From positions 1 through 56,044 of the IMG/VR virus record IMGVR_UViG_3300011114_001021: a DNA stretch of 56,044 nucleotides. One strand, given 5' to 3'. Under the pieces are notes generated by a model. That model had not been told where the DNA came from and ran no database searches. It was given only the letters and a program-made list of their open reading frames with translations. The stretch's first letter is position 1, and every line of letters starts with the position of its first letter. This DNA comes from a virus. Its lineage: Duplodnaviria > Caudoviricetes. Positions 1-56,044 of the stretch are shown piece after piece. The position numbers and the translations under genes were made by a program.

Positions 1-208
1 AGCCAGAGCCATAGCCATCGCCATAGCCATAGCCATCGCCATCGCCATAGCCATAGTCAGAGCCATAGCCATAGCCATCGCCATTGCCATTGCCATAGCC
101 ATAGCCATAGCCATTGCCATTGCCATAGCCATTGCCATAGCCATTGCCATAGCCATTGCCATCGCTATGCGAGTTCTGAGAATCTTCGAAGTTGATTGCT
201 ATTTTCAT
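1..208 (-). CDS. Gly-Tyr/Asp/Asn repeat protein with 'FEDSQNSHSDG' leader (runs off window)
   Basis: Manual translation from ATG at 208: MKIAINFEDSQNSHSDGNGYGNGYGNGYGNGNGYGYG...; hexamer repeats GGCTAT/GGCAAT/GGCGAT; not in the ORF track. Confidence 0.75.
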   Translation of the reverse strand, partial: MKIAINFEDSQNSHSDGNGYGNGYGNGYGNGNGYGYGYGNGNGDGYGYGSDYGYGDGDGYGYGDGYGSG

Positions 209-251
209 TGCAATGTCGATGTTTTTATCAATAAAAACTGTGTGAATCAAA

Positions 252-273
252 TGGGGGAGGTGCGCCTCCCCCA
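252..273. terminator. GC-rich hairpin between DUF6948-like gene and Gly-repeat gene
   Basis: tgggggagg-tgcg-cctccccca inverted repeat; only a weak U-tract. Confidence 0.4.
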
Positions 274-289
274 CTGGAAACTGCGTGGC

Positions 290-676
290 TTACATCAATG
301 CATTAACCCACTTGGCTGAATTGCAAGTGATGGTATGAACCACCGTGAGCCAGTCGAACTCCACCTCACCATCGCACTTGTCGAGAACCGTAGCCTTAGT
401 CGGGCCGTTCACGAGTTCCGGAAGTCCCTTCGTAGTTCCCCACACGCGGATGTTCGAAGCGTTCGTGAGCTTGCAGCCCGTGCCGTCGTCGCGAGTGAAA
501 TAGCCGACGTAGACCCAACCACGTTGGAGGACGACGATCTTGATGTCACGCCACACCTTCTCGTCCGAGGGATTCTGCGGCTTCGAAGCTGCAGGAATCA
601 AATCCTTGCGGATGTATTTAACGCCATCTAATTCGATTTCGCTGTTCTGATTGTCCGTGCTAATGTTGTTGCTCAT
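290..676 (-). CDS. DUF6948-like phage protein
   Basis: IVVLQRGWVYVG...LTNASNIRVWGTTKGLPEL..GP motif, recalled as a family often upstream of Gly-rich repeat ORFs. Confidence 0.6.
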   Translation of the reverse strand: MSNNISTDNQNSEIELDGVKYIRKDLIPAASKPQNPSDEKVWRDIKIVVLQRGWVYVGYFTRDDGTGCKLTNASNIRVWGTTKGLPELVNGPTKATVLDKCDGEVEFDWLTVVHTITCNSAKWVNALM

Positions 677-686
677 AATGTTTTTG

Positions 687-731
687 TTTTACTATCCTGT
701 TTGTTTTACTATCCTGTTTTTACTATCCTGT
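687..731 (-). repeat. 3 x ACAGGATAGTAAAA direct repeat in 5' UTR
   Basis: ttttactatcctgt at 687-700, 704-717, 718-731. Confidence 0.9.
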
Positions 732-775
732 CTGTTTACCGTTTATCTTTCACACGAAAGAAAGTGATGTCTAAA

Positions 776-1135
776 TTAAGCAATCAAATCTTTGCTGCTA
801 TGATCTGGAGCTTTAGAATTCGATTGGCAATAAGATTCCCACACCGTCAAATCCACCGCGCGCTTGCTCAAGAGCGCATATCGTTTGTGTAGACCCGCCC
901 AATAGATTTCCGTGCACTTCCTCTGCTTCGCGGTGCTATCATAGTGGTTGACGATCGTCTTCGCCGTTTTAGCGAGCCAGAGCAAAACTTTTGCTTCATT
1001 CATCGAAGGAATTCGAGACGTAATTTTCTCGAGAGGCCGCGGCGTCGAGGTTGTCGTCGAGGTTGTCGAGGTTGTCGAGGTCGCAATTTTCACCGGCTTG
1101 ACGGTCACAGGCTTAGCATGTTCTATTGTTTTCAT
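776..1135 (-). CDS. hypothetical protein with Thr/Ser tract
   Basis: 119 aa ORF, ATG start; 9-bp repeat at about 1043-1083 encodes STT repeats. Confidence 0.6.
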   Translation of the reverse strand: MKTIEHAKPVTVKPVKIATSTTSTTSTTTSTPRPLEKITSRIPSMNEAKVLLWLAKTAKTIVNHYDSTAKQRKCTEIYWAGLHKRYALLSKRAVDLTVWESYCQSNSKAPDHSSKDLIA

Positions 1136-1355
1136 ATTTGTATTCCGCGTTTTTCAATGGTGTTCAATTCACCGTGAACTCACACCAACGTGCCCCTTTT
1201 CATTGGCCACGTCTTTCTTTTGAAATTATTCTACAGAATCGTCGAGCAGCTCGTCGATCTCTTTAGGATGTTGATAATTCAATTTCATGTCATCTTCGAA
1301 TCCACTCGGACATGCAAAGCCAGTTTCAATTAGAAATTTGATATATTGTAAAAAT

Positions 1356-1691
1356 TTATTCATAGATGGTGTTTGAAATTAGATGACCACGTTGAGATTG
1401 GCTGTCCGAACGAGTGAACCTGAAACCGAGTCCCGATTCCATTGTGCTACGCGCGTGGCGCATTGAAACAGAATCGCCGTGCTTTTTTCGAAAATGTCGA
1501 TTGGAACCATCACATCGGAAATTGGAATGTCCCGGGGCAGGATGCATCAGCTTGAGCCGAACCTCGTCTTTGAAATATACGACTTCGAGGATTCCGGGCT
1601 GAGAAGCTCGGCCGAATTTTTTTCCACAGACTTGAGGAACCTCGTAATGTTCCACTTTCTCCGCGTACGTTGATATGTTTTTCTGTTTCAT
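1356..1691 (-). CDS. hypothetical early protein, paralog of 41224..41538
   Basis: Directly behind early promoter cassette; shares MKQ...F..AS.PGIL.VVY with the 41224 ORF. Confidence 0.7.
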   Translation of the reverse strand: MKQKNISTYAEKVEHYEVPQVCGKKFGRASQPGILEVVYFKDEVRLKLMHPAPGHSNFRCDGSNRHFRKKHGDSVSMRHARSTMESGLGFRFTRSDSQSQRGHLISNTIYE

Positions 1692-1775
1692 TCTGGTATA
1701 ATACTACCATGAAACAGGTGAATGTAAATAAAAAAATGAAAGTATTTTCAGGGCTGAATATCAGGCACTTGCAAC
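1684..1775 (-). promoter_or_regulatory. early promoter cassette (TTTAC-17-TAGTAT, extended -10, A/T UP tract, IHF-like box)
   Basis: Near-identical to 41531-41612 and similar to 5675-5748; fits the T4-type early promoter pattern GTTTAC-17-TAnnnT. Confidence 0.75.
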
Positions 1776-1802
1776 TGCATGCAAGTCAGCAACCTTCGAC
1801 AA

Positions 1803-2444
1803 TCAGATGCTAATAGCATCTTCGGCTCGAGCCAATTTTCTATCTCGAATCGATTGACGATTGTCGAGGCGCGCCGTGCATTGATCGGCCGACATCCAAA
1901 GATCCTGCCCTTTGAGGATAGATGTGATTTCTTCGGAGGAGAGGAAATCGCGATAGGCATCTTTGAAAAGTGTTTCAGCCCACTTCGATTCAAAGGTGAG
2001 TTGGTCCATCATTTCACCACCCTTTCCAAATGTGCCACCGGAATAGTTGTGAATCATCAGAGATGCATGGGGGGAAAGCTTGTACATATCACACGCCAGA
2101 AAAATTAGTGTTGCGGCAGAAAAACATGCGCCTTCCACAGATCCGACAATCGTGCCTTCACATTCCGAAAAAGCTTGAAGAAATTGAATGGCCGTAAAAA
2201 GATCGCCTCCCATGGAATTGAAGTGAAAATGAAGGATGTCATCGGCAGTGCAATTTCGAATCATGTCAAACCATGTGGCATATTTTTCAGAACGTTCGAT
2301 TTCATCGCAGATGTAGAGGTGAATAACGCGGCCGCGATTGCGATCATCAAACACCAAATCAGATTTGTCTGTCCTTTTGTTTGAAAGAATATCAGCTATA
2401 TCTATTTCAAAATTAGAATTTGAGTGTTTTTTCATAGTCTTCAA
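1803..2444 (-). CDS. ClpP-like protease
   Basis: NSMGGD, GACFSAATLI, MIHNYSGG motifs of the ClpP family. Confidence 0.85.
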   Translation of the reverse strand: MKTMKKHSNSNFEIDIADILSNKRTDKSDLVFDDRNRGRVIHLYICDEIERSEKYATWFDMIRNCTADDILHFHFNSMGGDLFTAIQFLQAFSECEGTIVGSVEGACFSAATLIFLACDMYKLSPHASLMIHNYSGGTFGKGGEMMDQLTFESKWAETLFKDAYRDFLSSEEITSILKGQDLWMSADQCTARLDNRQSIRDRKLARAEDAISI

Positions 2445-3153
2445 TGATTGCTAAAAGTGATGGAACCCAACGATCCCTGTCTTCAATAAAAATTAGTGGT
2501 TTTTTCTCGCCTACAACCGTCATGAGTGTCACGAGCTTAGTGATTGGAATTTTAGTTCTCTCCTCGAACATGATTGCATATGCACATTCCTGAATGTAAT
2601 AATCCTTGATATCTTTAGCCGTCTTTACACGCGAAGATGTTTTAAAGTCGATGATTGCAAGCTTGCCATCATATTCAGCAATTAAATCCACGCGGCCGGC
2701 AACTCTCAGATGTTCCGAGAATAGCGGTTTTTCCTGCATGCGAATTTGATCGACATGGAGATTCAATGTTTCTTCGAGCGCTCCAAACATTGCGATCGAA
2801 TCTGGCATGTCAGTATTCTCGAAAATAACATTCTCGTTTTCTATGTATCGTTGAACGATTGAATGGAGAGATTCACCTCTATTACACGCAATCGTAGAAA
2901 TTCTCTTGGCTTCAGTCTCTCCAACGAATTTCTTCCAAGCTTCAAGACCCGGTTTTTTGCGATGACCCAAGACTGTCGTGATAGATGGAAAGGTTTGAAA
3001 TTTCAAACCAGTAGTTGGAATGACGTACTGTCTTCGGCCACCTACTTCAAGAGTTTCCAGATCATCATATCCGAGATTAAGTGGAACGTGCTTAAATGTT
3101 TTTTTCCTCTCGAATTGAAGGAGATTGGATTTAAAGCTCACAATTTTAATCAA
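2413..3153 (-). CDS. PD-(D/E)XK exonuclease (Cas4/RecB-like)
   Basis: PSITTVL, RG..H, AGRVDL, IIDFKTS, Q..AYA motifs. Confidence 0.85.
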   Translation of the reverse strand: MIKIVSFKSNLLQFERKKTFKHVPLNLGYDDLETLEVGGRRQYVIPTTGLKFQTFPSITTVLGHRKKPGLEAWKKFVGETEAKRISTIACNRGESLHSIVQRYIENENVIFENTDMPDSIAMFGALEETLNLHVDQIRMQEKPLFSEHLRVAGRVDLIAEYDGKLAIIDFKTSSRVKTAKDIKDYYIQECAYAIMFEERTKIPITKLVTLMTVVGEKKPLIFIEDRDRWVPSLLAIIEDYEKTLKF

Positions 3154-3407
3154 TAATGATCGACCATAGAATTCTTTCCAGCATACCGATCGATTTTCTT
3201 GAGGACATCATTCCAACCATTTCCAGCGCGGCGAATGGTAGTCTTACTGCCTTCGTAGGAAATTGAAGGAGATTGAATTATGCGTTCAATTTTTCCAATT
3301 GCATTGCAAAGAGGGCACGGTTTTTGCTTTGCCGTATCGCGTTGCACGATAATGACATTCAGTTCAAACGATTTATTACACGCACCGCATTCATAATGAT
3401 ATGTCAT
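3150..3407 (-). CDS. FmdB-like zinc ribbon protein
   Basis: YHYECGAC...PCPLC, GWNDVLKKI. Confidence 0.75.
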   Translation of the reverse strand: MTYHYECGACNKSFELNVIIVQRDTAKQKPCPLCNAIGKIERIIQSPSISYEGSKTTIRRAGNGWNDVLKKIDRYAGKNSMVDHY

Positions 3408-3425
3408 AATATTGTTCTATCGCCC

Positions 3426-3641
3426 CTAGACCCTTTTAAAATTCTGAAGAAATTCTTCTTTCGACGAAAGCCATGAGAATGAATCGTCGACTTGAGTAAA
3501 GACATTGATTGCAGTCGATGCAACGAGCTCGTCTGGTTGTTCGCGGATATCGATGAGTGCAAATTTTCGACCACGAGCTTCAATAGGAGCTTGCCCCATG
3601 TATTGCCACGCCGAATTCAATTTGAGAGGCGAATTGTTCAT
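3426..3641 (-). CDS. hypothetical protein
   Basis: 71 aa ORF packed in the minus-strand gene run. Confidence 0.6.
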   Translation of the reverse strand: MNNSPLKLNSAWQYMGQAPIEARGRKFALIDIREQPDELVASTAINVFTQVDDSFSWLSSKEEFLQNFKRV

Positions 3642-3643
3642 CG

Positions 3644-4081
3644 TTATACAATGCCTGGAATAGCTTCACGCACCATCGAAAGATTGAGAGCGGGCCACTT
3701 TTCCTGCAGCTTACGATCTTTAGCTAGGATTAGAACCTCAGCTTCACGCTCGTTAAGCGATTCTAAAATGCCTATGAAACGCTGATTTTTTTCGGATGGT
3801 GTGATTTTCTTATTTCGCACATCCAGCTCTAGAAGTTCTGGAATTATATTTCGAGTCCTGGACATCGACATGTCGGGATCGCCATTATCCCGATGAAATT
3901 TAGGAATTCCTGCAGGAAGCTCCAATTTTGCATCGGGTCGATAATTGATTTGAAGAATACTGTTCAATTCAAAACATCTAAATTGAGCCAGTTTAATTTT
4001 CCTACTTTGATAGTTAGGTTCACGCATCGCGCGATCTAGCATTTCAAATACGAGAGTGGGTTTCTGTTGAGTTGCATTCAT
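3644..4081 (-). CDS. conserved T4-like hypothetical protein (DUF6433-like)
   Basis: LPAG.P...FIGILESL..REAEVLILAKD motif. Confidence 0.65.
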   Translation of the reverse strand: MNATQQKPTLVFEMLDRAMREPNYQSRKIKLAQFRCFELNSILQINYRPDAKLELPAGIPKFHRDNGDPDMSMSRTRNIIPELLELDVRNKKITPSEKNQRFIGILESLNEREAEVLILAKDRKLQEKWPALNLSMVREAIPGIV

Positions 4082-4096
4082 ATTATATCTTATCTA

Positions 4097-4798
4097 TTAG
4101 ACTTTAACGATTCCGCTTTTAACCGCTTCGGCAGCTTGCGAAAGATTGTAATTGTAGTTGAAAATTCCGATATGTGAGATTTGACGTGAAAGCTCATGAT
4201 CACACCACACATCGATGCCATGGGCTCGGGCTTTGGCACAGAAGTAATAATCTTCGCCGACTTCAGAATTATGATCAGCCGAATATTCGAAAATGTAATG
4301 AGGAGCGGGAAGACGCTCGTAGACGGAACGATGAACAAGCATCATGCCATGGGGAAGACAATCGACCTTTTCGAGGGGAGGAGAATCGTCTGTCGTTTCA
4401 AATATGGTAGTCTGGCCAGGTTTTCCATTCATGGCCGTAAAATGCGGATTTGGAAAATATCGTTTTCGATAGTTCGCACCTACAAGTGGGACGCCACGAT
4501 TTAGAAGGCGAAGACAGGCATCTGGAGGAAACGCCATGTCCGAATCAATCCACCACGCATAATCACAATTCGATTTTAGAAAGTGCCCGACTAAGTTGCG
4601 TCGAGCGATTGTGATGACAGAAGATGTTTCAAACGTTGAAGCAACGCCGATACCATTGGCAACTAGCGATGCCGATCCCATCGCTAGGTAGTAGGCGAAT
4701 TGCGAATGAACATAATCGCCCGATGGAACGAGAGTCATGACCGAAATAGGTTTACGCGGCTCTTGTGGTGCAGGATTTCCAGATGTGTGTGATGGCAT
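4097..4798 (-). CDS. GT-A fold glycosyltransferase-like protein
   Basis: ARRNLV..FL, WIDSDM.F, GMML, GEDYYFC motifs. Confidence 0.7.
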   Translation of the reverse strand: MPSHTSGNPAPQEPRKPISVMTLVPSGDYVHSQFAYYLAMGSASLVANGIGVASTFETSSVITIARRNLVGHFLKSNCDYAWWIDSDMAFPPDACLRLLNRGVPLVGANYRKRYFPNPHFTAMNGKPGQTTIFETTDDSPPLEKVDCLPHGMMLVHRSVYERLPAPHYIFEYSADHNSEVGEDYYFCAKARAHGIDVWCDHELSRQISHIGIFNYNYNLSQAAEAVKSGIVKV

Positions 4799-4816
4799 AA
4801 TTGAAGTTATGGTTTT

Positions 4817-5071
4817 CTAACAGAGTGCTTGATGCTTGGCAGATGAGCGTTCTAGATCGCAATATTTGCCAAAATGTTTATTGAAGACTTCAATCAAATT
4901 TTCATAATCTGAAAGTGTCATTTCCTTTTGAATATCCTGATAATTTAACTTGAGTTGAGAGGATAAATTTTTAGCATATCCCAAGAGAGCATATGCATTT
5001 CCACTTGGCCCATCGATATCGATGACTAAGCGCGGCTTTGGGGCACGATGATCTTTAATTAAAATAGCCAT
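4817..5071 (-). CDS. conserved hypothetical phage protein
   Basis: IDIDGPSGNAYALLG motif. Confidence 0.65.
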   Translation of the reverse strand: MAILIKDHRAPKPRLVIDIDGPSGNAYALLGYAKNLSSQLKLNYQDIQKEMTLSDYENLIEVFNKHFGKYCDLERSSAKHQALC

Positions 5072-5085
5072 AGCTGTTCTTCAAA

Positions 5086-5433
5086 CTATTTGAAATAGGC
5101 GATGTAGAGACGCTTGCCTATCACGGCTGTCATATACTGTTCACATAGAGAAGTTGTCTGAGGTTCCGACATATATGATCTGTTAATCTTACCGACGATG
5201 CGCTTGACGGTCAAATCGGATATGTCGCTATCCTGCATATATCCTCGGGCTCCTCCGCGAGCTCGGTATTTCGAAGCATAGCTATGTTTTCCCGAGCATC
5301 CACAGCAACACGCGCCAGTCTTACCAGAATAGACTGAAATGACATCGTCGACGTCGACAACAGGAACATCAGTCCACGTTTCTCTCATAGGCTTCTCAGA
5401 CTTTTTCTTCAAGGTTTTTGGGATTTTTTTCAT
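5086..5433 (-). CDS. hypothetical protein (Cys cluster CCCGCSG)
   Basis: 115 aa ORF, ATG start. Confidence 0.65.
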   Translation of the reverse strand: MKKIPKTLKKKSEKPMRETWTDVPVVDVDDVISVYSGKTGACCCGCSGKHSYASKYRARGGARGYMQDSDISDLTVKRIVGKINRSYMSEPQTTSLCEQYMTAVIGKRLYIAYFK

Positions 5434-5451
5434 AATATAGTGGTGTAGAAT

Positions 5452-5643
5452 TTAGTGATGATTGAATCGATGGGGCTCGCACCTACGAAATATCGGCGAT
5501 TGATATATGTATACGGGCGACGGAGCATACCAAATTTGAGATGTTGGATAGGTATAAACTGAGCTCGTTTCAACGAAGCCGTATCCACCCACGCATCCCG
5601 AACACACAATTGCGCCGGCGATTATAGAAATTAGATTTTTCAT
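5452..5643 (-). CDS. small putative lipoprotein
   Basis: MKNLISIIAGAIVCSGC: signal peptide and lipobox-like Cys. Confidence 0.5.
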   Translation of the reverse strand: MKNLISIIAGAIVCSGCVGGYGFVETSSVYTYPTSQIWYAPSPVYIYQSPIFRRCEPHRFNHH

Positions 5644-5674
5644 TTGTTTTTAATGTCTTATTCGATTACGATAT

Positions 5675-5748
5675 CAGTATACCAAGAATTTTGAGGATGT
5701 AAATAAAAAAGTGAAAGTATTTTCAAGGCTTAATATCAAGCACTTGCA
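5675..5748 (-). promoter_or_regulatory. early promoter cassette with exact IHF consensus
   Basis: Minus strand TTTAC...TGGTATACT; plus strand TATCAAGCACTTG matches WATCAANNNNTTR. Confidence 0.7.
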
Positions 5749-6188
5749 TGAAGAGCTGCCAGATGTGCTCTTCGAACTCGAGCCGACACCCATTCGTTGT
5801 AGAATTCTGAAGGCTTCAAGAGACAATGACGAGAGAAGATTTCATATGTTTCCCAATACGAACAATGAGCTTTCATTGCACAGACGTGAAGAATTTCCCT
5901 TGAAAATGCATCGGCGCCATGGACATCAACATCTTTCTGTACAGCATCTGATGAGCCTCGATATTCCTTCCAATTTGATTCAACTTTGAACTTCTTCCTC
6001 TTCCCCTTGACTTGCTTGGATTTCGAGGACCAAAAGCTTTTCTTTCCAACATATTTCTTTCCAGAAATTTTATTGGTAATGATGTAAACAAATCCTTGAA
6101 TATTTTTAGGATCTGCATCGGATGGAAGGAAAAACTCTTTGCCTTGATATATCCATTGAATCATGCATATACTTATCATTCTCCACAA
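5736..6188 (-). CDS. GIY-YIG family endonuclease
   Basis: GFVYIITN...KKYVGKK, Y.GSS, FSREIL, YNEW; true start probably at MIQW. Confidence 0.75.
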   Translation of the reverse strand: MWRMISICMIQWIYQGKEFFLPSDADPKNIQGFVYIITNKISGKKYVGKKSFWSSKSKQVKGKRKKFKVESNWKEYRGSSDAVQKDVDVHGADAFSREILHVCAMKAHCSYWETYEIFSRHCLLKPSEFYNEWVSARVRRAHLAALHASA

Positions 6189-6358
6189 TCTTCATCGGCC
6201 GTAGATCCACAGAACGGACAGAGATTTGGAAAATGTTCATCCTCATCGATATCGGTTTCGAAATCTTCCTGAGGATCATATTCCCGAGTCTGGGAAATTT
6301 CTGTCCATCTAATGCGATATGAAATATTGCAACCCGAACAATAAAAAGAAGCTTTCAT
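6176..6358 (-). CDS. small CxxC...CPFC zinc-ribbon protein
   Basis: CSGC and CPFC motifs, directly downstream of nrdA. Confidence 0.6.
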   Translation of the reverse strand: MKASFYCSGCNISYRIRWTEISQTREYDPQEDFETDIDEDEHFPNLCPFCGSTADEDCGE

Positions 6359-6364
6359 AGTTTT

Positions 6365-8017
6365 TTAGGCCTCACAGGATGCACATGTCAGGAGATTCCT
6401 GGAAAGTTCCGTCGATGGATTTGTGCCCCTCTGATAATACAATGTCTTGATCCCCTGTTCCCAAGCAAAAATTAGAAGCTGATTTACGTCTTTCACTGGC
6501 ATTTTCGGATGAATCATTAGATTGATTGACTGTGATTGATCGATGAACTTCTGTCTTCCGATGGCCTGAATTACAATTTCCCTCTGGGAGATCTCACCGA
6601 AGGTCTTGAACACGGCTTTTTCCTCGATCGATAGGAATTTGAGGTGCTGAACTGAGCCTCCCTTGGTTAGGATAGAAGACCACGTTTCTCTATCATTCCT
6701 CTTGTATTTATCGAGGACGTCCATTAGAAATGGATTCTTGAATGTAAATTTGCCCTTGGCCAGATCTTTGACGAAGTAATTTGAATTGAGAGGCTCGACG
6801 GATGGTGAAACCTGGCCAAGGATGAAGGAAGAGGAAGTTGTCGGTGCAATGGCCATCAGTGTCACATTCCTCCTTCCAATTCCCTTGAGCAGAGGTGGTT
6901 CGCCGAACATCACGGCCAGTTTTTTCGAAGCTTCCAAAGCTTTCTTCGAAATGTTTGAATGGATAGTTGTATTAAGCAACTTAGCTTCCATCGATTCAAA
7001 GGGTATCATTTTCGATTGAAGAAATGAATGCCACCCTAGGACACCGATTCCAATGGCTCTTTGATTGATGGCGAAATTGCGAGCCGGAGTCATGAAAGGA
7101 ATATGTTCCGTTTTATCGATAAACTCCGTCATGACAGCATCGAGAAACATGACTAGTATTTCAACAGCGTCGGTATTCACCCAGTTCTCATAGGTGAGCA
7201 GATTCATGGAGGATAGATTACATACGAAGGATTCGTCCGGAGCTGAGGAGAGGGCGATCTCACTGCAAAGATTAGATGCGTGGATAGACTTTCCATTCTT
7301 CTTATACACCTCCGGAGCTCCTCGATTGACCGTATCGGTAAAGAAGAGGTAAGGATATCCACTTTCGAAACGTTTCTGAATGATTTTCCCCCAGACCTTG
7401 CGCTTCTCTTTATCTCCTCCAATCATGGATTTCATCCACTTGTCGGTAATTGTAACCCCCATCGAAAGATGTTGAATAGGATATCCATCATCTCGAATCT
7501 GAAGGAATTCGAGAATGTCTGGATGTTCAATGGGAAGGTAAGCGGCAAAGGAACCTCTTCGAACATTTGACTGTGATACGACATTGGTCAGAGTTTCGAA
7601 GAGTTCCATGAAGTGAATTGGACCATTCGATTTTCCACCAGACTTAATTTTCCCTCCACGTTCTCGAAGAGCTCCAAAATAGGCCGATGTGCCACCTCCC
7701 ATCTTAGTCATCATTCCAACCTCGGGAAGCTTAGCCAGAATTGATTCCATCGTATCATCGATGTAGGAACCAAAGCATGATATTGGCAATCCTCGTTCTA
7801 GGCCAAAATTTGCCCAGATAGGAGAGGAAAGCGAATAGAATCCTCGAGACATGTAGTCTTCGAATTTGGCGCCAAAGCCTGGTATCTTCAGAATCTTTTC
7901 GGCCGCCATGGCAATTTCGCCAATTCGTTCTTCGGGAGTTGTGCCTTCTCGAAGGTATCCACGTTCAAGGAAAAGCCGCGCATCATCATTTAACCATTCA
8001 AAGGTTTTTTTATTCAT
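6365..8017 (-). CDS. nrdA: ribonucleotide reductase class I alpha subunit (short, no ATP cone)
   Basis: ISCF, SNLCSE, APTTSSS, KTLYY and C-terminal CASC. Confidence 0.95.
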   Translation of the reverse strand: MNKKTFEWLNDDARLFLERGYLREGTTPEERIGEIAMAAEKILKIPGFGAKFEDYMSRGFYSLSSPIWANFGLERGLPISCFGSYIDDTMESILAKLPEVGMMTKMGGGTSAYFGALRERGGKIKSGGKSNGPIHFMELFETLTNVVSQSNVRRGSFAAYLPIEHPDILEFLQIRDDGYPIQHLSMGVTITDKWMKSMIGGDKEKRKVWGKIIQKRFESGYPYLFFTDTVNRGAPEVYKKNGKSIHASNLCSEIALSSAPDESFVCNLSSMNLLTYENWVNTDAVEILVMFLDAVMTEFIDKTEHIPFMTPARNFAINQRAIGIGVLGWHSFLQSKMIPFESMEAKLLNTTIHSNISKKALEASKKLAVMFGEPPLLKGIGRRNVTLMAIAPTTSSSFILGQVSPSVEPLNSNYFVKDLAKGKFTFKNPFLMDVLDKYKRNDRETWSSILTKGGSVQHLKFLSIEEKAVFKTFGEISQREIVIQAIGRQKFIDQSQSINLMIHPKMPVKDVNQLLIFAWEQGIKTLYYQRGTNPSTELSRNLLTCASCEA

Positions 8018-8023
8018 TACGAT

Positions 8024-9004
8024 TTAATCAAATAAGTCTTCTTCTCCATATGACTTGTCATTTTTCGAATATTCGATTGGCCGCCGGGAAAAGAAATCGG
8101 TAGCCGTATTGCCGAGGACATCTTCTGAAAACCAAGTTGTCTTCTCAATCAACGATATATCTATATCTTCAAAAACCGGCTTGATGCCAATTTGAATCAG
8201 AGAATCATTCAGACGGTTCTTGATAAAATTCTTTACAATGTCAGAGGTTAAATTTTCTGACCTATAATTGTTTAACGACCAATCAATTATCTTCGCTTCG
8301 GCTTCATATGCTTCGATGCATTCCAATCGGATTTTTTCAATGAGCTCATCGTCGAAGAGTTCAGGATGTTCCACTCTAATGACATTGATCAGTTTCATTC
8401 CAGCCATGGCATGGAGAAGTTCTTCCCTCGAAGTATATGCCACTTGCTGAGCCGTATCTTTCAAGACGTTCTTAAAGCGATTGAAGTAATTGATTGTGTA
8501 GAACTGAGAGAAGAGCGACACGTTTTCGACGTAGAGGGTAAAAAGAACTAAAGAGTATACGTATTGCTTCCTGGCATCCTTGTAATGCTTCTTCAAATAC
8601 TTTCGAAGATACTTTACTCGATTCTGAATTATATCGAGTTTCAAATTCTCTTCGAAGATGTGTTCCATGTCGAGCACCTTCAAGAGCCGCTCATAGGCAT
8701 TGTTATGAATAACTTCAACGTTGGCCATCACGTAGCCCATATCGACAATCGATGGATGGGGAAGATTTTCACCAATCTTGGCCCAAAATGTTTTGACAGC
8801 AACTTCAATCTGAGCAATTGCAGAAAGAGACCGCGTAATCATTTCCCTTTCCTGATCATTTAGATTTACCTTGAAATCCTGAACGTCAGATTGAAAATTG
8901 AATTCTTTGTCGGTCCAGCATCCATTATGCATAGCATTGATGAATTCGGTTGTCCACGGATAGTGATCCGGCTTCCGATATATCTGTTCGTCGAATATTG
9001 GCAT
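8024..9004 (-). CDS. nrdB: ribonucleotide reductase class I beta subunit
   Basis: EVIHNNAY, ENVSLFSQF, EELLH, DFF...Y motifs. Confidence 0.95.
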   Translation of the reverse strand: MPIFDEQIYRKPDHYPWTTEFINAMHNGCWTDKEFNFQSDVQDFKVNLNDQEREMITRSLSAIAQIEVAVKTFWAKIGENLPHPSIVDMGYVMANVEVIHNNAYERLLKVLDMEHIFEENLKLDIIQNRVKYLRKYLKKHYKDARKQYVYSLVLFTLYVENVSLFSQFYTINYFNRFKNVLKDTAQQVAYTSREELLHAMAGMKLINVIRVEHPELFDDELIEKIRLECIEAYEAEAKIIDWSLNNYRSENLTSDIVKNFIKNRLNDSLIQIGIKPVFEDIDISLIEKTTWFSEDVLGNTATDFFSRRPIEYSKNDKSYGEEDLFD

Positions 9005-9157
9005 AAAATACTATATATCACAGATTGGAATTTTAGTGCACCTATTTTTACGTTTTATCCATCCTTCTTTTATTCTTTTACACTGTTCTTCGAAGATCAT
9101 AGAGTGATTCCATTTATACTAGAACAAGATTCTACTGTACGTGGAAGTAAAAGTAAA

Positions 9158-9191
9158 CAAAAAAAATGCAAGGAGGTTAGTCCTTGCATTT
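9158..9191 (-). terminator. intrinsic terminator
   Basis: AAATGCAAGGA-CTAACC-TCCTTGCATTT followed by T-tract on minus strand. Confidence 0.8.
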
Positions 9192-9222
9192 GAATAAGAG
9201 CATTTTATTTCAAACAACTCAT

Positions 9223-11451
9223 CTAATGTGGCCGCCAATTTGGCTTAATTGCAAGAAATGCATCTTTAAAACGCTTAGGGAGTGAATCATTGCCGAACGT
9301 GTAGCCGAGTTCTAACTGGTGAAAAGCGTTCGCTTTCGAGCCAGATCCTCTAATCTCATCATAGAATTTATTCACATCGGCCGGTGATAATCCTTTATTC
9401 GATAAAAAAACCCTAATAGTGTCGACACTCGTTCTCCTTCCTTCGGCCGAATTAGCAAAGTCGTAATATTCTTGTGCCATAGATGTGTAATCGTCATTAT
9501 CAGCGGTAAGATGGAAAGAAGGAGTAGGAGCGGAAGCAGTCGCGGGCCCGCGCGCGGGATTGGCAACAGCCATAGATTTAGTGTCCATGTCAGCAGCTGC
9601 TGCACGACCAGCTGCCACATTTTCTGCTGAAGCTGCCACAGATGCTGCTGTGTCTGTGTTGTTCAATGCGGCTTTAATAGTATCCACGTAGCCAGTAGTA
9701 GCGGATTTCCCCTCAAAATCCCGAGCAAGTTTAATAAGGTTCTGTGGATCTTTCTCAGCTAGTTGGAGAAGTTGATGTTGATCGGCAGGATTTAAACCAT
9801 CCATCATCGAGTCTATGGAATATTTACAGTCTTCACCACTTTGACCAGCAAAAAGTTTTTTCAAGTTAGGATAGCCAGCCTCCTCCCCTGTTTGTATCAA
9901 ATTCAAATGCATTTTTAAACTTTCGACTCCGTCATCGCCGGCGGAACTGCCCCGCGTGATATTCTTGATAGCATTATCCATTGTACCATTTGCATCAATC
10001 TTAGAATAGTATTTGGAACCATTTAACTCATGCTCATGTGTGTACTCCGATGTCGCAGTCGCTGCTGCAGCTACAGGAGCGGCAGCAGCAGGAGGCGCTC
10101 CAGCAGGAGGCGTAGCAGCGTTTACAATCCCAGAACCAATCTTCGAAGCACCTTTTAGCGCCTCACCGGCGACGGCAGTCGCACCGATGGTCGCGATAGC
10201 TTTTCCTGCTGCCTTTATGCCCCCGACCGCAGCCTGCTTAGCAACCTTTCCCCATTGGAATTTACCACCGGCTTTCTTTTGAGCTATGACTTCTTTTGCA
10301 CCTGACACGGCGGTTCCGCCGATGGCGGCGACAGCTACTATACCTTTAGCCGCCGCAACCTTAGCTATCACGGCTGTTGCTAATGCGCCAACACCACCGG
10401 CGCCGACAACAGCCAAACCACCAATAGTAGCTATCAATCCTAGGCCACCCCAGAACATGATTGGATGCTTCTTGGCAAAAGCTCCGGTCTTCGAGACACG
10501 CGATTTGATTTTGTCTAAGAAACCGGGACTCTTCTTTGCTTCAGGACTATTTGCTAATTCGTCTTTAATCGATTCAGCTTCAGCTTTGGCTTCTGGCTTG
10601 TTTAAGAGCGCTTCCACTTTCTTAACACCGCCAGGACCGTTCGCGATATCGACCAACTTCTTAAAGTTTGCAGGATCGTTTTCGGCCATGGCCATTACCG
10701 CCTTCATCATCGCCTCTTGACCAACGGCTGCAGATGCGGTCTGTTGCGGCACGGGAGGAGGAGTAGACTTTGCAGAAATTACTCGAGGAGCTGCAGGAGT
10801 ATCTTGCGGCACGGGAGGAGGAATTACTGAAGGTTGTTTCGATGTCTGTTTGGCCGCTGTCTCTCCTGCCGGCGCAGCTGCGCCGGGCGCAGGCGCTGCT
10901 TCTTTTGCTTTTGCAGCAGTGCGATTTATTATTGGAGGTAGATTTGCACCCTTTCGCACGTTAGCAAGAATATCTTTGCTCTTCTGCGCGGCCGCCCCGA
11001 TGCGCGCTAACAGTCCCGAAGCCGCAGGTGCAGTACCTGTAGAACCTCGAGGTTCAGAAATTACTGGAGGCTCATCGGCACTCCTTCTTCCGAAATTCAC
11101 GGGGACAACGTTGGCCGGGGCAGAAGCGGCACGACGTGCGGCTTCTTTTGCTTTTGCTTTGATTTCTCGGGCCTCGCCCGGCAATGGTGGAAGTCCCGCT
11201 GCAGCGCGTTCACGTCTCTGCCGCGCAACATCCGCCTTAAGATCTTCAAAATCTTCGTTTAGAAGATCATGGTCTGAGATTGTCCGATGAGCGCTTTCGC
11301 TTAGTACACCTTCATTGAGAAGATTATCTACGCATGCTCGGGCTTCTTCAAGACGACGTACGTCATATTGAAAAGCCTCGCGTAAGATTTCCGTATTACG
11401 CTTACTCGCCTCCTCATTCAGGACGCGCTTAGCGGATTCATGAAGATGCAT
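9223..11451 (-). CDS. Ala/Pro-rich putative internal head/ejected protein with hydrophobic segments
   Basis: 742 aa; N-terminus MHLHESAKRVLNEE with several LxE sites; hydrophobic Gly/Ala stretch FWGGLGLIATIGGLAVVGAGG. Confidence 0.7.
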   Translation of the reverse strand: MHLHESAKRVLNEEASKRNTEILREAFQYDVRRLEEARACVDNLLNEGVLSESAHRTISDHDLLNEDFEDLKADVARQRRERAAAGLPPLPGEAREIKAKAKEAARRAASAPANVVPVNFGRRSADEPPVISEPRGSTGTAPAASGLLARIGAAAQKSKDILANVRKGANLPPIINRTAAKAKEAAPAPGAAAPAGETAAKQTSKQPSVIPPPVPQDTPAAPRVISAKSTPPPVPQQTASAAVGQEAMMKAVMAMAENDPANFKKLVDIANGPGGVKKVEALLNKPEAKAEAESIKDELANSPEAKKSPGFLDKIKSRVSKTGAFAKKHPIMFWGGLGLIATIGGLAVVGAGGVGALATAVIAKVAAAKGIVAVAAIGGTAVSGAKEVIAQKKAGGKFQWGKVAKQAAVGGIKAAGKAIATIGATAVAGEALKGASKIGSGIVNAATPPAGAPPAAAAPVAAAATATSEYTHEHELNGSKYYSKIDANGTMDNAIKNITRGSSAGDDGVESLKMHLNLIQTGEEAGYPNLKKLFAGQSGEDCKYSIDSMMDGLNPADQHQLLQLAEKDPQNLIKLARDFEGKSATTGYVDTIKAALNNTDTAASVAASAENVAAGRAAAADMDTKSMAVANPARGPATASAPTPSFHLTADNDDYTSMAQEYYDFANSAEGRRTSVDTIRVFLSNKGLSPADVNKFYDEIRGSGSKANAFHQLELGYTFGNDSLPKRFKDAFLAIKPNWRPH

Positions 11452-11460
11452 ACTGCAAAG

Positions 11461-12339
11461 TTACGCTTTGACTTTGATCGTAGGAATCTTAGTTTCTTTG
11501 CCGAGCTCATAAAGAACCGTAATGCACTTGACACCATTCTCATGAATAAATTCTTCGAGCTCATCTTTGCTCAGAAGTAACGTCGCTTCTTCGCCATCTT
11601 TTTTACAGACGGCCACAAACTTAGGTTTGTCTGCACTTTTCTTAGGAGCTTTAGTCTTCTCAGGAGCTTCGTCGGGAACTTCTGCAGTACTATTAGGAGC
11701 CGCAGCTGGAGCCTCAGGTGCTTCAACATCCGCCGTTAATCCGGCGACGTCAATATCAGGAGGTGTGGAAACAGCCTCGCCGAGCATAACTCTTAAAGCC
11801 GAATCGGAAATAGATTTAAAGGATTTTGTTTGCATGATACGTTTATTTATAGTTTTTTTGCTTTTAACAGATTTTCGAGAGCGAAGAGGCGCGTCAAATC
11901 CTTGAATGGCTGCAGTAGACATGTCTTCTTCATTGACATCTCCACTCTTCGAAGAAATTTCTTTCCTACCGCTGATAGCCTTCGAATTCCAGATGATGTA
12001 GAGAATGTCGTGGTAAACTCCATCGATTACCCCTTCAATCTTTACGCCATCTCTCCGACCAATTCTCTTAATCTTGGAGATTCGATCGATGAATTCTCGT
12101 AGATTCTTAGATTCGCCATCGATGAGAGTGAGATTCGAAGTATCAATATCGGCTCGATCGAGCGACGTACCAAATGATCGAGCCGTTGTATTAGATGAAG
12201 TGAAGAAGAAACCTAGATTGGCCGGTGCATATGATGCCAATTTCGAGGAATCATAGCCGCTTCCTGCAAAAGGTTTGCGTCTACCTTGATATGCAACTTC
12301 AATAGGCATTAGATATCTTGGAGGCGTTTGACGATGCAC
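11461..12339 (-). CDS. putative internal head protein with ADP-ribosyltransferase-like (polyvalent ART) domain
   Basis: AYQG...GFFFTS...A.SF...DGVKI...YIIW pattern; internal MQTKSFKSISDSALRVMLGEA motif. Confidence 0.55.
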   Translation of the reverse strand: MHRQTPPRYLMPIEVAYQGRRKPFAGSGYDSSKLASYAPANLGFFFTSSNTTARSFGTSLDRADIDTSNLTLIDGESKNLREFIDRISKIKRIGRRDGVKIEGVIDGVYHDILYIIWNSKAISGRKEISSKSGDVNEEDMSTAAIQGFDAPLRSRKSVKSKKTINKRIMQTKSFKSISDSALRVMLGEAVSTPPDIDVAGLTADVEAPEAPAAAPNSTAEVPDEAPEKTKAPKKSADKPKFVAVCKKDGEEATLLLSKDELEEFIHENGVKCITVLYELGKETKIPTIKVKA

Positions 12340-12680
12340 ATGTCGGATTTGACAGAGCTCATCATATTGTCTGGAAGGTAATTAAGAAAAATTAGGAATG
12401 GCTTCAGTACTTCCCACAAATTCTTTTCAATTCGAAAAAACATCATATGATTGGCCGCTGAAATTGGAAAGACGTTGTAGATTGATATGATATGATTGAG
12501 GATCAGCCTTTCGCGAATCTCTCCACATTCTATGTATTTTCGAAGAAGACGCTTAATATATTTGAACTTAGCCAGATCATCGTAGAATTCCTCGATCGAT
12601 AGGCATTGAGGATTTTGATAATGTCTAATAGCATAGGCCTCGAAGTTGCTCTCCGTAAGCTTGCCAAATAGCTTCAACAT
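12309..12680 (-). CDS. conserved T4-like hypothetical protein
   Basis: LTESNF..YA..HY.NPQC...EFYDDL..FKYIKRL, RLILNH; start reassigned to MLKLFGK. Confidence 0.75.
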   Translation of the reverse strand: MLKLFGKLTESNFEAYAIRHYQNPQCLSIEEFYDDLAKFKYIKRLLRKYIECGEIRERLILNHIISIYNVFPISAANHMMFFRIEKNLWEVLKPFLIFLNYLPDNMMSSVKSDMCIVKRLQDI

Positions 12681-12705
12681 AATAAAGCAAAGGGACTGAG
12701 GGCCA

Positions 12706-12957
12706 TCAATACATGAATGTAATCGGTGTGGCCAGAAGTACACCCGAGATAGACGTAAGTGTATCCCCCGCATCTTTAAAGAGATAGGTAGGTTCAGTCG
12801 TGAGAATCGTGCAAGAGGATGTATTTTGACCCAGATAATTCTTCTTCTGAATTGTGCCGATTGTCGTTGCAACGACGCGGACAAGCAACGAATCATAGAC
12901 CGTCGTTGCTGTAGATCCCAGAGCCAATTCCGAATTTATTAAATTTATTGCGCGCAT
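12706..12957 (-). CDS. hypothetical (virion-associated?) protein
   Basis: 83 aa ORF just after a GATAAATA late-type box. Confidence 0.6.
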   Translation of the reverse strand: MRAINLINSELALGSTATTVYDSLLVRVVATTIGTIQKKNYLGQNTSSCTILTTEPTYLFKDAGDTLTSISGVLLATPITFMY

Positions 12958-12980
12958 ATGCTTTATTTATCCGAGTATTA

Positions 12981-13352
12981 CTAACCGGCCTTGTAAAGAT
13001 AGCGGCCGGTTCCAACGTCTAGAAATATATCGACCTCATTCTCAATGCCCACGTCTTTGAGATATGAGAGCTGCCGATGAGTCAGACGGGCATTTGTATC
13101 AATATCAACCAGTGTTTGATTGTGTTCATGAACCAGCCGCGCCCATCCACGTCGGCCAAGTATTTCATCGGGCGTATATGGCATGCCTCTAAGTTCTTCG
13201 GCTTCATCTCCCAAGATATCCTTGGCTACCTTCTCATGTTCCATTCTCGATCTGACTGGATATTCCTTTCCAGAAGGAGAGAGCCATCCGCCATAGCCGC
13301 GGCTTTCACAGAGACAAACATCTCGAATGGTTTGATAGAGAGTGCAGGCCAT
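12981..13352 (-). CDS. putative internal head protein
   Basis: LYQTIRDVCLCES N-terminus; GWLSPSG...H...GW.R domain. Confidence 0.65.
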   Translation of the reverse strand: MACTLYQTIRDVCLCESRGYGGWLSPSGKEYPVRSRMEHEKVAKDILGDEAEELRGMPYTPDEILGRRGWARLVHEHNQTLVDIDTNARLTHRQLSYLKDVGIENEVDIFLDVGTGRYLYKAG

Positions 13353-13441
13353 GATTGGAATTTAATTGTTCTTCACCGTTACTCTATAGAGATCTTTTTG
13401 ATAATCATCGATTATCGAGAAACCCGGCTACCCATACCCTC

Positions 13442-15040
13442 TTAGAGACTGGAATTGCGCCGATCGTCATTATCCAACCATTCGGCCACAAACGAAAGAA
13501 GTCTTTGAGCTTGCTCAATCTTGCTTTGAATTCCAGGAGGAGCTTCATTTTTTCGATTGATCAAACTGGCAACACGCGAAGCGGCTTCTTCACATTGATC
13601 GGCGAGTCGAGAACTTTTAGTTTCACCCATATCCTCTTTTACCGTCTTCTTTTCTTTGCTATTTTCGAGAGGCGGAAGCTTAAAATGTTTTCGAAGTTCA
13701 TCGCCATAACTGGCAATGAAATGATTGAACTGAGGCATGAGCTCAACATCGATGCCTTCTGTTCCTTGACCGGCTATCAATTGCTTCAGGGATTCGGCGT
13801 GATCATTGGCATATTGCTTATCGAAAGTGGTCATAACATCCGCATCTTCTCCGAGAAGTGCCACCATAGCCATTTCCTTCAAACGCTTAGGCATTGGTTC
13901 CGAGAAGCGCTGCTTGGCTTTAGGTTCATCGGCTCCAAGCTTTCCAGAGGGAGCCGTGTTGGCAACCTTCTCGGCGGACTGGGCACCGGATTGTTTAGAA
14001 CCAGAAGCCTTAGGATCCGAGGCGTTTCTAGACGCGGATTTTTTAATTGCCGCGGTAGTCTTAATTTCGGTTTTCTCTCCGTCAATCTCATCAATCTTAG
14101 GATTCCCCTGAGCCGAAGGAGCCGTTGCACGCTTGGCCGAAGCTTTAATCGCCGCAACATTGGCCAGATCACGCTTTTCGCCATCAATATCTTCGGCTTT
14201 GGAAAAGCTAGTGCCCATGGGCAACTTCGGTTTACAATCTCCCATAGCCTCAATTCCAGACTGATCATCTTGATTTACATCGGCACTTTTATTGACGAGA
14301 TGGGCGCCTTTGAATTTCCTTTCACCACTAGCCGCAGGCTCTTCGATACCTTCTCGCACCGTCGAACCGGCTTTATTAACGGCTTTCTGAGCTTCGAAAA
14401 AAGCTGCCATGGCCATGTTGATACGTTCGCCCCTAGATTTCCCCTTGAACTTAGCGTCATTGGAATTTATAAAATCGTTAATCCATTCGGAAGTTGGTTG
14501 GTTTGCCTTGAGTGCCTCGATAACCATTTCTTTCGACCAATCGGTCGCTTTACGGCCTTCCGAAACCAGATCCCAGTTGCTACCGCTTAAGTTAACTTCA
14601 ACATCTCCGCCATCTTCATCCGTGCAATAGGCCGTATCACCAAGGATTTCATCGACCACACACCACTTTCCATCAATACGAAGCTCAGTGCCAACAGTGA
14701 TGTCTTTATGGCCGGCTTTACGGCCTTCCGAAACCAGATCCCAGTCGCCATAGACGTCGACTTCAACATCTCCGCCATCTTCATCCGTGCAATAGGCCGT
14801 ATCACCAACGATTTCATCGACCACACATCGCTTTCCATTGACGCGAAGCTCTGAGCCAACGGAGATGTCCGAAGACTTATCACCATCATCATCATCGGCA
14901 TCATCGTCTTTATAGCCGGCCATATGATCGGCAGTATGGCCTTCAGTAGTTACGACTTTTGGCTTAAGCTTCTGAGCCGATTCATCGATGACTTGATAGG
15001 CGGCGAGGGCAATTGATTTAGTAATTTTATCGGAGAACAT
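13442..15040 (-). CDS. putative internal head polyprotein with duplicated SH3/KOW-like module
   Basis: Two copies of DI.VG.ELR..GK.CVVDEI.GDTAYCTDEDGGDVEV...WDLVSEGRKA; late promoter at 15063. Confidence 0.75.
   Translation of the reverse strand: MFSDKITKSIALAAYQVIDESAQKLKPKVVTTEGHTADHMAGYKDDDADDDDGDKSSDISVGSELRVNGKRCVVDEIVGDTAYCTDEDGGDVEVDVYGDWDLVSEGRKAGHKDITVGTELRIDGKWCVVDEILGDTAYCTDEDGGDVEVNLSGSNWDLVSEGRKATDWSKEMVIEALKANQPTSEWINDFINSNDAKFKGKSRGERINMAMAAFFEAQKAVNKAGSTVREGIEEPAASGERKFKGAHLVNKSADVNQDDQSGIEAMGDCKPKLPMGTSFSKAEDIDGEKRDLANVAAIKASAKRATAPSAQGNPKIDEIDGEKTEIKTTAAIKKSASRNASDPKASGSKQSGAQSAEKVANTAPSGKLGADEPKAKQRFSEPMPKRLKEMAMVALLGEDADVMTTFDKQYANDHAESLKQLIAGQGTEGIDVELMPQFNHFIASYGDELRKHFKLPPLENSKEKKTVKEDMGETKSSRLADQCEEAASRVASLINRKNEAPPGIQSKIEQAQRLLSFVAEWLDNDDRRNSSL
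14549..14870 (-). repeat. intragenic tandem duplication (about 165 bp x 2)
   Basis: Long near-identical stretches, e.g. acttcaacatctccgccatcttcatccgtgcaataggccgtatcacc and tttacggccttccgaaaccagatcccagt each occur twice. Confidence 0.9.
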
Positions 15041-15062
15041 AATAGATTATTGTTATTGAAAG

Positions 15063-15070
15063 TATTTATA
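15063..15070 (-). promoter_or_regulatory. T4-type late promoter TATAAATA
   Basis: Exact match upstream of 13442..15040. Confidence 0.8.
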
Positions 15071-15075
15071 GGTTG

Positions 15076-16077
15076 CTAAATTCCGGCTGAAGGAACCGGA
15101 AGAAGAGGAATATTTGTAATATTCGGATTTACGGGATTTACGCATATCATTTTCGGAGAATCCGTCTTTCCCTTACTCGTTTGCAATAGGTAGTAATCAT
15201 AGACCGATTGAAGTCCTGCATGGAGAGCTGCGATTTTATGTCCAACCCAGGCTGGAAATTCGGGATAATTTGGCAATGCTGCAAAGAGATCATCGGCCAT
15301 ATCGGCGATCTCGTCGAGTTCCAGACGAGTTATTTCCATGGAATCGATATCCTTTCCGCCGTCCATGCATTCAGTCAAAGGAGGCTGCTCTCTCTTTCGA
15401 GGATTTGCTCTATTGAAATCCGAGATGGCCATTTTTACTCGAGCAGATTCGGATTTCCCGGAAAATCGGCTTTGATTGGATTTCTTATATTCTTCGATTA
15501 GGTTTTCGATTAACTTCGAATTCGATGTTGCAGGAGATTTGGTAGGCACACCGCGCTGTTTGCTATCACTCTTACCATTTGCCAAGTTCTCTTTTACACA
15601 GTTGTTAACACGCTTATCACCTTTAATCTTCGTGCCCTTCTTACGGTACCCTTTCCAGCACTTAGAGTCCAATCGCTGTTTGGCTTCGTTGACTTCCGAT
15701 CCAGAAATTAGCTCCAGCTCGAAGTCATACAATTCATCCTTCGTGAGTTCTCTTGGATATTGAATCGTTCCATGCCGCGCGCGGCCGGCCGGCGGGCCAT
15801 CGCTTCCAATGATGAATCCCTTTGGCTGAGCACCCATTCCCATGGGTCGATTGCGAAGTCCATATGTCCACCGTGGGCCAGTATAATCTTCGGAGAAAAC
15901 CCTATCATCGATCGCTTCATCGAGCACTTCTTCAAGCTTATCGCCAAACGCTGCAAATGGTTCTTGTTTATTCTTGCCAGCTTTAGGTGTATTGTCAACG
16001 GCAGCTTCCACTACAAACTTAAGTGTTTCATTGAGCTTAATGAAACCCAATCGAATTTTTTCCAAGGATGTGCTCAT
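15076..16077 (-). CDS. putative internal head polyprotein with DarA_C-like domain
   Basis: YGLRNRP.GMGAQPKG...RHGTIQYPRELT..EL.DFEL; CWKGY.K.G.K.KG...VNNCV module; many LxE sites. Confidence 0.7.
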   Translation of the reverse strand: MSTSLEKIRLGFIKLNETLKFVVEAAVDNTPKAGKNKQEPFAAFGDKLEEVLDEAIDDRVFSEDYTGPRWTYGLRNRPMGMGAQPKGFIIGSDGPPAGRARHGTIQYPRELTKDELYDFELELISGSEVNEAKQRLDSKCWKGYRKKGTKIKGDKRVNNCVKENLANGKSDSKQRGVPTKSPATSNSKLIENLIEEYKKSNQSRFSGKSESARVKMAISDFNRANPRKREQPPLTECMDGGKDIDSMEITRLELDEIADMADDLFAALPNYPEFPAWVGHKIAALHAGLQSVYDYYLLQTSKGKTDSPKMICVNPVNPNITNIPLLPVPSAGI

Positions 16078-17177
16078 ATTTTTTTAATCTTTTCCGCGTC
16101 GACATTGGCTGGTGCTAATTTTTTATATTTCTCAAAAGCCGCCTTTATCGTGTCTTCCGCGGTGCCAGGATACATTTCAAGATGTCGAATCTTGAAAACC
16201 GGATAATTGAAGTATGGATTAGGTTTGATAGTCTCTTCATAAACTCCATCGCTTTCGTCGAGTTTCTTCTTGAATCGCTTAAAGGCTGTTTCAATTATCA
16301 GAAGTTCGGATTCATGGCCTTTAATAGGATGGAATCTCAAGAAGCTCTCAATGATAGTCCGATCAGTTTCGCGAGTTAACAGACCTACAATTTTGATAGC
16401 TCGTTCAGATATCTCAGATTTCGGTTGATTTACCTCTCTAGAATTATTGATGTAGTGTCCTCGAATTTCTTCGGGAGACCACTTATTCTCCATCGACTTA
16501 CGGCCCTTGAACCACGTAATTAACTTCCCATCTGAATCAATAGACTTCGGCCAATCTACGGCTTCATCGGGATCGGAGGTTTCGAAAGGCTTTCCGTTTA
16601 CGAAAAGCGAACCATACCTGACTTCAAGCTTGTCTGTAGCTTTGAGAGCAATTTCGACATTCTTCGATTCAATCGATTCATTTTTCTTCGAATCCATCAA
16701 TTTCGATACCTTTGCCATGAGCATTTTGCGATATAATTCAACAGAGCCATAGTTCTTGATAGCATGATCGACATCTGGATTTATAATTAACTTGTTAATC
16801 GAATCAATGTCCATTGCTCTATCATCAGCCGATTCTACCACATCATCTTTAGTATTCTTAATCTTCTTATTCCCAAGAAATTCTGAGGCTGCTTGTTTTG
16901 CTTTCATGAAAGCCAGGGGAACACCGGCCGGCGTGTGGTAGATTTCATTGCCAGATTTGGCATCCTTTGCATAATATGCCACCGTGATTCTATTCATCAG
17001 ATTGAAAATAACAAACTTCGAACCATTAGATAGAACTGCTTCCTGTGTACCTACATCTGGATCGACTGTTGTCCACTTCAAGTCTTCTTCATTGAGCTGC
17101 GTATGTGATTCGATAAAATTCATGTTACTATTTATTGATGGCTTCAATATCCTGAAGCCAATGTTTTTTTGAATCAT
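16074..17177 (-). CDS. putative internal head polyprotein
   Basis: Probable start MNFIESHTQLNEE; repeated VES/NES/ISE/LDE sites. Confidence 0.65.
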   Translation of the reverse strand: MIQKNIGFRILKPSINSNMNFIESHTQLNEEDLKWTTVDPDVGTQEAVLSNGSKFVIFNLMNRITVAYYAKDAKSGNEIYHTPAGVPLAFMKAKQAASEFLGNKKIKNTKDDVVESADDRAMDIDSINKLIINPDVDHAIKNYGSVELYRKMLMAKVSKLMDSKKNESIESKNVEIALKATDKLEVRYGSLFVNGKPFETSDPDEAVDWPKSIDSDGKLITWFKGRKSMENKWSPEEIRGHYINNSREVNQPKSEISERAIKIVGLLTRETDRTIIESFLRFHPIKGHESELLIIETAFKRFKKKLDESDGVYEETIKPNPYFNYPVFKIRHLEMYPGTAEDTIKAAFEKYKKLAPANVDAEKIKKI

Positions 17178-17949
17178 TCGTGACTAGGAAATTAGGTCCG
17201 CGCTCCATGATCTGCAGAACTTCGCCCCCCTTCAAGCGAACAGGGTCTCCAACATTAAAGATCTCTCCGCGCACGTAGGCTTCACGAATAGAGGATAGGG
17301 GCGTGAGTTGAATGTGTTCACGAAAATTAACTGTTTCCTTTAATCCCATGCGCTTACGAACAAGATTGAACGCAAAGATTGAATCATTATATCCCTTCGG
17401 AAGGCCCTTTGAAAAGGATACCAAATCTCCGTCTCGGGCAGCCTGACGCATCTTAGAAGCTGACATGCCCTCGACGGAGTCTGAGTCCGGATCGCGATCA
17501 CCGGCCGAGACTACATCGATGCCGCTAGGAAAGTCATAGAAGCTTCCATTCTTCTGCTTCTGTCCTTGATACTTCTTTAGTAGATTCGAGAAGTCATCAA
17601 CTCGATCCTCACCGACAATCAGAACGAAACGAGCAAATCCATCTTTATATGCTTTCTCGGCAACGTCAAAGATAGTCTTGATGGATTCGTCCTCGATGAT
17701 ATTACGACCATGCTTGGGAAACATCGAACGCATCAGCTTAATCTTCTCGGAATAATGAAGAGGATTCTTGTTCTCATCTGTAGACTGAGAGACGTAGATC
17801 TTATAGGCGCCAGTCGCTCTAGACGCCACAGCATTCAGAAGCTTTTCATGGCCAATCGTGGGAGGATTGAATCGACCAAAGGTGACCGTGATCTCTTTGA
17901 TCGTCGCTTCGAGGAACTGACGAAATGATTTAAGATGACTCATATTCAC
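17128..17949 (-). CDS. cytidylyltransferase-like (HIGH-type nucleotidyltransferase)
   Basis: TFGRFNPPTIGH, NPL, VGEDR, SAGDRDPD, GMSASKMR; N-terminal LKSFRQFLEA. Confidence 0.85.
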   Translation of the reverse strand: MNMSHLKSFRQFLEATIKEITVTFGRFNPPTIGHEKLLNAVASRATGAYKIYVSQSTDENKNPLHYSEKIKLMRSMFPKHGRNIIEDESIKTIFDVAEKAYKDGFARFVLIVGEDRVDDFSNLLKKYQGQKQKNGSFYDFPSGIDVVSAGDRDPDSDSVEGMSASKMRQAARDGDLVSFSKGLPKGYNDSIFAFNLVRKRMGLKETVNFREHIQLTPLSSIREAYVRGEIFNVGDPVRLKGGEVLQIMERGPNFLVTNDSKKHWLQDIEAINK

Positions 17950-17952
17950 ATG

Positions 17953-18972
17953 TCAATTCATAGCTTTAACCATCGGCTTTGGTTTGCCCTGTGAAATACG
18001 ATCGATCGCAATGTCTTTGACTTTGACGTCCATGATGGCCATGACGCGCCCGAGTTTCGCGCCGCCGCCCGACTTGTTCGTATCCATAAAAATTATAGGA
18101 TGTTTCTTGAAATAATTATTATATGCCAGGGTTGCATACTCGAGCTCGAGCTTAGCAAATTCGCTTTTGAACTTACTTGTGCGGAGTTCATCCAAGGCCG
18201 ATGAAGGAATCGATTCACCTGCGCGTCCTGCGGGAAGATCTATATTGGCTTTGCGGCAAAGATTCATAATATTCTTAGTCGCCTCGGCCGTCTCGATCGA
18301 GATGCGGAATTCTTTGATGTAACCGCTATTGGTCTGAACCACGGCCTTGAGCTCATATGATTTATTACCCAGAGCCAGATCGCCCGATGATTCCGTGCCT
18401 GCCAGAATAACTCCATCGATCAGGTAATACATCAGAACCTCGCCAGGGCCAAAACCATGCTGCTCGCCATAACGAAAGAATGCTGAGAAATTCAGAGCCG
18501 AAGTCCGGAGGAGATCAATGGCCACATTAAGCTTCGAAGTGGCCGAATCCAGAGAATTTAATTTACGCAAAGCCATCAGCACGGGGCTCTGGGGATCGAG
18601 GTTCTTAAAGAATAAATTATTCAGGAGGTGCCGAATTTCATTTTTATGAGTCGTGCTCTTGAATCCATCGAGCGGAATATCCACGGACGTGCAAACTTCA
18701 AACTGTTTGAGCCAAACTTTATCCAGCTCTTGCTCCCCTTTAGCTTCATTCAACTTACTCGATAGACTATGATAGGCTCTAGACCTTCGCCGCTCAGCGC
18801 GCTCGATTACACGACGAGAATTCGCTTTGCGATAGGGAAGACCAGCCTCGCGAAGAGGACGACGACGCTTGTAGGTTTGTAGATTGATTAGGCCGTCATC
18901 GTCGACGTCATCAAGTGTATAGTCTACCGGTAAACGATCGTTGAATGTGCTACCTGAATTCGTGTTTCCCAT
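17953..18972 (-). CDS. putative head protein with PD-(D/E)XK-like nuclease domain
   Basis: GPGEVL...GDL...YELK spacing; LRE and LNE cleavage-type motifs; late promoter at 18985. Confidence 0.55.
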   Translation of the reverse strand: MGNTNSGSTFNDRLPVDYTLDDVDDDGLINLQTYKRRRPLREAGLPYRKANSRRVIERAERRRSRAYHSLSSKLNEAKGEQELDKVWLKQFEVCTSVDIPLDGFKSTTHKNEIRHLLNNLFFKNLDPQSPVLMALRKLNSLDSATSKLNVAIDLLRTSALNFSAFFRYGEQHGFGPGEVLMYYLIDGVILAGTESSGDLALGNKSYELKAVVQTNSGYIKEFRISIETAEATKNIMNLCRKANIDLPAGRAGESIPSSALDELRTSKFKSEFAKLELEYATLAYNNYFKKHPIIFMDTNKSGGGAKLGRVMAIMDVKVKDIAIDRISQGKPKPMVKAMN

Positions 18973-18984
18973 AAGATATACTCG

Positions 18985-18992
18985 TATTTATA
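18985..18992 (-). promoter_or_regulatory. late promoter TATAAATA
   Basis: Exact match. Confidence 0.8.
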
Positions 18993-19007
18993 CGATTTGC
19001 AGGTTCA

Positions 19008-19041
19008 ATAAAAACCCCATAGAGGTTAGTCTACGGGGTTT
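19008..19041 (-). terminator. intrinsic terminator
   Basis: AAACCCCGTAGA-CTAACC-TCTATGGGGTTT followed by T-tract. Confidence 0.8.
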
Positions 19042-19053
19042 GAAGAGAGGAAA

Positions 19054-19377
19054 TTATTTTGCTATCTTACTAACCGGTTTACTGGACCACATTTTGCAGC
19101 TCCAGTAGTTAGCTTTCCATTTAGGGCCAGGATTCTCACAGTGATGCCGCGCGCGATAGTTGCGCCGGCGCCCTAGATTATCCCGTTTGATTTCCATATT
19201 AGGATCTCCAAATCCCAATTTAATTACGTTACCCTTCTCATTGGTAACATACACTCCGAACTTCTTTGGCCCTTTCGGCGTACGAAAAGGTTTATTTAAT
19301 TCAACCTTTCGATTTTGATATTCGGCTTCTAGGAGCTCCGTGAACTCGCGGAATGTCAATAGAATTTCTTCAGACAT
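19054..19377 (-). CDS. conserved T4-like basic virion protein
   Basis: TFREFTELLEAE N-terminus; LNKPFR...KKF.VYV...FGDP...RARH.C...A.YWSC. Confidence 0.75.
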   Translation of the reverse strand: MSEEILLTFREFTELLEAEYQNRKVELNKPFRTPKGPKKFGVYVTNEKGNVIKLGFGDPNMEIKRDNLGRRRNYRARHHCENPGPKWKANYWSCKMWSSKPVSKIAK

Positions 19378-19418
19378 GTATTTTAGCCCCGGCGCGATGA
19401 ATTGAAAGTCAGAGCAAT

Positions 19419-19694
19419 TTAATTGCCTTTACGATTCTGAATGATAGTCGTAATTTCACCGAGCAGGTCGGAGATCTTCGAGAAATCACTATTGTCACCT
19501 TCGTCCTCCGACCCATGCGAATAATAGTTGCCCAACTCGGCGAAAAATTTCTCAGCTTCATTCGAGTCAAACTCTTGGAAAAGGCCGACGGCCCGATCAA
19601 CAGAATTCATATTTTCAACGAGACGGTGGCGAAGAGATTCGCCCGGGCGAGGTGTGGAAGTTATGACGGTTTTAATTGCTTCGTTGAGTTTCAT
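19419..19694 (-). CDS. putative internal head protein
   Basis: Start reassigned to MKLNEAIK, identical at DNA level to the start of the upstream gene. Confidence 0.65.
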   Translation of the reverse strand: MKLNEAIKTVITSTPRPGESLRHRLVENMNSVDRAVGLFQEFDSNEAEKFFAELGNYYSHGSEDEGDNSDFSKISDLLGEITTIIQNRKGN

Positions 19695-19725
19695 ATTTGT
19701 TAATGGTAGTCTATTTATGAATCCA

Positions 19726-20364
19726 TTAATCATTGAAGCCATGAGTCATAATGTCTGCCAATTCTTTGCCAGTGATCTGTTTCTGGCCATTCTTTTTTCG
19801 TTTCTGAATCATTTGCGTGACCGTGTTATAAAGAGCGGCCGTGTCATAATCGTTGGCCACATCGGCACGATCGGTTTTATATAGAATGTCATTTGCCTGA
19901 TCGATCACCTTATCAGCGATATCGCGATCGCCACTATCACCAACCTTAGTTACACCAGATGCTTTAGCATCAAATTTGCCTTGAATAGGATTTTTGAGAA
20001 ATTTAATTAAATCTGAATCGTTGATGTTAAAGCTCTTTGTGATTACTGGATTATCGTAATAATTCCTGTCGGTCGAAGACCATTTTTGAGATGTGACTTC
20101 TACTTTAATTTCAACCTCATTTTCATTATTGTTCTTCGAAATCATGACTCGAGCAACTTGTTTACCATCTTTCACGAATCCGGCAAAGATCTCCGTGACA
20201 TTGCCATTTGGCCCTTTGCCTTTAGACGGATTTGTATAGCTTCCTATTTCGCTTAACATGTCAGCGACTTTCAAGATAACGGCCGCTTCTTTCGGAGTGG
20301 TGACTGTCTTAGAAGAAAATGCTTCATTGAGTAGGACTCGTTTAATTGCTTCGTTGAGTTTCAT
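19726..20364 (-). CDS. putative internal head protein
   Basis: MKLNEAIKRVLLNEA N-terminus; late promoter at 20395. Confidence 0.75.
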   Translation of the reverse strand: MKLNEAIKRVLLNEAFSSKTVTTPKEAAVILKVADMLSEIGSYTNPSKGKGPNGNVTEIFAGFVKDGKQVARVMISKNNNENEVEIKVEVTSQKWSSTDRNYYDNPVITKSFNINDSDLIKFLKNPIQGKFDAKASGVTKVGDSGDRDIADKVIDQANDILYKTDRADVANDYDTAALYNTVTQMIQKRKKNGQKQITGKELADIMTHGFND

Positions 20365-20394
20365 AATTGTTGTTGTTATTTGTTGCTGTTATTC

Positions 20395-20402
20395 TATTTA
20401 TA
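20395..20402 (-). promoter_or_regulatory. late promoter TATAAATA
   Basis: Exact match followed by A/C-rich leader. Confidence 0.8.
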
Positions 20403-20505
20403 GCTTTTAAGTTTTGCGCTGATTACCCTTCACGGCATTCAAATAGAGTGAAAAGTGATAAAATGTCTTTTGCATGTCCCGGTGATGACTGGGTATTAGG
20501 AAGAA

Positions 20506-21729
20506 TTAAGATTTCTGCCACCCTTTAATTATGTCCCCCTCCGGTGAAAAATTAGCTCGACTAAATTCTTGTCTATCCACCAATTTGAGCATGTTACCTC
20601 CTATGCCTACCACATATCCTTCAGGCGATGTTTTCCTCAGTCCACTCTTCGTCTTGAGGAAAGTATTCACGCCGCCAAGCTGATTCAGCTTCGCGATCAG
20701 AATCTTTTTGGCATCGACTAGGATCTGCTGCAGCGTAAAGATAAGGACCAGGTTATTCACGTTATCGCCAGAGAAGAACTCCATGCGCGCCTGACGTCGA
20801 AGATCGACGGCTTCTTTGCCCTTAGACGTCTTCTTCTCGGCTTCTTGCTTATCGAAGCGAGCCTTCATCCAGTTCATCAAGCCAGCCACATGCTTGGCCG
20901 GATCGCCAATCTCTTGGCCAGAGCGAACCTTGGAGTTGGCATAGGTTTCTAGCTCTTGAGCCAGATCCGAGCTCGCCTCGATGGCATTCAGTGTGTTTGG
21001 AGAGATCTTGGAGAGAGTTTGATCGGCCTGCTTCAGAAGCCTATCGATCTGAGCCAGATCTGCAGGATTTATATTTGGAGCGCCGGTGCTATTGAGATCT
21101 GCCGTTTGCCACCAGACCGATGGAACTTGCTTCATAGCCTTCGCATTTATTCCAGGGACCGGTTCAAGAGAGCCAATCTTACCAGCATATGACGTATGAA
21201 AGACTACGCCGATCTTGGCCACCGATATTTTCTTGCCGATCTCCGAGTCGATCGGAACGGCATAGACGATTGTATTTGGATGGAACGTAATATATTCCTG
21301 CCCTTCGATCGTCTGGCGCGCCGTGTCTTCCGTGAACATGATGTCACCTTGAATGATTCCTCGAATGCCGAGCTTGGGCAGTTCGGCCAGAGCGACCTTC
21401 ATCTTGTTATTAAGATCTCCGGAGTCGATGGCCGCGTCGATGTCGGCCGGTGTTTTATATACCTCTGGAACCTTATTGAAGATTGATTTCTTGGCGACGA
21501 AGAATTTGCCATCCGCCACATCGATGCCGCAGAAGATTGCGGGCGCTCCATCCCACTTGACGGTCACGGACATCGGCTTCTTATTCTTGCCGAGCAATGA
21601 GTCGCGAAGTGACTTTAAAGTCTGAATAGCTTTCTTAGCACCAGAGACACCGGAATATAGGACTGAGTCCTCGACGTGCGTAAGATGTCCGGCCCCTTCG
21701 GCTAAAAGAAATTGAATAAAGCTTTTCAT
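20506..21729 (-). CDS. DUF6267-like protein (ligase/nucleotidyltransferase-like motifs), capsid-targeted
   Basis: MKSFIQFLLAEG; HLTHVED, TVKWDGAPA, QGD.M, PNTI.Y, PEGYV, KLVDR.EFS.ANF. Confidence 0.7.
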   Translation of the reverse strand: MKSFIQFLLAEGAGHLTHVEDSVLYSGVSGAKKAIQTLKSLRDSLLGKNKKPMSVTVKWDGAPAIFCGIDVADGKFFVAKKSIFNKVPEVYKTPADIDAAIDSGDLNNKMKVALAELPKLGIRGIIQGDIMFTEDTARQTIEGQEYITFHPNTIVYAVPIDSEIGKKISVAKIGVVFHTSYAGKIGSLEPVPGINAKAMKQVPSVWWQTADLNSTGAPNINPADLAQIDRLLKQADQTLSKISPNTLNAIEASSDLAQELETYANSKVRSGQEIGDPAKHVAGLMNWMKARFDKQEAEKKTSKGKEAVDLRRQARMEFFSGDNVNNLVLIFTLQQILVDAKKILIAKLNQLGGVNTFLKTKSGLRKTSPEGYVVGIGGNMLKLVDRQEFSRANFSPEGDIIKGWQKS

Positions 21730-21801
21730 TTCAGGGTGTGAATCACTTCAATCGGATTGAGCTTAGAGGCGGATTTAATGATAGAATTTAATCGATTCGT
21801 T

Positions 21802-21841
21802 GTCTTTCAAACCCCCATGGCTTTAGCCTAGGGTTGTTGAC
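21802..21841 (-). mobile_element. orphan IS200/IS605-type end hairpin (remnant)
   Basis: Minus strand GTCAACAACCCTAGGCTAAAGCCATGGGGGTTTGAAAGAC resembles IS200/IS605 (IscB/TnpB-associated) terminal hairpins; no transposase nearby. Confidence 0.5.
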
Positions 21842-21948
21842 AGTTGTTGTTGGTTTATTTATCCGTCTAATGATCCCATCCCTCGATGACGTCTGGACTG
21901 AACTTAGTTCTCAGAATAAGCACGAGTCATAGTTGTTGTTATCTGACT

Positions 21949-22485
21949 CTATTGCTTTTTAGCGATTCTGACAAATTCAGCCGGACACTTTCTTTCACGA
22001 CCATTCTGATCATAGACAACGGAGCCAGAAGAGGTAAATCGCAGAAATTTGCGTTCACGTTCATCGCCACCGTTATACGTAACTATGATCGCATCTCCAG
22101 GTTTCGCCTTACCCAGGCTGTTCTTGTCCTGTGCATCGTAATTGGCATTCTTGATTGATGCGGCTCGAGTGGCTCTAGAAGCTTTAATATCGGCCAAATC
22201 TTTTCGAGCCGCGGCTCCATCACCACGACCAATGATTTTCGTAATAGCCGTGAGAGGTATCGTAGCGATACCCTTTCCAACAACTGAGATTTTAGCCGTC
22301 TCGATAGCACGTGCGACGACTCCAAAGTGAGAAAACTTCTTGAGCTTGATTTTTCCAGGAGTAGCACTTCCCAATTCGGCTATGGTTCCTTCCCAAGCTT
22401 GTCCTTTAAAGTCGAATTTGACTTTATCGCCGACCCGTGGGCGAATGCCTTCGAGGATGGATTGGGCCGCTTCGTTGAGTTTCAT
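21949..22485 (-). CDS. basic putative internal head protein
   Basis: MKLNEAAQSILEG; two SH3-like VGDKV/PGDAI modules; late promoter at 22493. Confidence 0.75.
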   Translation of the reverse strand: MKLNEAAQSILEGIRPRVGDKVKFDFKGQAWEGTIAELGSATPGKIKLKKFSHFGVVARAIETAKISVVGKGIATIPLTAITKIIGRGDGAAARKDLADIKASRATRAASIKNANYDAQDKNSLGKAKPGDAIIVTYNGGDERERKFLRFTSSGSVVYDQNGRERKCPAEFVRIAKKQ

Positions 22486-22492
22486 GCTTCAA

Positions 22493-22500
22493 TATTTATA
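22493..22500 (-). promoter_or_regulatory. late promoter TATAAATA
   Basis: Exact match 7 nt before ATG. Confidence 0.8.
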
Positions 22501-22873
22501 CGATTTCTTCCTTCGAAGCTTTACGAGGAGGTTGATAGTTTGGAATATGCTCGAGCACGTCCCCACGATCACAGCACGTTGAAATTGAAATGTATGCGGG
22601 AATCATCTCGTATTCGATGAGCGCCTCAGGATCTTTTTGAGTCTTGACGAATCGTGTAGGACCCATGCATCTGGCCGTAGCTCGTGAAGGACTGACGGAT
22701 TCAATTACATACTTCGATTCTTTTGTCAGGAAGAATACGTCGCCCACTCGCCTCCGCACCTGTCCAGCCGGAACATCTAGCGAATCAAATCTCGAATCAG
22801 ATTGAATTCGTTTGATTGTTTTATTAGTCGCTTTCTTTGTTTTCATAAATCTTCCTCGAACTATCTGGCCCAA
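22496..22873 (-). CDS. hypothetical protein
   Basis: 125 aa ORF; probable start MKTKK. Confidence 0.6.
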   Translation of the reverse strand: MGQIVRGRFMKTKKATNKTIKRIQSDSRFDSLDVPAGQVRRRVGDVFFLTKESKYVIESVSPSRATARCMGPTRFVKTQKDPEALIEYEMIPAYISISTCCDRGDVLEHIPNYQPPRKASKEEIV

Positions 22874-23304
22874 CTATATTTTGTATTCAAACCGTATTTT
22901 TTACACCACATCGTAAACAGACCCAATTCGCGACCATATGCTTCAATTTCAGCGGGATCGTCGAAGTAGTTCTCATTTAAACATCTCAGCTCGCTCGATC
23001 GCTGTTTATGTTCACATAGAACGAATTGCTTAACGTGAACCAATTCATGGGCAACTGCAAGAAGAAGATCGCGAATTGCAATTCCCGAATCGAATGCAAT
23101 CGTATACGAATTCAATTCAATATCCGGATCGCTGTAGGCTATCATTCCATCATTCTTCATAAGATTACGAGTCGAAATATAGTTGATGGAAATCTTGCTA
23201 GTATCGAATAAGAATTTATCCATGACGTAGTTGGTTAGAGAGCGAACATATTTCGCCTTTCGCTCTGAAAACGGAACTTCAAATGTGATTTTACTTTGGC
23301 GCAT
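22861..23304 (-). CDS. zincin-like metallopeptidase
   Basis: AHELVHVKQ (HEXXH) and P.EIEAY. Confidence 0.75.
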   Translation of the reverse strand: MRQSKITFEVPFSERKAKYVRSLTNYVMDKFLFDTSKISINYISTRNLMKNDGMIAYSDPDIELNSYTIAFDSGIAIRDLLLAVAHELVHVKQFVLCEHKQRSSELRCLNENYFDDPAEIEAYGRELGLFTMWCKKYGLNTKYSWAR

Positions 23305-23470
23305 ATTTCTTACAGAGTTTTACGATTTTCCATTCAGGTTGAAAGTGCGTTAGCAAATTTTGAACCTGCGTTCTACTTCGCCCTTCTCCAGGACATGTCG
23401 CGCGATAGATGGCTCGAAGGGGCGGAATTTCATATTCGACATACCACTTTTCAATTTTATTCTTTTTCAT
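23291..23470 (-). CDS. small hypothetical protein
   Basis: Start reassigned to MKKNKIEKW, right after the stop of the upstream hexapeptide gene. Confidence 0.55.
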   Translation of the reverse strand: MKKNKIEKWYVEYEIPPLRAIYRATCPGEGRSRTQVQNLLTHFQPEWKIVKLCKKYAPK

Positions 23471-23471
23471 T

Positions 23472-23689
23472 TCAATAATAGACCTGAGCATTTCCGGAGA
23501 CCTCAGCATTTTCATAGACCTGAGCATTTCCAGAGACCCAAGCTTTTCCCTCTTGGCTTAGATTTAATTCCCCCTCAATCCAGCCACCAAGACACCGGCT
23601 TTGACATTGCCGAAATTCTTGAGAGCCTTGATGCGATACAGCGTCAAACCGTTGACCAGTTTCTTTTCGTTTGTGATTTCGTATTTCAT
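23472..23689 (-). pseudogene. frameshifted hexapeptide-repeat (left-handed beta-helix) phage protein
   Basis: MKYEITNEKKLVNGLTLYRIKALKNFGNVKAG, then in a shifted frame GGWIEGELNLSQEGKAWVSGNAQVYENAEVSGNAQVYY*; 18-bp repeats at 23480-23533. Confidence 0.75.
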
Positions 23690-23968
23690 AGTACTATTTA
23701 TTCGTTCTGCTAGAGAAATTATACAGCGACCGCGAGCAAATTGACATGAGAATGTTTTCTAGGGCCACAACGACTTGCATGAATTCGTGAAAATAAACCG
23801 AAAATAAGTTTGTCCCTTGAGAATCAGAGTCTTGCGAGAGGAATGTAGAATCATTGAATATCATGGACTTGCATCAGTCGACATTCTAATTGTGTGAAAA
23901 AAGACACTTTTCAGCTCTAATTATATGAAAATGCGCTTTGCGAGCGTCTGGAGAGATCTAATTGTGCG

Positions 23969-23996
23969 AAAAAAAGGGCTGCTTCGAAGCAGCCCT
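23969..23996 (-). terminator. intrinsic terminator
   Basis: AGGGCTGCTT-CG-AAGCAGCCCT followed by T-tract on minus strand. Confidence 0.8.
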
Positions 23997-24017
23997 CTCT
24001 GTGAAATCAAAGCAAAA

Positions 24018-25535
24018 TTACGCGTACGTCGAAATCATTCGCACCAGTTCAGCCTCAGAGAGATTGGCACCACCGGCCGCATACATGTTCAGGCCACGTG
24101 ATAACTTTCTCAAATTGGCCGTCTGTTTCGATTTTCCCTGTTTAAGAACGCCGATGACCTTCAGGCGTTCTGACTTTGAAAGAGAGAGACCAGCTTGCAG
24201 AGGAACTTTGTCGCAGATCTTTTCCATGAATTCATAGACCTCTTCGTCGGTTGGATTGATGTCAATCATGTAGGCTCGAGTGCGAATCGCGCCATCCGGA
24301 TCGAGTTTGTCCATGTTCAGATTCGAGATGAAGATGACCTTGCCGGTGAATTCAAAGTAACGAGGAATCTGACCAGCATCTAGAATCTCTTCATCCGATT
24401 GCTCACTGTCCGGATCAACGACATTGGATCCACGTTTATTCCAGACCAGCTTGCGAACTTTCTTGGTGTCCGTTGCCGCCTTCAGAATGTTGCGTGCCTC
24501 CTGATCTTTCAATGCATCATCGGAATCGTCGAACAGAATCACGCCGTCTTTGTAACGAAAGAGGAGAGTATACAGACCGGCAGGTGAAGCTGTTCCAGTA
24601 TTTTTAAAATATCCATCGCCATCTTTAAGTCCAAGTTCGTGGAGCACTTCCTCGACCGTATGGGTCTTGCCGACGCCACCGCGACCGGCAACGAAGAGAG
24701 CATTCGAGGATCCAGAAATCGTCATCTTGATAAGATGTGTCAGATCATCGAGCTGCGTGGTAAAAGGAAGTCGTTCAATTAGCTTTTCCACCTTCTGATC
24801 AGTTGCATAACGATCCGGTGATCCGCGAGAAACGGATGCGCCGGTACATCCTAAGTTAGAGAGAATCTTCGATTTGGCAATGACTAGCTCGCGAAGATCT
24901 GAAACCTGACCAGACCAGACGAATCCTTGCCCTTTCTTGGTGATGTAGTTGGGAAACTCAATGACTAGAGCGTTGAAGATAAGCTCGCCGGTTTTACGAT
25001 ATTGATCGTAGACGGATCCAGGACCATACTTCTTGAATTTGTTATCCTTAATCATCGCGATGATGCCATCGTAGGCTTCTTCGGGATGAACAGACTCGAT
25101 GAGGATGGAAGCTCGGCAGAGATCCAAAGACTCATTGAGATCGATTTTTTTAGGAGGGGTGAGAAAGTGACCAGATTTCACATCACCCTGGAGCATGTCG
25201 AGAATCACTGGAAGAATTTGTACTAGGGATAGCTCAGCATCGAATTTGACGTGAAGCGGATTTCCATCTAGCCAAACATCGGCCGAAGTAACTCCACTCA
25301 GGCCAATTGAATTGGGCGATGACCAGTTGATGCGAACCGAACTATTATCAGAAGGAATGAAAAATCGAATGCCATATCCATGTCCAGACTCAGAATTAGT
25401 AAATTCCTCGGCTTCTGGAAAATTAAAAAGATCCTTGCCGAGTTTTCGATGGATATATGACTTAATTAAAATAGCCGCCTTATGAAGGCCAGCTGGCGAT
25501 ATTCCTTCAGCGAGGTATGATTTGAATGATTTCAT
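24018..25535 (-). CDS. AAA+ ATPase with capsid-targeting-like N-terminus
   Basis: Walker A GRGGVGKT, Walker B ILFDD, IFISN, AIRTR; MKSFKSYLAEG; late promoter at 25557. Confidence 0.8.
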   Translation of the reverse strand: MKSFKSYLAEGISPAGLHKAAILIKSYIHRKLGKDLFNFPEAEEFTNSESGHGYGIRFFIPSDNSSVRINWSSPNSIGLSGVTSADVWLDGNPLHVKFDAELSLVQILPVILDMLQGDVKSGHFLTPPKKIDLNESLDLCRASILIESVHPEEAYDGIIAMIKDNKFKKYGPGSVYDQYRKTGELIFNALVIEFPNYITKKGQGFVWSGQVSDLRELVIAKSKILSNLGCTGASVSRGSPDRYATDQKVEKLIERLPFTTQLDDLTHLIKMTISGSSNALFVAGRGGVGKTHTVEEVLHELGLKDGDGYFKNTGTASPAGLYTLLFRYKDGVILFDDSDDALKDQEARNILKAATDTKKVRKLVWNKRGSNVVDPDSEQSDEEILDAGQIPRYFEFTGKVIFISNLNMDKLDPDGAIRTRAYMIDINPTDEEVYEFMEKICDKVPLQAGLSLSKSERLKVIGVLKQGKSKQTANLRKLSRGLNMYAAGGANLSEAELVRMISTYA

Positions 25536-25556
25536 GTGTGCTTACGGTGTTTATGG

Positions 25557-25564
25557 TATTTATA
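25557..25564 (-). promoter_or_regulatory. late promoter TATAAATA
   Basis: Exact match. Confidence 0.8.
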
Positions 25565-25679
25565 CACCTCACCTGCTCACTTCTAATCCATTCTCGAGCT
25601 TCTTCGCGATCCTCTTCTGTCGTCTGCATGGCAATGAAAATATCATCTAGACTCATGTCTGTCACAACAATTTCAGTTT

Positions 25680-27083
25680 TCATACTCTGATATTTGAAAT
25701 TGATATGCTCTTCCGACCTTTATCCCATGGTTTAATTGAATTGGATTCAGATGGAGAATCGCTTTCACTTCCAGAATCGATCATCGTCTGAGCTGATGCA
25801 TTTACATCGTAGAGGCGCATTTTCGCCTTGTCAACGCCAACGATAAACCTTTTGTTGGTAGTCTTATTTGAATATCGATTCTTCAACTGTTTCACCATAT
25901 ATTGGCCAAGCTTTTCAAGTTGTTCCGTTTCATTGATCGAAATCATAAAATCGGCCGTTCCAGTCAAAGCAAATGAATCGGCGACGTCAACCATGTCAGG
26001 ATCCGATGACTTCATTCCCCCTCGATTTACCTGTGTTGCCGTCCAGATTGGAACATTGAATTCAATTGCCAATCCGCGCAACTCTTCGGAAATAGCTTTG
26101 ACGAACGAATTAGTATTGACAGACCCCGAAAGACCTTTGATGCGAGCCGATGAGCAGATTCCAATGTAGTCGACAAAGATGATATCTGGAATAAAATTCT
26201 TCTTCATCTTGAGCTCGTTGAGGAGTGCTCGAAAATGACCAGAGTGACCGGCCGCTGTTGGATATTCTTTGATGATCAGCTTCCCCTGTGTTTTAGCGGA
26301 AATTTTCTTTATCTTTGAATCGAAGATGTCGCGAGGAAGAGATTCAATTTGATCGAGATTGACGTCAAAAAGGTTAGCATCGATGCGTTCAGCAATCCTT
26401 TCCTCTGACATTTCGAGGGTAATGTAGAGAACATTCTTTCCCTGCGAAAGGTATGAAGAAGCCAGATGACAAAGCACCAGAGATTTTCCAACATTCACAC
26501 CGGCCATGATGATGTTCAATGTTTTCTTGGGAACACCGCCACGCGTAATTGAGTTGAGCATGTTAATATCAAAGGGGAATCGCGATTCCTTCTTATGATA
26601 ATATTCATATCGAGAAGTTGCATCTGAGATATAATCATGACCTACCGACGTATCAAATGTAACAGACAGAGCCTTTTGTAAAATATCGGGAATCGATCCG
26701 GGTGCAACATCTTTACGCTTCCCATCGATAATAGCAATCGATTCCATGACGGCCAAGAATACTGACCGCTCTTGACAGAACTTTTCTGTTCGATTTAAAA
26801 GCCATTCACGATCGACCTTTTCATACTCAACAAGGCCTCCAATAATTTCTCCAGCTCGATTCTGTGATTCTATAGAACCTTTACCTCCTCCTTGAAGTTC
26901 AATTACTAGAGCCGATGGAGTTGGAAGCCTATTGTATTTAAGAATGAAATCGAGGATAAGTTCATAGACAATTCTTTCTCCACCTTCAAAATATTCAGCC
27001 TTAACGTGGGGCATCGCCTTTCGGCAATATTCCTCATCGTGGAGAAATGATTGAAGTATTATTTTCTGTAAGTTGGCTTCCAT
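25680..27083 (-). CDS. 41: replicative DNA helicase (T4 gp41-like)
   Basis: AGVNVGKS, YITLEMSEE, KEYPT, VDY, TATQVNR, QLKNRY. Confidence 0.95.
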   Translation of the reverse strand: MEANLQKIILQSFLHDEEYCRKAMPHVKAEYFEGGERIVYELILDFILKYNRLPTPSALVIELQGGGKGSIESQNRAGEIIGGLVEYEKVDREWLLNRTEKFCQERSVFLAVMESIAIIDGKRKDVAPGSIPDILQKALSVTFDTSVGHDYISDATSRYEYYHKKESRFPFDINMLNSITRGGVPKKTLNIIMAGVNVGKSLVLCHLASSYLSQGKNVLYITLEMSEERIAERIDANLFDVNLDQIESLPRDIFDSKIKKISAKTQGKLIIKEYPTAAGHSGHFRALLNELKMKKNFIPDIIFVDYIGICSSARIKGLSGSVNTNSFVKAISEELRGLAIEFNVPIWTATQVNRGGMKSSDPDMVDVADSFALTGTADFMISINETEQLEKLGQYMVKQLKNRYSNKTTNKRFIVGVDKAKMRLYDVNASAQTMIDSGSESDSPSESNSIKPWDKGRKSISISNIRV

Positions 27084-27375
27084 TTAAATTTCCAATTTTA
27101 TATTCTATAGAATCAGTTAGAATCGAAGTTAGCACATCACCGACATATCGATGGAATTTCAAATCATCTTGAAATTTTCGATTGTGCAATATTGTAAAGT
27201 GATATGAAAGTTTAATCGAATCGATTTGAGTTTCCTCACAGATGCCGACCCGATCATATTGATAGACTGTTCCTTTATACGGACCACTCAAGAGAACGAT
27301 CATTCCACATTGATCGTGCAGGGTGTTAAATACGCCGATGCGATAGTCGATGTCTTTAATCGGCTTCTGCAGCAT
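27034..27375 (-). CDS. probable gp40-like protein
   Basis: Position between uvsX and 41 as in T4; GPYKGTVYQY motif; start uncertain. Confidence 0.5.
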   Translation of the reverse strand: MLQKPIKDIDYRIGVFNTLHDQCGMIVLLSGPYKGTVYQYDRVGICEETQIDSIKLSYHFTILHNRKFQDDLKFHRYVGDVLTSILTDSIEYKIGNLNGSQLTENNTSIISPR

Positions 27376-28447
27376 CCCCATCATTCGCAGAATTTGAAGG
27401 AGAGGCGAGCATTTCCGTATTGCCCAGAGAAAAGGTCGATTCAACATATTTTTTGAAGTCAGTATTATTAAAGATGACATCCCAGAAACTCTTATCGAAG
27501 GTTTGTTCTTCGCGAGTGCTTTTGGAAAGTTCTTTTTTTGTCGATGGATTGTAAGCTACATACCATCCATTCTTTGGCTTGATGACAAATCCACCGGCTA
27601 TAGCTACATCAAGGAGACCTGAATAGCGCTGAATGCCTTTGTCGAATCCAACCGTGATCATGATCTTAGATTTTTCCTTGACGAAGCGGGACTTTTCAAC
27701 ATTGATGACAAAGCGATATCCATGGAGACCCTCGTCATCTTTATCCTGCTGACGACCAAGAATCCAAATATTGTCCGCCGAATATGTTATGCCGGTGCCA
27801 CCTGACACGATCGTCTTCGAATACATTTCCTGTGTCTCATAGGTATGAGCAATTGATATCATTGAAATGTCCTTGAGCTTTAGAATCGGCGTGACCATTC
27901 GAAAGAGACCCTTCAGAGCTTTGGCTCGAGTCATGTCGGCTACAGACTTTTCATTGATCGCATCTTCAACCTCTTTCTTCGAAGCCAGATTACCAATGGA
28001 ATCAATCATGATAATTACCTTGTCTCCTCGATTCAAAGTATTCAATTGAGAAACCAAATCAAATTTAAGTTCTTCAATGTTAGTGATAGGCGAATGAAAG
28101 ACACGCGCCTCATCGATGCCAAAGGATTTGAAGTATGATTTCGGAGAACCAAATTCAGAATCGTAGAAAAGACAAACCGATTCCGGATATTTTTTCAAAT
28201 ATGCTGCGACCATTAGAAGACCAAATGAACTTTTGAAATGCTTTGATGGGCCAGCTAAAACTGTAGAACCGGAAGTAATGCCACCATCAATCAAGCCAGA
28301 AAGCGCTACATTGATCATGGGAACTTCGGTCGATACCATTTCATTTTCAAATAGATTGGAAGCTTCAAGAGTTGTAGAGAGAGCCAATTTTGAAGCCGCC
28401 CGAATTCTAGAGAGGAGTGGATTTTGCAGTGTTTTATCTTTAGGCAT
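27356..28447 (-). CDS. uvsX: UvsX RecA-like recombinase
   Basis: GPSKHFKS, FYDSEFG, DSIGNLASKKE, ADMTRAK. Confidence 0.95.
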   Translation of the reverse strand: MPKDKTLQNPLLSRIRAASKLALSTTLEASNLFENEMVSTEVPMINVALSGLIDGGITSGSTVLAGPSKHFKSSFGLLMVAAYLKKYPESVCLFYDSEFGSPKSYFKSFGIDEARVFHSPITNIEELKFDLVSQLNTLNRGDKVIIMIDSIGNLASKKEVEDAINEKSVADMTRAKALKGLFRMVTPILKLKDISMISIAHTYETQEMYSKTIVSGGTGITYSADNIWILGRQQDKDDEGLHGYRFVINVEKSRFVKEKSKIMITVGFDKGIQRYSGLLDVAIAGGFVIKPKNGWYVAYNPSTKKELSKSTREEQTFDKSFWDVIFNNTDFKKYVESTFSLGNTEMLASPSNSANDGDAAEAD

Positions 28448-28453
28448 AGAATC

Positions 28454-28482
28454 AATATATCATAGGTTTGTCATAAGTAAAC
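28454..28482 (-). promoter_or_regulatory. early-type promoter of uvsX (leaderless)
   Basis: GTTTAC-17-TATATT, 6 nt before ATG. Confidence 0.7.
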
Positions 28483-28488
28483 AACCAA

Positions 28489-29691
28489 TTAAAAAAATGT
28501 TTCCAATGAAGAAGCTTGTCCAGAATCAATGCTTCTTCTAACATTATCTTGAATGAGGAAATCACCAGGGTAATTATCAAGTGGAAGCTTATTTTCTAGA
28601 AACGCCTTTACCATTCGAGCCGCATGTTCAGCCGTTGTAACTGGAACATTCTGGCAGATGTGATTGAAATTCCTCTTGGCATTATGAACCTGAAAGTCTA
28701 GGGGCATTTTCATGATCGAAAGACATTCACGAACCGTGAGGAATCGATCTTCTCGATGATGGGTAAGCATCGTTGGCATGTGACCGACAAAGGCTCCGAT
28801 GATATCACATGGCACCTCAATTTGCTTTCGCATGATGTTTCCGCCCAATCCTAATTTCAAGTGAATATCAGAACATCTTTTGGCGAGTTTGGGAAAGCCA
28901 TGGGCGTCCATCCATTTTCCAACTCGAAGATAGTCATGACCGGATGCGGCTTCGATTACTCGAAGAACATTGGCCGTCCGCGTTAGCGAAGAAGCAAATT
29001 TAGCATGCGACATGCCTCCATGAATTTCTTCGAGCACGTAACGGTAATAAGGATTGTCTGAAGGTGTTTTTTCATTGAGTGTAATGACCGACATTGGATC
29101 GGCATGATGTGCCAATTTGGCGCCATCGATAGTCTCTTCGATCCGTTCATGGCAACCAGGATTGCAAGATTCCAACGTTGGAATTTTATCTCCTTGCCAA
29201 AAGAAGTAGAAAGTTCGTTCACGAACCTGTGAAAGTCCATGGGTTAAAGATCTGGTTTTGAAGATTGAAAAGGCATAACCATTCTCTCGTCCGATCCGCC
29301 GCAGACGCTCCACAACGGGTTCTCCGAGCTTGGATGCCAGCCGTGGCGCATTCTCGCCATACATTACTCGTGGCTTCATGGAAGAGAGGACGTATTCCGC
29401 GGAACGGAACATCCATTCATTCATCGGAGAATTGCCCGCGGCGGATTGAGATAGTGCCGAAAGACCTGCGCACGGGCAAGTTGTCGAAACAACATCGACT
29501 GCATGAGGATGTTTACCACCTTCATCTAGCAAAATATAGGGTACCAGATTGTCATAGTAGTTTACCAGATGATAATCATGGGCTTTGAATGGCGAATATG
29601 ACAGAAGATAGTCTGGCGGCGTGTCGAATATATTTTGAGCGGCGAGTGTCATTCCGCCGATAAGAGGAACGATTGAGGCGTGTTTAATCAT
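28489..29691 (-). CDS. C5 cytosine DNA methyltransferase-like protein
   Basis: Catalytic PC in TCPCAGLS, ENAP, QVRERTF, R.LTVRE. Confidence 0.8.
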   Translation of the reverse strand: MIKHASIVPLIGGMTLAAQNIFDTPPDYLLSYSPFKAHDYHLVNYYDNLVPYILLDEGGKHPHAVDVVSTTCPCAGLSALSQSAAGNSPMNEWMFRSAEYVLSSMKPRVMYGENAPRLASKLGEPVVERLRRIGRENGYAFSIFKTRSLTHGLSQVRERTFYFFWQGDKIPTLESCNPGCHERIEETIDGAKLAHHADPMSVITLNEKTPSDNPYYRYVLEEIHGGMSHAKFASSLTRTANVLRVIEAASGHDYLRVGKWMDAHGFPKLAKRCSDIHLKLGLGGNIMRKQIEVPCDIIGAFVGHMPTMLTHHREDRFLTVRECLSIMKMPLDFQVHNAKRNFNHICQNVPVTTAEHAARMVKAFLENKLPLDNYPGDFLIQDNVRRSIDSGQASSLETFF

Positions 29692-30806
29692 ATAAAAAAT
29701 TCATCGAGGCCACCAGATATTTGAGTGGCTACTTCTAATTTATCCGATCTTTTTCTATCGGGGACCGGAAAATCTTGGGTGCCATTCCAATAAGGATAGA
29801 ACTCCCTGGAGAGGTGGATAGAATGAGGTTTCTCCATGAACTTAAAATCGAGCTCGCCCTTTCCATTCAAGAGATAGTCCGTCCAACGAATAAATTTAAT
29901 TCCACGCTCCTTCGAAAGCGCTTCTACATCCCGATTGAAAGTTCTACGAATAGCATCTCTCTCGTGCCATGAACCCCAGAATGGTTTGCCTTTGTAATAA
30001 CCAGTCTTTGGAAGCTTGCGCGATTCGTTTTCAAGCGGAAGCAATTCATAGATAGCCGTGTCTTTGATGGGTAACGCATCAACGGCCTGAACATATCGCT
30101 TGGCTAAAGTCGCGGCGTTTTCAAAGGCATCACCTTCCAATTGACAGAGATGATGACGTACGTCAATATTGCCAAAGTAGAATTCCGCGGAAGTTACTCT
30201 GTCGAAGGAGGTAAACTCTTCGATGAATGTATTAAGCCCCGTTGTCAATGCGCCATTCAGAGTCTTAAATGGAATGGAATTTACAGTCCATCCTGGGCGA
30301 TGCATGCAAATCGAATGGGAGTCTCCAATGACAATCCTATCCGTGATGTGTGGAAATCGAATCTTGGTACTTTCTCGGCGCATGCGCTCGAGATTTTTAA
30401 TGTCGACGTCGAGCCATTCGGCCTGAATCTCCTTCTTATTACTCGTCGCATTCTGAATGCGTTCTTCAATCATCTCATCGATCTTAGGAAAATCTATGCC
30501 TAAAGAATACACCTTGCCTTTAAATTTAGAAAAGTTTCGTATGTTCCAAGCATAGGGAAATGATTGAACACCTCCAAAGAGATTTAATGTTCCAGCCCAA
30601 TCTGAACCCCAATACACATATAGTACATCATATTCATTGTGATCTTGATGTGCCGTGCCCGCCCAATTGATATCGACGACGTCGTACTTTCCAGTCTGCC
30701 GAATCTGATCCGCATAGATGATGCCTTGGGCGGATCGATGGGATGCCAGACGAGGAACTATGGGGATGAAGGGTGCGACTACCAAAGCCTTAGATTTCTT
30801 ATTCAT
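29688..30806 (-). CDS. SGNH/GDSL-like protein in modification cluster
   Basis: IGDSH, FGNIDVRHH, SIHL motifs. Confidence 0.55.
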   Translation of the reverse strand: MNKKSKALVVAPFIPIVPRLASHRSAQGIIYADQIRQTGKYDVVDINWAGTAHQDHNEYDVLYVYWGSDWAGTLNLFGGVQSFPYAWNIRNFSKFKGKVYSLGIDFPKIDEMIEERIQNATSNKKEIQAEWLDVDIKNLERMRRESTKIRFPHITDRIVIGDSHSICMHRPGWTVNSIPFKTLNGALTTGLNTFIEEFTSFDRVTSAEFYFGNIDVRHHLCQLEGDAFENAATLAKRYVQAVDALPIKDTAIYELLPLENESRKLPKTGYYKGKPFWGSWHERDAIRRTFNRDVEALSKERGIKFIRWTDYLLNGKGELDFKFMEKPHSIHLSREFYPYWNGTQDFPVPDRKRSDKLEVATQISGGLDEFFI

Positions 30807-31121
30807 TCAATAACCTATTCCAAAGCCATCGCCAGAGCAAAAGTCACAATGGCCATTGCCATAGCCATAGCCATCGCCATGGCCATCGCCATCACCGGAG
30901 CCATCGCCAAAGCCATCGCCATAGCCATCGCCATCACCTGAGCCATCGCCAAAGCCATCGCCATAGCCATAGCCATAGCCCGAGCCATAGCCCGAGCCAT
31001 AGCCATAACAATAGCCATCGCCATTGCCATAGCCATCGCCATGCGAGTTCTGAGAATTTTCAAAGTTGACGGGGATTCTAGTTGGGCGAAAGACTCTAAA
31101 TTTTATTTCGCTATGCATCAT
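30807..31121 (-). CDS. Gly-Tyr/Asp repeat protein with 'FENSQNSHGDG' leader
   Basis: 104 aa; hexamer repeats at about 30820-31045. Confidence 0.7.
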   Translation of the reverse strand: MMHSEIKFRVFRPTRIPVNFENSQNSHGDGYGNGDGYCYGYGSGYGSGYGYGYGDGFGDGSGDGDGYGDGFGDGSGDGDGHGDGYGYGNGHCDFCSGDGFGIGY

Positions 31122-31122
31122 T

Positions 31123-31782
31123 TTAAGTTATCTTAAGTTTATACGGTTTTGAAATAATCACGGCCATAAAATCTTCGGAAATTCTAGATGTTGAACCGCG
31201 AATCGGCACTAGATTGATATACTGATCAACATATTTCCACATTTTTTCATACTCTTTTTTCGTCACAAAGCCCTTAAGCTTCTTACGATGTTTTGGAGCA
31301 ATGGGAATCTGAAATTCGTGCCGCAACCGTTTGCCGCCGTCATCATAAAATGCGGGAATATTTGCCGCATTATCAGATAGTGCTCCATCATACGCATTAG
31401 TGAAATGTTCCATGATTGGATTATCATCGATCGCGACATGCAATTGAATTTCTTTTCTTATTTGAAAAGCTTCATTAAATTTTGCCACCTCCGGATGATG
31501 GATTCCCATCGATCGGTTATCGATTTTGTCTCTGAGATATTTTTCAATCTCATTGCGATCATCATATGTCAGTATGGCAAATTTAGGATTGTGCTCAAGA
31601 CAGTAGCCAAACTGATTGATTCCCAAACGCGAATAGCACTCGAGTGCATTCTGAATCGTTTGTAATCCTTCTTTGCTAATTTTAATGTTAAACATTTTCA
31701 TAATTCGATATCCTTGCCCGGTGCCATAGCCATTGCCATCGCTATGCGAGTTCTGAGAATCTTCTTCTAAAAGCTTAAGCAT
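31123..31782 (-). CDS. hypothetical protein with N-terminal 'EEDSQNSHSDGNGYG' tag
   Basis: 219 aa; 43 bp at 31722-31764 identical to 145-187. Confidence 0.7.
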   Translation of the reverse strand: MLKLLEEDSQNSHSDGNGYGTGQGYRIMKMFNIKISKEGLQTIQNALECYSRLGINQFGYCLEHNPKFAILTYDDRNEIEKYLRDKIDNRSMGIHHPEVAKFNEAFQIRKEIQLHVAIDDNPIMEHFTNAYDGALSDNAANIPAFYDDGGKRLRHEFQIPIAPKHRKKLKGFVTKKEYEKMWKYVDQYINLVPIRGSTSRISEDFMAVIISKPYKLKIT

Positions 31783-31804
31783 AATGATATACTATACCCA
31801 TTTT

Positions 31805-32842
31805 TCAGGAAGTAAAATCTAATTCTGCACGATTGTAATTTTTATTCCAAAGATGCCGAGTCGTATGCCCATTCAATATGACTTTACCTTCAGGATGCTT
31901 GGCCAGATTAAAACAGTCGGGGAAGATCCAGTTGTAGGGGATGTGCCTGGTCGGCCGTTTTGTGCCGTGGGTGATCGCAATATGCTTAAAATTCATGCAT
32001 AATTTATCCTCTACATTGAGGAATCGCTGCCTCTGCATTGGATTGTCCGTGTGATTGCAGAAGTAATTCATCCACCTGAGCCAGTCAACGCACATTCGAT
32101 TCTTCGGAACGAATTCTCCATCCGCGTCGATTTCATACTTGCACTTGCCGTTATATTGTACACCGGTGTATTGAAGCATGCCATCGAAAAAACCTGTGCC
32201 TCCAAATAACACTGATTCCGGATCTACGAGGTACGGGCATGACATGGCCAAGTAACGCGCGGCGTTTTTGCATGGATAGAGAGGAGAACGAAATCTTTGT
32301 TCAGATTTGAAATATGCTTCAAGAATCTTGGCAAATCCCATCATCGAGTATCGTTTTCCATTCGTCAAGTGCCCCTTAAGCGCTCGCGCGGCCTGAAGCG
32401 GCCCACTCAGAAGCCATTCTTTAACGTCGGTTCCTTTTGGATAGTAAATTTGAAAGAGATCTGATCGAGCATGGCGATTTGTTTTAAAATGCTCTCGCGT
32501 AGCATCAGCACCTTTGTCCATGAGATGCATCAACGTCCCCCAATGTTCATTGGTAAATGAAAAAACAAGGGCGTAATACAACCTCTCTTCCGCATCCGTA
32601 ATCATCGACATCAAGTCAATGAAGGGATGTTCATCCCAATGAAGGCGATGGGAGAAGATCTGGAATTCATCATGAAGCAACGTATCTTCGCGCAGATCAA
32701 ATTTACCACAGAATTCAAAGAACTTCGCTTCGCGTTCATCCTGCGTCCAAGCATGCATCCACGAAAGAACCGGTTTCTTGTTGACGATTTGAATGGTTCG
32801 ATCTGTATTTGGATATTCAATATTGTTGTTCGAAGAGCTCAT
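31805..32842 (-). CDS. helical (aGPT-Pplase/HhH-like) DNA base-modification protein
   Basis: FFEF...D.LL, C-terminal EDKLC..FK; context in modification cluster; start reassigned to MSSSNN. Confidence 0.5.
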   Translation of the reverse strand: MSSSNNNIEYPNTDRTIQIVNKKPVLSWMHAWTQDEREAKFFEFCGKFDLREDTLLHDEFQIFSHRLHWDEHPFIDLMSMITDAEERLYYALVFSFTNEHWGTLMHLMDKGADATREHFKTNRHARSDLFQIYYPKGTDVKEWLLSGPLQAARALKGHLTNGKRYSMMGFAKILEAYFKSEQRFRSPLYPCKNAARYLAMSCPYLVDPESVLFGGTGFFDGMLQYTGVQYNGKCKYEIDADGEFVPKNRMCVDWLRWMNYFCNHTDNPMQRQRFLNVEDKLCMNFKHIAITHGTKRPTRHIPYNWIFPDCFNLAKHPEGKVILNGHTTRHLWNKNYNRAELDFTS

Positions 32843-32845
32843 AAT

Positions 32846-32853
32846 TATAAATA
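32846..32853 (+). promoter_or_regulatory. late promoter TATAAATA driving HNH gene
   Basis: Exact match on plus strand, 60 nt upstream of the HNH ORF. Confidence 0.65.
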
Positions 32854-32912
32854 GAAATGCTGATCGCGGTACGTCAATACCCACCAGCTCTACAATAACC
32901 AATTAAGCTATT

Positions 32913-33455
32913 ATGCAGCATAAAATTATTTATCATAAGCATCACATTATCCCTCGTCATATGGGAGGAACAGATGATGCGTCCAATATCATAAACCTCA
33001 CTATTGAAGAACATGCCAATGCACATAAACTTCTATATGAGAAATATGGAAAAATTGAAGATCGTTTAGCATGGCAAGGTCTTAGTGGTATGATTAGCAA
33101 AGATGATATTATTCTACAGTTAATGATTGAAAATGGTCGACGAAGCGGATTGGCATGCAAAGGAAAACCTCTTAGTGATAGAAGGAAAATCCATCTAAGA
33201 TTGGTTAATCTTGGAAAACGCCAATCCGAAGAGACTCGTAACAAAAAAAGAAAACATCTATCTAAGCGATCAGCCCAATTTCGAAATAGAATTAGAGAAA
33301 TTAGAAAATATACGGACAATTGCTGTAAAGGTGTTATAGCATACAAAATCCAATATCGCTCTATTAGAGCTGCCGCTAAAGCGATAGGATACTCCCATTC
33401 AAGTGTTCGAATGTATTGTCTAGATCCGAATAATAACGATTTCAATTTTGTTTGA
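32913..33455 (+). CDS. free-standing HNH homing endonuclease with NUMOD3-like tail
   Basis: HKHHIIPRHMGG.D..SNI..LT.EEH..AH; GKRQSEETRNK; only convincing plus-strand gene. Confidence 0.85.
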   Translation: MQHKIIYHKHHIIPRHMGGTDDASNIINLTIEEHANAHKLLYEKYGKIEDRLAWQGLSGMISKDDIILQLMIENGRRSGLACKGKPLSDRRKIHLRLVNLGKRQSEETRNKKRKHLSKRSAQFRNRIREIRKYTDNCCKGVIAYKIQYRSIRAAAKAIGYSHSSVRMYCLDPNNNDFNFV

Positions 33456-34328
33456 TATCCTTTTTCCAAGGACGCCAAGAGTCGGTTCGAGTAACAATTG
33501 ACATATCATGAGGTGTAACGTCCCGCCCAACATTCCACATCAGCCGACGCTTCTTTCCATCTTTGGGAATCACTTTCCACACTTTGGCATCGTAAGTTGC
33601 CACGGTCGGAAACGGAGGCATGTCTTCCTCTCTGGCAGCTTGGGCAAATTCTAGCGGTTCAGAAATAACCTTCGCTCGTCCTAATTCGCCGGCTTGCAGA
33701 TTTCGCGCTACGGCGATACATGTAAACTCGGCATTAGGCCAAGCGATCTGCAAAGCTCGCGCAAGCACACCGGTTGAAATTGCCACGTACACTTCATCGG
33801 GTTCAGGAATTTTCGAAGCCACATGAATGATCGCGGCCGTCGTCAGTTCATGTTTCAAGCCAAGAGGAATGAAGTATGCGCCATTCTTAGATGCCCATTC
33901 TCTGGCCCACTTATTTAAATTTGGCATCGCGGCGATTCGTTCGAAGATTGGTCGTGCCCCTCGTTCAATGCAGCATGCCTGATGAAGGGAAATCTCTTTG
34001 GATGCTGGCATGAAAAGAACAACTTGCTTGCCACTATGCCTCTTCACAACATCACAGAGAGAAACTCCGGCCAGTCCTACACGAGGCTGACAATAGACGA
34101 GTGTTTGATTTGGAATCTTTGAGCAGAGTAAATCGCCGGCGCGAGCTTTGGTTCCTACAAATCGTCGCGAACGACATCAACTCCATCATGATGAATTACC
34201 ATGGGATCTGGATTATACGGAGTCCAACCTTCACAGAGACTGAGGTAATAATCCCGCGCTTCTAGGAGTCCCATTCCCATGGGAAGATCTTTGTTATTTC
34301 CATCTATGATGTGTGTATCGTGGCTCAT
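33442..34328 (-). pseudogene. PLP-dependent enzyme (fold type II), split by frameshift near 34157
   Basis: 57-aa N-terminal ORF ending VVRDDL*, continuing in the -1 frame as VGTKARAGDLL...YCQPRVGLAG...STG...YDAK.W...WNV. Confidence 0.75.
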
Positions 34329-34436
34329 AGAATTATTTAGTCCCGAATAATTTTTCCCAACATGCTTTGCACATTCTAATAAGAGGAGCTATTTCAACTC
34401 CACAGAATAAACACATCCTCGATTTCTCAATCTTTT

Positions 34437-35639
34437 TCATTTGTAAATTTCAGGATCGATCCAGTCAGAATAGTCCGGATGCGTTTTGACGAGCTTGACA
34501 TATGCGGCTGGAGTTAAATTATTTGCTTTGATAACCTCATCGTAGTAGAAATTTTGATTCGAATCATTGAAGGTTTTTACGAGTCCTAGATCGAGCATCG
34601 CTCGATGTCTTCCAAATGGATGGATGATCTTCGAGGAATTGAATATCTTATCGCGGTCAAGGTGATTATATGCTTCTCCCATTCGAACATAGTTTGTCGC
34701 GTACCTGATGTAGTCACAGGCAACATCTTCAAGGTTATATGGAACTTCTCCAGTATCGAGACATGCCATTTCCATTACACAATCAAGGAATTCATTCGTC
34801 TTCATTTTCTCGGCCGGTTTAGCTAAGTAAGAAATACATTGCTCGGCATTTGAACCATAGAAGAACATTGAATCGCGCACGACATACTGAGGAAACCAAT
34901 CGGCGATATCTGCTACAATGGCTGCATATTGAAAGTGATATTGTCGAAGACCATTCTGAACATTCCAGTCAAGCATGAACTTGCCTACTTCTCGCAGTGT
35001 TCTTTTTTCCTTTGAGGCATTCAACCAAGCAAATAAATCCTTGGCCAGTCGAGGAGCATATTCGGAGAGGTAATAATCGCCTCCGCGCTTATATCTGGAT
35101 GGCGGCTTGGGAAATGCTGGAAATTGATATCCAACAGACGTGTAGAACGTGCCCTGTTCGTTCCGAACCATTTCGACCATCCGATCTATAGAGTTGGCTC
35201 GATGGAGCTTCAGAAGGAGCGTATTGTGATAACCAGAGGGCTTCTGTGCGTAATTGATACCAGATCCACATACTCTGTGGAGAATGAAAATGTAAAACCA
35301 TTCGGATGGATAAAACTCCGAAGTTTTTCCAGTCCAATTGTGGGCTACCTCATCACGCTGAGATGTAATCTTACCGGCCTTCATCTTCTCCCAGTATGGA
35401 TGTTCCGGAGTCCACCCATAGAAAACATCATTTACGATCTGGGAAAATCCTGCATACTTACGTTCGACTACATCGTAAAGCTCAACATTCTCCATCAAAT
35501 CATCTCCCATCTTTGAATCTGTGTGGAGAGTCATGCCGTAGGGAGGATTCTTCGAAGTATTGCAAAGATCTTGCTGCTTCTTAGCCAGATTGTAATATCG
35601 AAGAAAGTCTGAGTAGTATGGAGTTGGTGTGATCTTCAT
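34437..35639 (-). CDS. helical (aGPT-Pplase/HhH-like) DNA base-modification protein
   Basis: LYDVVERKYAGF, HRVCGSG, C-terminal EDVACDY; context. Confidence 0.5.
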   Translation of the reverse strand: MKITPTPYYSDFLRYYNLAKKQQDLCNTSKNPPYGMTLHTDSKMGDDLMENVELYDVVERKYAGFSQIVNDVFYGWTPEHPYWEKMKAGKITSQRDEVAHNWTGKTSEFYPSEWFYIFILHRVCGSGINYAQKPSGYHNTLLLKLHRANSIDRMVEMVRNEQGTFYTSVGYQFPAFPKPPSRYKRGGDYYLSEYAPRLAKDLFAWLNASKEKRTLREVGKFMLDWNVQNGLRQYHFQYAAIVADIADWFPQYVVRDSMFFYGSNAEQCISYLAKPAEKMKTNEFLDCVMEMACLDTGEVPYNLEDVACDYIRYATNYVRMGEAYNHLDRDKIFNSSKIIHPFGRHRAMLDLGLVKTFNDSNQNFYYDEVIKANNLTPAAYVKLVKTHPDYSDWIDPEIYK

Positions 35640-36088
35640 GCTAAAATTTCATCATATTGAATACCCACCTCATTGAAAAGATTGCGCGTAAACTGACATG
35701 ATTCTTTCCATCGTTCCGGAACGTTCTGAATGGGAATGACAACTCGTCTGATGCCAACTTGAATGATACCCTTGGCGCACTCTCCACATATTGGAAGTCC
35801 GATAACATAGAGAGTTGCACCTTTCAAAGAAATGCCATGAATCGTTGCATTGTAAATAGCATTCATTTCCGCATGAATCATGAATTTGTACTTCATATCT
35901 CGATCATCGAGCCGTTCAGATAATTCATCGATGCCACGTGGAAATCCATTATACCCAGTCGCTAGGATTTTTCGATCGTAGACGGCGATAGCACTCGTGC
36001 GAGTGGATGGATCTTTTGACCATGATGCAATTTCCTTGGCCAGGCAAAGAAATCGAACGTCCCATTTATTATCCGGAGGTATGTTCAT
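35636..36088 (-). CDS. dCMP deaminase
   Basis: SKDPST, TGYNG, HAEMNA, PICGECAK. Confidence 0.92.
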   Translation of the reverse strand: MNIPPDNKWDVRFLCLAKEIASWSKDPSTRTSAIAVYDRKILATGYNGFPRGIDELSERLDDRDMKYKFMIHAEMNAIYNATIHGISLKGATLYVIGLPICGECAKGIIQVGIRRVVIPIQNVPERWKESCQFTRNLFNEVGIQYDEILA

Positions 36089-36776
36089 GGTCGAAAAATT
36101 TCTGGATTAAGTGATAATGTTTCGAATAGATGTGCAGTGAACCCACATTCCAATAGATATTGCCCAATTCAACTCGATCAGATTCCAACACCAGAGAATT
36201 GTAATCATCTATCAAATCATTTAGAACGTGATAAGCCCAGGCTCGATCATTTTTATATCCATAGACCAGATCATTGCTCCTCATCGAAACGGATGCATGC
36301 ATTTTTCCATCTCGAATTAAATATTGAACGGCATTGGTGCACATGAAATCTGACATGCCATCCCGACAGAAATCAGACTGCATCTCCGGACGAGTGTAGA
36401 TCATGCTCGCTCTTCGAGTATTTCTATCATTTAAAAGTGCTTCAAGGCAATGATTATACTGATATCCATTCGACTCTGACCACACACACCAGCCGTAATT
36501 CGAATTGATCAACCCACCTTTCGAAGCAACATCTTTCCAGATTTTCGGAACTGTTCCCGGAATATCACTGATAGACAAAGATTGCGATTTATACCACGCA
36601 ATCTCGCGATCGATGTAGTTCATATCTGGATCGCCAAAGATAGAATTCTCATCGGCGATAAATGAAGCATTGATAATTTCCAGAACCGTTCCACCACCTT
36701 TATCATCGATCGAATTACCATACCGCAAAAGTTTTAAAAACTCAAGCCGAATGTCATTAACAAAATTCATATTCAA
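36069..36776 (-). CDS. thymidylate synthase-family dCMP hydroxymethylase (T4 gp42-type)
   Basis: NSNYGW, DFMCTNAVQY, MRSNDLVYGYKND (Asp at the dCMP-specificity position), GSLHIY. Confidence 0.8.
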   Translation of the reverse strand: MNMNFVNDIRLEFLKLLRYGNSIDDKGGGTVLEIINASFIADENSIFGDPDMNYIDREIAWYKSQSLSISDIPGTVPKIWKDVASKGGLINSNYGWCVWSESNGYQYNHCLEALLNDRNTRRASMIYTRPEMQSDFCRDGMSDFMCTNAVQYLIRDGKMHASVSMRSNDLVYGYKNDRAWAYHVLNDLIDDYNSLVLESDRVELGNIYWNVGSLHIYSKHYHLIQKFFDHEHTSG

Positions 36777-37198
36777 TGATTGTTGCCACGCTTTGGACGA
36801 TTGAGGAAGTCATGATTTAGATTCTGACCATCCATCTTTTTACGGCACCATGCAACAATAAAAGAATAGTAGTTAATGGCGTCTTTTGCCGAATCTTCAA
36901 TCGATTCAAAATTTGGCTTATACTCAGGATCGTGGACCATTGCAGCGATGACGGATTCCATTCGAAGCTTCTTGGCATGAATCAGGTCCATGATAGTTCC
37001 AACGCCATTCGGATAATAGTCGGCCTGTTTAATTTTCGAATGATCATTTTGATAATCGATAGATTTACGTTGCTGTAACGCAATACATTCGCCGAGAACT
37101 TTGACCGATTCGGATTCTTCATTTACCAAGTCGCGAGGCTTTGCAAAGTTAGCCAGTATTTTAGATTCTATAGAGATGCCAGGCAGTTTATATTTCAT
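36773..37198 (-). CDS. nucleotide modification associated domain 1 (DUF1599-like)
   Basis: KSIDY...K.LR...ESIEDSA.D.INY. Confidence 0.7.
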   Translation of the reverse strand: MKYKLPGISIESKILANFAKPRDLVNEESESVKVLGECIALQQRKSIDYQNDHSKIKQADYYPNGVGTIMDLIHAKKLRMESVIAAMVHDPEYKPNFESIEDSAKDAINYYSFIVAWCRKKMDGQNLNHDFLNRPKRGNNH

Positions 37199-37295
37199 AT
37201 TCCATTAAATATACAGAGAATTGAGGTAGTTGTAAATCCTTTAATTTCAAATGAGTTACTTATTTTACAAATATTCGAGATGATGAAAAGCCTGA

Positions 37296-37856
37296 TTAGA
37301 ATATCTTCAGGAATCGTTCAATCCTCCAGAGAGGAAACTTAGATCCGAATCGGCGAATCTGGCGAAAAATGAAGTCGATCGTGTTATTATATGGATTCCA
37401 CAAATATCGCGAGTGCCACGTCTTTTGAAAGGCCAGATATGCATCGAGCTTGTGTTCCTGTTCCAGGCGAATTTTTTTAGATTCCGTGTTATCCGTCGCT
37501 TGAAATTTAGCTAGGCGGATCGATTTAACATTTCCACCGACGACTTTGGCGACAAATTCAATCCAGTAATCGAATCGATTTTCTGGCATTTCCTGAGATG
37601 AAATGAATTCGTAGAAGTGAATATCGCCGAAAAATTCGTCCATTTCACACGTAAAATCTTTATTGAACACGTCATCGTGCTCTAATATAATTCTAAGTTT
37701 TTTATCGTTGCCAATAGAATAATGATTGAGCGCCGACGCTAGACTCTTAGTCTGATATACCCGCGAATTGAAATTTACATCTTTCAATTCCATCGGATCT
37801 TTAATCTTTGGAAATTTGACTTTAGTTTCACAGATCAGTGTATCGTACATGCCCAT
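37296..37856 (-). CDS. hypothetical protein
   Basis: MGMYD..C, YQTKSL motif. Confidence 0.7.
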   Translation of the reverse strand: MGMYDTLICETKVKFPKIKDPMELKDVNFNSRVYQTKSLASALNHYSIGNDKKLRIILEHDDVFNKDFTCEMDEFFGDIHFYEFISSQEMPENRFDYWIEFVAKVVGGNVKSIRLAKFQATDNTESKKIRLEQEHKLDAYLAFQKTWHSRYLWNPYNNTIDFIFRQIRRFGSKFPLWRIERFLKIF

Positions 37857-37910
37857 ATATTTTTATAGTTAAGTTGTGTGTTTGGAAAGTGTGTTTACTA
37901 TTATTTGCTA

Positions 37911-38150
37911 TCATACTGATCGGCAACACCCATCGCAACCGTGCACGGTCAGATATTCATGGCCTATTTTGATTAGATAGGCCACATCATCTGGATCTGG
38001 ATGACCGATGCCATGTGGACAAATGCGTTCCATGACTCCCTTATCGGCGCGCCAGTTTTGTGGCCAAGTCTTCATGTGATGGTCTGATGGATTGTGAATG
38101 CAACAATGCTGACCACTACATTGCGTCTCAGAGTGTGTTTTCAATATCAT
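37911..38150 (-). CDS. Cys/His-rich hypothetical protein
   Basis: CCIHNPSDHHM, ERICPHGIGHPDPD, HGCDGCC. Confidence 0.75.
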   Translation of the reverse strand: MILKTHSETQCSGQHCCIHNPSDHHMKTWPQNWRADKGVMERICPHGIGHPDPDDVAYLIKIGHEYLTVHGCDGCCRSV

Positions 38151-38192
38151 AATGTTAATTGCGGGTAGCTCGGCTAAAAAATTATCCTAAAG

Positions 38193-38267
38193 TGGAGCCA
38201 GTTGTCGGGATCGAACCGACGACCTACGGTTTACAAAACCGTTGCTCTACCACTGAGCTAAACTGGC
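38193..38267 (-). tRNA. tRNA-Thr(UGU)
   Basis: Cloverleaf; ACGGT-TTTGTAA-ACCGT; GGTTCGATCC; encoded CCA. Confidence 0.95.
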
Positions 38268-38271
38268 AAAT

Positions 38272-38345
38272 TGGAGCGAGTAGAGGGAATCGAACCCCCG
38301 TAGCCAGTTTGGAAAACTGGAGCTCTGCCATTGAGCTATACTCGC
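38272..38345 (-). tRNA. tRNA-Gly(UCC)
   Basis: CCAGT-TTTCCAA-ACTGG; GGTTCGATTCC; CCA. Confidence 0.95.
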
Positions 38346-38367
38346 CATGCTCTCAGCGCCGAGATAT

Positions 38368-38526
38368 TTATCTCTCCATAGGGCGTGATGGGCGATTATA
38401 TCGAAGATCGGATTTATTTAAGACATATGCATTATTTAGAATCTTTCTTTCCCACTCAGTCAAATTGACTTTTTTAAAAGTCTCGCCGGATATCGTATTG
38501 ATTAACGTATAATTTTCTGTTTTCAT
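38368..38526 (-). CDS. small hypothetical protein (52 aa) between tRNAs
   Basis: Manual translation MKTENYTLINTISGETFKKVNLTEWERKILNNAYVLNKSDLRYNRPSRPMER. Confidence 0.5.
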   Translation of the reverse strand: MKTENYTLINTISGETFKKVNLTEWERKILNNAYVLNKSDLRYNRPSRPMER

Positions 38527-38533
38527 CGTAAAT

Positions 38534-38608
38534 TGGTTGACTCAGTTGGACTCGAACCAACACTCGTCGCGTTATGAGCACGCTGCTTCGCCTTTAAGCT
38601 ATGAGTCA
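38534..38608 (-). tRNA. tRNA-Met or Ile2 (CAU)
   Basis: TGACTCA/TGAGTCA acceptor stem, CTCATAA loop, GGTTCGAGTCC, CCA. Confidence 0.88.
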
Positions 38609-38652
38609 ATTAAACAAACCGCTCTGGACATTGAGCTGCAGGAGCCGTAAAT

Positions 38653-38740
38653 TGGTACCGGTGGCCGGACTCGAACCGGCATGACATTTTAAAGTCAATG
38701 GATTTTAAGTCCATTGTGTCTACCATTTCACCACACCGGC
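38653..38740 (-). tRNA. tRNA-Leu(UAA)
   Basis: ATGGA-CTTAAAA-TCCAT, long variable arm, GGTTCGAGTCC, CCA. Confidence 0.95.
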
Positions 38741-38745
38741 TTTCT

Positions 38746-39762
38746 TCATCGATCTTCACAATTGATCTTGCCAGACATTTTTTCCTGAAGGGATTGGATG
38801 TCCGCATCGACCATCAGACGTGCGAGGTCGGCGCATTTCGTCTTCGGCTCCCAGCCGAGTTTCTGCTTCGCCTTGCTGTAATCGCCGATGAGCAGCTCCA
38901 CTTCAGCGGGACGGAAATAACGCGGATCAATCTCGACATGTTTGTTCCAGTCGAGACCGGCGTGGCCGAAGGCAATTTCCAAAAATTCGCGGATACTGTG
39001 CGTCTCGTTCGTGGCCACGACGTAATCATCCGGCTGTTCCTGCTGAAGCATCAGCCACATCGCCTCGACATATTCCTTCGCGTAACCCCAGTCACGCTTG
39101 GCGTCGAGATTGCCGAGGAACAGCTTGTTTTGCAGACCGGCCTTGATGTGGGCGATGGCCCGGGTGATTTTGCGCGTCACAAAAGTTTCGCCGCGCCGGG
39201 GCGATTCGTGGTTGAACAAAATTCCGTTGCTGGCGTGCAGGCCGTAGGACTCGCGGTAGTTCACCGTGATCCAGTAGGAATAAACCTTCGCGCAACCGTA
39301 GGGGCTGCGCGGATAAAATGGCGTCGTCTCCTTCTGCGGCACTTCCTGCACCAGACCGTACATCTCGCTCGATGACGCCTGATAAAAGCGCGGCTTGAGT
39401 CCCGTCTCGCGGATCGCCTCCAGCAGCCGCACCGTGCCGGTGGCGGTGATGTCGGCGGTGTACTCCGGGCTGTCGAAACTGACGCGGACGTGGGATTGCG
39501 CGGCGAGATTGTAAATTTCCTCCGGCTGAATTTTTCCGAGCAGCCGCGCTATCGCGCTGCCATCGCTCAAATCGCCGTAATGCAAAAACAGCCGGGCCTT
39601 GCTGTCGTGCGGGTCGCTGTAAATATCATCGAGCCTTCCGGTGTTGAAGGTGCTGGCGCGACGGATGAGGCCGTGTACTTCATAACCTTTGCCCAGCAAA
39701 AGTTCGGCGAGATAGGAACCGTCCTGTCCGGTGATGCCGGTGATGAGTGCTTTTTTGCCCAT
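38746..39762 (-). CDS. gmd: GDP-mannose 4,6-dehydratase
   Basis: [46 protein letters not shown]; visibly GC-rich relative to flanks. Confidence 0.97.
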
Positions 39763-39796
39763 ATTTTGTCTATTAAGTTAACGGGGTTATAGAATA

Positions 39797-39920
39797 GGGA
39801 GATTGCAGCCGGATATAAACCGACATCTTCAGCTTAGAAAGCTGATGTTTTTACGAAGGGTGACCTCAGTCGCGCCCGCCTCTGCCGAGGCGTTTCATTC
39901 GTATTTTAAACTATGCAATC
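39797..39920 (-). ncRNA. tRNA-Arg(UCU)-like RNA with 52-nt structured D-loop insertion
   Basis: Acceptor GATTGCA/TGCAATC, D stem GTTT/AAAC, anticodon arm TCAGC-TTTCTAA-GCTGA, T arm GTCGG-TTTATAT-CCGGC; insert closed by TACGAA/TTCGTA. Confidence 0.7.
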
Positions 39921-39927
39921 AAAGTGC

Positions 39928-40073
39928 GGTCCCAGTGCTTATTCCATGTCGGCGTCTTTTCGATTCCGATGGGCTCAAGTCATGAATTTCGCTGTAGCTC
40001 ATCATGATCTCTTACCAGCTCTTGGCATCGCGACCGCCTTACGGAGGCTACAGTCACTGAATCCACTGGGACC
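39928..40073 (-). ncRNA. putative structured ncRNA (10-bp closing stem, possible pseudoknot)
   Basis: GGTCCCAGTG/CACTGGGACC ends; CTGTAGC/GCTACAG and TCATGA/TCATGA pairings cross. Confidence 0.55.
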
Positions 40074-40136
40074 TGTCAGTCAGTCTCTCATGCAACTCAA
40101 TGAGAAGCAAGGATCTTAGAGATTGCTGATCTGACA
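40074..40136 (-). ncRNA. putative three-way-junction RNA element
   Basis: TGTCAG/CTGACA closing stem, AGCAA/TTGCT arm, TCTCAT/ATGAGA arm. Confidence 0.45.
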
Positions 40137-40146
40137 AAATTATTAA

Positions 40147-40225
40147 GCCGAATTGAGGTAAGTCTAGGGACGACGACCCCATCCCCCTAGAACCGGGGCA
40201 TGAAGCCCCTGTCCCTCAATCCAGC
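40147..40225 (-). ncRNA. putative three-way-junction RNA element
   Basis: GCTGGATTGAGG/CCTCAATTCGGC closing stem, GGGGC/GCCCC and TCTAGGG/CCCTAGA arms. Confidence 0.5.
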
Positions 40226-40234
40226 AAATCAAAA

Positions 40235-40311
40235 TGGTAGCGGGTGAGGGATTCGAACCCTCGATCTCAACGTTATGAGCGTTGCGAGATAACCAACTTC
40301 TCTAACCCGCG
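40235..40311 (-). tRNA. tRNA-Met(CAU), initiator-like
   Basis: CGCGGGT.../ACCCGCT with unpaired 1:72, CTCATAA loop, GGTTCGAATCC, CCA. Confidence 0.9.
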
Positions 40312-40318
40312 TTAAATT

Positions 40319-40326
40319 TATTTATA
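40319..40326 (-). promoter_or_regulatory. late promoter TATAAATA for tRNA/ncRNA cluster
   Basis: Exact match 7 nt upstream of the tRNA-Met 5' end. Confidence 0.75.
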
Positions 40327-40358
40327 GGCGGCAGCTTTAGATTTGCCGAGCATTTTTA

Positions 40359-40892
40359 CTATGCAATCCAAGCTGGAACCTCTCGGCGTTTCCAAGAAAA
40401 TAGCTGTCTCTTCTCGCCGAGGTAGTAATTTCTATATGATTTAATCGAATCACCGAATACTTTGTATTCTTCGGGCATAGCCGGAGTCGGCTGTGTAAAT
40501 GAGCCTTCGACAATATTCTTTGGCGCGCAACTCAAATCTTTCGTCAATCTACTAGTAGCGTGAACCTTACCATATCGGTGCGTGTATTCTTCCATCAGAG
40601 AGACAAACATCTCGAATAGCCACGCATAATTAGAAGAACTATGCCTTGCCCAAATAGCCGAAGGATGATTGACGTGCGTGGCAGAATACAGACTTGATTC
40701 CCGATTATCGGGAATGCTGTATCGAGTTTGCCTTCGTCCAGTTTTGCTAATCCCTAGGGATTGAATTCCATCCAGAACTCTATGGGAATTCGAAAGCAAT
40801 TGAGCATATTCGAGAATCATTTTCACGCAATGTTTATCAACGTGCATCTTTGCACAGTCTTTTACATCATGCTCTAGATAAAATATGTTCAT
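40359..40892 (-). CDS. pyrimidine-dimer DNA glycosylase/DenV-related family protein
   Basis: MNIFYL...A..HVDKH.VKMILE.AQLLS, TH.NHPS..W, EY..RYGK.H, YR.YY; start reassigned. Confidence 0.75.
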   Translation of the reverse strand: MNIFYLEHDVKDCAKMHVDKHCVKMILEYAQLLSNSHRVLDGIQSLGISKTGRRQTRYSIPDNRESSLYSATHVNHPSAIWARHSSSNYAWLFEMFVSLMEEYTHRYGKVHATSRLTKDLSCAPKNIVEGSFTQPTPAMPEEYKVFGDSIKSYRNYYLGEKRQLFSWKRREVPAWIA

Positions 40893-40893
40893 A

Positions 40894-41130
40894 TCATTCA
40901 AAGAGAAGAGAGTCGCAAGATAGGCACCATGGATCGCGATTCCGAAGGGTGACACTATCAGTCATTCGGCCGCTCACTATCAATACATACATCTCATACG
41001 AATCAGTATGCACAGATTTGCGACTCTCAAAATTGTAATCGAGGTTCATTGATTCTACTTTTGGACTTCTGCACGCTCGATAAACATGCTTTCCATAGAT
41101 ACGCTCTTTTCGATTTCTCGGCCGTGGCAA
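40894..41130 (-). CDS. small hypothetical protein
   Basis: 78 aa ORF filling the gap; start uncertain. Confidence 0.4.
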   Translation of the reverse strand: MPRPRNRKERIYGKHVYRACRSPKVESMNLDYNFESRKSVHTDSYEMYVLIVSGRMTDSVTLRNRDPWCLSCDSLLFE

Positions 41131-41223
41131 TCTACACGGTTAGGATTATTTGAATTCTATTTAGTTTCAGCCTCGCCTCATCCCGTTCGTGTGTTTGCTC
41201 TTGGCCCACCGGAATTGAGCAGC

Positions 41224-41538
41224 TTAGCGCGCCCGAACATCCATGACTTTGGCGCGGACCATTCGAACCGCACCGCGGTGAGGCGCATAATGCCCAGTCT
41301 CCGGGCAACGATAGTGAACGCGATATCGAATCGTCGGATTGAGCGATTTCAAGGCTTTCAAAATATTGCGGCCGTCGACATCATTCTTGAGTTTCATAAG
41401 CGCGTTCGAGGTACCGCGGCCTCGATAGACCACATTCAGAATACCTGGGAGCGAAGCATCTTCGAAATAAGTGGCGCGATTGCTTCGATGATAGACCAGC
41501 CGCCGATCTCGATTTCCATTTTCAATTTCTTGTTTCAT
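41224..41538 (-). CDS. hypothetical early protein, paralog of 1356..1691
   Basis: Same promoter cassette; AS.PGIL.VVY motif. Confidence 0.7.
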   Translation of the reverse strand: MKQEIENGNRDRRLVYHRSNRATYFEDASLPGILNVVYRGRGTSNALMKLKNDVDGRNILKALKSLNPTIRYRVHYRCPETGHYAPHRGAVRMVRAKVMDVRAR

Positions 41539-41612
41539 TCTGAGATAATACTACCATGAAACATGTGAATGTAAATAAAAAAATGAAAGTATTTTCAGGG
41601 CTGAATATCAGG
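41531..41612 (-). promoter_or_regulatory. early promoter cassette (copy of 1684-1765)
   Basis: 82 bp with 3 mismatches by manual alignment. Confidence 0.8.
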
Positions 41613-41769
41613 GCTTTGCGCATGCGCGGCAAATTCGCTGCCAATATAACCAGTTGAACCGAATAATATGATCATAACTTATTTTCATTCCGCCACATCG
41701 CTCACCAAATTCATTCTGATATAAGAATACCATGTTCCGATTGAATGTACATCTGAAAGATGAAGAGAA

Positions 41770-42495
41770 TTACGATGTCAATAATTCTTGAGGAATAAGA
41801 AAATATTCAGAAAATCCTTTAGGCTTTTCGCATAATTGAAGTGACACACGATCTATGCATACATATCCATTTTGAGAAAACTTATCAAAGTCAAATCCGC
41901 CATTTTCTTTTTCCACAAATCCAGGATAGTCTTCGATGAATAAAAGGTTTTCTTTTTCTCCTTGATGCATCGACAATTGAAAGATTGGTCTAAAAGTAGT
42001 AAACATGTATTCACACGTCTTCAGGACTACCGATTCCATACCTTCGATATCGATTTTGATCAGTTTCGGTATAGGCAAAGAATGTTCTTCTATTAACTTT
42101 GGAATGGTACGATAGCTTATTTTTTGCACTGGCATTTCCCTGATGAGTTGACCGGGAGTTCCGATACAGTCACAGAATTTTGTAAATACCTCGTCTTGAT
42201 TTTTCTCATGTAGTGCCATGAGAATTGTTTTGACATTTGCATAGTCCTGTACATTTTGACGAAGTGCATCAATATTTCTTTCCGATCCTTCGATAGCAAT
42301 TACATTATATCCTCGCGCGGCAAAATATACAGATAGCACCCCTCGAAATGCTCCGATATCATATACCGTGTCTCCTTCTTTTAGAAATCTATCATAGATC
42401 TCAGGGCGAATTGAATTTGTCTGTTCTTCGATGTCATTAGGCTGTACATTAACTACTTGCCTGACTCGCTGCATCGCTTCGTAATGTGTCATCAT
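41770..42495 (-). CDS. FkbM-family methyltransferase
   Basis: YDIGAFRG, IKIDIEGME. Confidence 0.85.
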   Translation of the reverse strand: MMTHYEAMQRVRQVVNVQPNDIEEQTNSIRPEIYDRFLKEGDTVYDIGAFRGVLSVYFAARGYNVIAIEGSERNIDALRQNVQDYANVKTILMALHEKNQDEVFTKFCDCIGTPGQLIREMPVQKISYRTIPKLIEEHSLPIPKLIKIDIEGMESVVLKTCEYMFTTFRPIFQLSMHQGEKENLLFIEDYPGFVEKENGGFDFDKFSQNGYVCIDRVSLQLCEKPKGFSEYFLIPQELLTS

Positions 42496-42508
42496 TTTGA
42501 TTGATAGT

Positions 42509-43399
42509 CTATCTGATTAAGAAAGACAAATATGGTTTAAGTGTTCGATAATAGTATTCAAAACATTTTTCAGGAGTATGATTGGCATTGTAGTCATCAA
42601 ATGAACGCTGTGCGAGAGACACATATCTATTCTGATCGAGCATATATCGGATCTTCTCCTCTGCGTCTTGAAAATCGTCGCGAATAACGCAGTATTCTTT
42701 AAATGGCATTGCGTCATTCCTTACAGATTTATTTCTCATCTGAGGCATGATGATCGCGGTTTTAGTTGATGCTAATTCCCAGATCCTCCATGAATCATAT
42801 GAATTACCGAAATAATGAAGGCCAATCTTAGAACGATTGATCGCTTCAGCAAATTCTAATGATGGCTGATCTCCAGTGGGCTGAGGAGACACGGAGATGT
42901 ACCAACGCAAGTCACTCATTGCGCCTTGAGCAAGATTGACGATCTTTTCGACAAACGGAATCCGCCGAGCATTTGTTATTCCACCAATGAAACACACATC
43001 GATGTCTTTCGTATATGCCGCATTAAAGCGTGAAGGAATAGGAAAATGTATCGGATGTACTACACAGTGTCTAGGATTGCGAGTCTGATCTGTGTACTCT
43101 CGATGCATCACAACATCTGGCTTACGATCTGACCAGTGCTGAATATCTTCAAAGTCTGTGTCGTCATGTTGAATCAGAATAGAGTCTTGAAAGTGTTCAT
43201 TGATTAGACGATTCGTGATTGGAATAGTCCAATCTTCATGAAGATATAAAAATACTGCGCGGTATTTGTCTTTTGGAACAAATGACGTAACATTCCTTTC
43301 ATCGACGAAGTCACACGAGTATCCTAGTTTCTCAAACGACTTAAAGATGAAAGTCGAATTTGGCACCCATGAATAGTTAAAGAATAAAAAATCTTTCAT
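42509..43399 (-). CDS. GT-B glycosyltransferase (CgeB/GT4-like)
   Basis: DIDVCFIG, SKIGL...G...WRIWE. Confidence 0.7.
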   Translation of the reverse strand: MKDFLFFNYSWVPNSTFIFKSFEKLGYSCDFVDERNVTSFVPKDKYRAVFLYLHEDWTIPITNRLINEHFQDSILIQHDDTDFEDIQHWSDRKPDVVMHREYTDQTRNPRHCVVHPIHFPIPSRFNAAYTKDIDVCFIGGITNARRIPFVEKIVNLAQGAMSDLRWYISVSPQPTGDQPSLEFAEAINRSKIGLHYFGNSYDSWRIWELASTKTAIIMPQMRNKSVRNDAMPFKEYCVIRDDFQDAEEKIRYMLDQNRYVSLAQRSFDDYNANHTPEKCFEYYYRTLKPYLSFLIR

Positions 43400-43809
43400 T
43401 TATATTTAAGAGGATAATCCGTACATATGCCTTTGATATCCGGAAGATCTTGGGCGTAATGATGCATCACCGTGATTCCATTCTTTATATATACATTAGG
43501 AAAGCACCAGATATGCCCCTTACTTGTCAAAGTCATCTTATCCTTGTCGTGCCAGAACCAATTGATATCGAGCGTAGAAGCATATTGGGCCGCCTCAGTA
43601 TTCTTACAATGCACCCAGAGATTTTTATTGAAGAAATCTGAATCAATTTGATATTGAGGACCATCATGACCAAGGAATAGTTCTCCATTTATTCTCCAAA
43701 GATCGATTTCGACCTGATGGATCAGACTTATCTCAGAGACGTGATCTGGATTGTTCTCGAGGCTTAAGTCGCGACCGTTTATATTGCCTCTATGAGATAT
43801 GACGAGCAT
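43396..43809 (-). CDS. PLC/GDPD-like phosphodiesterase
   Basis: ISHRGN, EN, EIDLW, LGHD, HCKN, GICTD. Confidence 0.75.
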   Translation of the reverse strand: MLVISHRGNINGRDLSLENNPDHVSEISLIHQVEIDLWRINGELFLGHDGPQYQIDSDFFNKNLWVHCKNTEAAQYASTLDINWFWHDKDKMTLTSKGHIWCFPNVYIKNGITVMHHYAQDLPDIKGICTDYPLKYK

Positions 43810-43816
43810 TTGAGTG

Positions 43817-44371
43817 TTATTCTTTTACGGCTAGCGTATTACCTCCATCCAATACATTCACCCGATAGTTATATGATTTTAACTTATCTCTAAGCTTTTC
43901 ATTATATTCATGAGAATGTTCATGCTCAAAAAAGATTTCGCCAATCTTAACTCTATCAAAATCCAGAGCCAATAAAATTTTAGCATCATATCCTTCGGTG
44001 TCAATAAAGAGATGAGAGATCTCTTTTATCTCAAGAGAGTCAATGACAGTATTGAGGTCTAAGCATGGCAAATATATCTTTTCAGATTCCTTATATCCCA
44101 TACGATTCAATACGTGCGCCTCGATCAGACTAGCATGAGACTCGCAACCATTCTTTGGAAGAAAGAAACTCGTTATCCCACATCTATCACTGATCGCTAC
44201 GTTGACCGATATGAGTCGATCTCCTAAAAAGGCATAATCGTTTTTTGCCTTCTCCGTATATTTACTTATAGCATCGATAATAACAAATTTCTCGATATTT
44301 GAGATATTGTTTTGTATGAATTGAGTAACGTGATCATTGCCGACGTGACAACCTATTTGAATAACATTCAT
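43817..44371 (-). CDS. FkbM-family methyltransferase
   Basis: IQIG, NVAISD, IDTEGYD. Confidence 0.8.
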   Translation of the reverse strand: MNVIQIGCHVGNDHVTQFIQNNISNIEKFVIIDAISKYTEKAKNDYAFLGDRLISVNVAISDRCGITSFFLPKNGCESHASLIEAHVLNRMGYKESEKIYLPCLDLNTVIDSLEIKEISHLFIDTEGYDAKILLALDFDRVKIGEIFFEHEHSHEYNEKLRDKLKSYNYRVNVLDGGNTLAVKE

Positions 44372-45295
44372 TTATTTTTTTTTATTTTTTATCCTAGGAT
44401 TTTCGTTTAAATACCAATCTTCCCATTTCATCGGTTGATGACATTGATTGGTCCCTTCTGGTATACCAGGAGAAGAGATTCCTCCACCATCAACGTGAAG
44501 TGAAATACTATAATCACAAATACTAAGCTCTGGAAAATTTTTAGAGATATCGATGCCTCTATGCTCTAAATACATCTCACCGAATTTTGCAATTACGCCA
44601 CTTAGTAGTCCGTCCTGAAGTCTATGTCTATCGGCTTCACCTTTCCAGCATGCGCGCTCAATCACTCTCGAATATTCACCAATCGATATTAAACTATGAT
44701 CTTCTAGGTATTTAATCATTTGCTTCAAGCGCTTGAGATGGATGATCAATGTTCCAGTCGCGCTAGTATAGCCTTTTACGGTAATAGTACCACTTCGTGT
44801 TGAAATATCAAATGGCTTATAGAGATACTGACGATTTTTGCAGTCTGTACCAAACCAACGTGCCATTTCATTTGGAAGATCATTATATACTCGATGAATT
44901 CTAGATTCATGTTCATCTGGAATATCCGTGCCGGCTATAGCTATACAGTGTTGCGCCGAATCAAATACATCGACTACGTCTTGAAGCCAGTCCTTTCTCC
45001 AATAGTAATCGGCTTCCATGATGCATACAATATCAGACTCGTCGTCAGACATGATCATATCATATATCCTTTCGAATGTGGGTCCAACACCAGCATTCTT
45101 TCCGGTCAATAGTAGATCTACATTTGGATGATTAGCGTGAAAATTCAATAAGAACTGTTTAGTCTCTATATTTGATGAATCATCAATGATTTGAATACGA
45201 TTTGGCTTGATATCAGAATTGTTTAGAGCCGTCGCCAAACTATTCTTAAAGACTGCCAATCTATTATAGGTTGGCATATAGAATGTAATATTCAT
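44372..45295 (-). CDS. GT2-family glycosyltransferase
   Basis: MPTYNR, IIDDSS, EAD. Confidence 0.75.
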   Translation of the reverse strand: MNITFYMPTYNRLAVFKNSLATALNNSDIKPNRIQIIDDSSNIETKQFLLNFHANHPNVDLLLTGKNAGVGPTFERIYDMIMSDDESDIVCIMEADYYWRKDWLQDVVDVFDSAQHCIAIAGTDIPDEHESRIHRVYNDLPNEMARWFGTDCKNRQYLYKPFDISTRSGTITVKGYTSATGTLIIHLKRLKQMIKYLEDHSLISIGEYSRVIERACWKGEADRHRLQDGLLSGVIAKFGEMYLEHRGIDISKNFPELSICDYSISLHVDGGGISSPGIPEGTNQCHQPMKWEDWYLNENPRIKNKKK

Positions 45296-45301
45296 AAGAG
45301 A

Positions 45302-46039
45302 TTAAAGGATTTCAGTCCAGCTATGTTTGAGCTTAAATTTGGCATCATCCTTTTTGCTGTACCGATGATAAAATAGATTTCCTCTAAAGTCAAATGAATT
45401 TACCACGTGAATGAATGAGCTGTCGATGCAGTGAATCTCTTCAGCATTCTCAATTACTTTAAGGTAGTCAAATACATTATCGGTCATTCCTGGAGCAGCA
45501 ACAATCATACGCAATTTTCCATAAGATGGTATCTTATCAAAATTCATTATGTTTCCTCTTTCTGGAGAATGATGCACAAAGATATATTTTTGGTTGATAT
45601 TTAATTTATTATATAGGGCTTCTTCTCGACCAAAATCACGATCGACATAAAAATTGGTCCATCGATTTGAAAAGTCATATGCGTATTGCTTATAGAAGAT
45701 TTCATCAAATCCGAGTGTAGGATTCTGAAGCTTTAATGTATAAAAGAACTCTCGCCCTATCTTCAACATTGGCATAGAAATAAATCTAGAATTTGATCCA
45801 AATTTCTCATGATCTGGAATAGAATCGAGCACCATCGGATTATCTTCGATGATACGCTCGACGGTCAAATTCTTTAAGTCTCTATACATAAAAGACACGG
45901 ATGGAACATTCGTCGGAGTAGCGGCCAAATAAAAATGCGTCTGAGGATGTGTCGCGCAAATATATCTGACAAGAGCATTACATATGATATGATCTCCAAG
46001 ACCATATTGTTGATGAATGACGATATCTTTATGTAGCAT
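45302..46039 (-). CDS. GT9-like glycosyltransferase, paralog of 47402..48079
   Basis: GLGDHI.CN, EIHCIDSSF.H. Confidence 0.65.
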   Translation of the reverse strand: MLHKDIVIHQQYGLGDHIICNALVRYICATHPQTHFYLAATPTNVPSVSFMYRDLKNLTVERIIEDNPMVLDSIPDHEKFGSNSRFISMPMLKIGREFFYTLKLQNPTLGFDEIFYKQYAYDFSNRWTNFYVDRDFGREEALYNKLNINQKYIFVHHSPERGNIMNFDKIPSYGKLRMIVAAPGMTDNVFDYLKVIENAEEIHCIDSSFIHVVNSFDFRGNLFYHRYSKKDDAKFKLKHSWTEIL

Positions 46040-46040
46040 A

Positions 46041-47417
46041 TTATTTCTGATTTTCTAGATATGCTCTCAAGTCTTCAGGAGTTCCAAGACCCCACATCTT
46101 TTCAACTAGAAAATTCAATACTCGTTTGCCATCTTCGAAAGCTTGATTGAATACTGGACATACATAAAATTCATTATTCACTCTAATATTTCGCGCAATC
46201 ATCTGCTCAGCATATTTTACGAAGTCAGATCCATGTTTCCAATAGTAATAACCGACCGTAGCGTTATCGGATATAGGATTCTTTTCAGCGACTTCAGTAA
46301 CCATGCCAAGTTCATTTACTCGAGCAAATGACCATTTTGGATGAGTCGACTTAAATGTAACGATGCCTCCATCTGCATCATTCTCTTGCATCTTATATAA
46401 AAACTCTGTAGAATTCCATTCAACAAATTGATCAGAATTTGCAAATAGCAATGGAGCGTCTGAATCGATATGAGTCTTTGCCATCAGTGCTGAACAGGCA
46501 GCTCCTTCTGTAATTCCCTCAACCTCTATGACTTTGGCTCCTGGCGTGATGAGATTGAGTAGCGTATCTAAATTGTACTTTTCACGATGCGCCTTTTGAA
46601 CAATGTAGATGTAGTTGGCTTCGATGCTTAGATTGTCGACGACGACCTGAATCATCGGTTTTCCATTGACGTCGATAAGAGGCTTTGGAAAAGTATATCC
46701 TGCTTTTTCAAATCGGCTCCCAGCACCTGCCATTGGAATAAGTACATTCATCTTTTTGTCTACCCATTTTGGATTACAACTAAACATAGTATTATTTATG
46801 TGTGATCGAATGTTTTCATATGTGACATCTTTTGGACTAGTGATGCGCATGACAGCCGCACCACTCTGACTTGCAGCTTTGAGTCCATATGGAGAATCTT
46901 CGAGTATTAAGACTTGTTCAGGCGTATATCCCATAGTCGATATAGCTTTCCAATACATCTCTGGATGAGGTTTACTATTTTGTACATCTTCATTTGAAAG
47001 AATCAAATCGAAGTATTCGATTATGCCGAGTTTAGATAAGATCGTCAATACGGTCTTTCGAATGGAATTAGAACAGCACGCAATCTTATATCCTTCTCGT
47101 TCTAATCTAGAAAGACAATCAATGAGTTGATGATCGTATACAGTGTTCTTTAAAAGTTCTAGAGTCACCTTTTGTTTTTTTTTCCATACGGATCGATGTG
47201 CTGCTACTGGAAGATTTTTTTCATTAGTTAGTATATCTAACTTCTGATTGGTCTTAAGTCCATCATATTTGCTCAAATGCTCAGGCCATGAAATCTGATA
47301 TTGCGATTCAAGTGCTTGATTTAGTGCAGAATAATGCATGAGCTTTGTCTCGATGAGTACGCCATCGAGATCAAAAATGATTAGTTTAGTTTTATCGTTC
47401 ATTATACAAATTGCCAA
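46041..47417 (-). CDS. HAD phosphatase / nucleotidyltransferase fusion
   Basis: FDLDGVL, KPHPE, EDS..G; then IPMAGAGSRF...PKPL, EK, GLGTPE. Confidence 0.85.
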   Translation of the reverse strand: MAICIMNDKTKLIIFDLDGVLIETKLMHYSALNQALESQYQISWPEHLSKYDGLKTNQKLDILTNEKNLPVAAHRSVWKKKQKVTLELLKNTVYDHQLIDCLSRLEREGYKIACCSNSIRKTVLTILSKLGIIEYFDLILSNEDVQNSKPHPEMYWKAISTMGYTPEQVLILEDSPYGLKAASQSGAAVMRITSPKDVTYENIRSHINNTMFSCNPKWVDKKMNVLIPMAGAGSRFEKAGYTFPKPLIDVNGKPMIQVVVDNLSIEANYIYIVQKAHREKYNLDTLLNLITPGAKVIEVEGITEGAACSALMAKTHIDSDAPLLFANSDQFVEWNSTEFLYKMQENDADGGIVTFKSTHPKWSFARVNELGMVTEVAEKNPISDNATVGYYYWKHGSDFVKYAEQMIARNIRVNNEFYVCPVFNQAFEDGKRVLNFLVEKMWGLGTPEDLRAYLENQK

Positions 47418-48079
47418 TCTTTCTTAGAGATGTGTCCACTTAAAACCGGCTTTGGATTTAATTTATTGTGATAAAATAGTTTTGCTTGTGAAGTCTCTAG
47501 AGATTCACAGATATGCTTAAAAGAAGAATCCACACAATGCAGCTCTCGAGCTTTTTCAATAAGAATGGAATAGTCAAAAATGTTATGTGAATATTCAGGC
47601 TTGACTTCTATTCTTTTCAATGATGGATCTATGCATACATCATCGATGCGCTGGATGCCATCGCTGGCAAACCCATGAATGAGTGCGTATGGTTCATTAT
47701 TCGGATTCAGTCTACTATATAGATCCAATTCAGAATCTGAATCACGTCTTATATGAAATTGAGACCAACGCTTTTCAAAATCGATTCCACATTGAATATA
47801 AAATGATTGATCCCATGTGACTCTATATGCCTGAATCAAAAAACTACAAAATGCAAATCCGATTCGAAGACATGGCACATTATACTTAAATGCTTCTTCA
47901 TCATCTTTGATTCCTATCAAATTCAAATTCTCTAAGTCTCTATACATATATGAGACACTATTGAGATTTTGATGTTTACAGAATAATCCAATAGGATGAT
48001 TTGATTTACAAAAGTCCCGCACAAGTCCATTGCATACTATATGATCGCCCAGTCCTAGATGATGATGTATGTAGAGCAT
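47402..48079 (-). CDS. GT9-like glycosyltransferase
   Basis: HLGLGDHIVCNG, ELHCVDSSF. Confidence 0.65.
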   Translation of the reverse strand: MLYIHHHLGLGDHIVCNGLVRDFCKSNHPIGLFCKHQNLNSVSYMYRDLENLNLIGIKDDEEAFKYNVPCLRIGFAFCSFLIQAYRVTWDQSFYIQCGIDFEKRWSQFHIRRDSDSELDLYSRLNPNNEPYALIHGFASDGIQRIDDVCIDPSLKRIEVKPEYSHNIFDYSILIEKARELHCVDSSFKHICESLETSQAKLFYHNKLNPKPVLSGHISKKDWQFV

Positions 48080-48081
48080 TG

Positions 48082-48708
48082 CTATTGAGAGGGTATGTTA
48101 TTGATAAATGGTTGTCCGACAAACGTACCACCATTTAAGATGGGCTGATGCATAGGAAACGGCTTCTTCTCGTAGAATGGATCATGAACACATACGTCAT
48201 TGTTCATGAATGGATATAAGTGAGCTAAGAACTGCTCGTCGCAGCCATATGATCCCCATTGATTCCATAGATCGATCAATGGAATGATCTTAAGAACATT
48301 AACACGTCCTCCCCACATGCCTGCCTGAATCGGCTTATTGTGATGAGGATGGTCGCGCATGAAGTGATATGTCTTACCAGTAGAGATCCACTCATCTACA
48401 GCAGCGCGTTCACGCCAGTTTAATCGAGAATCACAATCGCGAATCAGAAAGCGATTGACCGAAACATCATCATGCACTCGAAATCTCCATGAAGAACCAT
48501 AGAACGGTCCACGATCATTTGACATCAGATGAATGTCCACTCCATAGACTTCTTGAAATTTCAATCGCGTGTCAGTTGGAACCGTTTCATCACAGTAGAG
48601 ACGAAGCTTCCATTCAGGATAGATCAATGGCTGCAGTTTGAAGTTCTCTTCCGCGCCATTTAAGTACTTCTCTCCAGATCCCCACAGACTAAATGCAATT
48701 ACATTCAT
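48082..48708 (-). CDS. putative glycosyltransferase
   Basis: FSLWG, WRF, RDCDSR (DxD), MRDH, AGMWG. Confidence 0.6.
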   Translation of the reverse strand: MNVIAFSLWGSGEKYLNGAEENFKLQPLIYPEWKLRLYCDETVPTDTRLKFQEVYGVDIHLMSNDRGPFYGSSWRFRVHDDVSVNRFLIRDCDSRLNWRERAAVDEWISTGKTYHFMRDHPHHNKPIQAGMWGGRVNVLKIIPLIDLWNQWGSYGCDEQFLAHLYPFMNNDVCVHDPFYEKKPFPMHQPILNGGTFVGQPFINNIPSQ

Positions 48709-49448
48709 TGATTCTTAGAATTAAGGATAGCCATGCCAAGATCATTTTGCCAAATCTGTTCGCCGAGGAATCCGATCTGACCTGTATTCTTATCTTTACG
48801 ACAGCGAAGAAAGAAGGTTGTCATACGCTGAATGACATTGATGTCATCGAGCTCCATTACCGCACGTACGAGTGTCTCGTGATGCATTGGGCAACCTATA
48901 TCGAATAATTGTTGATGCTTATCGAAACATGTCATATATGACTTTGCCGCAGAATTGCCCATGATCGCAAATCGATCATTGACTCCAGAGAACGTAGACC
49001 ACCAAGGTGTAAGACAATCTTTGTCGCCGATCTTGGAATAGTCAGGCGCGATGAACTCTTGAAACCATAGATCAGGTCGAAGACGAACGATGATATCAAA
49101 TTCTTCAAGACCTTTTTCCTCTTGAAAAAATTCCCATCCACGCTTAAGTGACCAGTGTTGACGATAAAATCCTTGAGCTCCACCTTCAAAGCCGTAACCA
49201 GAAAACATCAGTTGATTAAAATTCGACGGCTCTTGAAATACTGGATCTTTGACGCGCTCAAACTTAAGAGGATAGTTTTTGCCTATTGCTTTTAACGTTT
49301 CTGAATCTGAGTCATCACAGATCGATGCAAAGAACGTAGGATTTGGTAGCTTACGATACACATACCAATTCTGATTCGCATGAACGTGCGCAAATGATCT
49401 GGCTTGTCCTGTAATAATAACGGCTGTTTTCATAAATTTATTTAGCAC
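48705..49448 (-). CDS. putative glycosyltransferase
   Basis: AVIITGQAR, DIIVRLRPD, NDRFA, HET. Confidence 0.55.
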   Translation of the reverse strand: MLNKFMKTAVIITGQARSFAHVHANQNWYVYRKLPNPTFFASICDDSDSETLKAIGKNYPLKFERVKDPVFQEPSNFNQLMFSGYGFEGGAQGFYRQHWSLKRGWEFFQEEKGLEEFDIIVRLRPDLWFQEFIAPDYSKIGDKDCLTPWWSTFSGVNDRFAIMGNSAAKSYMTCFDKHQQLFDIGCPMHHETLVRAVMELDDINVIQRMTTFFLRCRKDKNTGQIGFLGEQIWQNDLGMAILNSKNQ

Positions 49449-50394
49449 CTCTCAGAGCAAAGGTTATGGCTCGAGATGCTTCGGTTTCCATTCCACGATT
49501 CTTATACCATGATCCAGTATCTCGATCAAGTTCACGGCATAAACTCGCGATCTCCGTCGCCGTGATTGGATATCCTTTTCGTATAGCCGTCGCGGCGATT
49601 GACGACATGATCTTATACATTAGACCATACCATCCGGTCGATGAGATTGATTGATACTGCTGAATCAAATGCCTCTTCACAAAAGGACAATTTCGATATG
49701 ATGTCCAAGAATACTTATATGAGTTAGTTAATCGACTCTTCTGATATTTTTCAATGGACTTCTGCACATGTTCTGGAAGATTATCTAGAATGCCAGGCTG
49801 CGCTTTCTCGATGTAGAAGTATTTTGACATCAGCTCCGCAGGATTTAAAATAGGGGCTTCTCGATGTGAGAAAATAAAGTTATGTGCATCTGGATACTGC
49901 GCAGGCACGTAATACATTCGAGAAAGATCTTTGGTCTGCGGATCGGCCAAAGACTTAAACTGTTTGTTCAGAGCAAACCAGAAATGCCGAATCTTCTCGG
50001 CCGGCACAGAACATGTTAGAGGAAGAACTACTCGAAACTTAGGATGCTCTTTCTTTGAAGATGCCGATGAATAACAAACGTGCCGGCATCCTTTAAAGGC
50101 CGCGATCGCATCTTCGAATCCACCAGTCGGATACTCATCGACGTCGATCGCGGCCCATCCTCCCCAGCTTATCACGTTTGCATTGGCACGAGTCATTCCA
50201 GCCTGAAACGTAGCTGGAGTGATGAGTGGAGATGCATTCGCATTAAACTTCTCGTCTTTTCGAGGCTTGTAGCCAGGAGCCTTTGACAGATTATATAGAA
50301 GATCTTCGAGCTGATCGAACGATTCAAGCTCCATCTTGCGATGGGTCTTATTATCGAAGATCGACTTAAATATTGTCAGTGCTACCATGTGCAA
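49438..50394 (-). CDS. AEP primase-polymerase-like protein
   Basis: IDVDE, SSASS...PKFRVVLPL, D.SRMYYVP. Confidence 0.7.
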   Translation of the reverse strand: MHMVALTIFKSIFDNKTHRKMELESFDQLEDLLYNLSKAPGYKPRKDEKFNANASPLITPATFQAGMTRANANVISWGGWAAIDVDEYPTGGFEDAIAAFKGCRHVCYSSASSKKEHPKFRVVLPLTCSVPAEKIRHFWFALNKQFKSLADPQTKDLSRMYYVPAQYPDAHNFIFSHREAPILNPAELMSKYFYIEKAQPGILDNLPEHVQKSIEKYQKSRLTNSYKYSWTSYRNCPFVKRHLIQQYQSISSTGWYGLMYKIMSSIAATAIRKGYPITATEIASLCRELDRDTGSWYKNRGMETEASRAITFALRGAK

Positions 50395-50428
50395 CTAATG
50401 TACTTCAGATTGAATCAAATGTACAGCT

Positions 50429-50851
50429 TTATTTTTCAAAAGCCTTTGGAATGATTCCATGATTGCTTTTATGGGATGGTCCTTGCCAGCCCGTCGGCTT
50501 TATCAAATCTGGAAGTCCAAATGGATTCGGGCGTGAGGCTTTGATGCCAACTTCTTTATTCATATTAGCCACCAGAACTTCATGCCAAGCTTTATTCGCA
50601 TCGACGCCATAGGCTTCTAAGGTACCGATGGCCACTACACAGAGATCAATGAGCGCATCAACAATCTCTTCAGAATCATGATTTTCAATAGCCGCCATTC
50701 CTTCAGAGAGTTCTTCTTGAAGAAAATCAAATCGAAATTTAAGATACGCATTAAGTTTTTCAGAATCAAATTTCGCCGTCGCAATCGTCACTCCATACTT
50801 CTCATGCATGCGCGCAATATCTTCTGGCCAGTTCGTATTATTACTATTCAT
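50429..50851 (-). CDS. MazG/PRA-PH-like NTP pyrophosphohydrolase
   Basis: EELSE...EIVDALID, V..ANM.K, KP.GW.GP. Confidence 0.8.
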   Translation of the reverse strand: MNSNNTNWPEDIARMHEKYGVTIATAKFDSEKLNAYLKFRFDFLQEELSEGMAAIENHDSEEIVDALIDLCVVAIGTLEAYGVDANKAWHEVLVANMNKEVGIKASRPNPFGLPDLIKPTGWQGPSHKSNHGIIPKAFEK

Positions 50852-50857
50852 ATTGTT

Positions 50858-51076
50858 TTATTCCAGACGGAGATTGTTTTCTTCAAGTGCAGTATAAAGC
50901 AACTCGCGCGTTACGGTAAGCGCGTGTACCGACTCAGCCGACAGATCGCTATATTTAAGTTGATCGCGCAGATGTTTAGCAACCATGTCGACAACGGCTT
51001 TCCAGCCGCCCGCATCGGTAGCCGTCAAAAATTCTTTATTGTCTTCAGGTAGATTGAATTCGAGTATTGCTTTCAT
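50858..51076 (-). CDS. hypothetical protein
   Basis: MKAILEFNLPED motif. Confidence 0.7.
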   Translation of the reverse strand: MKAILEFNLPEDNKEFLTATDAGGWKAVVDMVAKHLRDQLKYSDLSAESVHALTVTRELLYTALEENNLRLE

Positions 51077-51107
51077 ATAGTTGTTTAGTTGATGTTTTCA
51101 TAATAAA

Positions 51108-53663
51108 TTATCCAAAGAATTCTTCGAGACTTCCACCATCTTCCGACGTCCACCCAATTGATTTCAAGATAATCTGGAGAGGTTCAAGGAAAGTCTTCTC
51201 AAACTGTTTGTCGTAGTCAACATATTTATGAAGACCGAACTCTAAAGGCAGGTCCGTTACGGCTGGAAACGATATCACGTTTTCTTGAAGTTCATTTGGC
51301 ACTCTAAGATAGATGAATCGGATTTTGTCTCCGGATTGAATTTTACGACAGCTCGATGAAAGTCCTTTAGCTTCTATCAAATGATTGTGGAGCAGAGAAC
51401 CACGGACATGAATTGGCGTGCCCTTCTGATAAATCTCAGATTTACTTTCCCAACTATCGATATCTGAAACTCCTCGAGGAAAGGCTACTTCAACTGGCCG
51501 CAACTTTGAGAAGCGCTCCTTGAATTCGGCGATTGAATCCTGAGTCTTTTTCTTATCGCCCGTCATAATAATCTTGAACATGCGTTTCATTTCTCCACGG
51601 CATATTGCGGGGGTCGAAGACTTGATGGCTTCAATGCCCATGATCTTCAACTTGGGTTCTGAATATCGAAGACCTTCATTATCCAGAACATTGAGAATGT
51701 AACGCTTCTTAGCCGTCCATACCGCGCGATCCGCGATAGCCTCGCGCTTCATGACCATCCGATTTGTGTAGGCACATGTAGCCAGAGCAAACTTATTGAA
51801 TACCGATTCGAGTTCTGGAGCAATACCCTTCTCATAGAACTCATCGAGAAACTTGATCGGATCATTTGGATTGAATTTCCCAATGACATCCGCCAGAGTC
51901 ACATATACGGAATCGGTGTCAACGGCCAACACTCGATCTTTATCCGTGCCCACTATTTTTGATACGTACCGATTGACCGCACCTTCGGCCAGTCGAATCG
52001 CCGCCTGGCCGGAGAGAGTAACGGCTTTGGCAACTTCGATGTTGAAGTAGCGGAAATATTTGTTTCCAATAGCCCCATAGAGACTGTTGAGAAGAATTTT
52101 GATAGCCAGCTGTTCCGTATCAAGTTTGGTGATTGTTTTTTCAATAGAGACGCGCTCAATTGAATCCTTTGCCAATGCTTCCAATTTCTTTTTATAGCCG
52201 CCAGCTTCCTTCTTAACCTTCACACGACGATCATAGAGCTCTTCGATGAGAATCGGAATGATGCCCTTGATGTCTTTACGAAAACATGCACCATTGGCGG
52301 CCACACAAATTTCAGGATCTTCATCGAATAACGCTTTACCATTCAGAACCCGATCAACGATTATGTCCGGATTCACATCCATTTTAGTCTGTGCGATGTA
52401 AGTCTCGGGCGACATATTATATTGCACGATCAGATTTGGATATTCTGAATTGACGTCTGATGAAACTACCCACGCGTGCATTCCTTCTTGCACATCCTTC
52501 ACGTAACCGCCAGCATATTGAGCGACATGGGCAGGAGGCTCAGGTTGGAATGGAACGATGATGTTTTTATTCGCGAGCTTTCGATAGACGATTGCATCCC
52601 AGATCGCTGTCGTTCCTAGTGTGTCCGCGTAGTTCACGCCACCCATGTAAGCCATCATCAATACGAGTTGAATGAGGCCGAGTTTCTCTTCGAGGCGATC
52701 GACAAGTTCAACATCGACGATATTATAGTTAATGAAGTTCTGATGGTCCGCGTGATATAAATCATCAAGCGTGCCTTCATATTCAAGTTTATTTGCATCT
52801 AGAACAACTTTGGCAATATGATTCAGAGTATATTGTTCTTGTGCTCCATATGTGTAAGCAAACTTCTGAAAGAGGTCCATGTAATCGAGCTGCTGAATTC
52901 CAACGAGCTCACACATTAGCTGTGCTTTCCCTCGGAGCTTCACCTCTTTCCTTTCAACTAAGTTCCATGGACTCATCATTCTGGCTGCCTCATTGCCGCC
53001 GAGATTTGTGATTCGAGTGACTAGATATGGAATATCAAAGGCTCGAACGTTCCAACCGGTGATAATATCCGGTGAATTGTCCGGATGAATCCACCAACGA
53101 AGAAAATCTTCGAGCATCTGACCTTCAGTTTTAAACTGACGATAGTCGATTGCATATCGTGTTGTGATAGCCTTCGAAGAGTCGTAGGGTTTCAAACCCC
53201 ACGTATGACACGTGTTATCTGTTGAATTCTTTACCGTGATAGCCGTGATTGGATTTTTAGCTTCATCGACTTCAGAATAACCCCATGCTTCTTTACCCAC
53301 CTCGATGTCGAGTGTGCAGATTCGAATAAGCGCTGGAAGATATGGAACCGTCAGCGGAAATTGGGAGTAGATGAATGCTGGAATGTGCCGATCATTTCCA
53401 TACACTTTAAAACTTGGAACATCTTTATACGTCTCAACAAACTTTCTAGATTCGGACATCGAATCGAAATGCATTTCCTCAACTGGCGTGCTATCGAGCG
53501 CTCGAAGCTTTGTCCTTGAAGGATCTTTAGATTCGAGGTAAAAAGTCGGACGATATCGAACCTTCTCTTGAACTCGATTTCCCTTTCTATCATAACCACG
53601 AACCAGCAGCATATTCATCGACCTGGCAACAGACGTGTAAAATTGAAGATCTAGTTTAGGCAC
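51108..53663 (-). CDS. 43: family B DNA polymerase (T4 gp43-like)
   Basis: Exonuclease DIE, GWN..FD, YN..D; polymerase D..SEYP, K..LNSLYG, DTDS, KKRY. Confidence 0.97.
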   Translation of the reverse strand: MPKLDLQFYTSVARSMNMLLVRGYDRKGNRVQEKVRYRPTFYLESKDPSRTKLRALDSTPVEEMHFDSMSESRKFVETYKDVPSFKVYGNDRHIPAFIYSQFPLTVPYLPALIRICTLDIEVGKEAWGYSEVDEAKNPITAITVKNSTDNTCHTWGLKPYDSSKAITTRYAIDYRQFKTEGQMLEDFLRWWIHPDNSPDIITGWNVRAFDIPYLVTRITNLGGNEAARMMSPWNLVERKEVKLRGKAQLMCELVGIQQLDYMDLFQKFAYTYGAQEQYTLNHIAKVVLDANKLEYEGTLDDLYHADHQNFINYNIVDVELVDRLEEKLGLIQLVLMMAYMGGVNYADTLGTTAIWDAIVYRKLANKNIIVPFQPEPPAHVAQYAGGYVKDVQEGMHAWVVSSDVNSEYPNLIVQYNMSPETYIAQTKMDVNPDIIVDRVLNGKALFDEDPEICVAANGACFRKDIKGIIPILIEELYDRRVKVKKEAGGYKKKLEALAKDSIERVSIEKTITKLDTEQLAIKILLNSLYGAIGNKYFRYFNIEVAKAVTLSGQAAIRLAEGAVNRYVSKIVGTDKDRVLAVDTDSVYVTLADVIGKFNPNDPIKFLDEFYEKGIAPELESVFNKFALATCAYTNRMVMKREAIADRAVWTAKKRYILNVLDNEGLRYSEPKLKIMGIEAIKSSTPAICRGEMKRMFKIIMTGDKKKTQDSIAEFKERFSKLRPVEVAFPRGVSDIDSWESKSEIYQKGTPIHVRGSLLHNHLIEAKGLSSSCRKIQSGDKIRFIYLRVPNELQENVISFPAVTDLPLEFGLHKYVDYDKQFEKTFLEPLQIILKSIGWTSEDGGSLEEFFG

Positions 53664-53669
53664 TTGATC

Positions 53670-53724
53670 AGTATATCATAAAGGTCTGTGAAGTAAACAA
53701 CCAAATTACTTCACAGACCTTTAT
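53670..53724 (-). promoter_or_regulatory. gp43 promoter embedded in 19-bp inverted repeat
   Basis: GTTTAC-17-TATACT; IR arms 53678-53696 and 53706-53724. Confidence 0.75.
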
Positions 53725-53805
53725 TTTTACGATGATGCGCTTTTACTGATCGGTGAAAGAACGCGGTTTCAGTAAACTATTTCTCGAGGAATTTGAATTC
53801 GAATA

Positions 53806-54183
53806 CTAGTATTGGGAAATACTTTTGAAAAGTTTTTGCCAATCACTCGGCATATCTTCAAATTCAATCACGTAAGCTTTGATGTAAGGTATCTTATTAT
53901 TGATTGCTTTTTGCAAACGATGATGACCATCTGGAATTTGATATCTGCCGGCAGTTTTTTTTAAGACGATGATCGGATAATCCAGGTTGGATTTTTCAAT
54001 TCTGTCCAACACATGAGGAAGAGTTTTGTACTTATGAGCGGCATACGGTTCAAGGATCTCCACGGCAATTTCTTGTACTGGCACCGGCTTTCGTTTAATT
54101 AGATCAAATACATCTTTTATAGTCACAATGACCACTCTGTCGTCAATGACGTCTTTCCAATAGGCATATTCCCAATTACTCAT
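53806..54183 (-). CDS. ParB/Srx-like domain protein
   Basis: YPIIV...DGHHRL.KA. Confidence 0.75.
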   Translation of the reverse strand: MSNWEYAYWKDVIDDRVVIVTIKDVFDLIKRKPVPVQEIAVEILEPYAAHKYKTLPHVLDRIEKSNLDYPIIVLKKTAGRYQIPDGHHRLQKAINNKIPYIKAYVIEFEDMPSDWQKLFKSISQY

Positions 54184-54222
54184 ATAAGTGTCATATATTA
54201 AAACATTTCGCGCCGCTTCGAC

Positions 54223-55368
54223 TCAGTAAAACTTGGAGACAGCAACTTTGCCATGCTTGTAAAAATCATGTTGACCGATCGTATATGTTTTTTCAAATTG
54301 ATTGGCCCATTTGGGCATCGCCAACTTTGGATTGAAGTAGAAGTCGCTGCCTCCAGTGATGTCCTGCAGCTTACCATCTTTAGCCTGCTGAATCAAAAGC
54401 ATAGCATCTTTCCAACGAGCATGAGCTTTCGCTTTGTGCACAACAAACTTGATCTGATCACGTTTTCCATTCCACATCGAAAACTGATATGGTTTAAGAC
54501 AGACGGCGCCAACTTTGGAGAAGTCGCCCCGAGCACGATTCATGATGACATTGGCGACGGCTTGCATGCCTTTAATGCCTTCACCGCCAGCTTCTCCAAT
54601 TAAAGTGGAGGCAAAGATATTCATATTCTCAGTCTCCGAGCGCACAATAGGCACGCTAGCACGTGCTGCAGGACGTGCTGCAGGACGTGCTGCAGGACGT
54701 GCTGCAGGACGTTTGACAGGCACTGTCATGCTGGCTCCAGACGCATCTGGAAGAGCTCCAGGGCCTGTCAGGGCTCCCAAGGCCATCATTCCACCTGCTA
54801 TTCCAGCTCTCCAGTTCTCCCCCAGGCTCTTTTTGTCCTGAGGCGATTGCATATACTGCTTCAGCTCAGAAATCGTTCTGAGAGCGTCCTGGTGATGAAT
54901 TCCTATGCCTCCACGGCTTTTCCAAACTAGGATGTTTTCCTCCAGATCATCGATTAAAATATACCCGGGCTTGGCCCAGTATTTTTTATCTGTTCCACGA
55001 TCGGCTACGATAACCTCGATGGAACCTCCAAGTTCTCTGGCACACCATGCTTTTTTTCCTATCTGGGCGAGATTCCCGGTCCGAGAAGTCGCTCCAGCCG
55101 AAAGAATTATAGGATTGAATTGACGTATAAATTCCCAAAGCTTATGTCCATCGGAAAGCCATTCGAGATTTTCCCACCAAGTAGATCCACCATGATTTAT
55201 CAGGCGCCAAACTTCCTCGAAGCCTAAATCACGAAGCGCATCATTCCAATCCTTTCCTCCGGAAAGCTGTCGAAATGCTCCGAGGAAATCAACTAGAACA
55301 CCATCCAAATCGCAATAGATTTTCAAATCTGAGCTCGAATTCTCTGGCGACAATTTAGACGTATCCAT
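54223..55368 (-). CDS. HAD 5'-nucleotidase fused to SleB-like cell wall hydrolase
   Basis: IYCDLDGVLVDF...LIDD...W...GG.GI; then GEAGGE...AVANVIMNR...QFSMW...P.W...IG.H.FY. Confidence 0.8.
   Translation of the reverse strand: MDTSKLSPENSSSDLKIYCDLDGVLVDFLGAFRQLSGGKDWNDALRDLGFEEVWRLINHGGSTWWENLEWLSDGHKLWEFIRQFNPIILSAGATSRTGNLAQIGKKAWCARELGGSIEVIVADRGTDKKYWAKPGYILIDDLEENILVWKSRGGIGIHHQDALRTISELKQYMQSPQDKKSLGENWRAGIAGGMMALGALTGPGALPDASGASMTVPVKRPAARPAARPAARPAARASVPIVRSETENMNIFASTLIGEAGGEGIKGMQAVANVIMNRARGDFSKVGAVCLKPYQFSMWNGKRDQIKFVVHKAKAHARWKDAMLLIQQAKDGKLQDITGGSDFYFNPKLAMPKWANQFEKTYTIGQHDFYKHGKVAVSKFY
54661..54712 (-). repeat. 12-bp tandem repeat x4 (RPAA linker)
   Basis: acgtgctgcagg repeated. 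Confidence 0.9.
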
Positions 55369-55390
55369 TATGGTATTTATCGCTGTCGAA

Positions 55391-55849
55391 TTAAAGTTTT
55401 CTTTTTACGCAACCAATTTTATACTTCGGAATCAAACTCCAATCGCTTTTTTCCTTATGGGAAATAATTTTAATTTGTCGAAGAGATGATCTTTGCTGCA
55501 TTTCTGATGGCTTTACAATTGTGAGCAATCCCCAATCTGAAAGCAATTGAGCGATCGTATTTCGCCGGCCCAAATCATCGATGCTGAAATCTGATGGCTT
55601 ACCATCTAGCATGAACAGTTCTTTGAAGTGAACAATGACGTAGCGCCCTTGCTTATGTAGAATATGGCATGACTGATAGAGAGTGTTGACTTCACGTTGA
55701 GATGCAACACCAATTCGAGTAAGGGTTTCTCGAATTTTCAGAAAATCGTCTGGCTCATCGAATACCACCTCCAACATAGTCTGTGGAGTCCACGGCGCCA
55801 GACCTTCCGATATATCGGACAATTTAGCGCTCATTGAAAGATAAGCCAT
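55391..55849 (-). CDS. regA: translational repressor RegA
   Basis: DDFLKIRETLTRIG.A, LYQSCHILHKQG.Y.IVHFKE. Confidence 0.95.
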   Translation of the reverse strand: MAYLSMSAKLSDISEGLAPWTPQTMLEVVFDEPDDFLKIRETLTRIGVASQREVNTLYQSCHILHKQGRYVIVHFKELFMLDGKPSDFSIDDLGRRNTIAQLLSDWGLLTIVKPSEMQQRSSLRQIKIISHKEKSDWSLIPKYKIGCVKRKL

Positions 55850-55884
55850 AACGAAATTTCATTATGACAGTATTTATCTATTGG

Positions 55885-56044
55885 CTATTTTCCACCGATA
55901 TCCATCGATTGCCTGAGCAGAGCCAATGAAGCCGGCGAAAATAGGTGAAGGACATGCCGAGCTTTGTCAGAAGAATATCCATAGGCTCGCTTGATTAGAG
56001 CTAGATCATCGGGCTCTTCATTCTTGAACCACTTCGAAAAACGT
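55885..56044 (-). CDS. 62: clamp loader small subunit (gp62), C-terminal fragment
   Basis: Manual translation RFSKWFK...YGYSSDKA...IGGK*, upstream of regA as in T4. Confidence 0.85.
   Translation of the reverse strand, partial: RFSKWFKNEEPDDLALIKRAYGYSSDKARHVLHLFSPASLALLRQSMDIGGK

Follow-up and report, generated by a model that had tools for sequence, protein, structure and literature searches.

The window analysed here is the whole 56,044-nucleotide stretch of IMG/VR record IMGVR_UViG_3300011114_001021, and its source is an uncultured, freshwater, T4-like phage. A preliminary description had noted a co-directional run of eight genes between positions 28489 and 37198 and proposed that they form a pyrimidine hypermodification pathway. 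All eight genes were found on the minus strand, with coordinates identical or close to those first reported. The region contains the following features.

28489..29691, minus strand: C5-cytosine methyltransferase-like protein, accessory (PF00145)
29688..30806, minus strand: p372, two-domain protein with a β-glucosyltransferase-like N-domain and an SGNH C-domain (AF2, hhalign)
30807..31121, minus strand: p104, Gly/Asp/Tyr-rich repetitive ORF (translation)
31123..31782, minus strand: p219, ORF with no family match
31805..32842, minus strand: p365, divergent AADT/aGPT-Pplase2-like protein (AF2 model, PUGT match, E-D-K-x-C)
32913..33455, plus strand: HNH homing endonuclease between the PLP gene and p365 (Pfam HNH and NUMOD1, both weak)
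33442..about 34328, minus strand: PLP-dependent enzyme of the M6 gp52 type, fold type II (phrog_7093)
34437..35639, minus strand: p400, helical protein, putative new clade of the aGPT-Pplase/HMUDK_hel/AADT superfamily (profiles, E-D-x-x-C)
35636..36088, minus strand: dCMP deaminase (PF00383, E 1.1e-17; phrog_174, E 1.3e-36)
36069..36776, minus strand: gp42-type dCMP hydroxymethylase of the TS family (T4 structures, gene 42 identity)
36773..37198, minus strand: p141, divergent Nmad1 (DUF1599)-like, all-α protein (phrog_18404 'hydrolase', E 1e-9)

The HNH endonuclease, whose translation shows an HH..N..H motif, has homologues in only 2 of 80 loci and is a passenger outside the pathway. No homologues of p219 or p104 were detected in the 80 loci. 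The preliminary description mentioned neither the HNH gene nor these two non-conserved ORFs.

Conservation and position of the cassette

p400 is encoded in all 80 IMG/VR loci that were fetched, and the order p141-HMase-dCD-p400-(p365)-(PLP)-p372-(C5MT)-uvsX-gp41 recurs across them. Because of this recurrence, the arrangement of the genes is not due to chance, and the synteny that had been proposed as a check is present in the relatives. Gene presence was counted in those 44 related loci whose sequence runs far enough for a judgement (5 kb or more downstream). p372 follows p400 in every one of them (44/44), the PLP gene is present in 40, p365 in 32 and the C5-methyltransferase-like gene in 10. 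p365 is always accompanied by the PLP gene (32/32), eight of the 44 loci carry the PLP gene, p400 and p372 without p365, and four carry p372 and p400 without both p365 and the PLP gene.

The cassette is located between gene 42 and uvsX. The same slot in Serratia phage Muldoon holds an annotated β-glucosyltransferase and a β-glucosyl-HMC-α-glucosyltransferase; the cassette thus occupies a glucosyltransferase slot, where T4 has its sugar-adding enzyme. No published description of the cassette was found in literature searches.

The precursor module

The TS-family enzyme contains RSNDLVYGYKND and matches the structures of T4 dCMP hydroxymethylase (PDB 1b49 and related entries; E 1.1e-75), and its identity to the gene 42 products of T4-like phages is 54–56%. 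The alignment pairs the Cys in DFMCTN and the Asp in YKND with the T4 residues; at this Asp position, wild-type gp42 (1b49) and the variant chain 6l18 differ from each other. The cytosine-selecting Asp is kept, in agreement with the dCMP-type assignment made earlier, and homology predicts that the enzyme makes hm-dCMP. Its identification as a dTMP synthase was rejected on the gp42 structure match and the gene 42 identity.

The dCMP deaminase, whose gene separates those of the hydroxymethylase and p400 in the window and whose translation shows HAE and PCxxC motifs, was detected in 38 of the 80 loci. p141 was detected in 43 of them, and Serratia phage Muldoon has a homologue immediately upstream of its gene 42. 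The window's own p141 has no Pfam match; PF07659 (DUF1599/Nmad1) gives sub-threshold matches in 20 of 27 family members (best E 1e-4). p141 is probably a nucleotide pyrophosphohydrolase-type helper, and by homology the deaminase and p141 belong to the precursor module that often accompanies such hydroxymethylases.

p372 is a chimeric protein fused to p400 in other phages

The AF2 model of p372 (pLDDT 89.7) bears out the SGNH-like fold suggested for 29688..30806. The N-domain spans about residues 1–150 and the SGNH C-domain about residues 150–341. Foldseek retrieves the sialate O-acetylesterase 7pzh (E 1.4e-5), and comparison with sialate O-acetylesterase gives a VIA Z of 14.6 and an rmsd of 2.9 over 162 residues. 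The SGNH-fold neighbours are O-acetylesterases and also the peptidoglycan O-acetyltransferase PatB (Z 12.7). The residues G161-D162-S163-H164, G212, D215, S329 and H331 are invariant, so that the SGNH domain retains its Ser (GDSH) and His (H331).

The N-domain aligns with that of the Muldoon β-glucosyltransferase (hhalign 93%, E 3.4e-7, 88 columns). PF09198 matches weakly within p372 homologues in three of four related contigs; no match in the related contigs is above threshold, and the window's own p372 is silent at E 1. The PF11440 profile is silent in the related contigs and everywhere else it was run, so its silence is uninformative. p372 is a chimera, newly recognised here, of a T4 β-glucosyltransferase-like N-domain and an SGNH domain.

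Judged by sequence matches, p372 and p400 exist as one fused protein elsewhere. Seven representative proteins of metagenomic clusters (639–790 aa) join an N-terminal p372 to a C-terminal p400, and the first ~340 residues of ORF233c (795 aa) of the cultured Aeromonas phage 31 match p372, with a weak HMUDK_hel match in the C-terminal part. Aeromonas phages 44RR, 31 and 25 are described as having genes 42 and 56 and as lacking the glucosyltransferase (PMC2993671).

p365 and p400 are distant relatives of amino acid:DNA transferases

The preliminary description had tentatively assigned both helical proteins to the aGPT-Pplase type, and structure prediction for p365 and comparison of the p400 and p365 family profiles support this assignment; neither protein reaches the Pfam thresholds. 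The top PDB match of the p365 model (pLDDT 90) is PUGT (8z2n_B) with both aligners (Foldseek E 0.073). The alignment covers 227 of 288 residues with an rmsd of 4.2 and a VIA Z of 8.9, a range that, as the tool cautions, can mean a common arrangement in a helical protein. The best BFVD match is an 'Amino acid:DNA transferase domain-containing protein' (53% identical, E 1.5e-30), and the remainder of the best 18 matches are largely AADT-, HMUDK_hel- or Pplase1-named proteins. E278, D279, K280 and C282 of p365 (E-D-K-x-C) are invariant across 44 sequences.

The p400 family comprises 158 clusters at 50% identity. Its profile matches that of the p365 family (hhalign probability 85.6%, E 5.6e-6) with the E-D-x-x-C motifs paired, and E304, C308 and D309 of p400 are nearly invariant. 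HMUDK_hel is found on part of the members in 25 of the 30 ESM Atlas clusters nearest to p400; among 76 p400 relatives, one matches ADDT (E 1e-3) and one HMUDK_hel (E 0.01). No Pfam match of any kind was found for p400 and p365, and the AADT and HMUDK_hel models do not match them even at E 10. Comparison with the M6-type AADT alignment is not significant (hhalign 0.2% for the p365 family and 1% for the p400 family), and the value against the single M6 gp55 is 5.6%. Taken together, the data support the membership of p400 and p365 in the aGPT-Pplase/AADT/HMUDK_hel superfamily, and the two are distant relatives of phage enzymes that attach amino acids to thymine.

PUGT employs E243, T244 and C247 (PMC11472151), and the M6 gp51 motif is E-T-V-L-C. 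Directly after the motif Glu, p365 and p400 have Asp, and the thymine-specific PUGT and M6 gp51 have Thr. Mutation of the Cys or the Glu abolishes the activity of M6 gp51 and ViI gp247 (PMC8989533).

The neighbours of p365 behind PUGT are 8-oxoguanine and 3-methyladenine glycosylases (Z 5–7.7). This, together with the unmatched AADT-family Pfam models, would fit an account in which the helical proteins are HhH DNA glycosylase-like repair or anti-defence factors, p372 is an ordinary esterase and no amino-acid-type hypermodification takes place; hmC would then be bare or glycosylated by enzymes whose genes lie in other parts of the window. Sugar-nucleotide and glycosyltransferase genes are indeed clustered at 38746-48079, and the glycosyltransferases at 42509-45295 could act on DNA. 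We regard this account as highly improbable. The cassette does not conserve the sugar cluster, whose genes are beside it in 0–1 of 80 loci; the viral neighbours of p365 that bear a name are called AADT or HMUDK_hel proteins rather than glycosylases; the PLP enzyme groups with gp52; the cassette is tightly linked to gene 42 in 80 loci; and other phages encode p372 and p400 as a single fused protein.

The PLP enzyme and the methyltransferase-like protein

The C-terminal 201 aa of the PLP enzyme match phrog_7093 (E 4e-30), which is common to its intact relatives and the M6 gp52 decarboxylase, and all 24 sequences compared share the Schiff-base Lys; the PLP enzyme named in the preliminary description is thus confirmed. 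In this record the gene is split over two frames, and tblastn shows the junction, an apparent frameshift at 34157 that had gone unmentioned. Four bases are lacking at 34157 and are present behind it in contigs of runs X1, X6 and X7. A true gene break was rejected on these contigs: the frameshift is a 4-base gap confined to this record, and the gene is intact in public assemblies.

The C5-methyltransferase motifs reported earlier are real. The protein scores 43.7 bits against PF00145 (cut-off 22) and aligns to M.HhaI across motifs IV–VIII, and the motifs CPC, ENA, QVRER and QNVP are invariant in seven homologues.

A P-loop 5-hmdU DNA kinase (PF18748) was detected neither in the window, in agreement with the earlier observation, nor in five related contigs (two of them 99% complete) or Aeromonas phage 31; M6 matched as a positive control. 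In M6, the P-loop kinase gp54 (PF18748) adjoins the helical gp55 (PF18723, E 8e-56).

The target base

The preliminary description had left the choice between action on 5hmC and a route to 5hmU. The former is better supported, mainly because p372 has a β-glucosyltransferase-like N-domain and the cassette is in the glucosyltransferase slot. In the latter, the deaminase would produce hm-dUMP from hm-dCMP or from hmC-derived nucleotides, some or all T in the DNA would be replaced by hmU, and an M6/ViI-like thymidine hypermodification would be built by the PLP enzyme together with the AADT-like proteins. Three points speak for this route: every characterised AADT enzyme, as far as PMC8989533 describes them, uses 5-hmdU-derived substrates; a deaminase is part of the cassette; and in the relative G002 (99% complete) ThyX is absent and the hydroxymethylase is the sole ThyA-family gene. 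We nevertheless consider it improbable. The hydroxymethylase carries the gp42 Asp rather than the Asn of dUMP enzymes, and p372 retains a domain homologous to the N-domain of the β-glucosyl-HMC transferase, in a slot that belongs to glucosyltransferases. T4 itself has cd and gene 42, yet its DNA is not known to contain hmU. The cassette is without a detectable deaminase in several loci (e.g. L012-L014, L042, L052, L054, L055 and L081), and the Asp that follows the motif Glu in p365 and p400, in place of the Thr of PUGT and M6 gp51, is suggestive. Cytosine-modified contigs are also reported to carry deaminase and PRA-PH-type pyrophosphatase domains together with TS-family genes (PMC8670742).

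A model for hypermodification of 5-hydroxymethylcytosine

The cassette probably serves to hypermodify 5-hydroxymethylcytosine in phage DNA after replication, with a group other than a sugar, and the DNA probably holds a decorated cytosine without previous chemical description. We infer which base is modified, which acyl or amino-acid donor is used and in what order the steps occur, as well as the acylation, the methylation and the final product. hmC would be incorporated into DNA as in T4, and the universal pair p372 and p400 would work on its 5-CH2OH group within DNA. The β-glucosyltransferase-like N-domain of p372 and the helical p400 may hold the DNA and the flipped base while the SGNH domain moves an acyl group to the hydroxyl; compared with thymidine-hypermodifying phages, the SGNH domain would take the place of the P-loop kinase beside the helical domain. 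Most SGNH enzymes are hydrolases, which makes acyl transfer onto hmC a guess. Both p400 and the AADT-like p365 retain the Glu...Cys motif by which AADT enzymes attack C6 to give an exocyclic methylene, and the two proteins could then attach an amino acid or amine to the 5-methylene. Trimming of the added group, most likely via decarboxylation, would fall to the gp52-type PLP enzyme, and the C5-methyltransferase-like protein may add a further tailoring or protection step that is optional. One would expect as the product a 5-methylcytosine derivative bearing an amino acid or amine; in phages with only p372 and p400, an acyloxymethyl-cytosine would be expected.

The phages of the last kind raise the possibility that the SGNH/p400 pair alone makes the final product, a stable O-acyl (e.g. 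O-acetyl) hmC whose acyl group is not a leaving group, and that p365 and the PLP enzyme, where present, make a second modification of their own or work at another subset of the sites. Consistent with this are the four of 44 loci that lack both genes, Aeromonas phage 31, which shows only the fusion and is unmatched by profiles A6 and A2, the O-acetylesterases and PatB among the nearest SGNH-fold neighbours, and a documented phage enzyme that O-carbamoylates 5hmC (PMC8670742). We judge it unlikely: the nearly invariant Glu...Cys of p400 would be unneeded in a mere DNA holder and points to C6 chemistry and substitution, and the eight of 44 loci with the PLP gene and without p365 suggest that p400 itself can install the group that the PLP enzyme trims.

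Comparison with known systems

The pathways of M6, ViI, PaMx11 and PhiW-14 comprise a dUMP hydroxymethylase, a P-loop 5-hmdU DNA kinase with a helical partner, an AADT/aGPT-Pplase2 and a PLP decarboxylase (PMC8989533, PMC11472151). The cassette resembles them in its clustered genes, in a TS-family hydroxymethylase that would provide the 5-hydroxymethylpyrimidine, in helical aGPT-Pplase-superfamily proteins with a Glu...Cys motif and in a PLP enzyme from the PHROG of M6 gp52; as with M6 gp54 and gp55, a helical domain accompanies a catalytic protein, either as a separate partner or by fusion. It differs in that the precursor enzyme is of the dCMP (gp42) type, the β-glucosyltransferase-N-domain/SGNH chimera stands beside the helical domain in place of a detectable P-loop kinase, the helical proteins fall outside the Pfam models, the motif Glu is followed by Asp rather than Thr, and no rSAM, FAD or acetyltransferase genes were seen.

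PUGT (PaMx11 gp46, PDB 8z2n), whose substrate is 5-PmdU, is a solved glycine:DNA transferase structure. The p365 model predicts the same two-helix-bundle, HhH-glycosylase-like fold, and both proteins have an E-x-x-x-C motif towards the C-terminus. p365 exceeds PUGT in length by about 55 residues and is only 9% identical to it in the structural alignment, and it gives no significant profile match to the M6-type AADTs.

Non-sugar O-substitution of 5hmC in uncultured phages, as predicted for the cassette, was reported in the MetaGPA study, in which a 5hmC carbamoyltransferase forms 5-carbamoyloxymethylcytosine (PMC8670742). Those contigs likewise encode a TS-family enzyme, a dCMP deaminase and a MazG/PRA-PH-type pyrophosphatase. 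The enzyme is of the TobZ type there, as opposed to SGNH and aGPT-Pplase-like proteins here, and its product is established whereas that of the cassette is predicted.

Finally, the cassette shares with T4 hmC glucosylation a gp42 orthologue and tailoring genes in the gene 42-uvsX slot. The N-domain of p372 is homologous to that of T4 β-glucosyltransferase, an SGNH domain stands in place of the UDP-glucose-binding C-domain, and the cassette adds AADT-like and PLP enzymes.

Gene content and conservation of the locus

The window, with a length of 56,044 bases, is the whole IMG/VR virus record, for which CheckV gives a completeness of 32%. It encodes a gp43-type DNA polymerase, RegA, UvsX, a gp41-type helicase, primase and ribonucleotide reductase, and the gp43/RegA/UvsX/gp41-type gene set points to a distant T4-like phage. 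Near-identical copies of the window DNA occur in river and lake metagenomes from eight studies, and a search of 50,697 cultured phage records matched neither the whole region (megablast) nor p400 (tblastn). All the genes named in the preliminary description of this locus were found on the minus strand at 28489–37198:

36773–37198, minus strand, p141, Nmad1-like protein
36069–36776, minus strand, hydroxymethylase
35636–36088, minus strand, dCMP deaminase
34437–35639, minus strand, p400, putative helical aGPT-Pplase/AADT-superfamily-like protein
33442–34328, minus strand, PLP gene
31805–32842, minus strand, p365, putative helical aGPT-Pplase/AADT-superfamily-like protein
29688–30806, minus strand, p372, predicted beta-glucosyltransferase-like N-domain and SGNH C-domain
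28489–29691, minus strand, C5-methyltransferase-like gene

Absent from that description are a plus-strand HNH endonuclease, two non-conserved ORFs (30807–31782) and a break in the PLP gene that looks like a frameshift.

A pattern search of IMG/VR for p400 relatives returned at least 561 stretches, and the p400 family forms 158 protein clusters at 50% identity, which makes the cassette common. Among the 80 loci fetched, the synteny proposed as a check is evident: p141, hydroxymethylase, deaminase and p400 are followed by p365, the PLP gene and p372 in varying order, sometimes by the C5-methyltransferase-like gene, and then by uvsX and the gp41 helicase. Presence was counted only where a locus extends 5 kb or more beyond p400 on its downstream side, as 44 loci do. 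p372 is found in 44/44, the PLP gene in 40/44, p365 in 32/44 and the methyltransferase-like gene in 10/44, and p365 never occurs without the PLP gene. Since p372 accompanies p400 in every one of these loci, the two constitute the constant core. In the Serratia phage Muldoon, the slot between uvsX and a p141 homologue with gene 42 contains an annotated beta-glucosyltransferase and a beta-glucosyl-HMC-alpha-glucosyltransferase, which suggests that the cassette occupies the site where related phages have hmC-tailoring enzymes.

Precursor enzymes

The hydroxymethylase matches 1b49/1b5d/1b5e over residues 6–228 (phmmer, E 1.1e-75), compared with 2.7e-8 at best for thymidylate synthases, and shares 54–56% identity with gene 42 of many T4-like phages. 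Its catalytic Cys lies in DFMCTN, aligned with the DFMCTN of T4. YKND aligns with FRND of wild-type 1b49, and its last D falls where the variant chain 6l18 has N, a position that we take to be D179 of T4, the cytosine-selecting Asp. The TS-family enzyme was proposed to be of the T4 gp42 dCMP-hydroxymethylase type, and its full-length similarity, together with the retention of the catalytic Cys and the cytosine-selecting Asp, bears this out. The dCMP deaminase is an ordinary member of its family, as judged from the family matches. p141 is best described, from its sequence relatives, as a divergent Nmad1: the original Nmad1 call finds weak backing in 20 of 27 p141 relatives, which match the Pfam model (DUF1599, PF07659) at E ≤ 0.1 (best 1e-4, all under the cut-off), and none in p141 of the window, which does not match this model.

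Homology shows that the cassette carries the predicted equipment to make hm-dCMP. A deaminase-dependent route to 5hmU instead of 5hmC is the less likely alternative; in its favour, a 99%-complete relative (G002) has no ThyA or ThyX besides the hydroxymethylase. In the reading preferred here, the substrate of the downstream enzymes would be hmC in DNA.

p372 and its coupling to p400

The p372 model (pLDDT 89.7) contains two parts. Residues 150–341 retrieve 53 PDB chains at E ≤ 0.001 with Foldseek, with SGNH esterases leading. By VIA, this domain aligns with sialate O-acetylesterase 7pzh (Z 14.6, rmsd 2.9, 162 aligned) and with the peptidoglycan O-acetyltransferase PatB (Z 12.7), and 164 chains reach Z ≥ 8. 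G161-D162-S163-H164, G212, I214, D215 and H331 do not vary across 48 sequences and correspond to the block I Ser, the block III Gly/Asn region and the block V His of the SGNH family; block V reads S-x-H, not D-x-x-H. The modelled fold and the conserved Ser/His agree with the SGNH-like assignment made at the outset.

The N-terminal part aligns with the Muldoon beta-glucosyltransferase (hhalign of the p372 family, 93%, E 3.4e-7, 88 columns; residues 5–103 versus 1–99), including NLFGG versus INFFGG, and the p372 model matches beta-glucosyltransferase 1qkj with Foldseek at E 5.2e-4. PF09198 is matched weakly inside p372 homologues in 3/4 related contigs and is not matched by p372 of the window. 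The N-domain of p372 therefore appears homologous to that of the T4-type beta-glucosyltransferase. The UDP-glucose-binding Rossmann C-domain of the T4 enzyme (GT-B) is missing from p372, and the SGNH fold of residues 150–341 stands in its place, which argues that p372 is not a glucosyltransferase. The alpha-glucosyltransferase model PF11440 matched nowhere, controls included, and is uninformative.

In seven representative proteins (639–790 aa), a p372-like part at the N-terminus is fused to a p400-like part at the C-terminus. The cultured Aeromonas phage 31, whose gp42 homologue is 52% identical, encodes ORF233c (795 aa), of which the first ~340 residues match p372 and the C-terminal part matches HMUDK_hel at E 0.0036, under the cut-off. 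The profiles A6 and A2 (the latter of the p365 family) had no match in phage 31 in a run without a positive control. Binding between p372 and p400 is predicted from the fusions and synteny. Directly upstream of the fusion gene, phage 31 ORF234c belongs to the sodium:solute symporter family (PF00474, E 7e-53) and may import a donor substrate.

The helical proteins p365 and p400

The AlphaFold model of p365 (pLDDT 90, pTM 0.88) was compared with 350,542 PDB chains. Both aligners put PUGT (8z2n_B), a glycine:DNA transferase that is gp46 of phage PaMx11, at the top: Foldseek with E 0.073 and prob 0.80, and VIA-align with rmsd 4.2 over 227 residues and a Z of 8.9 that lies in the tool's caution range for helical proteins. 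The neighbours after PUGT are HhH-type glycosylases (Z 5–7.7), and the authors of the PUGT structure describe the same glycosylase neighbours for it (PMC11472151). The top match in BFVD is an 'Amino acid:DNA transferase domain-containing' protein (53% identical, E 1.5e-30, TM 0.84–0.87), and ranks 2, 4, 6, 8, 9, 17 and 18 are proteins of phiRSL1, PhiW-14, Lucky3, a Nodularia phage and SP10 that are named HMUDK_hel, AADT or Pplase1. All of 44 sequences share E278-D279-K280-x-C282 without change, and its spacing equals that of E-T-x-x-C in PUGT and in M6 gp51, where it reads E-T-V-L-C. The PUGT active site comprises E243, T244 and C247 (PMC11472151), and mutation of the Cys or Glu inactivates M6 gp51 and ViI gp247 (PMC8989533).

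At the sequence level, p365 matches no Pfam family, and AADT/aGPT-Pplase2 (PF18724) gives no match at E 10 by hmmscan or in a six-frame search of the window. Searches of PDB sequences with p365 and its alignment (phmmer, hmmsearch) returned nothing meaningful, and the profile comparison of the p365 family (A2) with the M6-type AADT alignment is non-significant (0.2%). With a PUGT-like model, a Glu...Cys motif and no PF18724 match, p365 is best regarded as a divergent AADT-like protein by predicted fold and motif, not by the Pfam criterion.

p400 matches neither HMUDK_hel/aGPT-Pplase1 (PF18723) nor the rest of Pfam at E 10. Among 76 relatives scanned against Pfam, one matches ADDT at E 1e-3 and one HMUDK_hel at E 0.01; 68 family representatives give one weak ADDT and one weak MGDG_synth match. 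In a deep alignment, R122, G125, S126, E304, C308 and D309 are nearly invariant. The p400 and p365 families align with each other by hhalign (85.6% probability, E 5.6e-6, 138 columns), and this alignment pairs their E-D-x-x-C motifs as well as a common P-x-LVDP-x-S motif. hhalign of p400 with M6 gp55 gives only 5.6%. The best local alignments of the p400 family to M6 gp51-type and gp55 sequences pair the Cys motifs and are non-significant, as are the comparison of the p400 family (A4) with the M6-type AADT alignment (1%) and BLASTP of p400 with p365 or with Aeromonas ORF233c. The shallow alignments A1 and A2 reach a probability of 0.1% against single M6 gp55 and gp51, and p400 and its alignment found nothing meaningful among PDB sequences (phmmer, hmmsearch). 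ESM Atlas features place p400 at 0.97 to clusters with HMUDK_hel on 11–31% of members, which is a lead only.

PLP gene and C5-methyltransferase-like gene

The 201-aa PLP ORF of the window matches phrog_7093 (E 4e-30) starting at profile position 71, and the N-terminus lies upstream in another frame. Intact relatives of 289–337 aa match the same profile at E 6e-34 and 3e-73, and M6 gp52, a PLP-dependent decarboxylase (PMC8989533), at E 2e-159. In 24/24 sequences, gp52 among them, the Schiff-base Lys (GTK) is kept together with a YD-K-W motif, and the Lys is present in the window. BLASTP between an intact relative and M6 gp52 is marginal (E 0.002); it is the common phrog_7093 and the alignment, not BLASTP, that assign the cassette enzyme to the M6 gp52 type (fold type II). 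In contigs of the public runs X1, X6 and X7 (three runs of three studies, of which X1 may be the source sample), four additional bases follow 34157 and bring the two parts into one frame; the contigs of X4, a fourth run, leave 34157 uncovered. The break is read as a 4-base gap of the window record only, and the four bases in public contigs argue against both a pseudogene and programmed frameshifting.

Two subtypes of the PLP enzyme, ~40% identical, are present among the related loci: a window-like GTK type and a GGLK type (L007, L010, L062 and others); which of the two a locus carries does not follow how similar its neighbouring p400 is. L085, gp1 of Erythrobacter phage vB_EliS_R6L (807 aa, annotated as a DNA modification methylase), contains an N6/N4-methylase domain and a PALP domain 31% identical to the cassette PLP enzyme, so the PLP family of the cassette is joined to a DNA enzyme there in another kind of fusion.

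The C5-methyltransferase-like protein matches PF00145 with 43.7 bits (cut-off 22). CPC, ENA and QVRER (motifs IV, VI and VIII), aligned to M.HhaI, are invariant in seven homologues, and motif X is also kept, so that the call as a C5 methyltransferase holds on the Pfam threshold and these four motifs. The Pfam match begins at residue 62; the N-terminus has an invariant PLIGG and, by eye, no clear motif II acidic residue. The putative AdoMet-binding N-terminus (motifs I–III) appears atypical.

Other features of the window

The following features lie within or outside the cassette:

32913–33455, plus strand, HNH/NUMOD1 homing endonuclease between the PLP gene and p365, with homologues in 2/80 loci only
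38746–48079, sugar-nucleotide/glycan cluster (GDP-mannose 4,6-dehydratase, two FkbM-type methyltransferases, GT2, a GT1-like glycosyltransferase, and a HAD and nucleotidyltransferase fusion)
5736–6188, SegE-like GIY-YIG homing endonuclease (PF19835, E 2.7e-34), adjoining the ribonucleotide reductase genes
15076–16077, DarA_C-domain protein (defence against restriction A, C-terminal; E 3.2e-8)

A spurious minus-strand ORF (32957–33478) overlaps the HNH endonuclease. The ORFs at 30807–31782 encode p104, a Gly/Asp/Tyr-rich repeat protein, and p219, which shares with p104 an N-terminal QNSH-DG-GYG motif; both lack family matches, and no homologue of either occurs in the 80 loci. The DarA_C protein may be an injected anti-restriction protein. 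The sugar cluster, which may modify either the host surface or DNA, is not kept beside the cassette in relatives, and is ruled out as a part of the cassette because its genes occur in 0–1 of the 80 related loci.

Discussion

T4 phage tailors hmC by glucosylation and RB69 reportedly by arabinosylation; O-carbamoylation is the third tailoring of phage hmC that we found on record (PMC8670742). To our knowledge, all amino-acid- and polyamine-type DNA hypermodifications are thymidine-based and proceed via a DNA kinase. By homology, the cassette encodes relatives of DNA-base transferases and of a PLP enzyme that acts on DNA adducts, together with an SGNH enzyme to which a helical domain is physically coupled. 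From these, a route may be drawn in which O-acylation of the hydroxymethyl group by the SGNH domain would take over from phosphorylation, p400 and p365 as the Cys enzymes would displace the ester with an amino acid or amine, and the PLP enzyme would decarboxylate the product. That acyl activation replaces phosphorylation in this way, with the beta-glucosyltransferase-N/SGNH chimera acting on 5hmC to give cytosine counterparts of 5-NeOmdU/5-NedU, and with the fused core tailoring hmC in phages 44RR2.8t, 31 and 25, is a tentative proposal that we hold to be rather unlikely as a whole. The proposed reading of the cassette is opposed by p365 and p400 falling under Pfam thresholds and by the glycosyltransferases elsewhere in the window.

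In the full-text literature, we found no paper that joins dCMP hydroxymethylase with aGPT-Pplase, or SGNH with hydroxymethylcytosine in phage; hydroxymethylcytosine, PLP-dependent enzymes and phage together led to thymidine papers only. A 2026 paper on diaminopropane-thymine contains no reference to hmC, SGNH or esterase. The MetaGPA study describes the co-occurrence of TS-family, deaminase and PRA-PH domains on cytosine-modified contigs as well as O-carbamoylation of hmC, and it does not mention GDSL, Pplase or pyridoxal (PMC8670742).

If the proposal is true, the combination of an hmC route with kinase-less AADT/PLP chemistry would represent a new class of cytosine modification, in which the hydroxymethyl group of a nucleobase is activated by a new means, with cytosine counterparts of 5-NeOmdU or 5-NedU across a large freshwater and marine T4-like clade. 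Enzymes specific for 5hmC in DNA are of use in epigenetic sequencing and in understanding the escape from restriction and CRISPR. For the cultured Aeromonas phages 44RR2.8t, 31 and 25, the fused core would supply the hmC-tailoring activity that has long been missing. Phages 44RR, 31 and 25 lack a glucosyltransferase although genes 42 and 56 are present, and what they do with their hmC has been a question since at least 2010 (PMC2993671); the cassette would offer a candidate answer.

The closest comparison is with M6, in which the P-loop kinase gp54 (PF18748) neighbours the helical gp55 (PF18723, E 8e-56). The suspected absence of a P-loop 5hmU kinase is borne out by the searches: PF18748 is matched neither in the window (32% of a genome) nor in Aeromonas phage 31 or five related contigs, of which two reach 99% completeness, and the M6 control is matched at E 1.1e-19. 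The partner of p400, adjoining in all 44 loci and fused in the seven representative proteins, is p372 and not a P-loop kinase. Because p372–p400 parallels gp54–gp55, an architecture of a catalytic domain plus a helical domain appears to be common to both systems, with the kinase replaced. The thymine enzymes M6 gp51 and PUGT have Thr after the motif Glu, whereas p365 and p400 have Asp; we speculate that this difference marks specificity, echoing the Asn-to-Asp switch of TS versus gp42.

What the first reader, a model, noticed from the sequence alone, without database searches (positions are those of the whole stretch)
39797..39920. tRNA-Arg(UCU)-like RNA with a 52-nt branched insertion in the D-loop
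Seen: all four tRNA stems are intact, but the D-loop holds a helix TACGAA/TTCGTA (39852-39903) enclosing hairpins GCCTC-GGCA-GAGGC and GAC-TGAG-GTC. The T-loop is TTTATAT and the 3' end is TCCC, not NCCA. Known: T4 encodes stable RNAs of unknown function (species C/D) in its tRNA cluster. Inference: a tRNA mimic, such as a decoy for anticodon nucleases or a protein scaffold, or a tRNA with a non-canonical intron. Standard tRNA scanners would probably miss it.
Basis: partly seen in the sequence, partly recalled or inferred. Interest (0 to 1): 0.75.

Follow-up and report, generated by a model that had tools for sequence, protein, structure and literature searches.

The report
Phage tRNA-Arg relic with D-loop insert
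A freshwater T4-like phage carries, inside its tRNA gene cluster, a tRNA-Arg(UCU)-shaped gene whose D-loop holds a 52-base folded insert and whose elbow nucleotides are remodelled; it looks conserved rather than dead, but its function is unproven.

Summary
On the minus strand, 39920-39797 folds into a complete cloverleaf with anticodon UCU. A 52-nt three-way junction (39903-39852) sits in the D-loop, the T-loop is UUUAUAU and the tail is UCCC. ARAGORN and Rfam at gathering score miss it. A covariance model built from it aligns end to end to real tRNAs when the insert is skipped, including a canonical tRNA-Arg(UCU) in a complete relative. The window is a fragment of a T4-like freshwater phage.

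Only one other haplotype was found, in 2 contigs. It keeps both cloverleaf and insert: 9 of 124 bases differ and 77 of 78 pair cells stay paired. That is faster than the neighbouring true tRNAs (4/301) and slower than adjacent third codon positions (64/328).

My best reading (0.4) is a selection-maintained tRNA-Arg derivative, processed like a tRNA but not a normal decoder. Rivals:
- A young pseudogene (0.3).
- A working tRNA with an expanded D-loop (0.2).
- An intron (0.04).

No homology to T4 RNAC/RNAD was found. Two haplotypes cannot give covariation, and expression of this RNA was not shown. A structured 315-nt RNA lies directly upstream; it is absent from Rfam and is flanked by a 10-nt direct repeat.

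The parts
39797..39920 (-). tRNA-Arg(UCU)-like RNA gene, 124 nt, whole element
   Evidence: Read and folded. Model R1 scores it 155.5 bits. Partial Rfam tRNA match.
39914..39920 (-). acceptor stem, 5' strand GAUUGCA
   Evidence: 7 of 7 pairs with 39801-39807, invariant in both haplotypes.
39908..39911 (-). D-stem 5' strand GUUU, followed by D-loop AAAA (39904-39907)
   Evidence: 4 of 4 pairs with 39847-39850. This stem is not in the minimum-free-energy fold.
39852..39903 (-). 52-nt insert: closing helix UACGAA/UUCGUA with two hairpins (three-way junction), 61.5% G+C
   Evidence: Single copy in the window and in the 174 loci held.
39877..39892 (-). insert hairpin A, CGCCUC-GGCA-GAGGCG
   Evidence: Two one-sided changes to G-U in the other haplotype keep pairing on the minus-strand RNA only. 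The loop varies.
39858..39876 (-). insert hairpin B, GGCGCGAC-UGAG-GUCACCC
   Evidence: Identical in both haplotypes.
39829..39845 (-). anticodon arm UCAGC-UUUCUAA-GCUGA; anticodon UCU at 39836-39838
   Evidence: The same arm sequence occurs in canonical tRNA-Arg(UCU) genes of 5 viral contigs.
39808..39824 (-). T-arm GUCGG-UUUAUAU-CCGGC, with the non-canonical T-loop at 39813-39819
   Evidence: G53-C61, U54 and U55 are kept; C56 and A58 are replaced by U.
39797..39807 (-). acceptor 3' strand UGCAAUC, discriminator U, then CCC (CCU in the other haplotype)
   Evidence: All 5 canonical tRNAs of the cluster encode CCA.
39921..40234 (-). 315-nt structured non-coding RNA directly upstream (context, possibly co-processed)
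   Evidence: The 478-nt stretch 39763-40240, which includes the tRNA-like, folds with z -4.99. Compensatory pairs. Contigs from RNA libraries cover 39932-40114. No Rfam family.
40235..40311 (-). tRNA-Met(CAU) with a C1-A72 mismatch (initiator type), encodes CCA
38746..39762 (-). GDP-mannose 4,6-dehydratase gene; its start lies 34 nt downstream of the tRNA-like RNA
   Evidence: Pfam PF16363, E 1.3e-148; 57% G+C.
39917..39926 (.). direct repeat copy 1 (partner at 40227-40236) bracketing the 315-nt element and overlapping the first bases of the tRNA-like gene
   Evidence: 10 nt, 90% identity, spacing 310.

Best explanation
The element is a derivative of the phage's tRNA-Arg(UCU) gene. It acquired a 52-nt, G+C-rich three-way-junction module in the variable pocket of the D-loop, where G18, G19 and position 20 normally sit. 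It also lost the matching T-loop nucleotides C56 and A58. It has been kept as a cloverleaf-shaped RNA by purifying selection.

Inferred mechanism:
1. It is transcribed as part of the minus-strand tRNA operon: tRNA-fMet, the 315-nt RNA, this RNA, gmd, then four more tRNAs.
2. RNase P cuts at its 5' end (39920). That same cut would define the 3' end of the upstream 315-nt RNA.
3. Its 3' end is trimmed to UCC and repaired to CCA.
4. The product presents an intact tRNA-Arg(UCU) anticodon arm and acceptor stem. The bulky module at the elbow keeps it from being an ordinary ribosomal decoder.
5. It therefore works mainly off the ribosome, either as a processing punctuation mark between the 315-nt RNA and the gmd message, or as a mimic or bait for enzymes that read the tRNA-Arg anticodon arm.

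Shown: the anatomy, the tRNA ancestry, conservation in a second haplotype, and an intermediate substitution rate. Inferred: transcription, processing, and every functional step.
For: Anatomy and tRNA ancestry:
- Searches give the cloverleaf and the partial Rfam match.
- R1 aligns end to end to canonical tRNAs with the insert skipped.
- In the complete relative G003, a canonical tRNA-Arg(UCU) lies 2 nt after a tRNA(CAU) at the end of its cluster.
- Five viral contigs carry canonical tRNA-Arg(UCU) with the same anticodon-arm sequence.

Conservation:
- The second haplotype (L002 = L094, and L087) keeps all seven helices. 77 of 78 pair cells are paired, against 35-47% when partners are slid.
- Three of 4 stem changes keep pairing. 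The two in hairpin A give G-U, which pairs only on the minus-strand RNA.

Substitution rate:
- 9/124 differences in this RNA.
- 64/328 at gmd third positions (p 0.0014).
- 64/192 at third positions of the upstream gene (p 2e-8).
- 9/31 in the spacer next to it (p 0.0023).

Other points:
- L087 keeps the RNA although gmd is mostly deleted there.
- All 21 cloverleaf pairs are intact while 2 of 4 near-universal T-loop positions have changed. A single neutral rate gives a likelihood of at most 0.003 in a crude model of my own.
- The plus-strand ORF across the element has a stop in L002.
- An engineered aptamer insertion in the D-loop of E. coli tRNA-Tyr was not stably expressed, whereas the variable-loop version was (PMC5397188, passages). 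This argues against ordinary decoder function.
Against: - Only two distinct haplotypes exist, so there is no two-sided compensatory change in this RNA (0 of 39 pairs).
- It evolves faster than the four shared canonical tRNAs of the cluster (9/124 against 4/301, p 0.0028).
- Its rate is no different from two other spacers (16/188 and 6/47) or from third positions of two downstream ORFs. The phages are a recombination mosaic, so low divergence could reflect history rather than selection.
- One change in L002 breaks pair 27-43.
- No function is demonstrated, and no RNase P, charging or nuclease data exist.
- A pure punctuation role does not explain the intact anticodon loop. A decoy role has no supporting gene context: Pfam and PHROG scans of 37 distinct neighbouring ORFs show no tRNA repair or tRNA-targeting genes.
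Confidence: 0.4

Rival explanations
1. It is a young pseudogene. A working tRNA-Arg(UCU) was disabled by a 52-nt insertion in a cluster prone to insertions and deletions. It is now decaying, and the stems are still intact only because little time has passed.
For: - The universal nucleotides G18, G19, C56 and A58 are lost.
- It scores below every tRNA detector threshold.
- It evolves about 5 times faster than the neighbouring tRNAs.
- Its rate equals that of two spacers.
- CCA is not encoded, whereas all 5 true tRNAs encode it.
- The cluster shows other recent rearrangements: the 315-nt insertion with a flanking repeat, gmd present or mostly deleted, and tRNA-Leu present or absent.
- It occurs in one narrow lineage only: 1 other contig in IMG/VR over 3 pattern scans that targeted this RNA, and 2 of 80 metagenome loci.
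Against: - All 21 cloverleaf pairs and all 18 insert pairs are intact in the window.
- Divergence is lower than at flanking third codon positions and the adjacent spacer.
- Three of 4 stem substitutions preserve pairing.
- The loss of G19 and C56 reads as a matched G-C to A-U swap if the two A residues before the insert take positions 18 and 19. This is my reading, not a test.
Confidence: 0.3
2. It is a working tRNA-Arg(UCU) that keeps the insert. The module projects from the D-loop's variable pocket, the elbow is held by A-U instead of G-C contacts, and the RNA is charged by ArgRS and reads AGA.
For: - Most secondary and tertiary signature positions are present by reading: U8, A14, A15 with U48, A21, U33, A37, G53-C61, U54, U55, purine 57, and a possible A19-U56.
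- C35 and U36, which I recall as ArgRS identity elements, are present.
- The phage uses AGA (122 of 711 Arg codons). Its other tRNAs also read A-ending codons: UGU, UCC and UAA.
- A relative and T4 both keep a tRNA-Arg(UCU).
- The tail UCC could be completed to CCA.
Against: - A58 and G18 are lost.
- Only one unpaired A lies between the insert and the D-stem, so the ArgRS determinant A20 (recalled) may be missing or paired.
- A D-loop aptamer insertion was not tolerated in E. coli (PMC5397188).
- I know of no natural bacterial or phage decoder with such an insert. Two literature searches listed none, and I read only the listings.
- Its substitution rate is higher than that of true tRNAs.
Confidence: 0.2
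3. The 52 nt are an intron that is removed to give a standard-length tRNA.
For: The insert is a self-contained folded module with a 6-bp closing helix flanked by A runs. Archaeal tRNAs can carry introns at non-standard positions (PMC3241643, abstract in the listings only).
Against: - There is no bulge-helix-bulge geometry: 4 unpaired nt on the 5' side, 1 on the 3' side, and a 6-bp helix.
- 52 nt is too small for a group I intron, and no Rfam intron match was found.
- The initiator tRNA has the bacterial C1-A72 mismatch. From memory, not from any call here, bacteria have no tRNA splicing endonuclease.
- Exact excision leaves a 5-nt all-A D-loop and still a non-canonical T-loop.
Confidence: 0.04
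4. It is not an RNA gene at all: a chance fold, a plus-strand feature (terminator) or a small protein gene.
For: Terminator-like hairpins on the plus strand at 39877-39892 and 39829-39845. A plus-strand ORF of 60 aa at 39803-39985.
Against: - R1 aligns to real tRNAs at E about 1e-10.
- The ORF has a stop in L002.
- All genes here are on the minus strand.
- The G-U changes fit minus-strand RNA only.
Confidence: 0.02

Closest known systems
Phage T4 species 1 RNA (rnaC) and species 2 RNA (rnaD)
   Same: They are stable RNAs encoded in the tRNA cluster of a T4-type phage, next to tRNA-Arg(UCU), and their function is still unknown (PMC3014915 and PMC9697503, passages). rnaC carries a canonical T-arm and an acceptor-like helix in its 3' part, with a weak tRNA-Sec-model alignment of 17.5 bits.
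   Different: No sequence or model similarity: R1 found neither at E up to 10. rnaC keeps a canonical T-loop and has a 5' extension and a long extra arm. This RNA has a full four-arm cloverleaf, a canonical anticodon loop, a remodelled T-loop and a D-loop insert.
Canonical phage tRNA-Arg(UCU), as in T4, relative G003 and contigs L170-L174
   Same: Anticodon arm, D-stem, variable loop, T-stem frame and cluster position after a tRNA(CAU).
   Different: The D-loop GG is replaced by A residues plus a 52-nt module. The T-loop is UUUAUAU instead of UUCGAUU. The discriminator is U, not A, and CCA is not encoded.
Engineered Spinach-tRNA fusions (PMC5397188)
   Same: A folded RNA module inserted into a tRNA loop.
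   Different: These are synthetic. The D-loop version, between positions 16 and 18, was not stably expressed and only the variable-loop version worked (passages). Here the D-loop version is natural and conserved in two haplotypes.
tRNA-like processing signals (plant mitochondrial t-elements, MALAT1 mascRNA) and non-proteinogenic tRNA-Gly of staphylococci
   Same: They are tRNA-shaped RNAs that serve RNase P punctuation, or tRNAs that lose elbow nucleotides (G18 G19) and work off the ribosome.
   Different: Different organisms, and none has a D-loop insert. No processing or charging data exist for this RNA.
Archaeal tRNA introns at non-canonical positions
   Same: Intervening sequence outside the anticodon loop of a tRNA gene (PMC3241643, abstract in search listing only).
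   Different: No bulge-helix-bulge motif is present. The host is inferred to be bacterial from the initiator-type tRNA, and I recall no tRNA splicing endonuclease in bacteria.

Membership tests
Canonical tRNA (Rfam RF00005 / ARAGORN) | Four-stem cloverleaf with a 7-nt anticodon loop, U33 and purine 37 | tested here: met
   21 of 21 cloverleaf pairs in the window; loop UUUCUAA.
Canonical tRNA (Rfam RF00005 / ARAGORN) | Score at or above the family threshold over the full length | tested here: not met
   Rfam gives 20.6 bits against 29, covering model positions 10-63 only. Nothing at gathering score. ARAGORN finds none.
Canonical tRNA (Rfam RF00005 / ARAGORN) | Elbow nucleotides G18, G19, U54, U55, C56 and A58 | tested here: not met
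   the D-loop is AAAA + insert + A and the T-loop is UUUAUAU. U54 and U55 are kept; G18, G19, C56 and A58 are absent.
Canonical tRNA (Rfam RF00005 / ARAGORN) | Aminoacylation and decoding | not testable with these tools
   Needs biochemistry.
T4 rnaC / rnaD stable RNAs | Sequence or structure homology to T4 rnaC or rnaD | tested here: not met
   The R1 search that included the T4 locus L083 matched only T4 tRNA-Gly at E up to 10.
T4 rnaC / rnaD stable RNAs | Encoded within the tRNA cluster of a T4-type phage | tested here: met
T4 rnaC / rnaD stable RNAs | Accumulates as a stable processed RNA | not testable with these tools
   Contigs cannot show RNA ends or levels.
tRNA with archaeal-type intron | Bulge-helix-bulge motif at both intron boundaries | tested here: not met
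   structure: 4-nt and 1-nt unpaired flanks around a 6-bp helix.
tRNA with group I intron | Ribozyme core of about 200 nt or more, usually in the anticodon loop | tested here: not met
   The insert is 52 nt and in the D-loop. No Rfam intron match at E up to 10.
Bacterial Y RNA-like tRNA mimic (YrlA, RF02553) | Match to the family model | tested here: not met
   The only weak YrlA matches lie over pairs of true tRNAs, none at 39797-39920.
tmRNA | tRNA-like domain plus tag reading frame | tested here: not met
   ARAGORN and Rfam find none.
tRNA pseudogene | Evolves at the local neutral rate | tested here: inconclusive
   slower than adjacent third codon positions and the adjacent spacer (p 0.0014 to 2e-8), equal to two other spacers, and faster than true tRNAs (p 0.0028).
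Miniature inverted-repeat insertion (origin of the insert) | Multiple copies with terminal inverted repeats | tested here: not met
   One copy in the window. In the 174 loci held, it occurs only at the homologous site. The insert's 19-mer occurs in IMG/VR only in the L002 contig.

The most novel reading that the evidence does not exclude
This would be a natural, working tRNA-Arg(UCU) whose D-loop variable pocket carries a 52-nt three-way-junction module, and whose elbow pair G19-C56 has been swapped for A-U. The RNA would be charged and would either read AGA with an unprecedented architecture or be diverted from the ribosome. In the second case it could serve as bait for anticodon-directed host nucleases, or as an aminoacyl donor. 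It may work together with the co-located 315-nt structured RNA.
Probability: 0.2. Interest if true: 0.8.

Novelty: new variant of a known kind. Interest (0 to 1): 0.5.

Why it matters
Phage tRNA clusters are known to hold tRNA-shaped RNAs whose function has stayed unknown for fifty years (T4 RNAC and RNAD). This element is a cleaner case. Its ancestry from tRNA-Arg(UCU) can be read directly, and the change is specific: a module placed at the elbow, with the matching T-loop positions changed and every stem kept.

If it is functional, it shows a route by which a phage converts a decoder tRNA into something else, or it shows that bacterial translation tolerates a large D-loop module. It also illustrates that standard tRNA finders miss such genes. 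If it is a pseudogene, it is an ordinary by-product of a rearrangement-prone tRNA cluster.

Tried and rejected
- **RNA evidence for the tRNA-like RNA.** In the one read-laying run (runs X15, X16 and X17 from RNA libraries, X14 DNA), no contig covers 39833-39914. A hole in contigs proves nothing, and tRNA-sized RNAs are poorly captured.
- **More homologs.**
  - 80 IMG/VR loci and 80 metagenome loci around the upstream gene gave only L002 (= L094) and L087.
  - Three pattern scans of IMG/VR for the T-arm, the insert and a relaxed anticodon-to-T-loop pattern gave only the L002 contig.
  - 30 whole related records searched with R1 gave the L002 contig and one canonical tRNA-Arg.
- **Origin of the insert.** A 19-mer scan of bacterial and archaeal genomes gave 3 hits, about the number I would expect by chance. 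One hit (L168, a Gaiellales MAG) extends to 43 nt at 86% identity, but it does not share the hairpins and has no Rfam match. I treat it as probably chance.
- **19-mer from the 315-nt RNA.** The extra hit, L166, lies in an unrelated G+C-rich stretch without tRNAs and is chance.
- **Multi-copy element test.** No other copy of the insert's terminal repeats was found.
- **Relative G003.** The 485-nt gap in its tRNA cluster holds a 156-aa ORF, not an RNA like the 315-nt element.
- **Gene context.** Pfam and PHROG scans of 37 distinct ORFs found no tRNA repair, CCA-adding, aminoacyl-transferase or nuclease genes.
- **Not used.** I did not run tRNA detectors on an insert-deleted sequence; the reverse test with R1 answers the same question. 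Structure prediction, complex prediction and the protein searches were not relevant.

Full report
**What the window is.** The window is a whole IMG/VR virus record of 56,044 bases, estimated 32% complete.
- Nearly all long ORFs lie on the minus strand.
- Pfam finds a family B DNA polymerase, the phage translational regulator RegA, the UvsX C-terminal domain with RecA, a DnaB-like helicase, dCMP deaminase and a thymidylate-synthase-like protein. It also finds a sugar-modification block: GDP-mannose 4,6-dehydratase, glycosyltransferases, FkbM methyltransferases and a HAD-nucleotidyltransferase fusion.
- This is a T4-type phage.
- Nine DNA runs not flagged as possible sources hold 56-94% of the sampled words of 39700-40400. 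Eight are labelled viral, lake-water or freshwater metagenomes (river-labelled runs are all flagged as possible sources); the ninth, X14, carries a coded organism label. X14 is the only one of them I laid. It has error-free contigs over 39431-39820, 39980-40169 and 40224-40500.

**The observation.** Read on the minus strand, 39920-39797 has this layout:
- Acceptor stem GAUUGCA/UGCAAUC, then U8 A9.
- D-stem GUUU/AAAC.
- D-loop of AAAA, a 52-nt insert, and A.
- A26.
- Anticodon arm UCAGC-UUUCUAA-GCUGA, anticodon UCU.
- Variable loop AGAU.
- T-arm GUCGG-UUUAUAU-CCGGC.
- Discriminator U, then CCC.

The insert (39903-39852) is a 6-bp helix, UACGAA/UUCGUA, closing two hairpins. The minimum-free-energy fold gives all of this except the weak D-stem (-41 kcal/mol, z -2.9, 2 of 200 shuffles as good). 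The plus strand folds less well. Every detail in the finding is correct. ARAGORN lists 5 tRNAs and not this one. Rfam at gathering score lists the same 5. With relaxed thresholds, the Rfam tRNA model matches only the 3' two-thirds: 39808-39854, 20.6 bits against a cut-off of 29.

**It is tRNA-derived.**
- I built a covariance model from the element and its one homolog (R1: 124 positions, 39 pairs).
- Across the window and 81 loci (630,833 bases), the model found the two elements themselves. With the 52 nt skipped, it also found full-length alignments to the phage's own tRNA-Gly(UCC) (46.6 bits, E 1.8e-10), its L002 counterpart, T4 tRNA-Gly and one tRNA-Met.
- Across 30 whole related virus records, it found the L002 contig and one more match. 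That match is a canonical tRNA-Arg(UCU) in a complete 169,777-bp relative. It is the last gene of a cluster in which ARAGORN finds 13 tRNAs within the fetched locus, and it starts 2 nt after a tRNA(CAU).
- D-stem, position 26, anticodon arm, variable loop and T-stem frame line up with that gene.
- Five other viral contigs carry canonical tRNA-Arg(UCU) genes with the identical arm CAGCUUUCUAAGCUG.
- In the window, the element also follows a tRNA(CAU), here an initiator type with C1-A72, but it is separated from it by 315 nt.
- T4 itself has tRNA-Arg(UCU) next to rnaD and rnaC.

**What has changed relative to a tRNA.**
- Lost: the D-loop GG and the T-loop C56 and A58.
- Kept: U8, A14, A15 with U48, A21, U33, A37, G53-C61, U54, U55 and a purine at 57.
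- If the two A residues just before the insert take positions 18 and 19, then G19-C56 has become A-U. The insert would then sit in the position-20 pocket, where D-loops naturally vary in length. This is my reading of the sequence, not a test.
- The tail is UCC followed by C (window) or U (L002). All five true tRNAs of the cluster encode CCA.

**Conservation.**
- Among 80 IMG/VR and 80 metagenome loci that encode relatives of the upstream gene, only L002 (the same contig as L094) and L087 carry the element. Their copies are identical to each other.
- Three pattern scans of IMG/VR add nothing.
- There are therefore two haplotypes. They differ at 9 of 124 positions with no indel.
- 77 of 78 pair cells are paired, against 35-47% when partners are slid by 1-3 columns.
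- Of 4 stem changes, 3 keep the pair. Two are G-U in hairpin A, which would be A-C on the plus strand. One improves G-U to G-C in the T-stem. One breaks pair 27-43.
- There is no two-sided compensatory change, and with two sequences none could be expected to carry weight.
- Rates:

| Region | Differences | p against the tRNA-like RNA |
|---|---|---|
| tRNA-like RNA | 9/124 (7.3%) | - |
| Four shared canonical tRNAs | 4/301 (1.3%) | 0.0028 |
| gmd third positions | 64/328 (19.5%) | 0.0014 |
| Upstream gene third positions | 64/192 (33%) | 2e-8 |
| Spacer to gmd | 9/31 | 0.0023 |
| Spacer Met-Gly | 16/188 | not different |
| Spacer upstream gene-fMet | 6/47 | not different |
| Third positions of two downstream ORFs | 11/80 and 11/187 | not different |

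- The RNA is thus less constrained than a true tRNA and more constrained than its immediate flanks. Because identity varies along these genomes, part of this could be recombination history.
- A separate argument concerns the pattern within the window's copy. Two of four near-universal T-loop positions have changed while none of 21 cloverleaf pairs is broken. Under one neutral rate this has a likelihood of at most about 0.003 in a crude model of my own.
- The plus-strand ORF over the element is broken in L002.
- L087 has lost most of gmd but keeps the element. L087 is otherwise nearly identical to L002, so this is weak evidence.

**Interpretation.**
- I favour a selection-maintained derivative of tRNA-Arg(UCU) that is processed like a tRNA but is not an ordinary decoder (0.4).
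- Its place in the operon makes RNase P cleavage at 39920 the natural way to finish the upstream 315-nt RNA and to free the gmd message, which starts 34 nt downstream.
- Its intact anticodon arm leaves room for a mimic or bait role.
- An engineered D-loop insertion in E. coli tRNA-Tyr was not stably expressed, while a variable-loop insertion worked (PMC5397188, passages). This counts against simple decoder function.
- A young pseudogene (0.3) fits the lost universal bases, the faster rate, the missing CCA and the narrow distribution. It does not fit the perfect stems.
- A working expanded tRNA (0.2) fits the retained tertiary signature positions and the phage's use of AGA (122 of 711 Arg codons). 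It has no precedent that I know of or that two literature searches listed (listings only).
- An intron (0.04) lacks any known splicing signal.

**Comparison with T4 RNAC and RNAD.**
- Their function is still unknown (PMC3014915 and PMC9697503, passages).
- T4 rnaC does have a canonical T-arm and an acceptor-like helix, so tRNA-shaped stable RNAs in T4-type tRNA clusters are a known kind.
- This element is not their homolog and differs in architecture.

**The neighbouring 315-nt RNA (39921-40234, minus strand).**
- The 478-nt stretch 39763-40240, which spans this RNA, the tRNA-like and flanks, folds far better than shuffles (z -4.99, 0 of 100).
- It has no Rfam match at E up to 10 and no conserved ORF.
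- Between the two haplotypes it shows two clean compensatory pairs, A-U to G-C and G-U to U-A, one wobble change, and a peripheral hairpin replaced by a shorter one.
- Contigs from two RNA libraries cover 39932-40114 with 0-3 other letters. The tool warns that DNA can be present in such libraries and that contigs cannot rank expression.
- The element is bracketed by a 10-nt direct repeat (39917-39926 and 40227-40236, spacing 310). The repeat overlaps the end of tRNA-fMet plus spacer on one side and the start of the tRNA-like gene on the other.
- Two metagenome contigs (L086, L099) and one X14 contig end exactly at 40224.
- This looks like an insertion between a once-adjacent tRNA-fMet and tRNA-Arg, possibly polymorphic in the population. 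I could not show a form without it.

**Limits.**
- There are only two haplotypes.
- There is no expression data for the tRNA-like RNA.
- There is one read-laying run, on contigs only.

Noticed in passing
window 39921-40234 (-): A 315-nt highly structured non-coding RNA lies between tRNA-fMet and the tRNA-like gene. It has no Rfam family. It shows two clean compensatory pairs against L002 and a replaceable peripheral hairpin. Contigs from two RNA libraries cover 39932-40114. It may be a new phage RNA, analogous in position to T4 RNAC and RNAD.
   Followed up: partly
window 39917-39926 and 40227-40236; contig ends at 40224: A 10-nt direct repeat (90% identity, spacing 310) brackets the 315-nt RNA. 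Contigs L086 and L099 and one contig of run X14 all end exactly at 40224, just after the upstream repeat copy. This suggests an insertion that may be polymorphic among strains.
   Followed up: partly
window 38746-39762 (-); L087 4100-4320: GDP-mannose 4,6-dehydratase (57% G+C in a 43% G+C phage) sits inside the tRNA cluster. In contig L087, most of the gene is deleted and only fragments remain.
   Followed up: partly
window 38653-38740 (-): tRNA-Leu(UAA) is present in the window but absent from the homologous place in L002 and L087, whose tRNA clusters are otherwise 97-100% identical.
   Followed up: no
window 38368-38526 (-): The 188-nt spacer between tRNA-Met and tRNA-Gly holds a 52-codon ORF and is 91.5% identical to L002. 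Whether it is coding or RNA is undecided.
   Followed up: no
L083 2909-3047 (-) (phage T4 rnaC): The 3' 95 nt of T4 species 1 RNA form an 8-bp acceptor-like helix and a canonical T-arm, and give a weak tRNA-Sec-model alignment (17.5 bits). No dedicated family for it matched in the Rfam copy searched.
   Followed up: partly
L168 7001-7042 (Gaiellales MAG): A 43-nt stretch is 86% identical to most of the 52-nt insert, upstream of a start codon. It has no shared hairpins and no Rfam match, so it is probably chance, but this is not excluded.
   Followed up: partly
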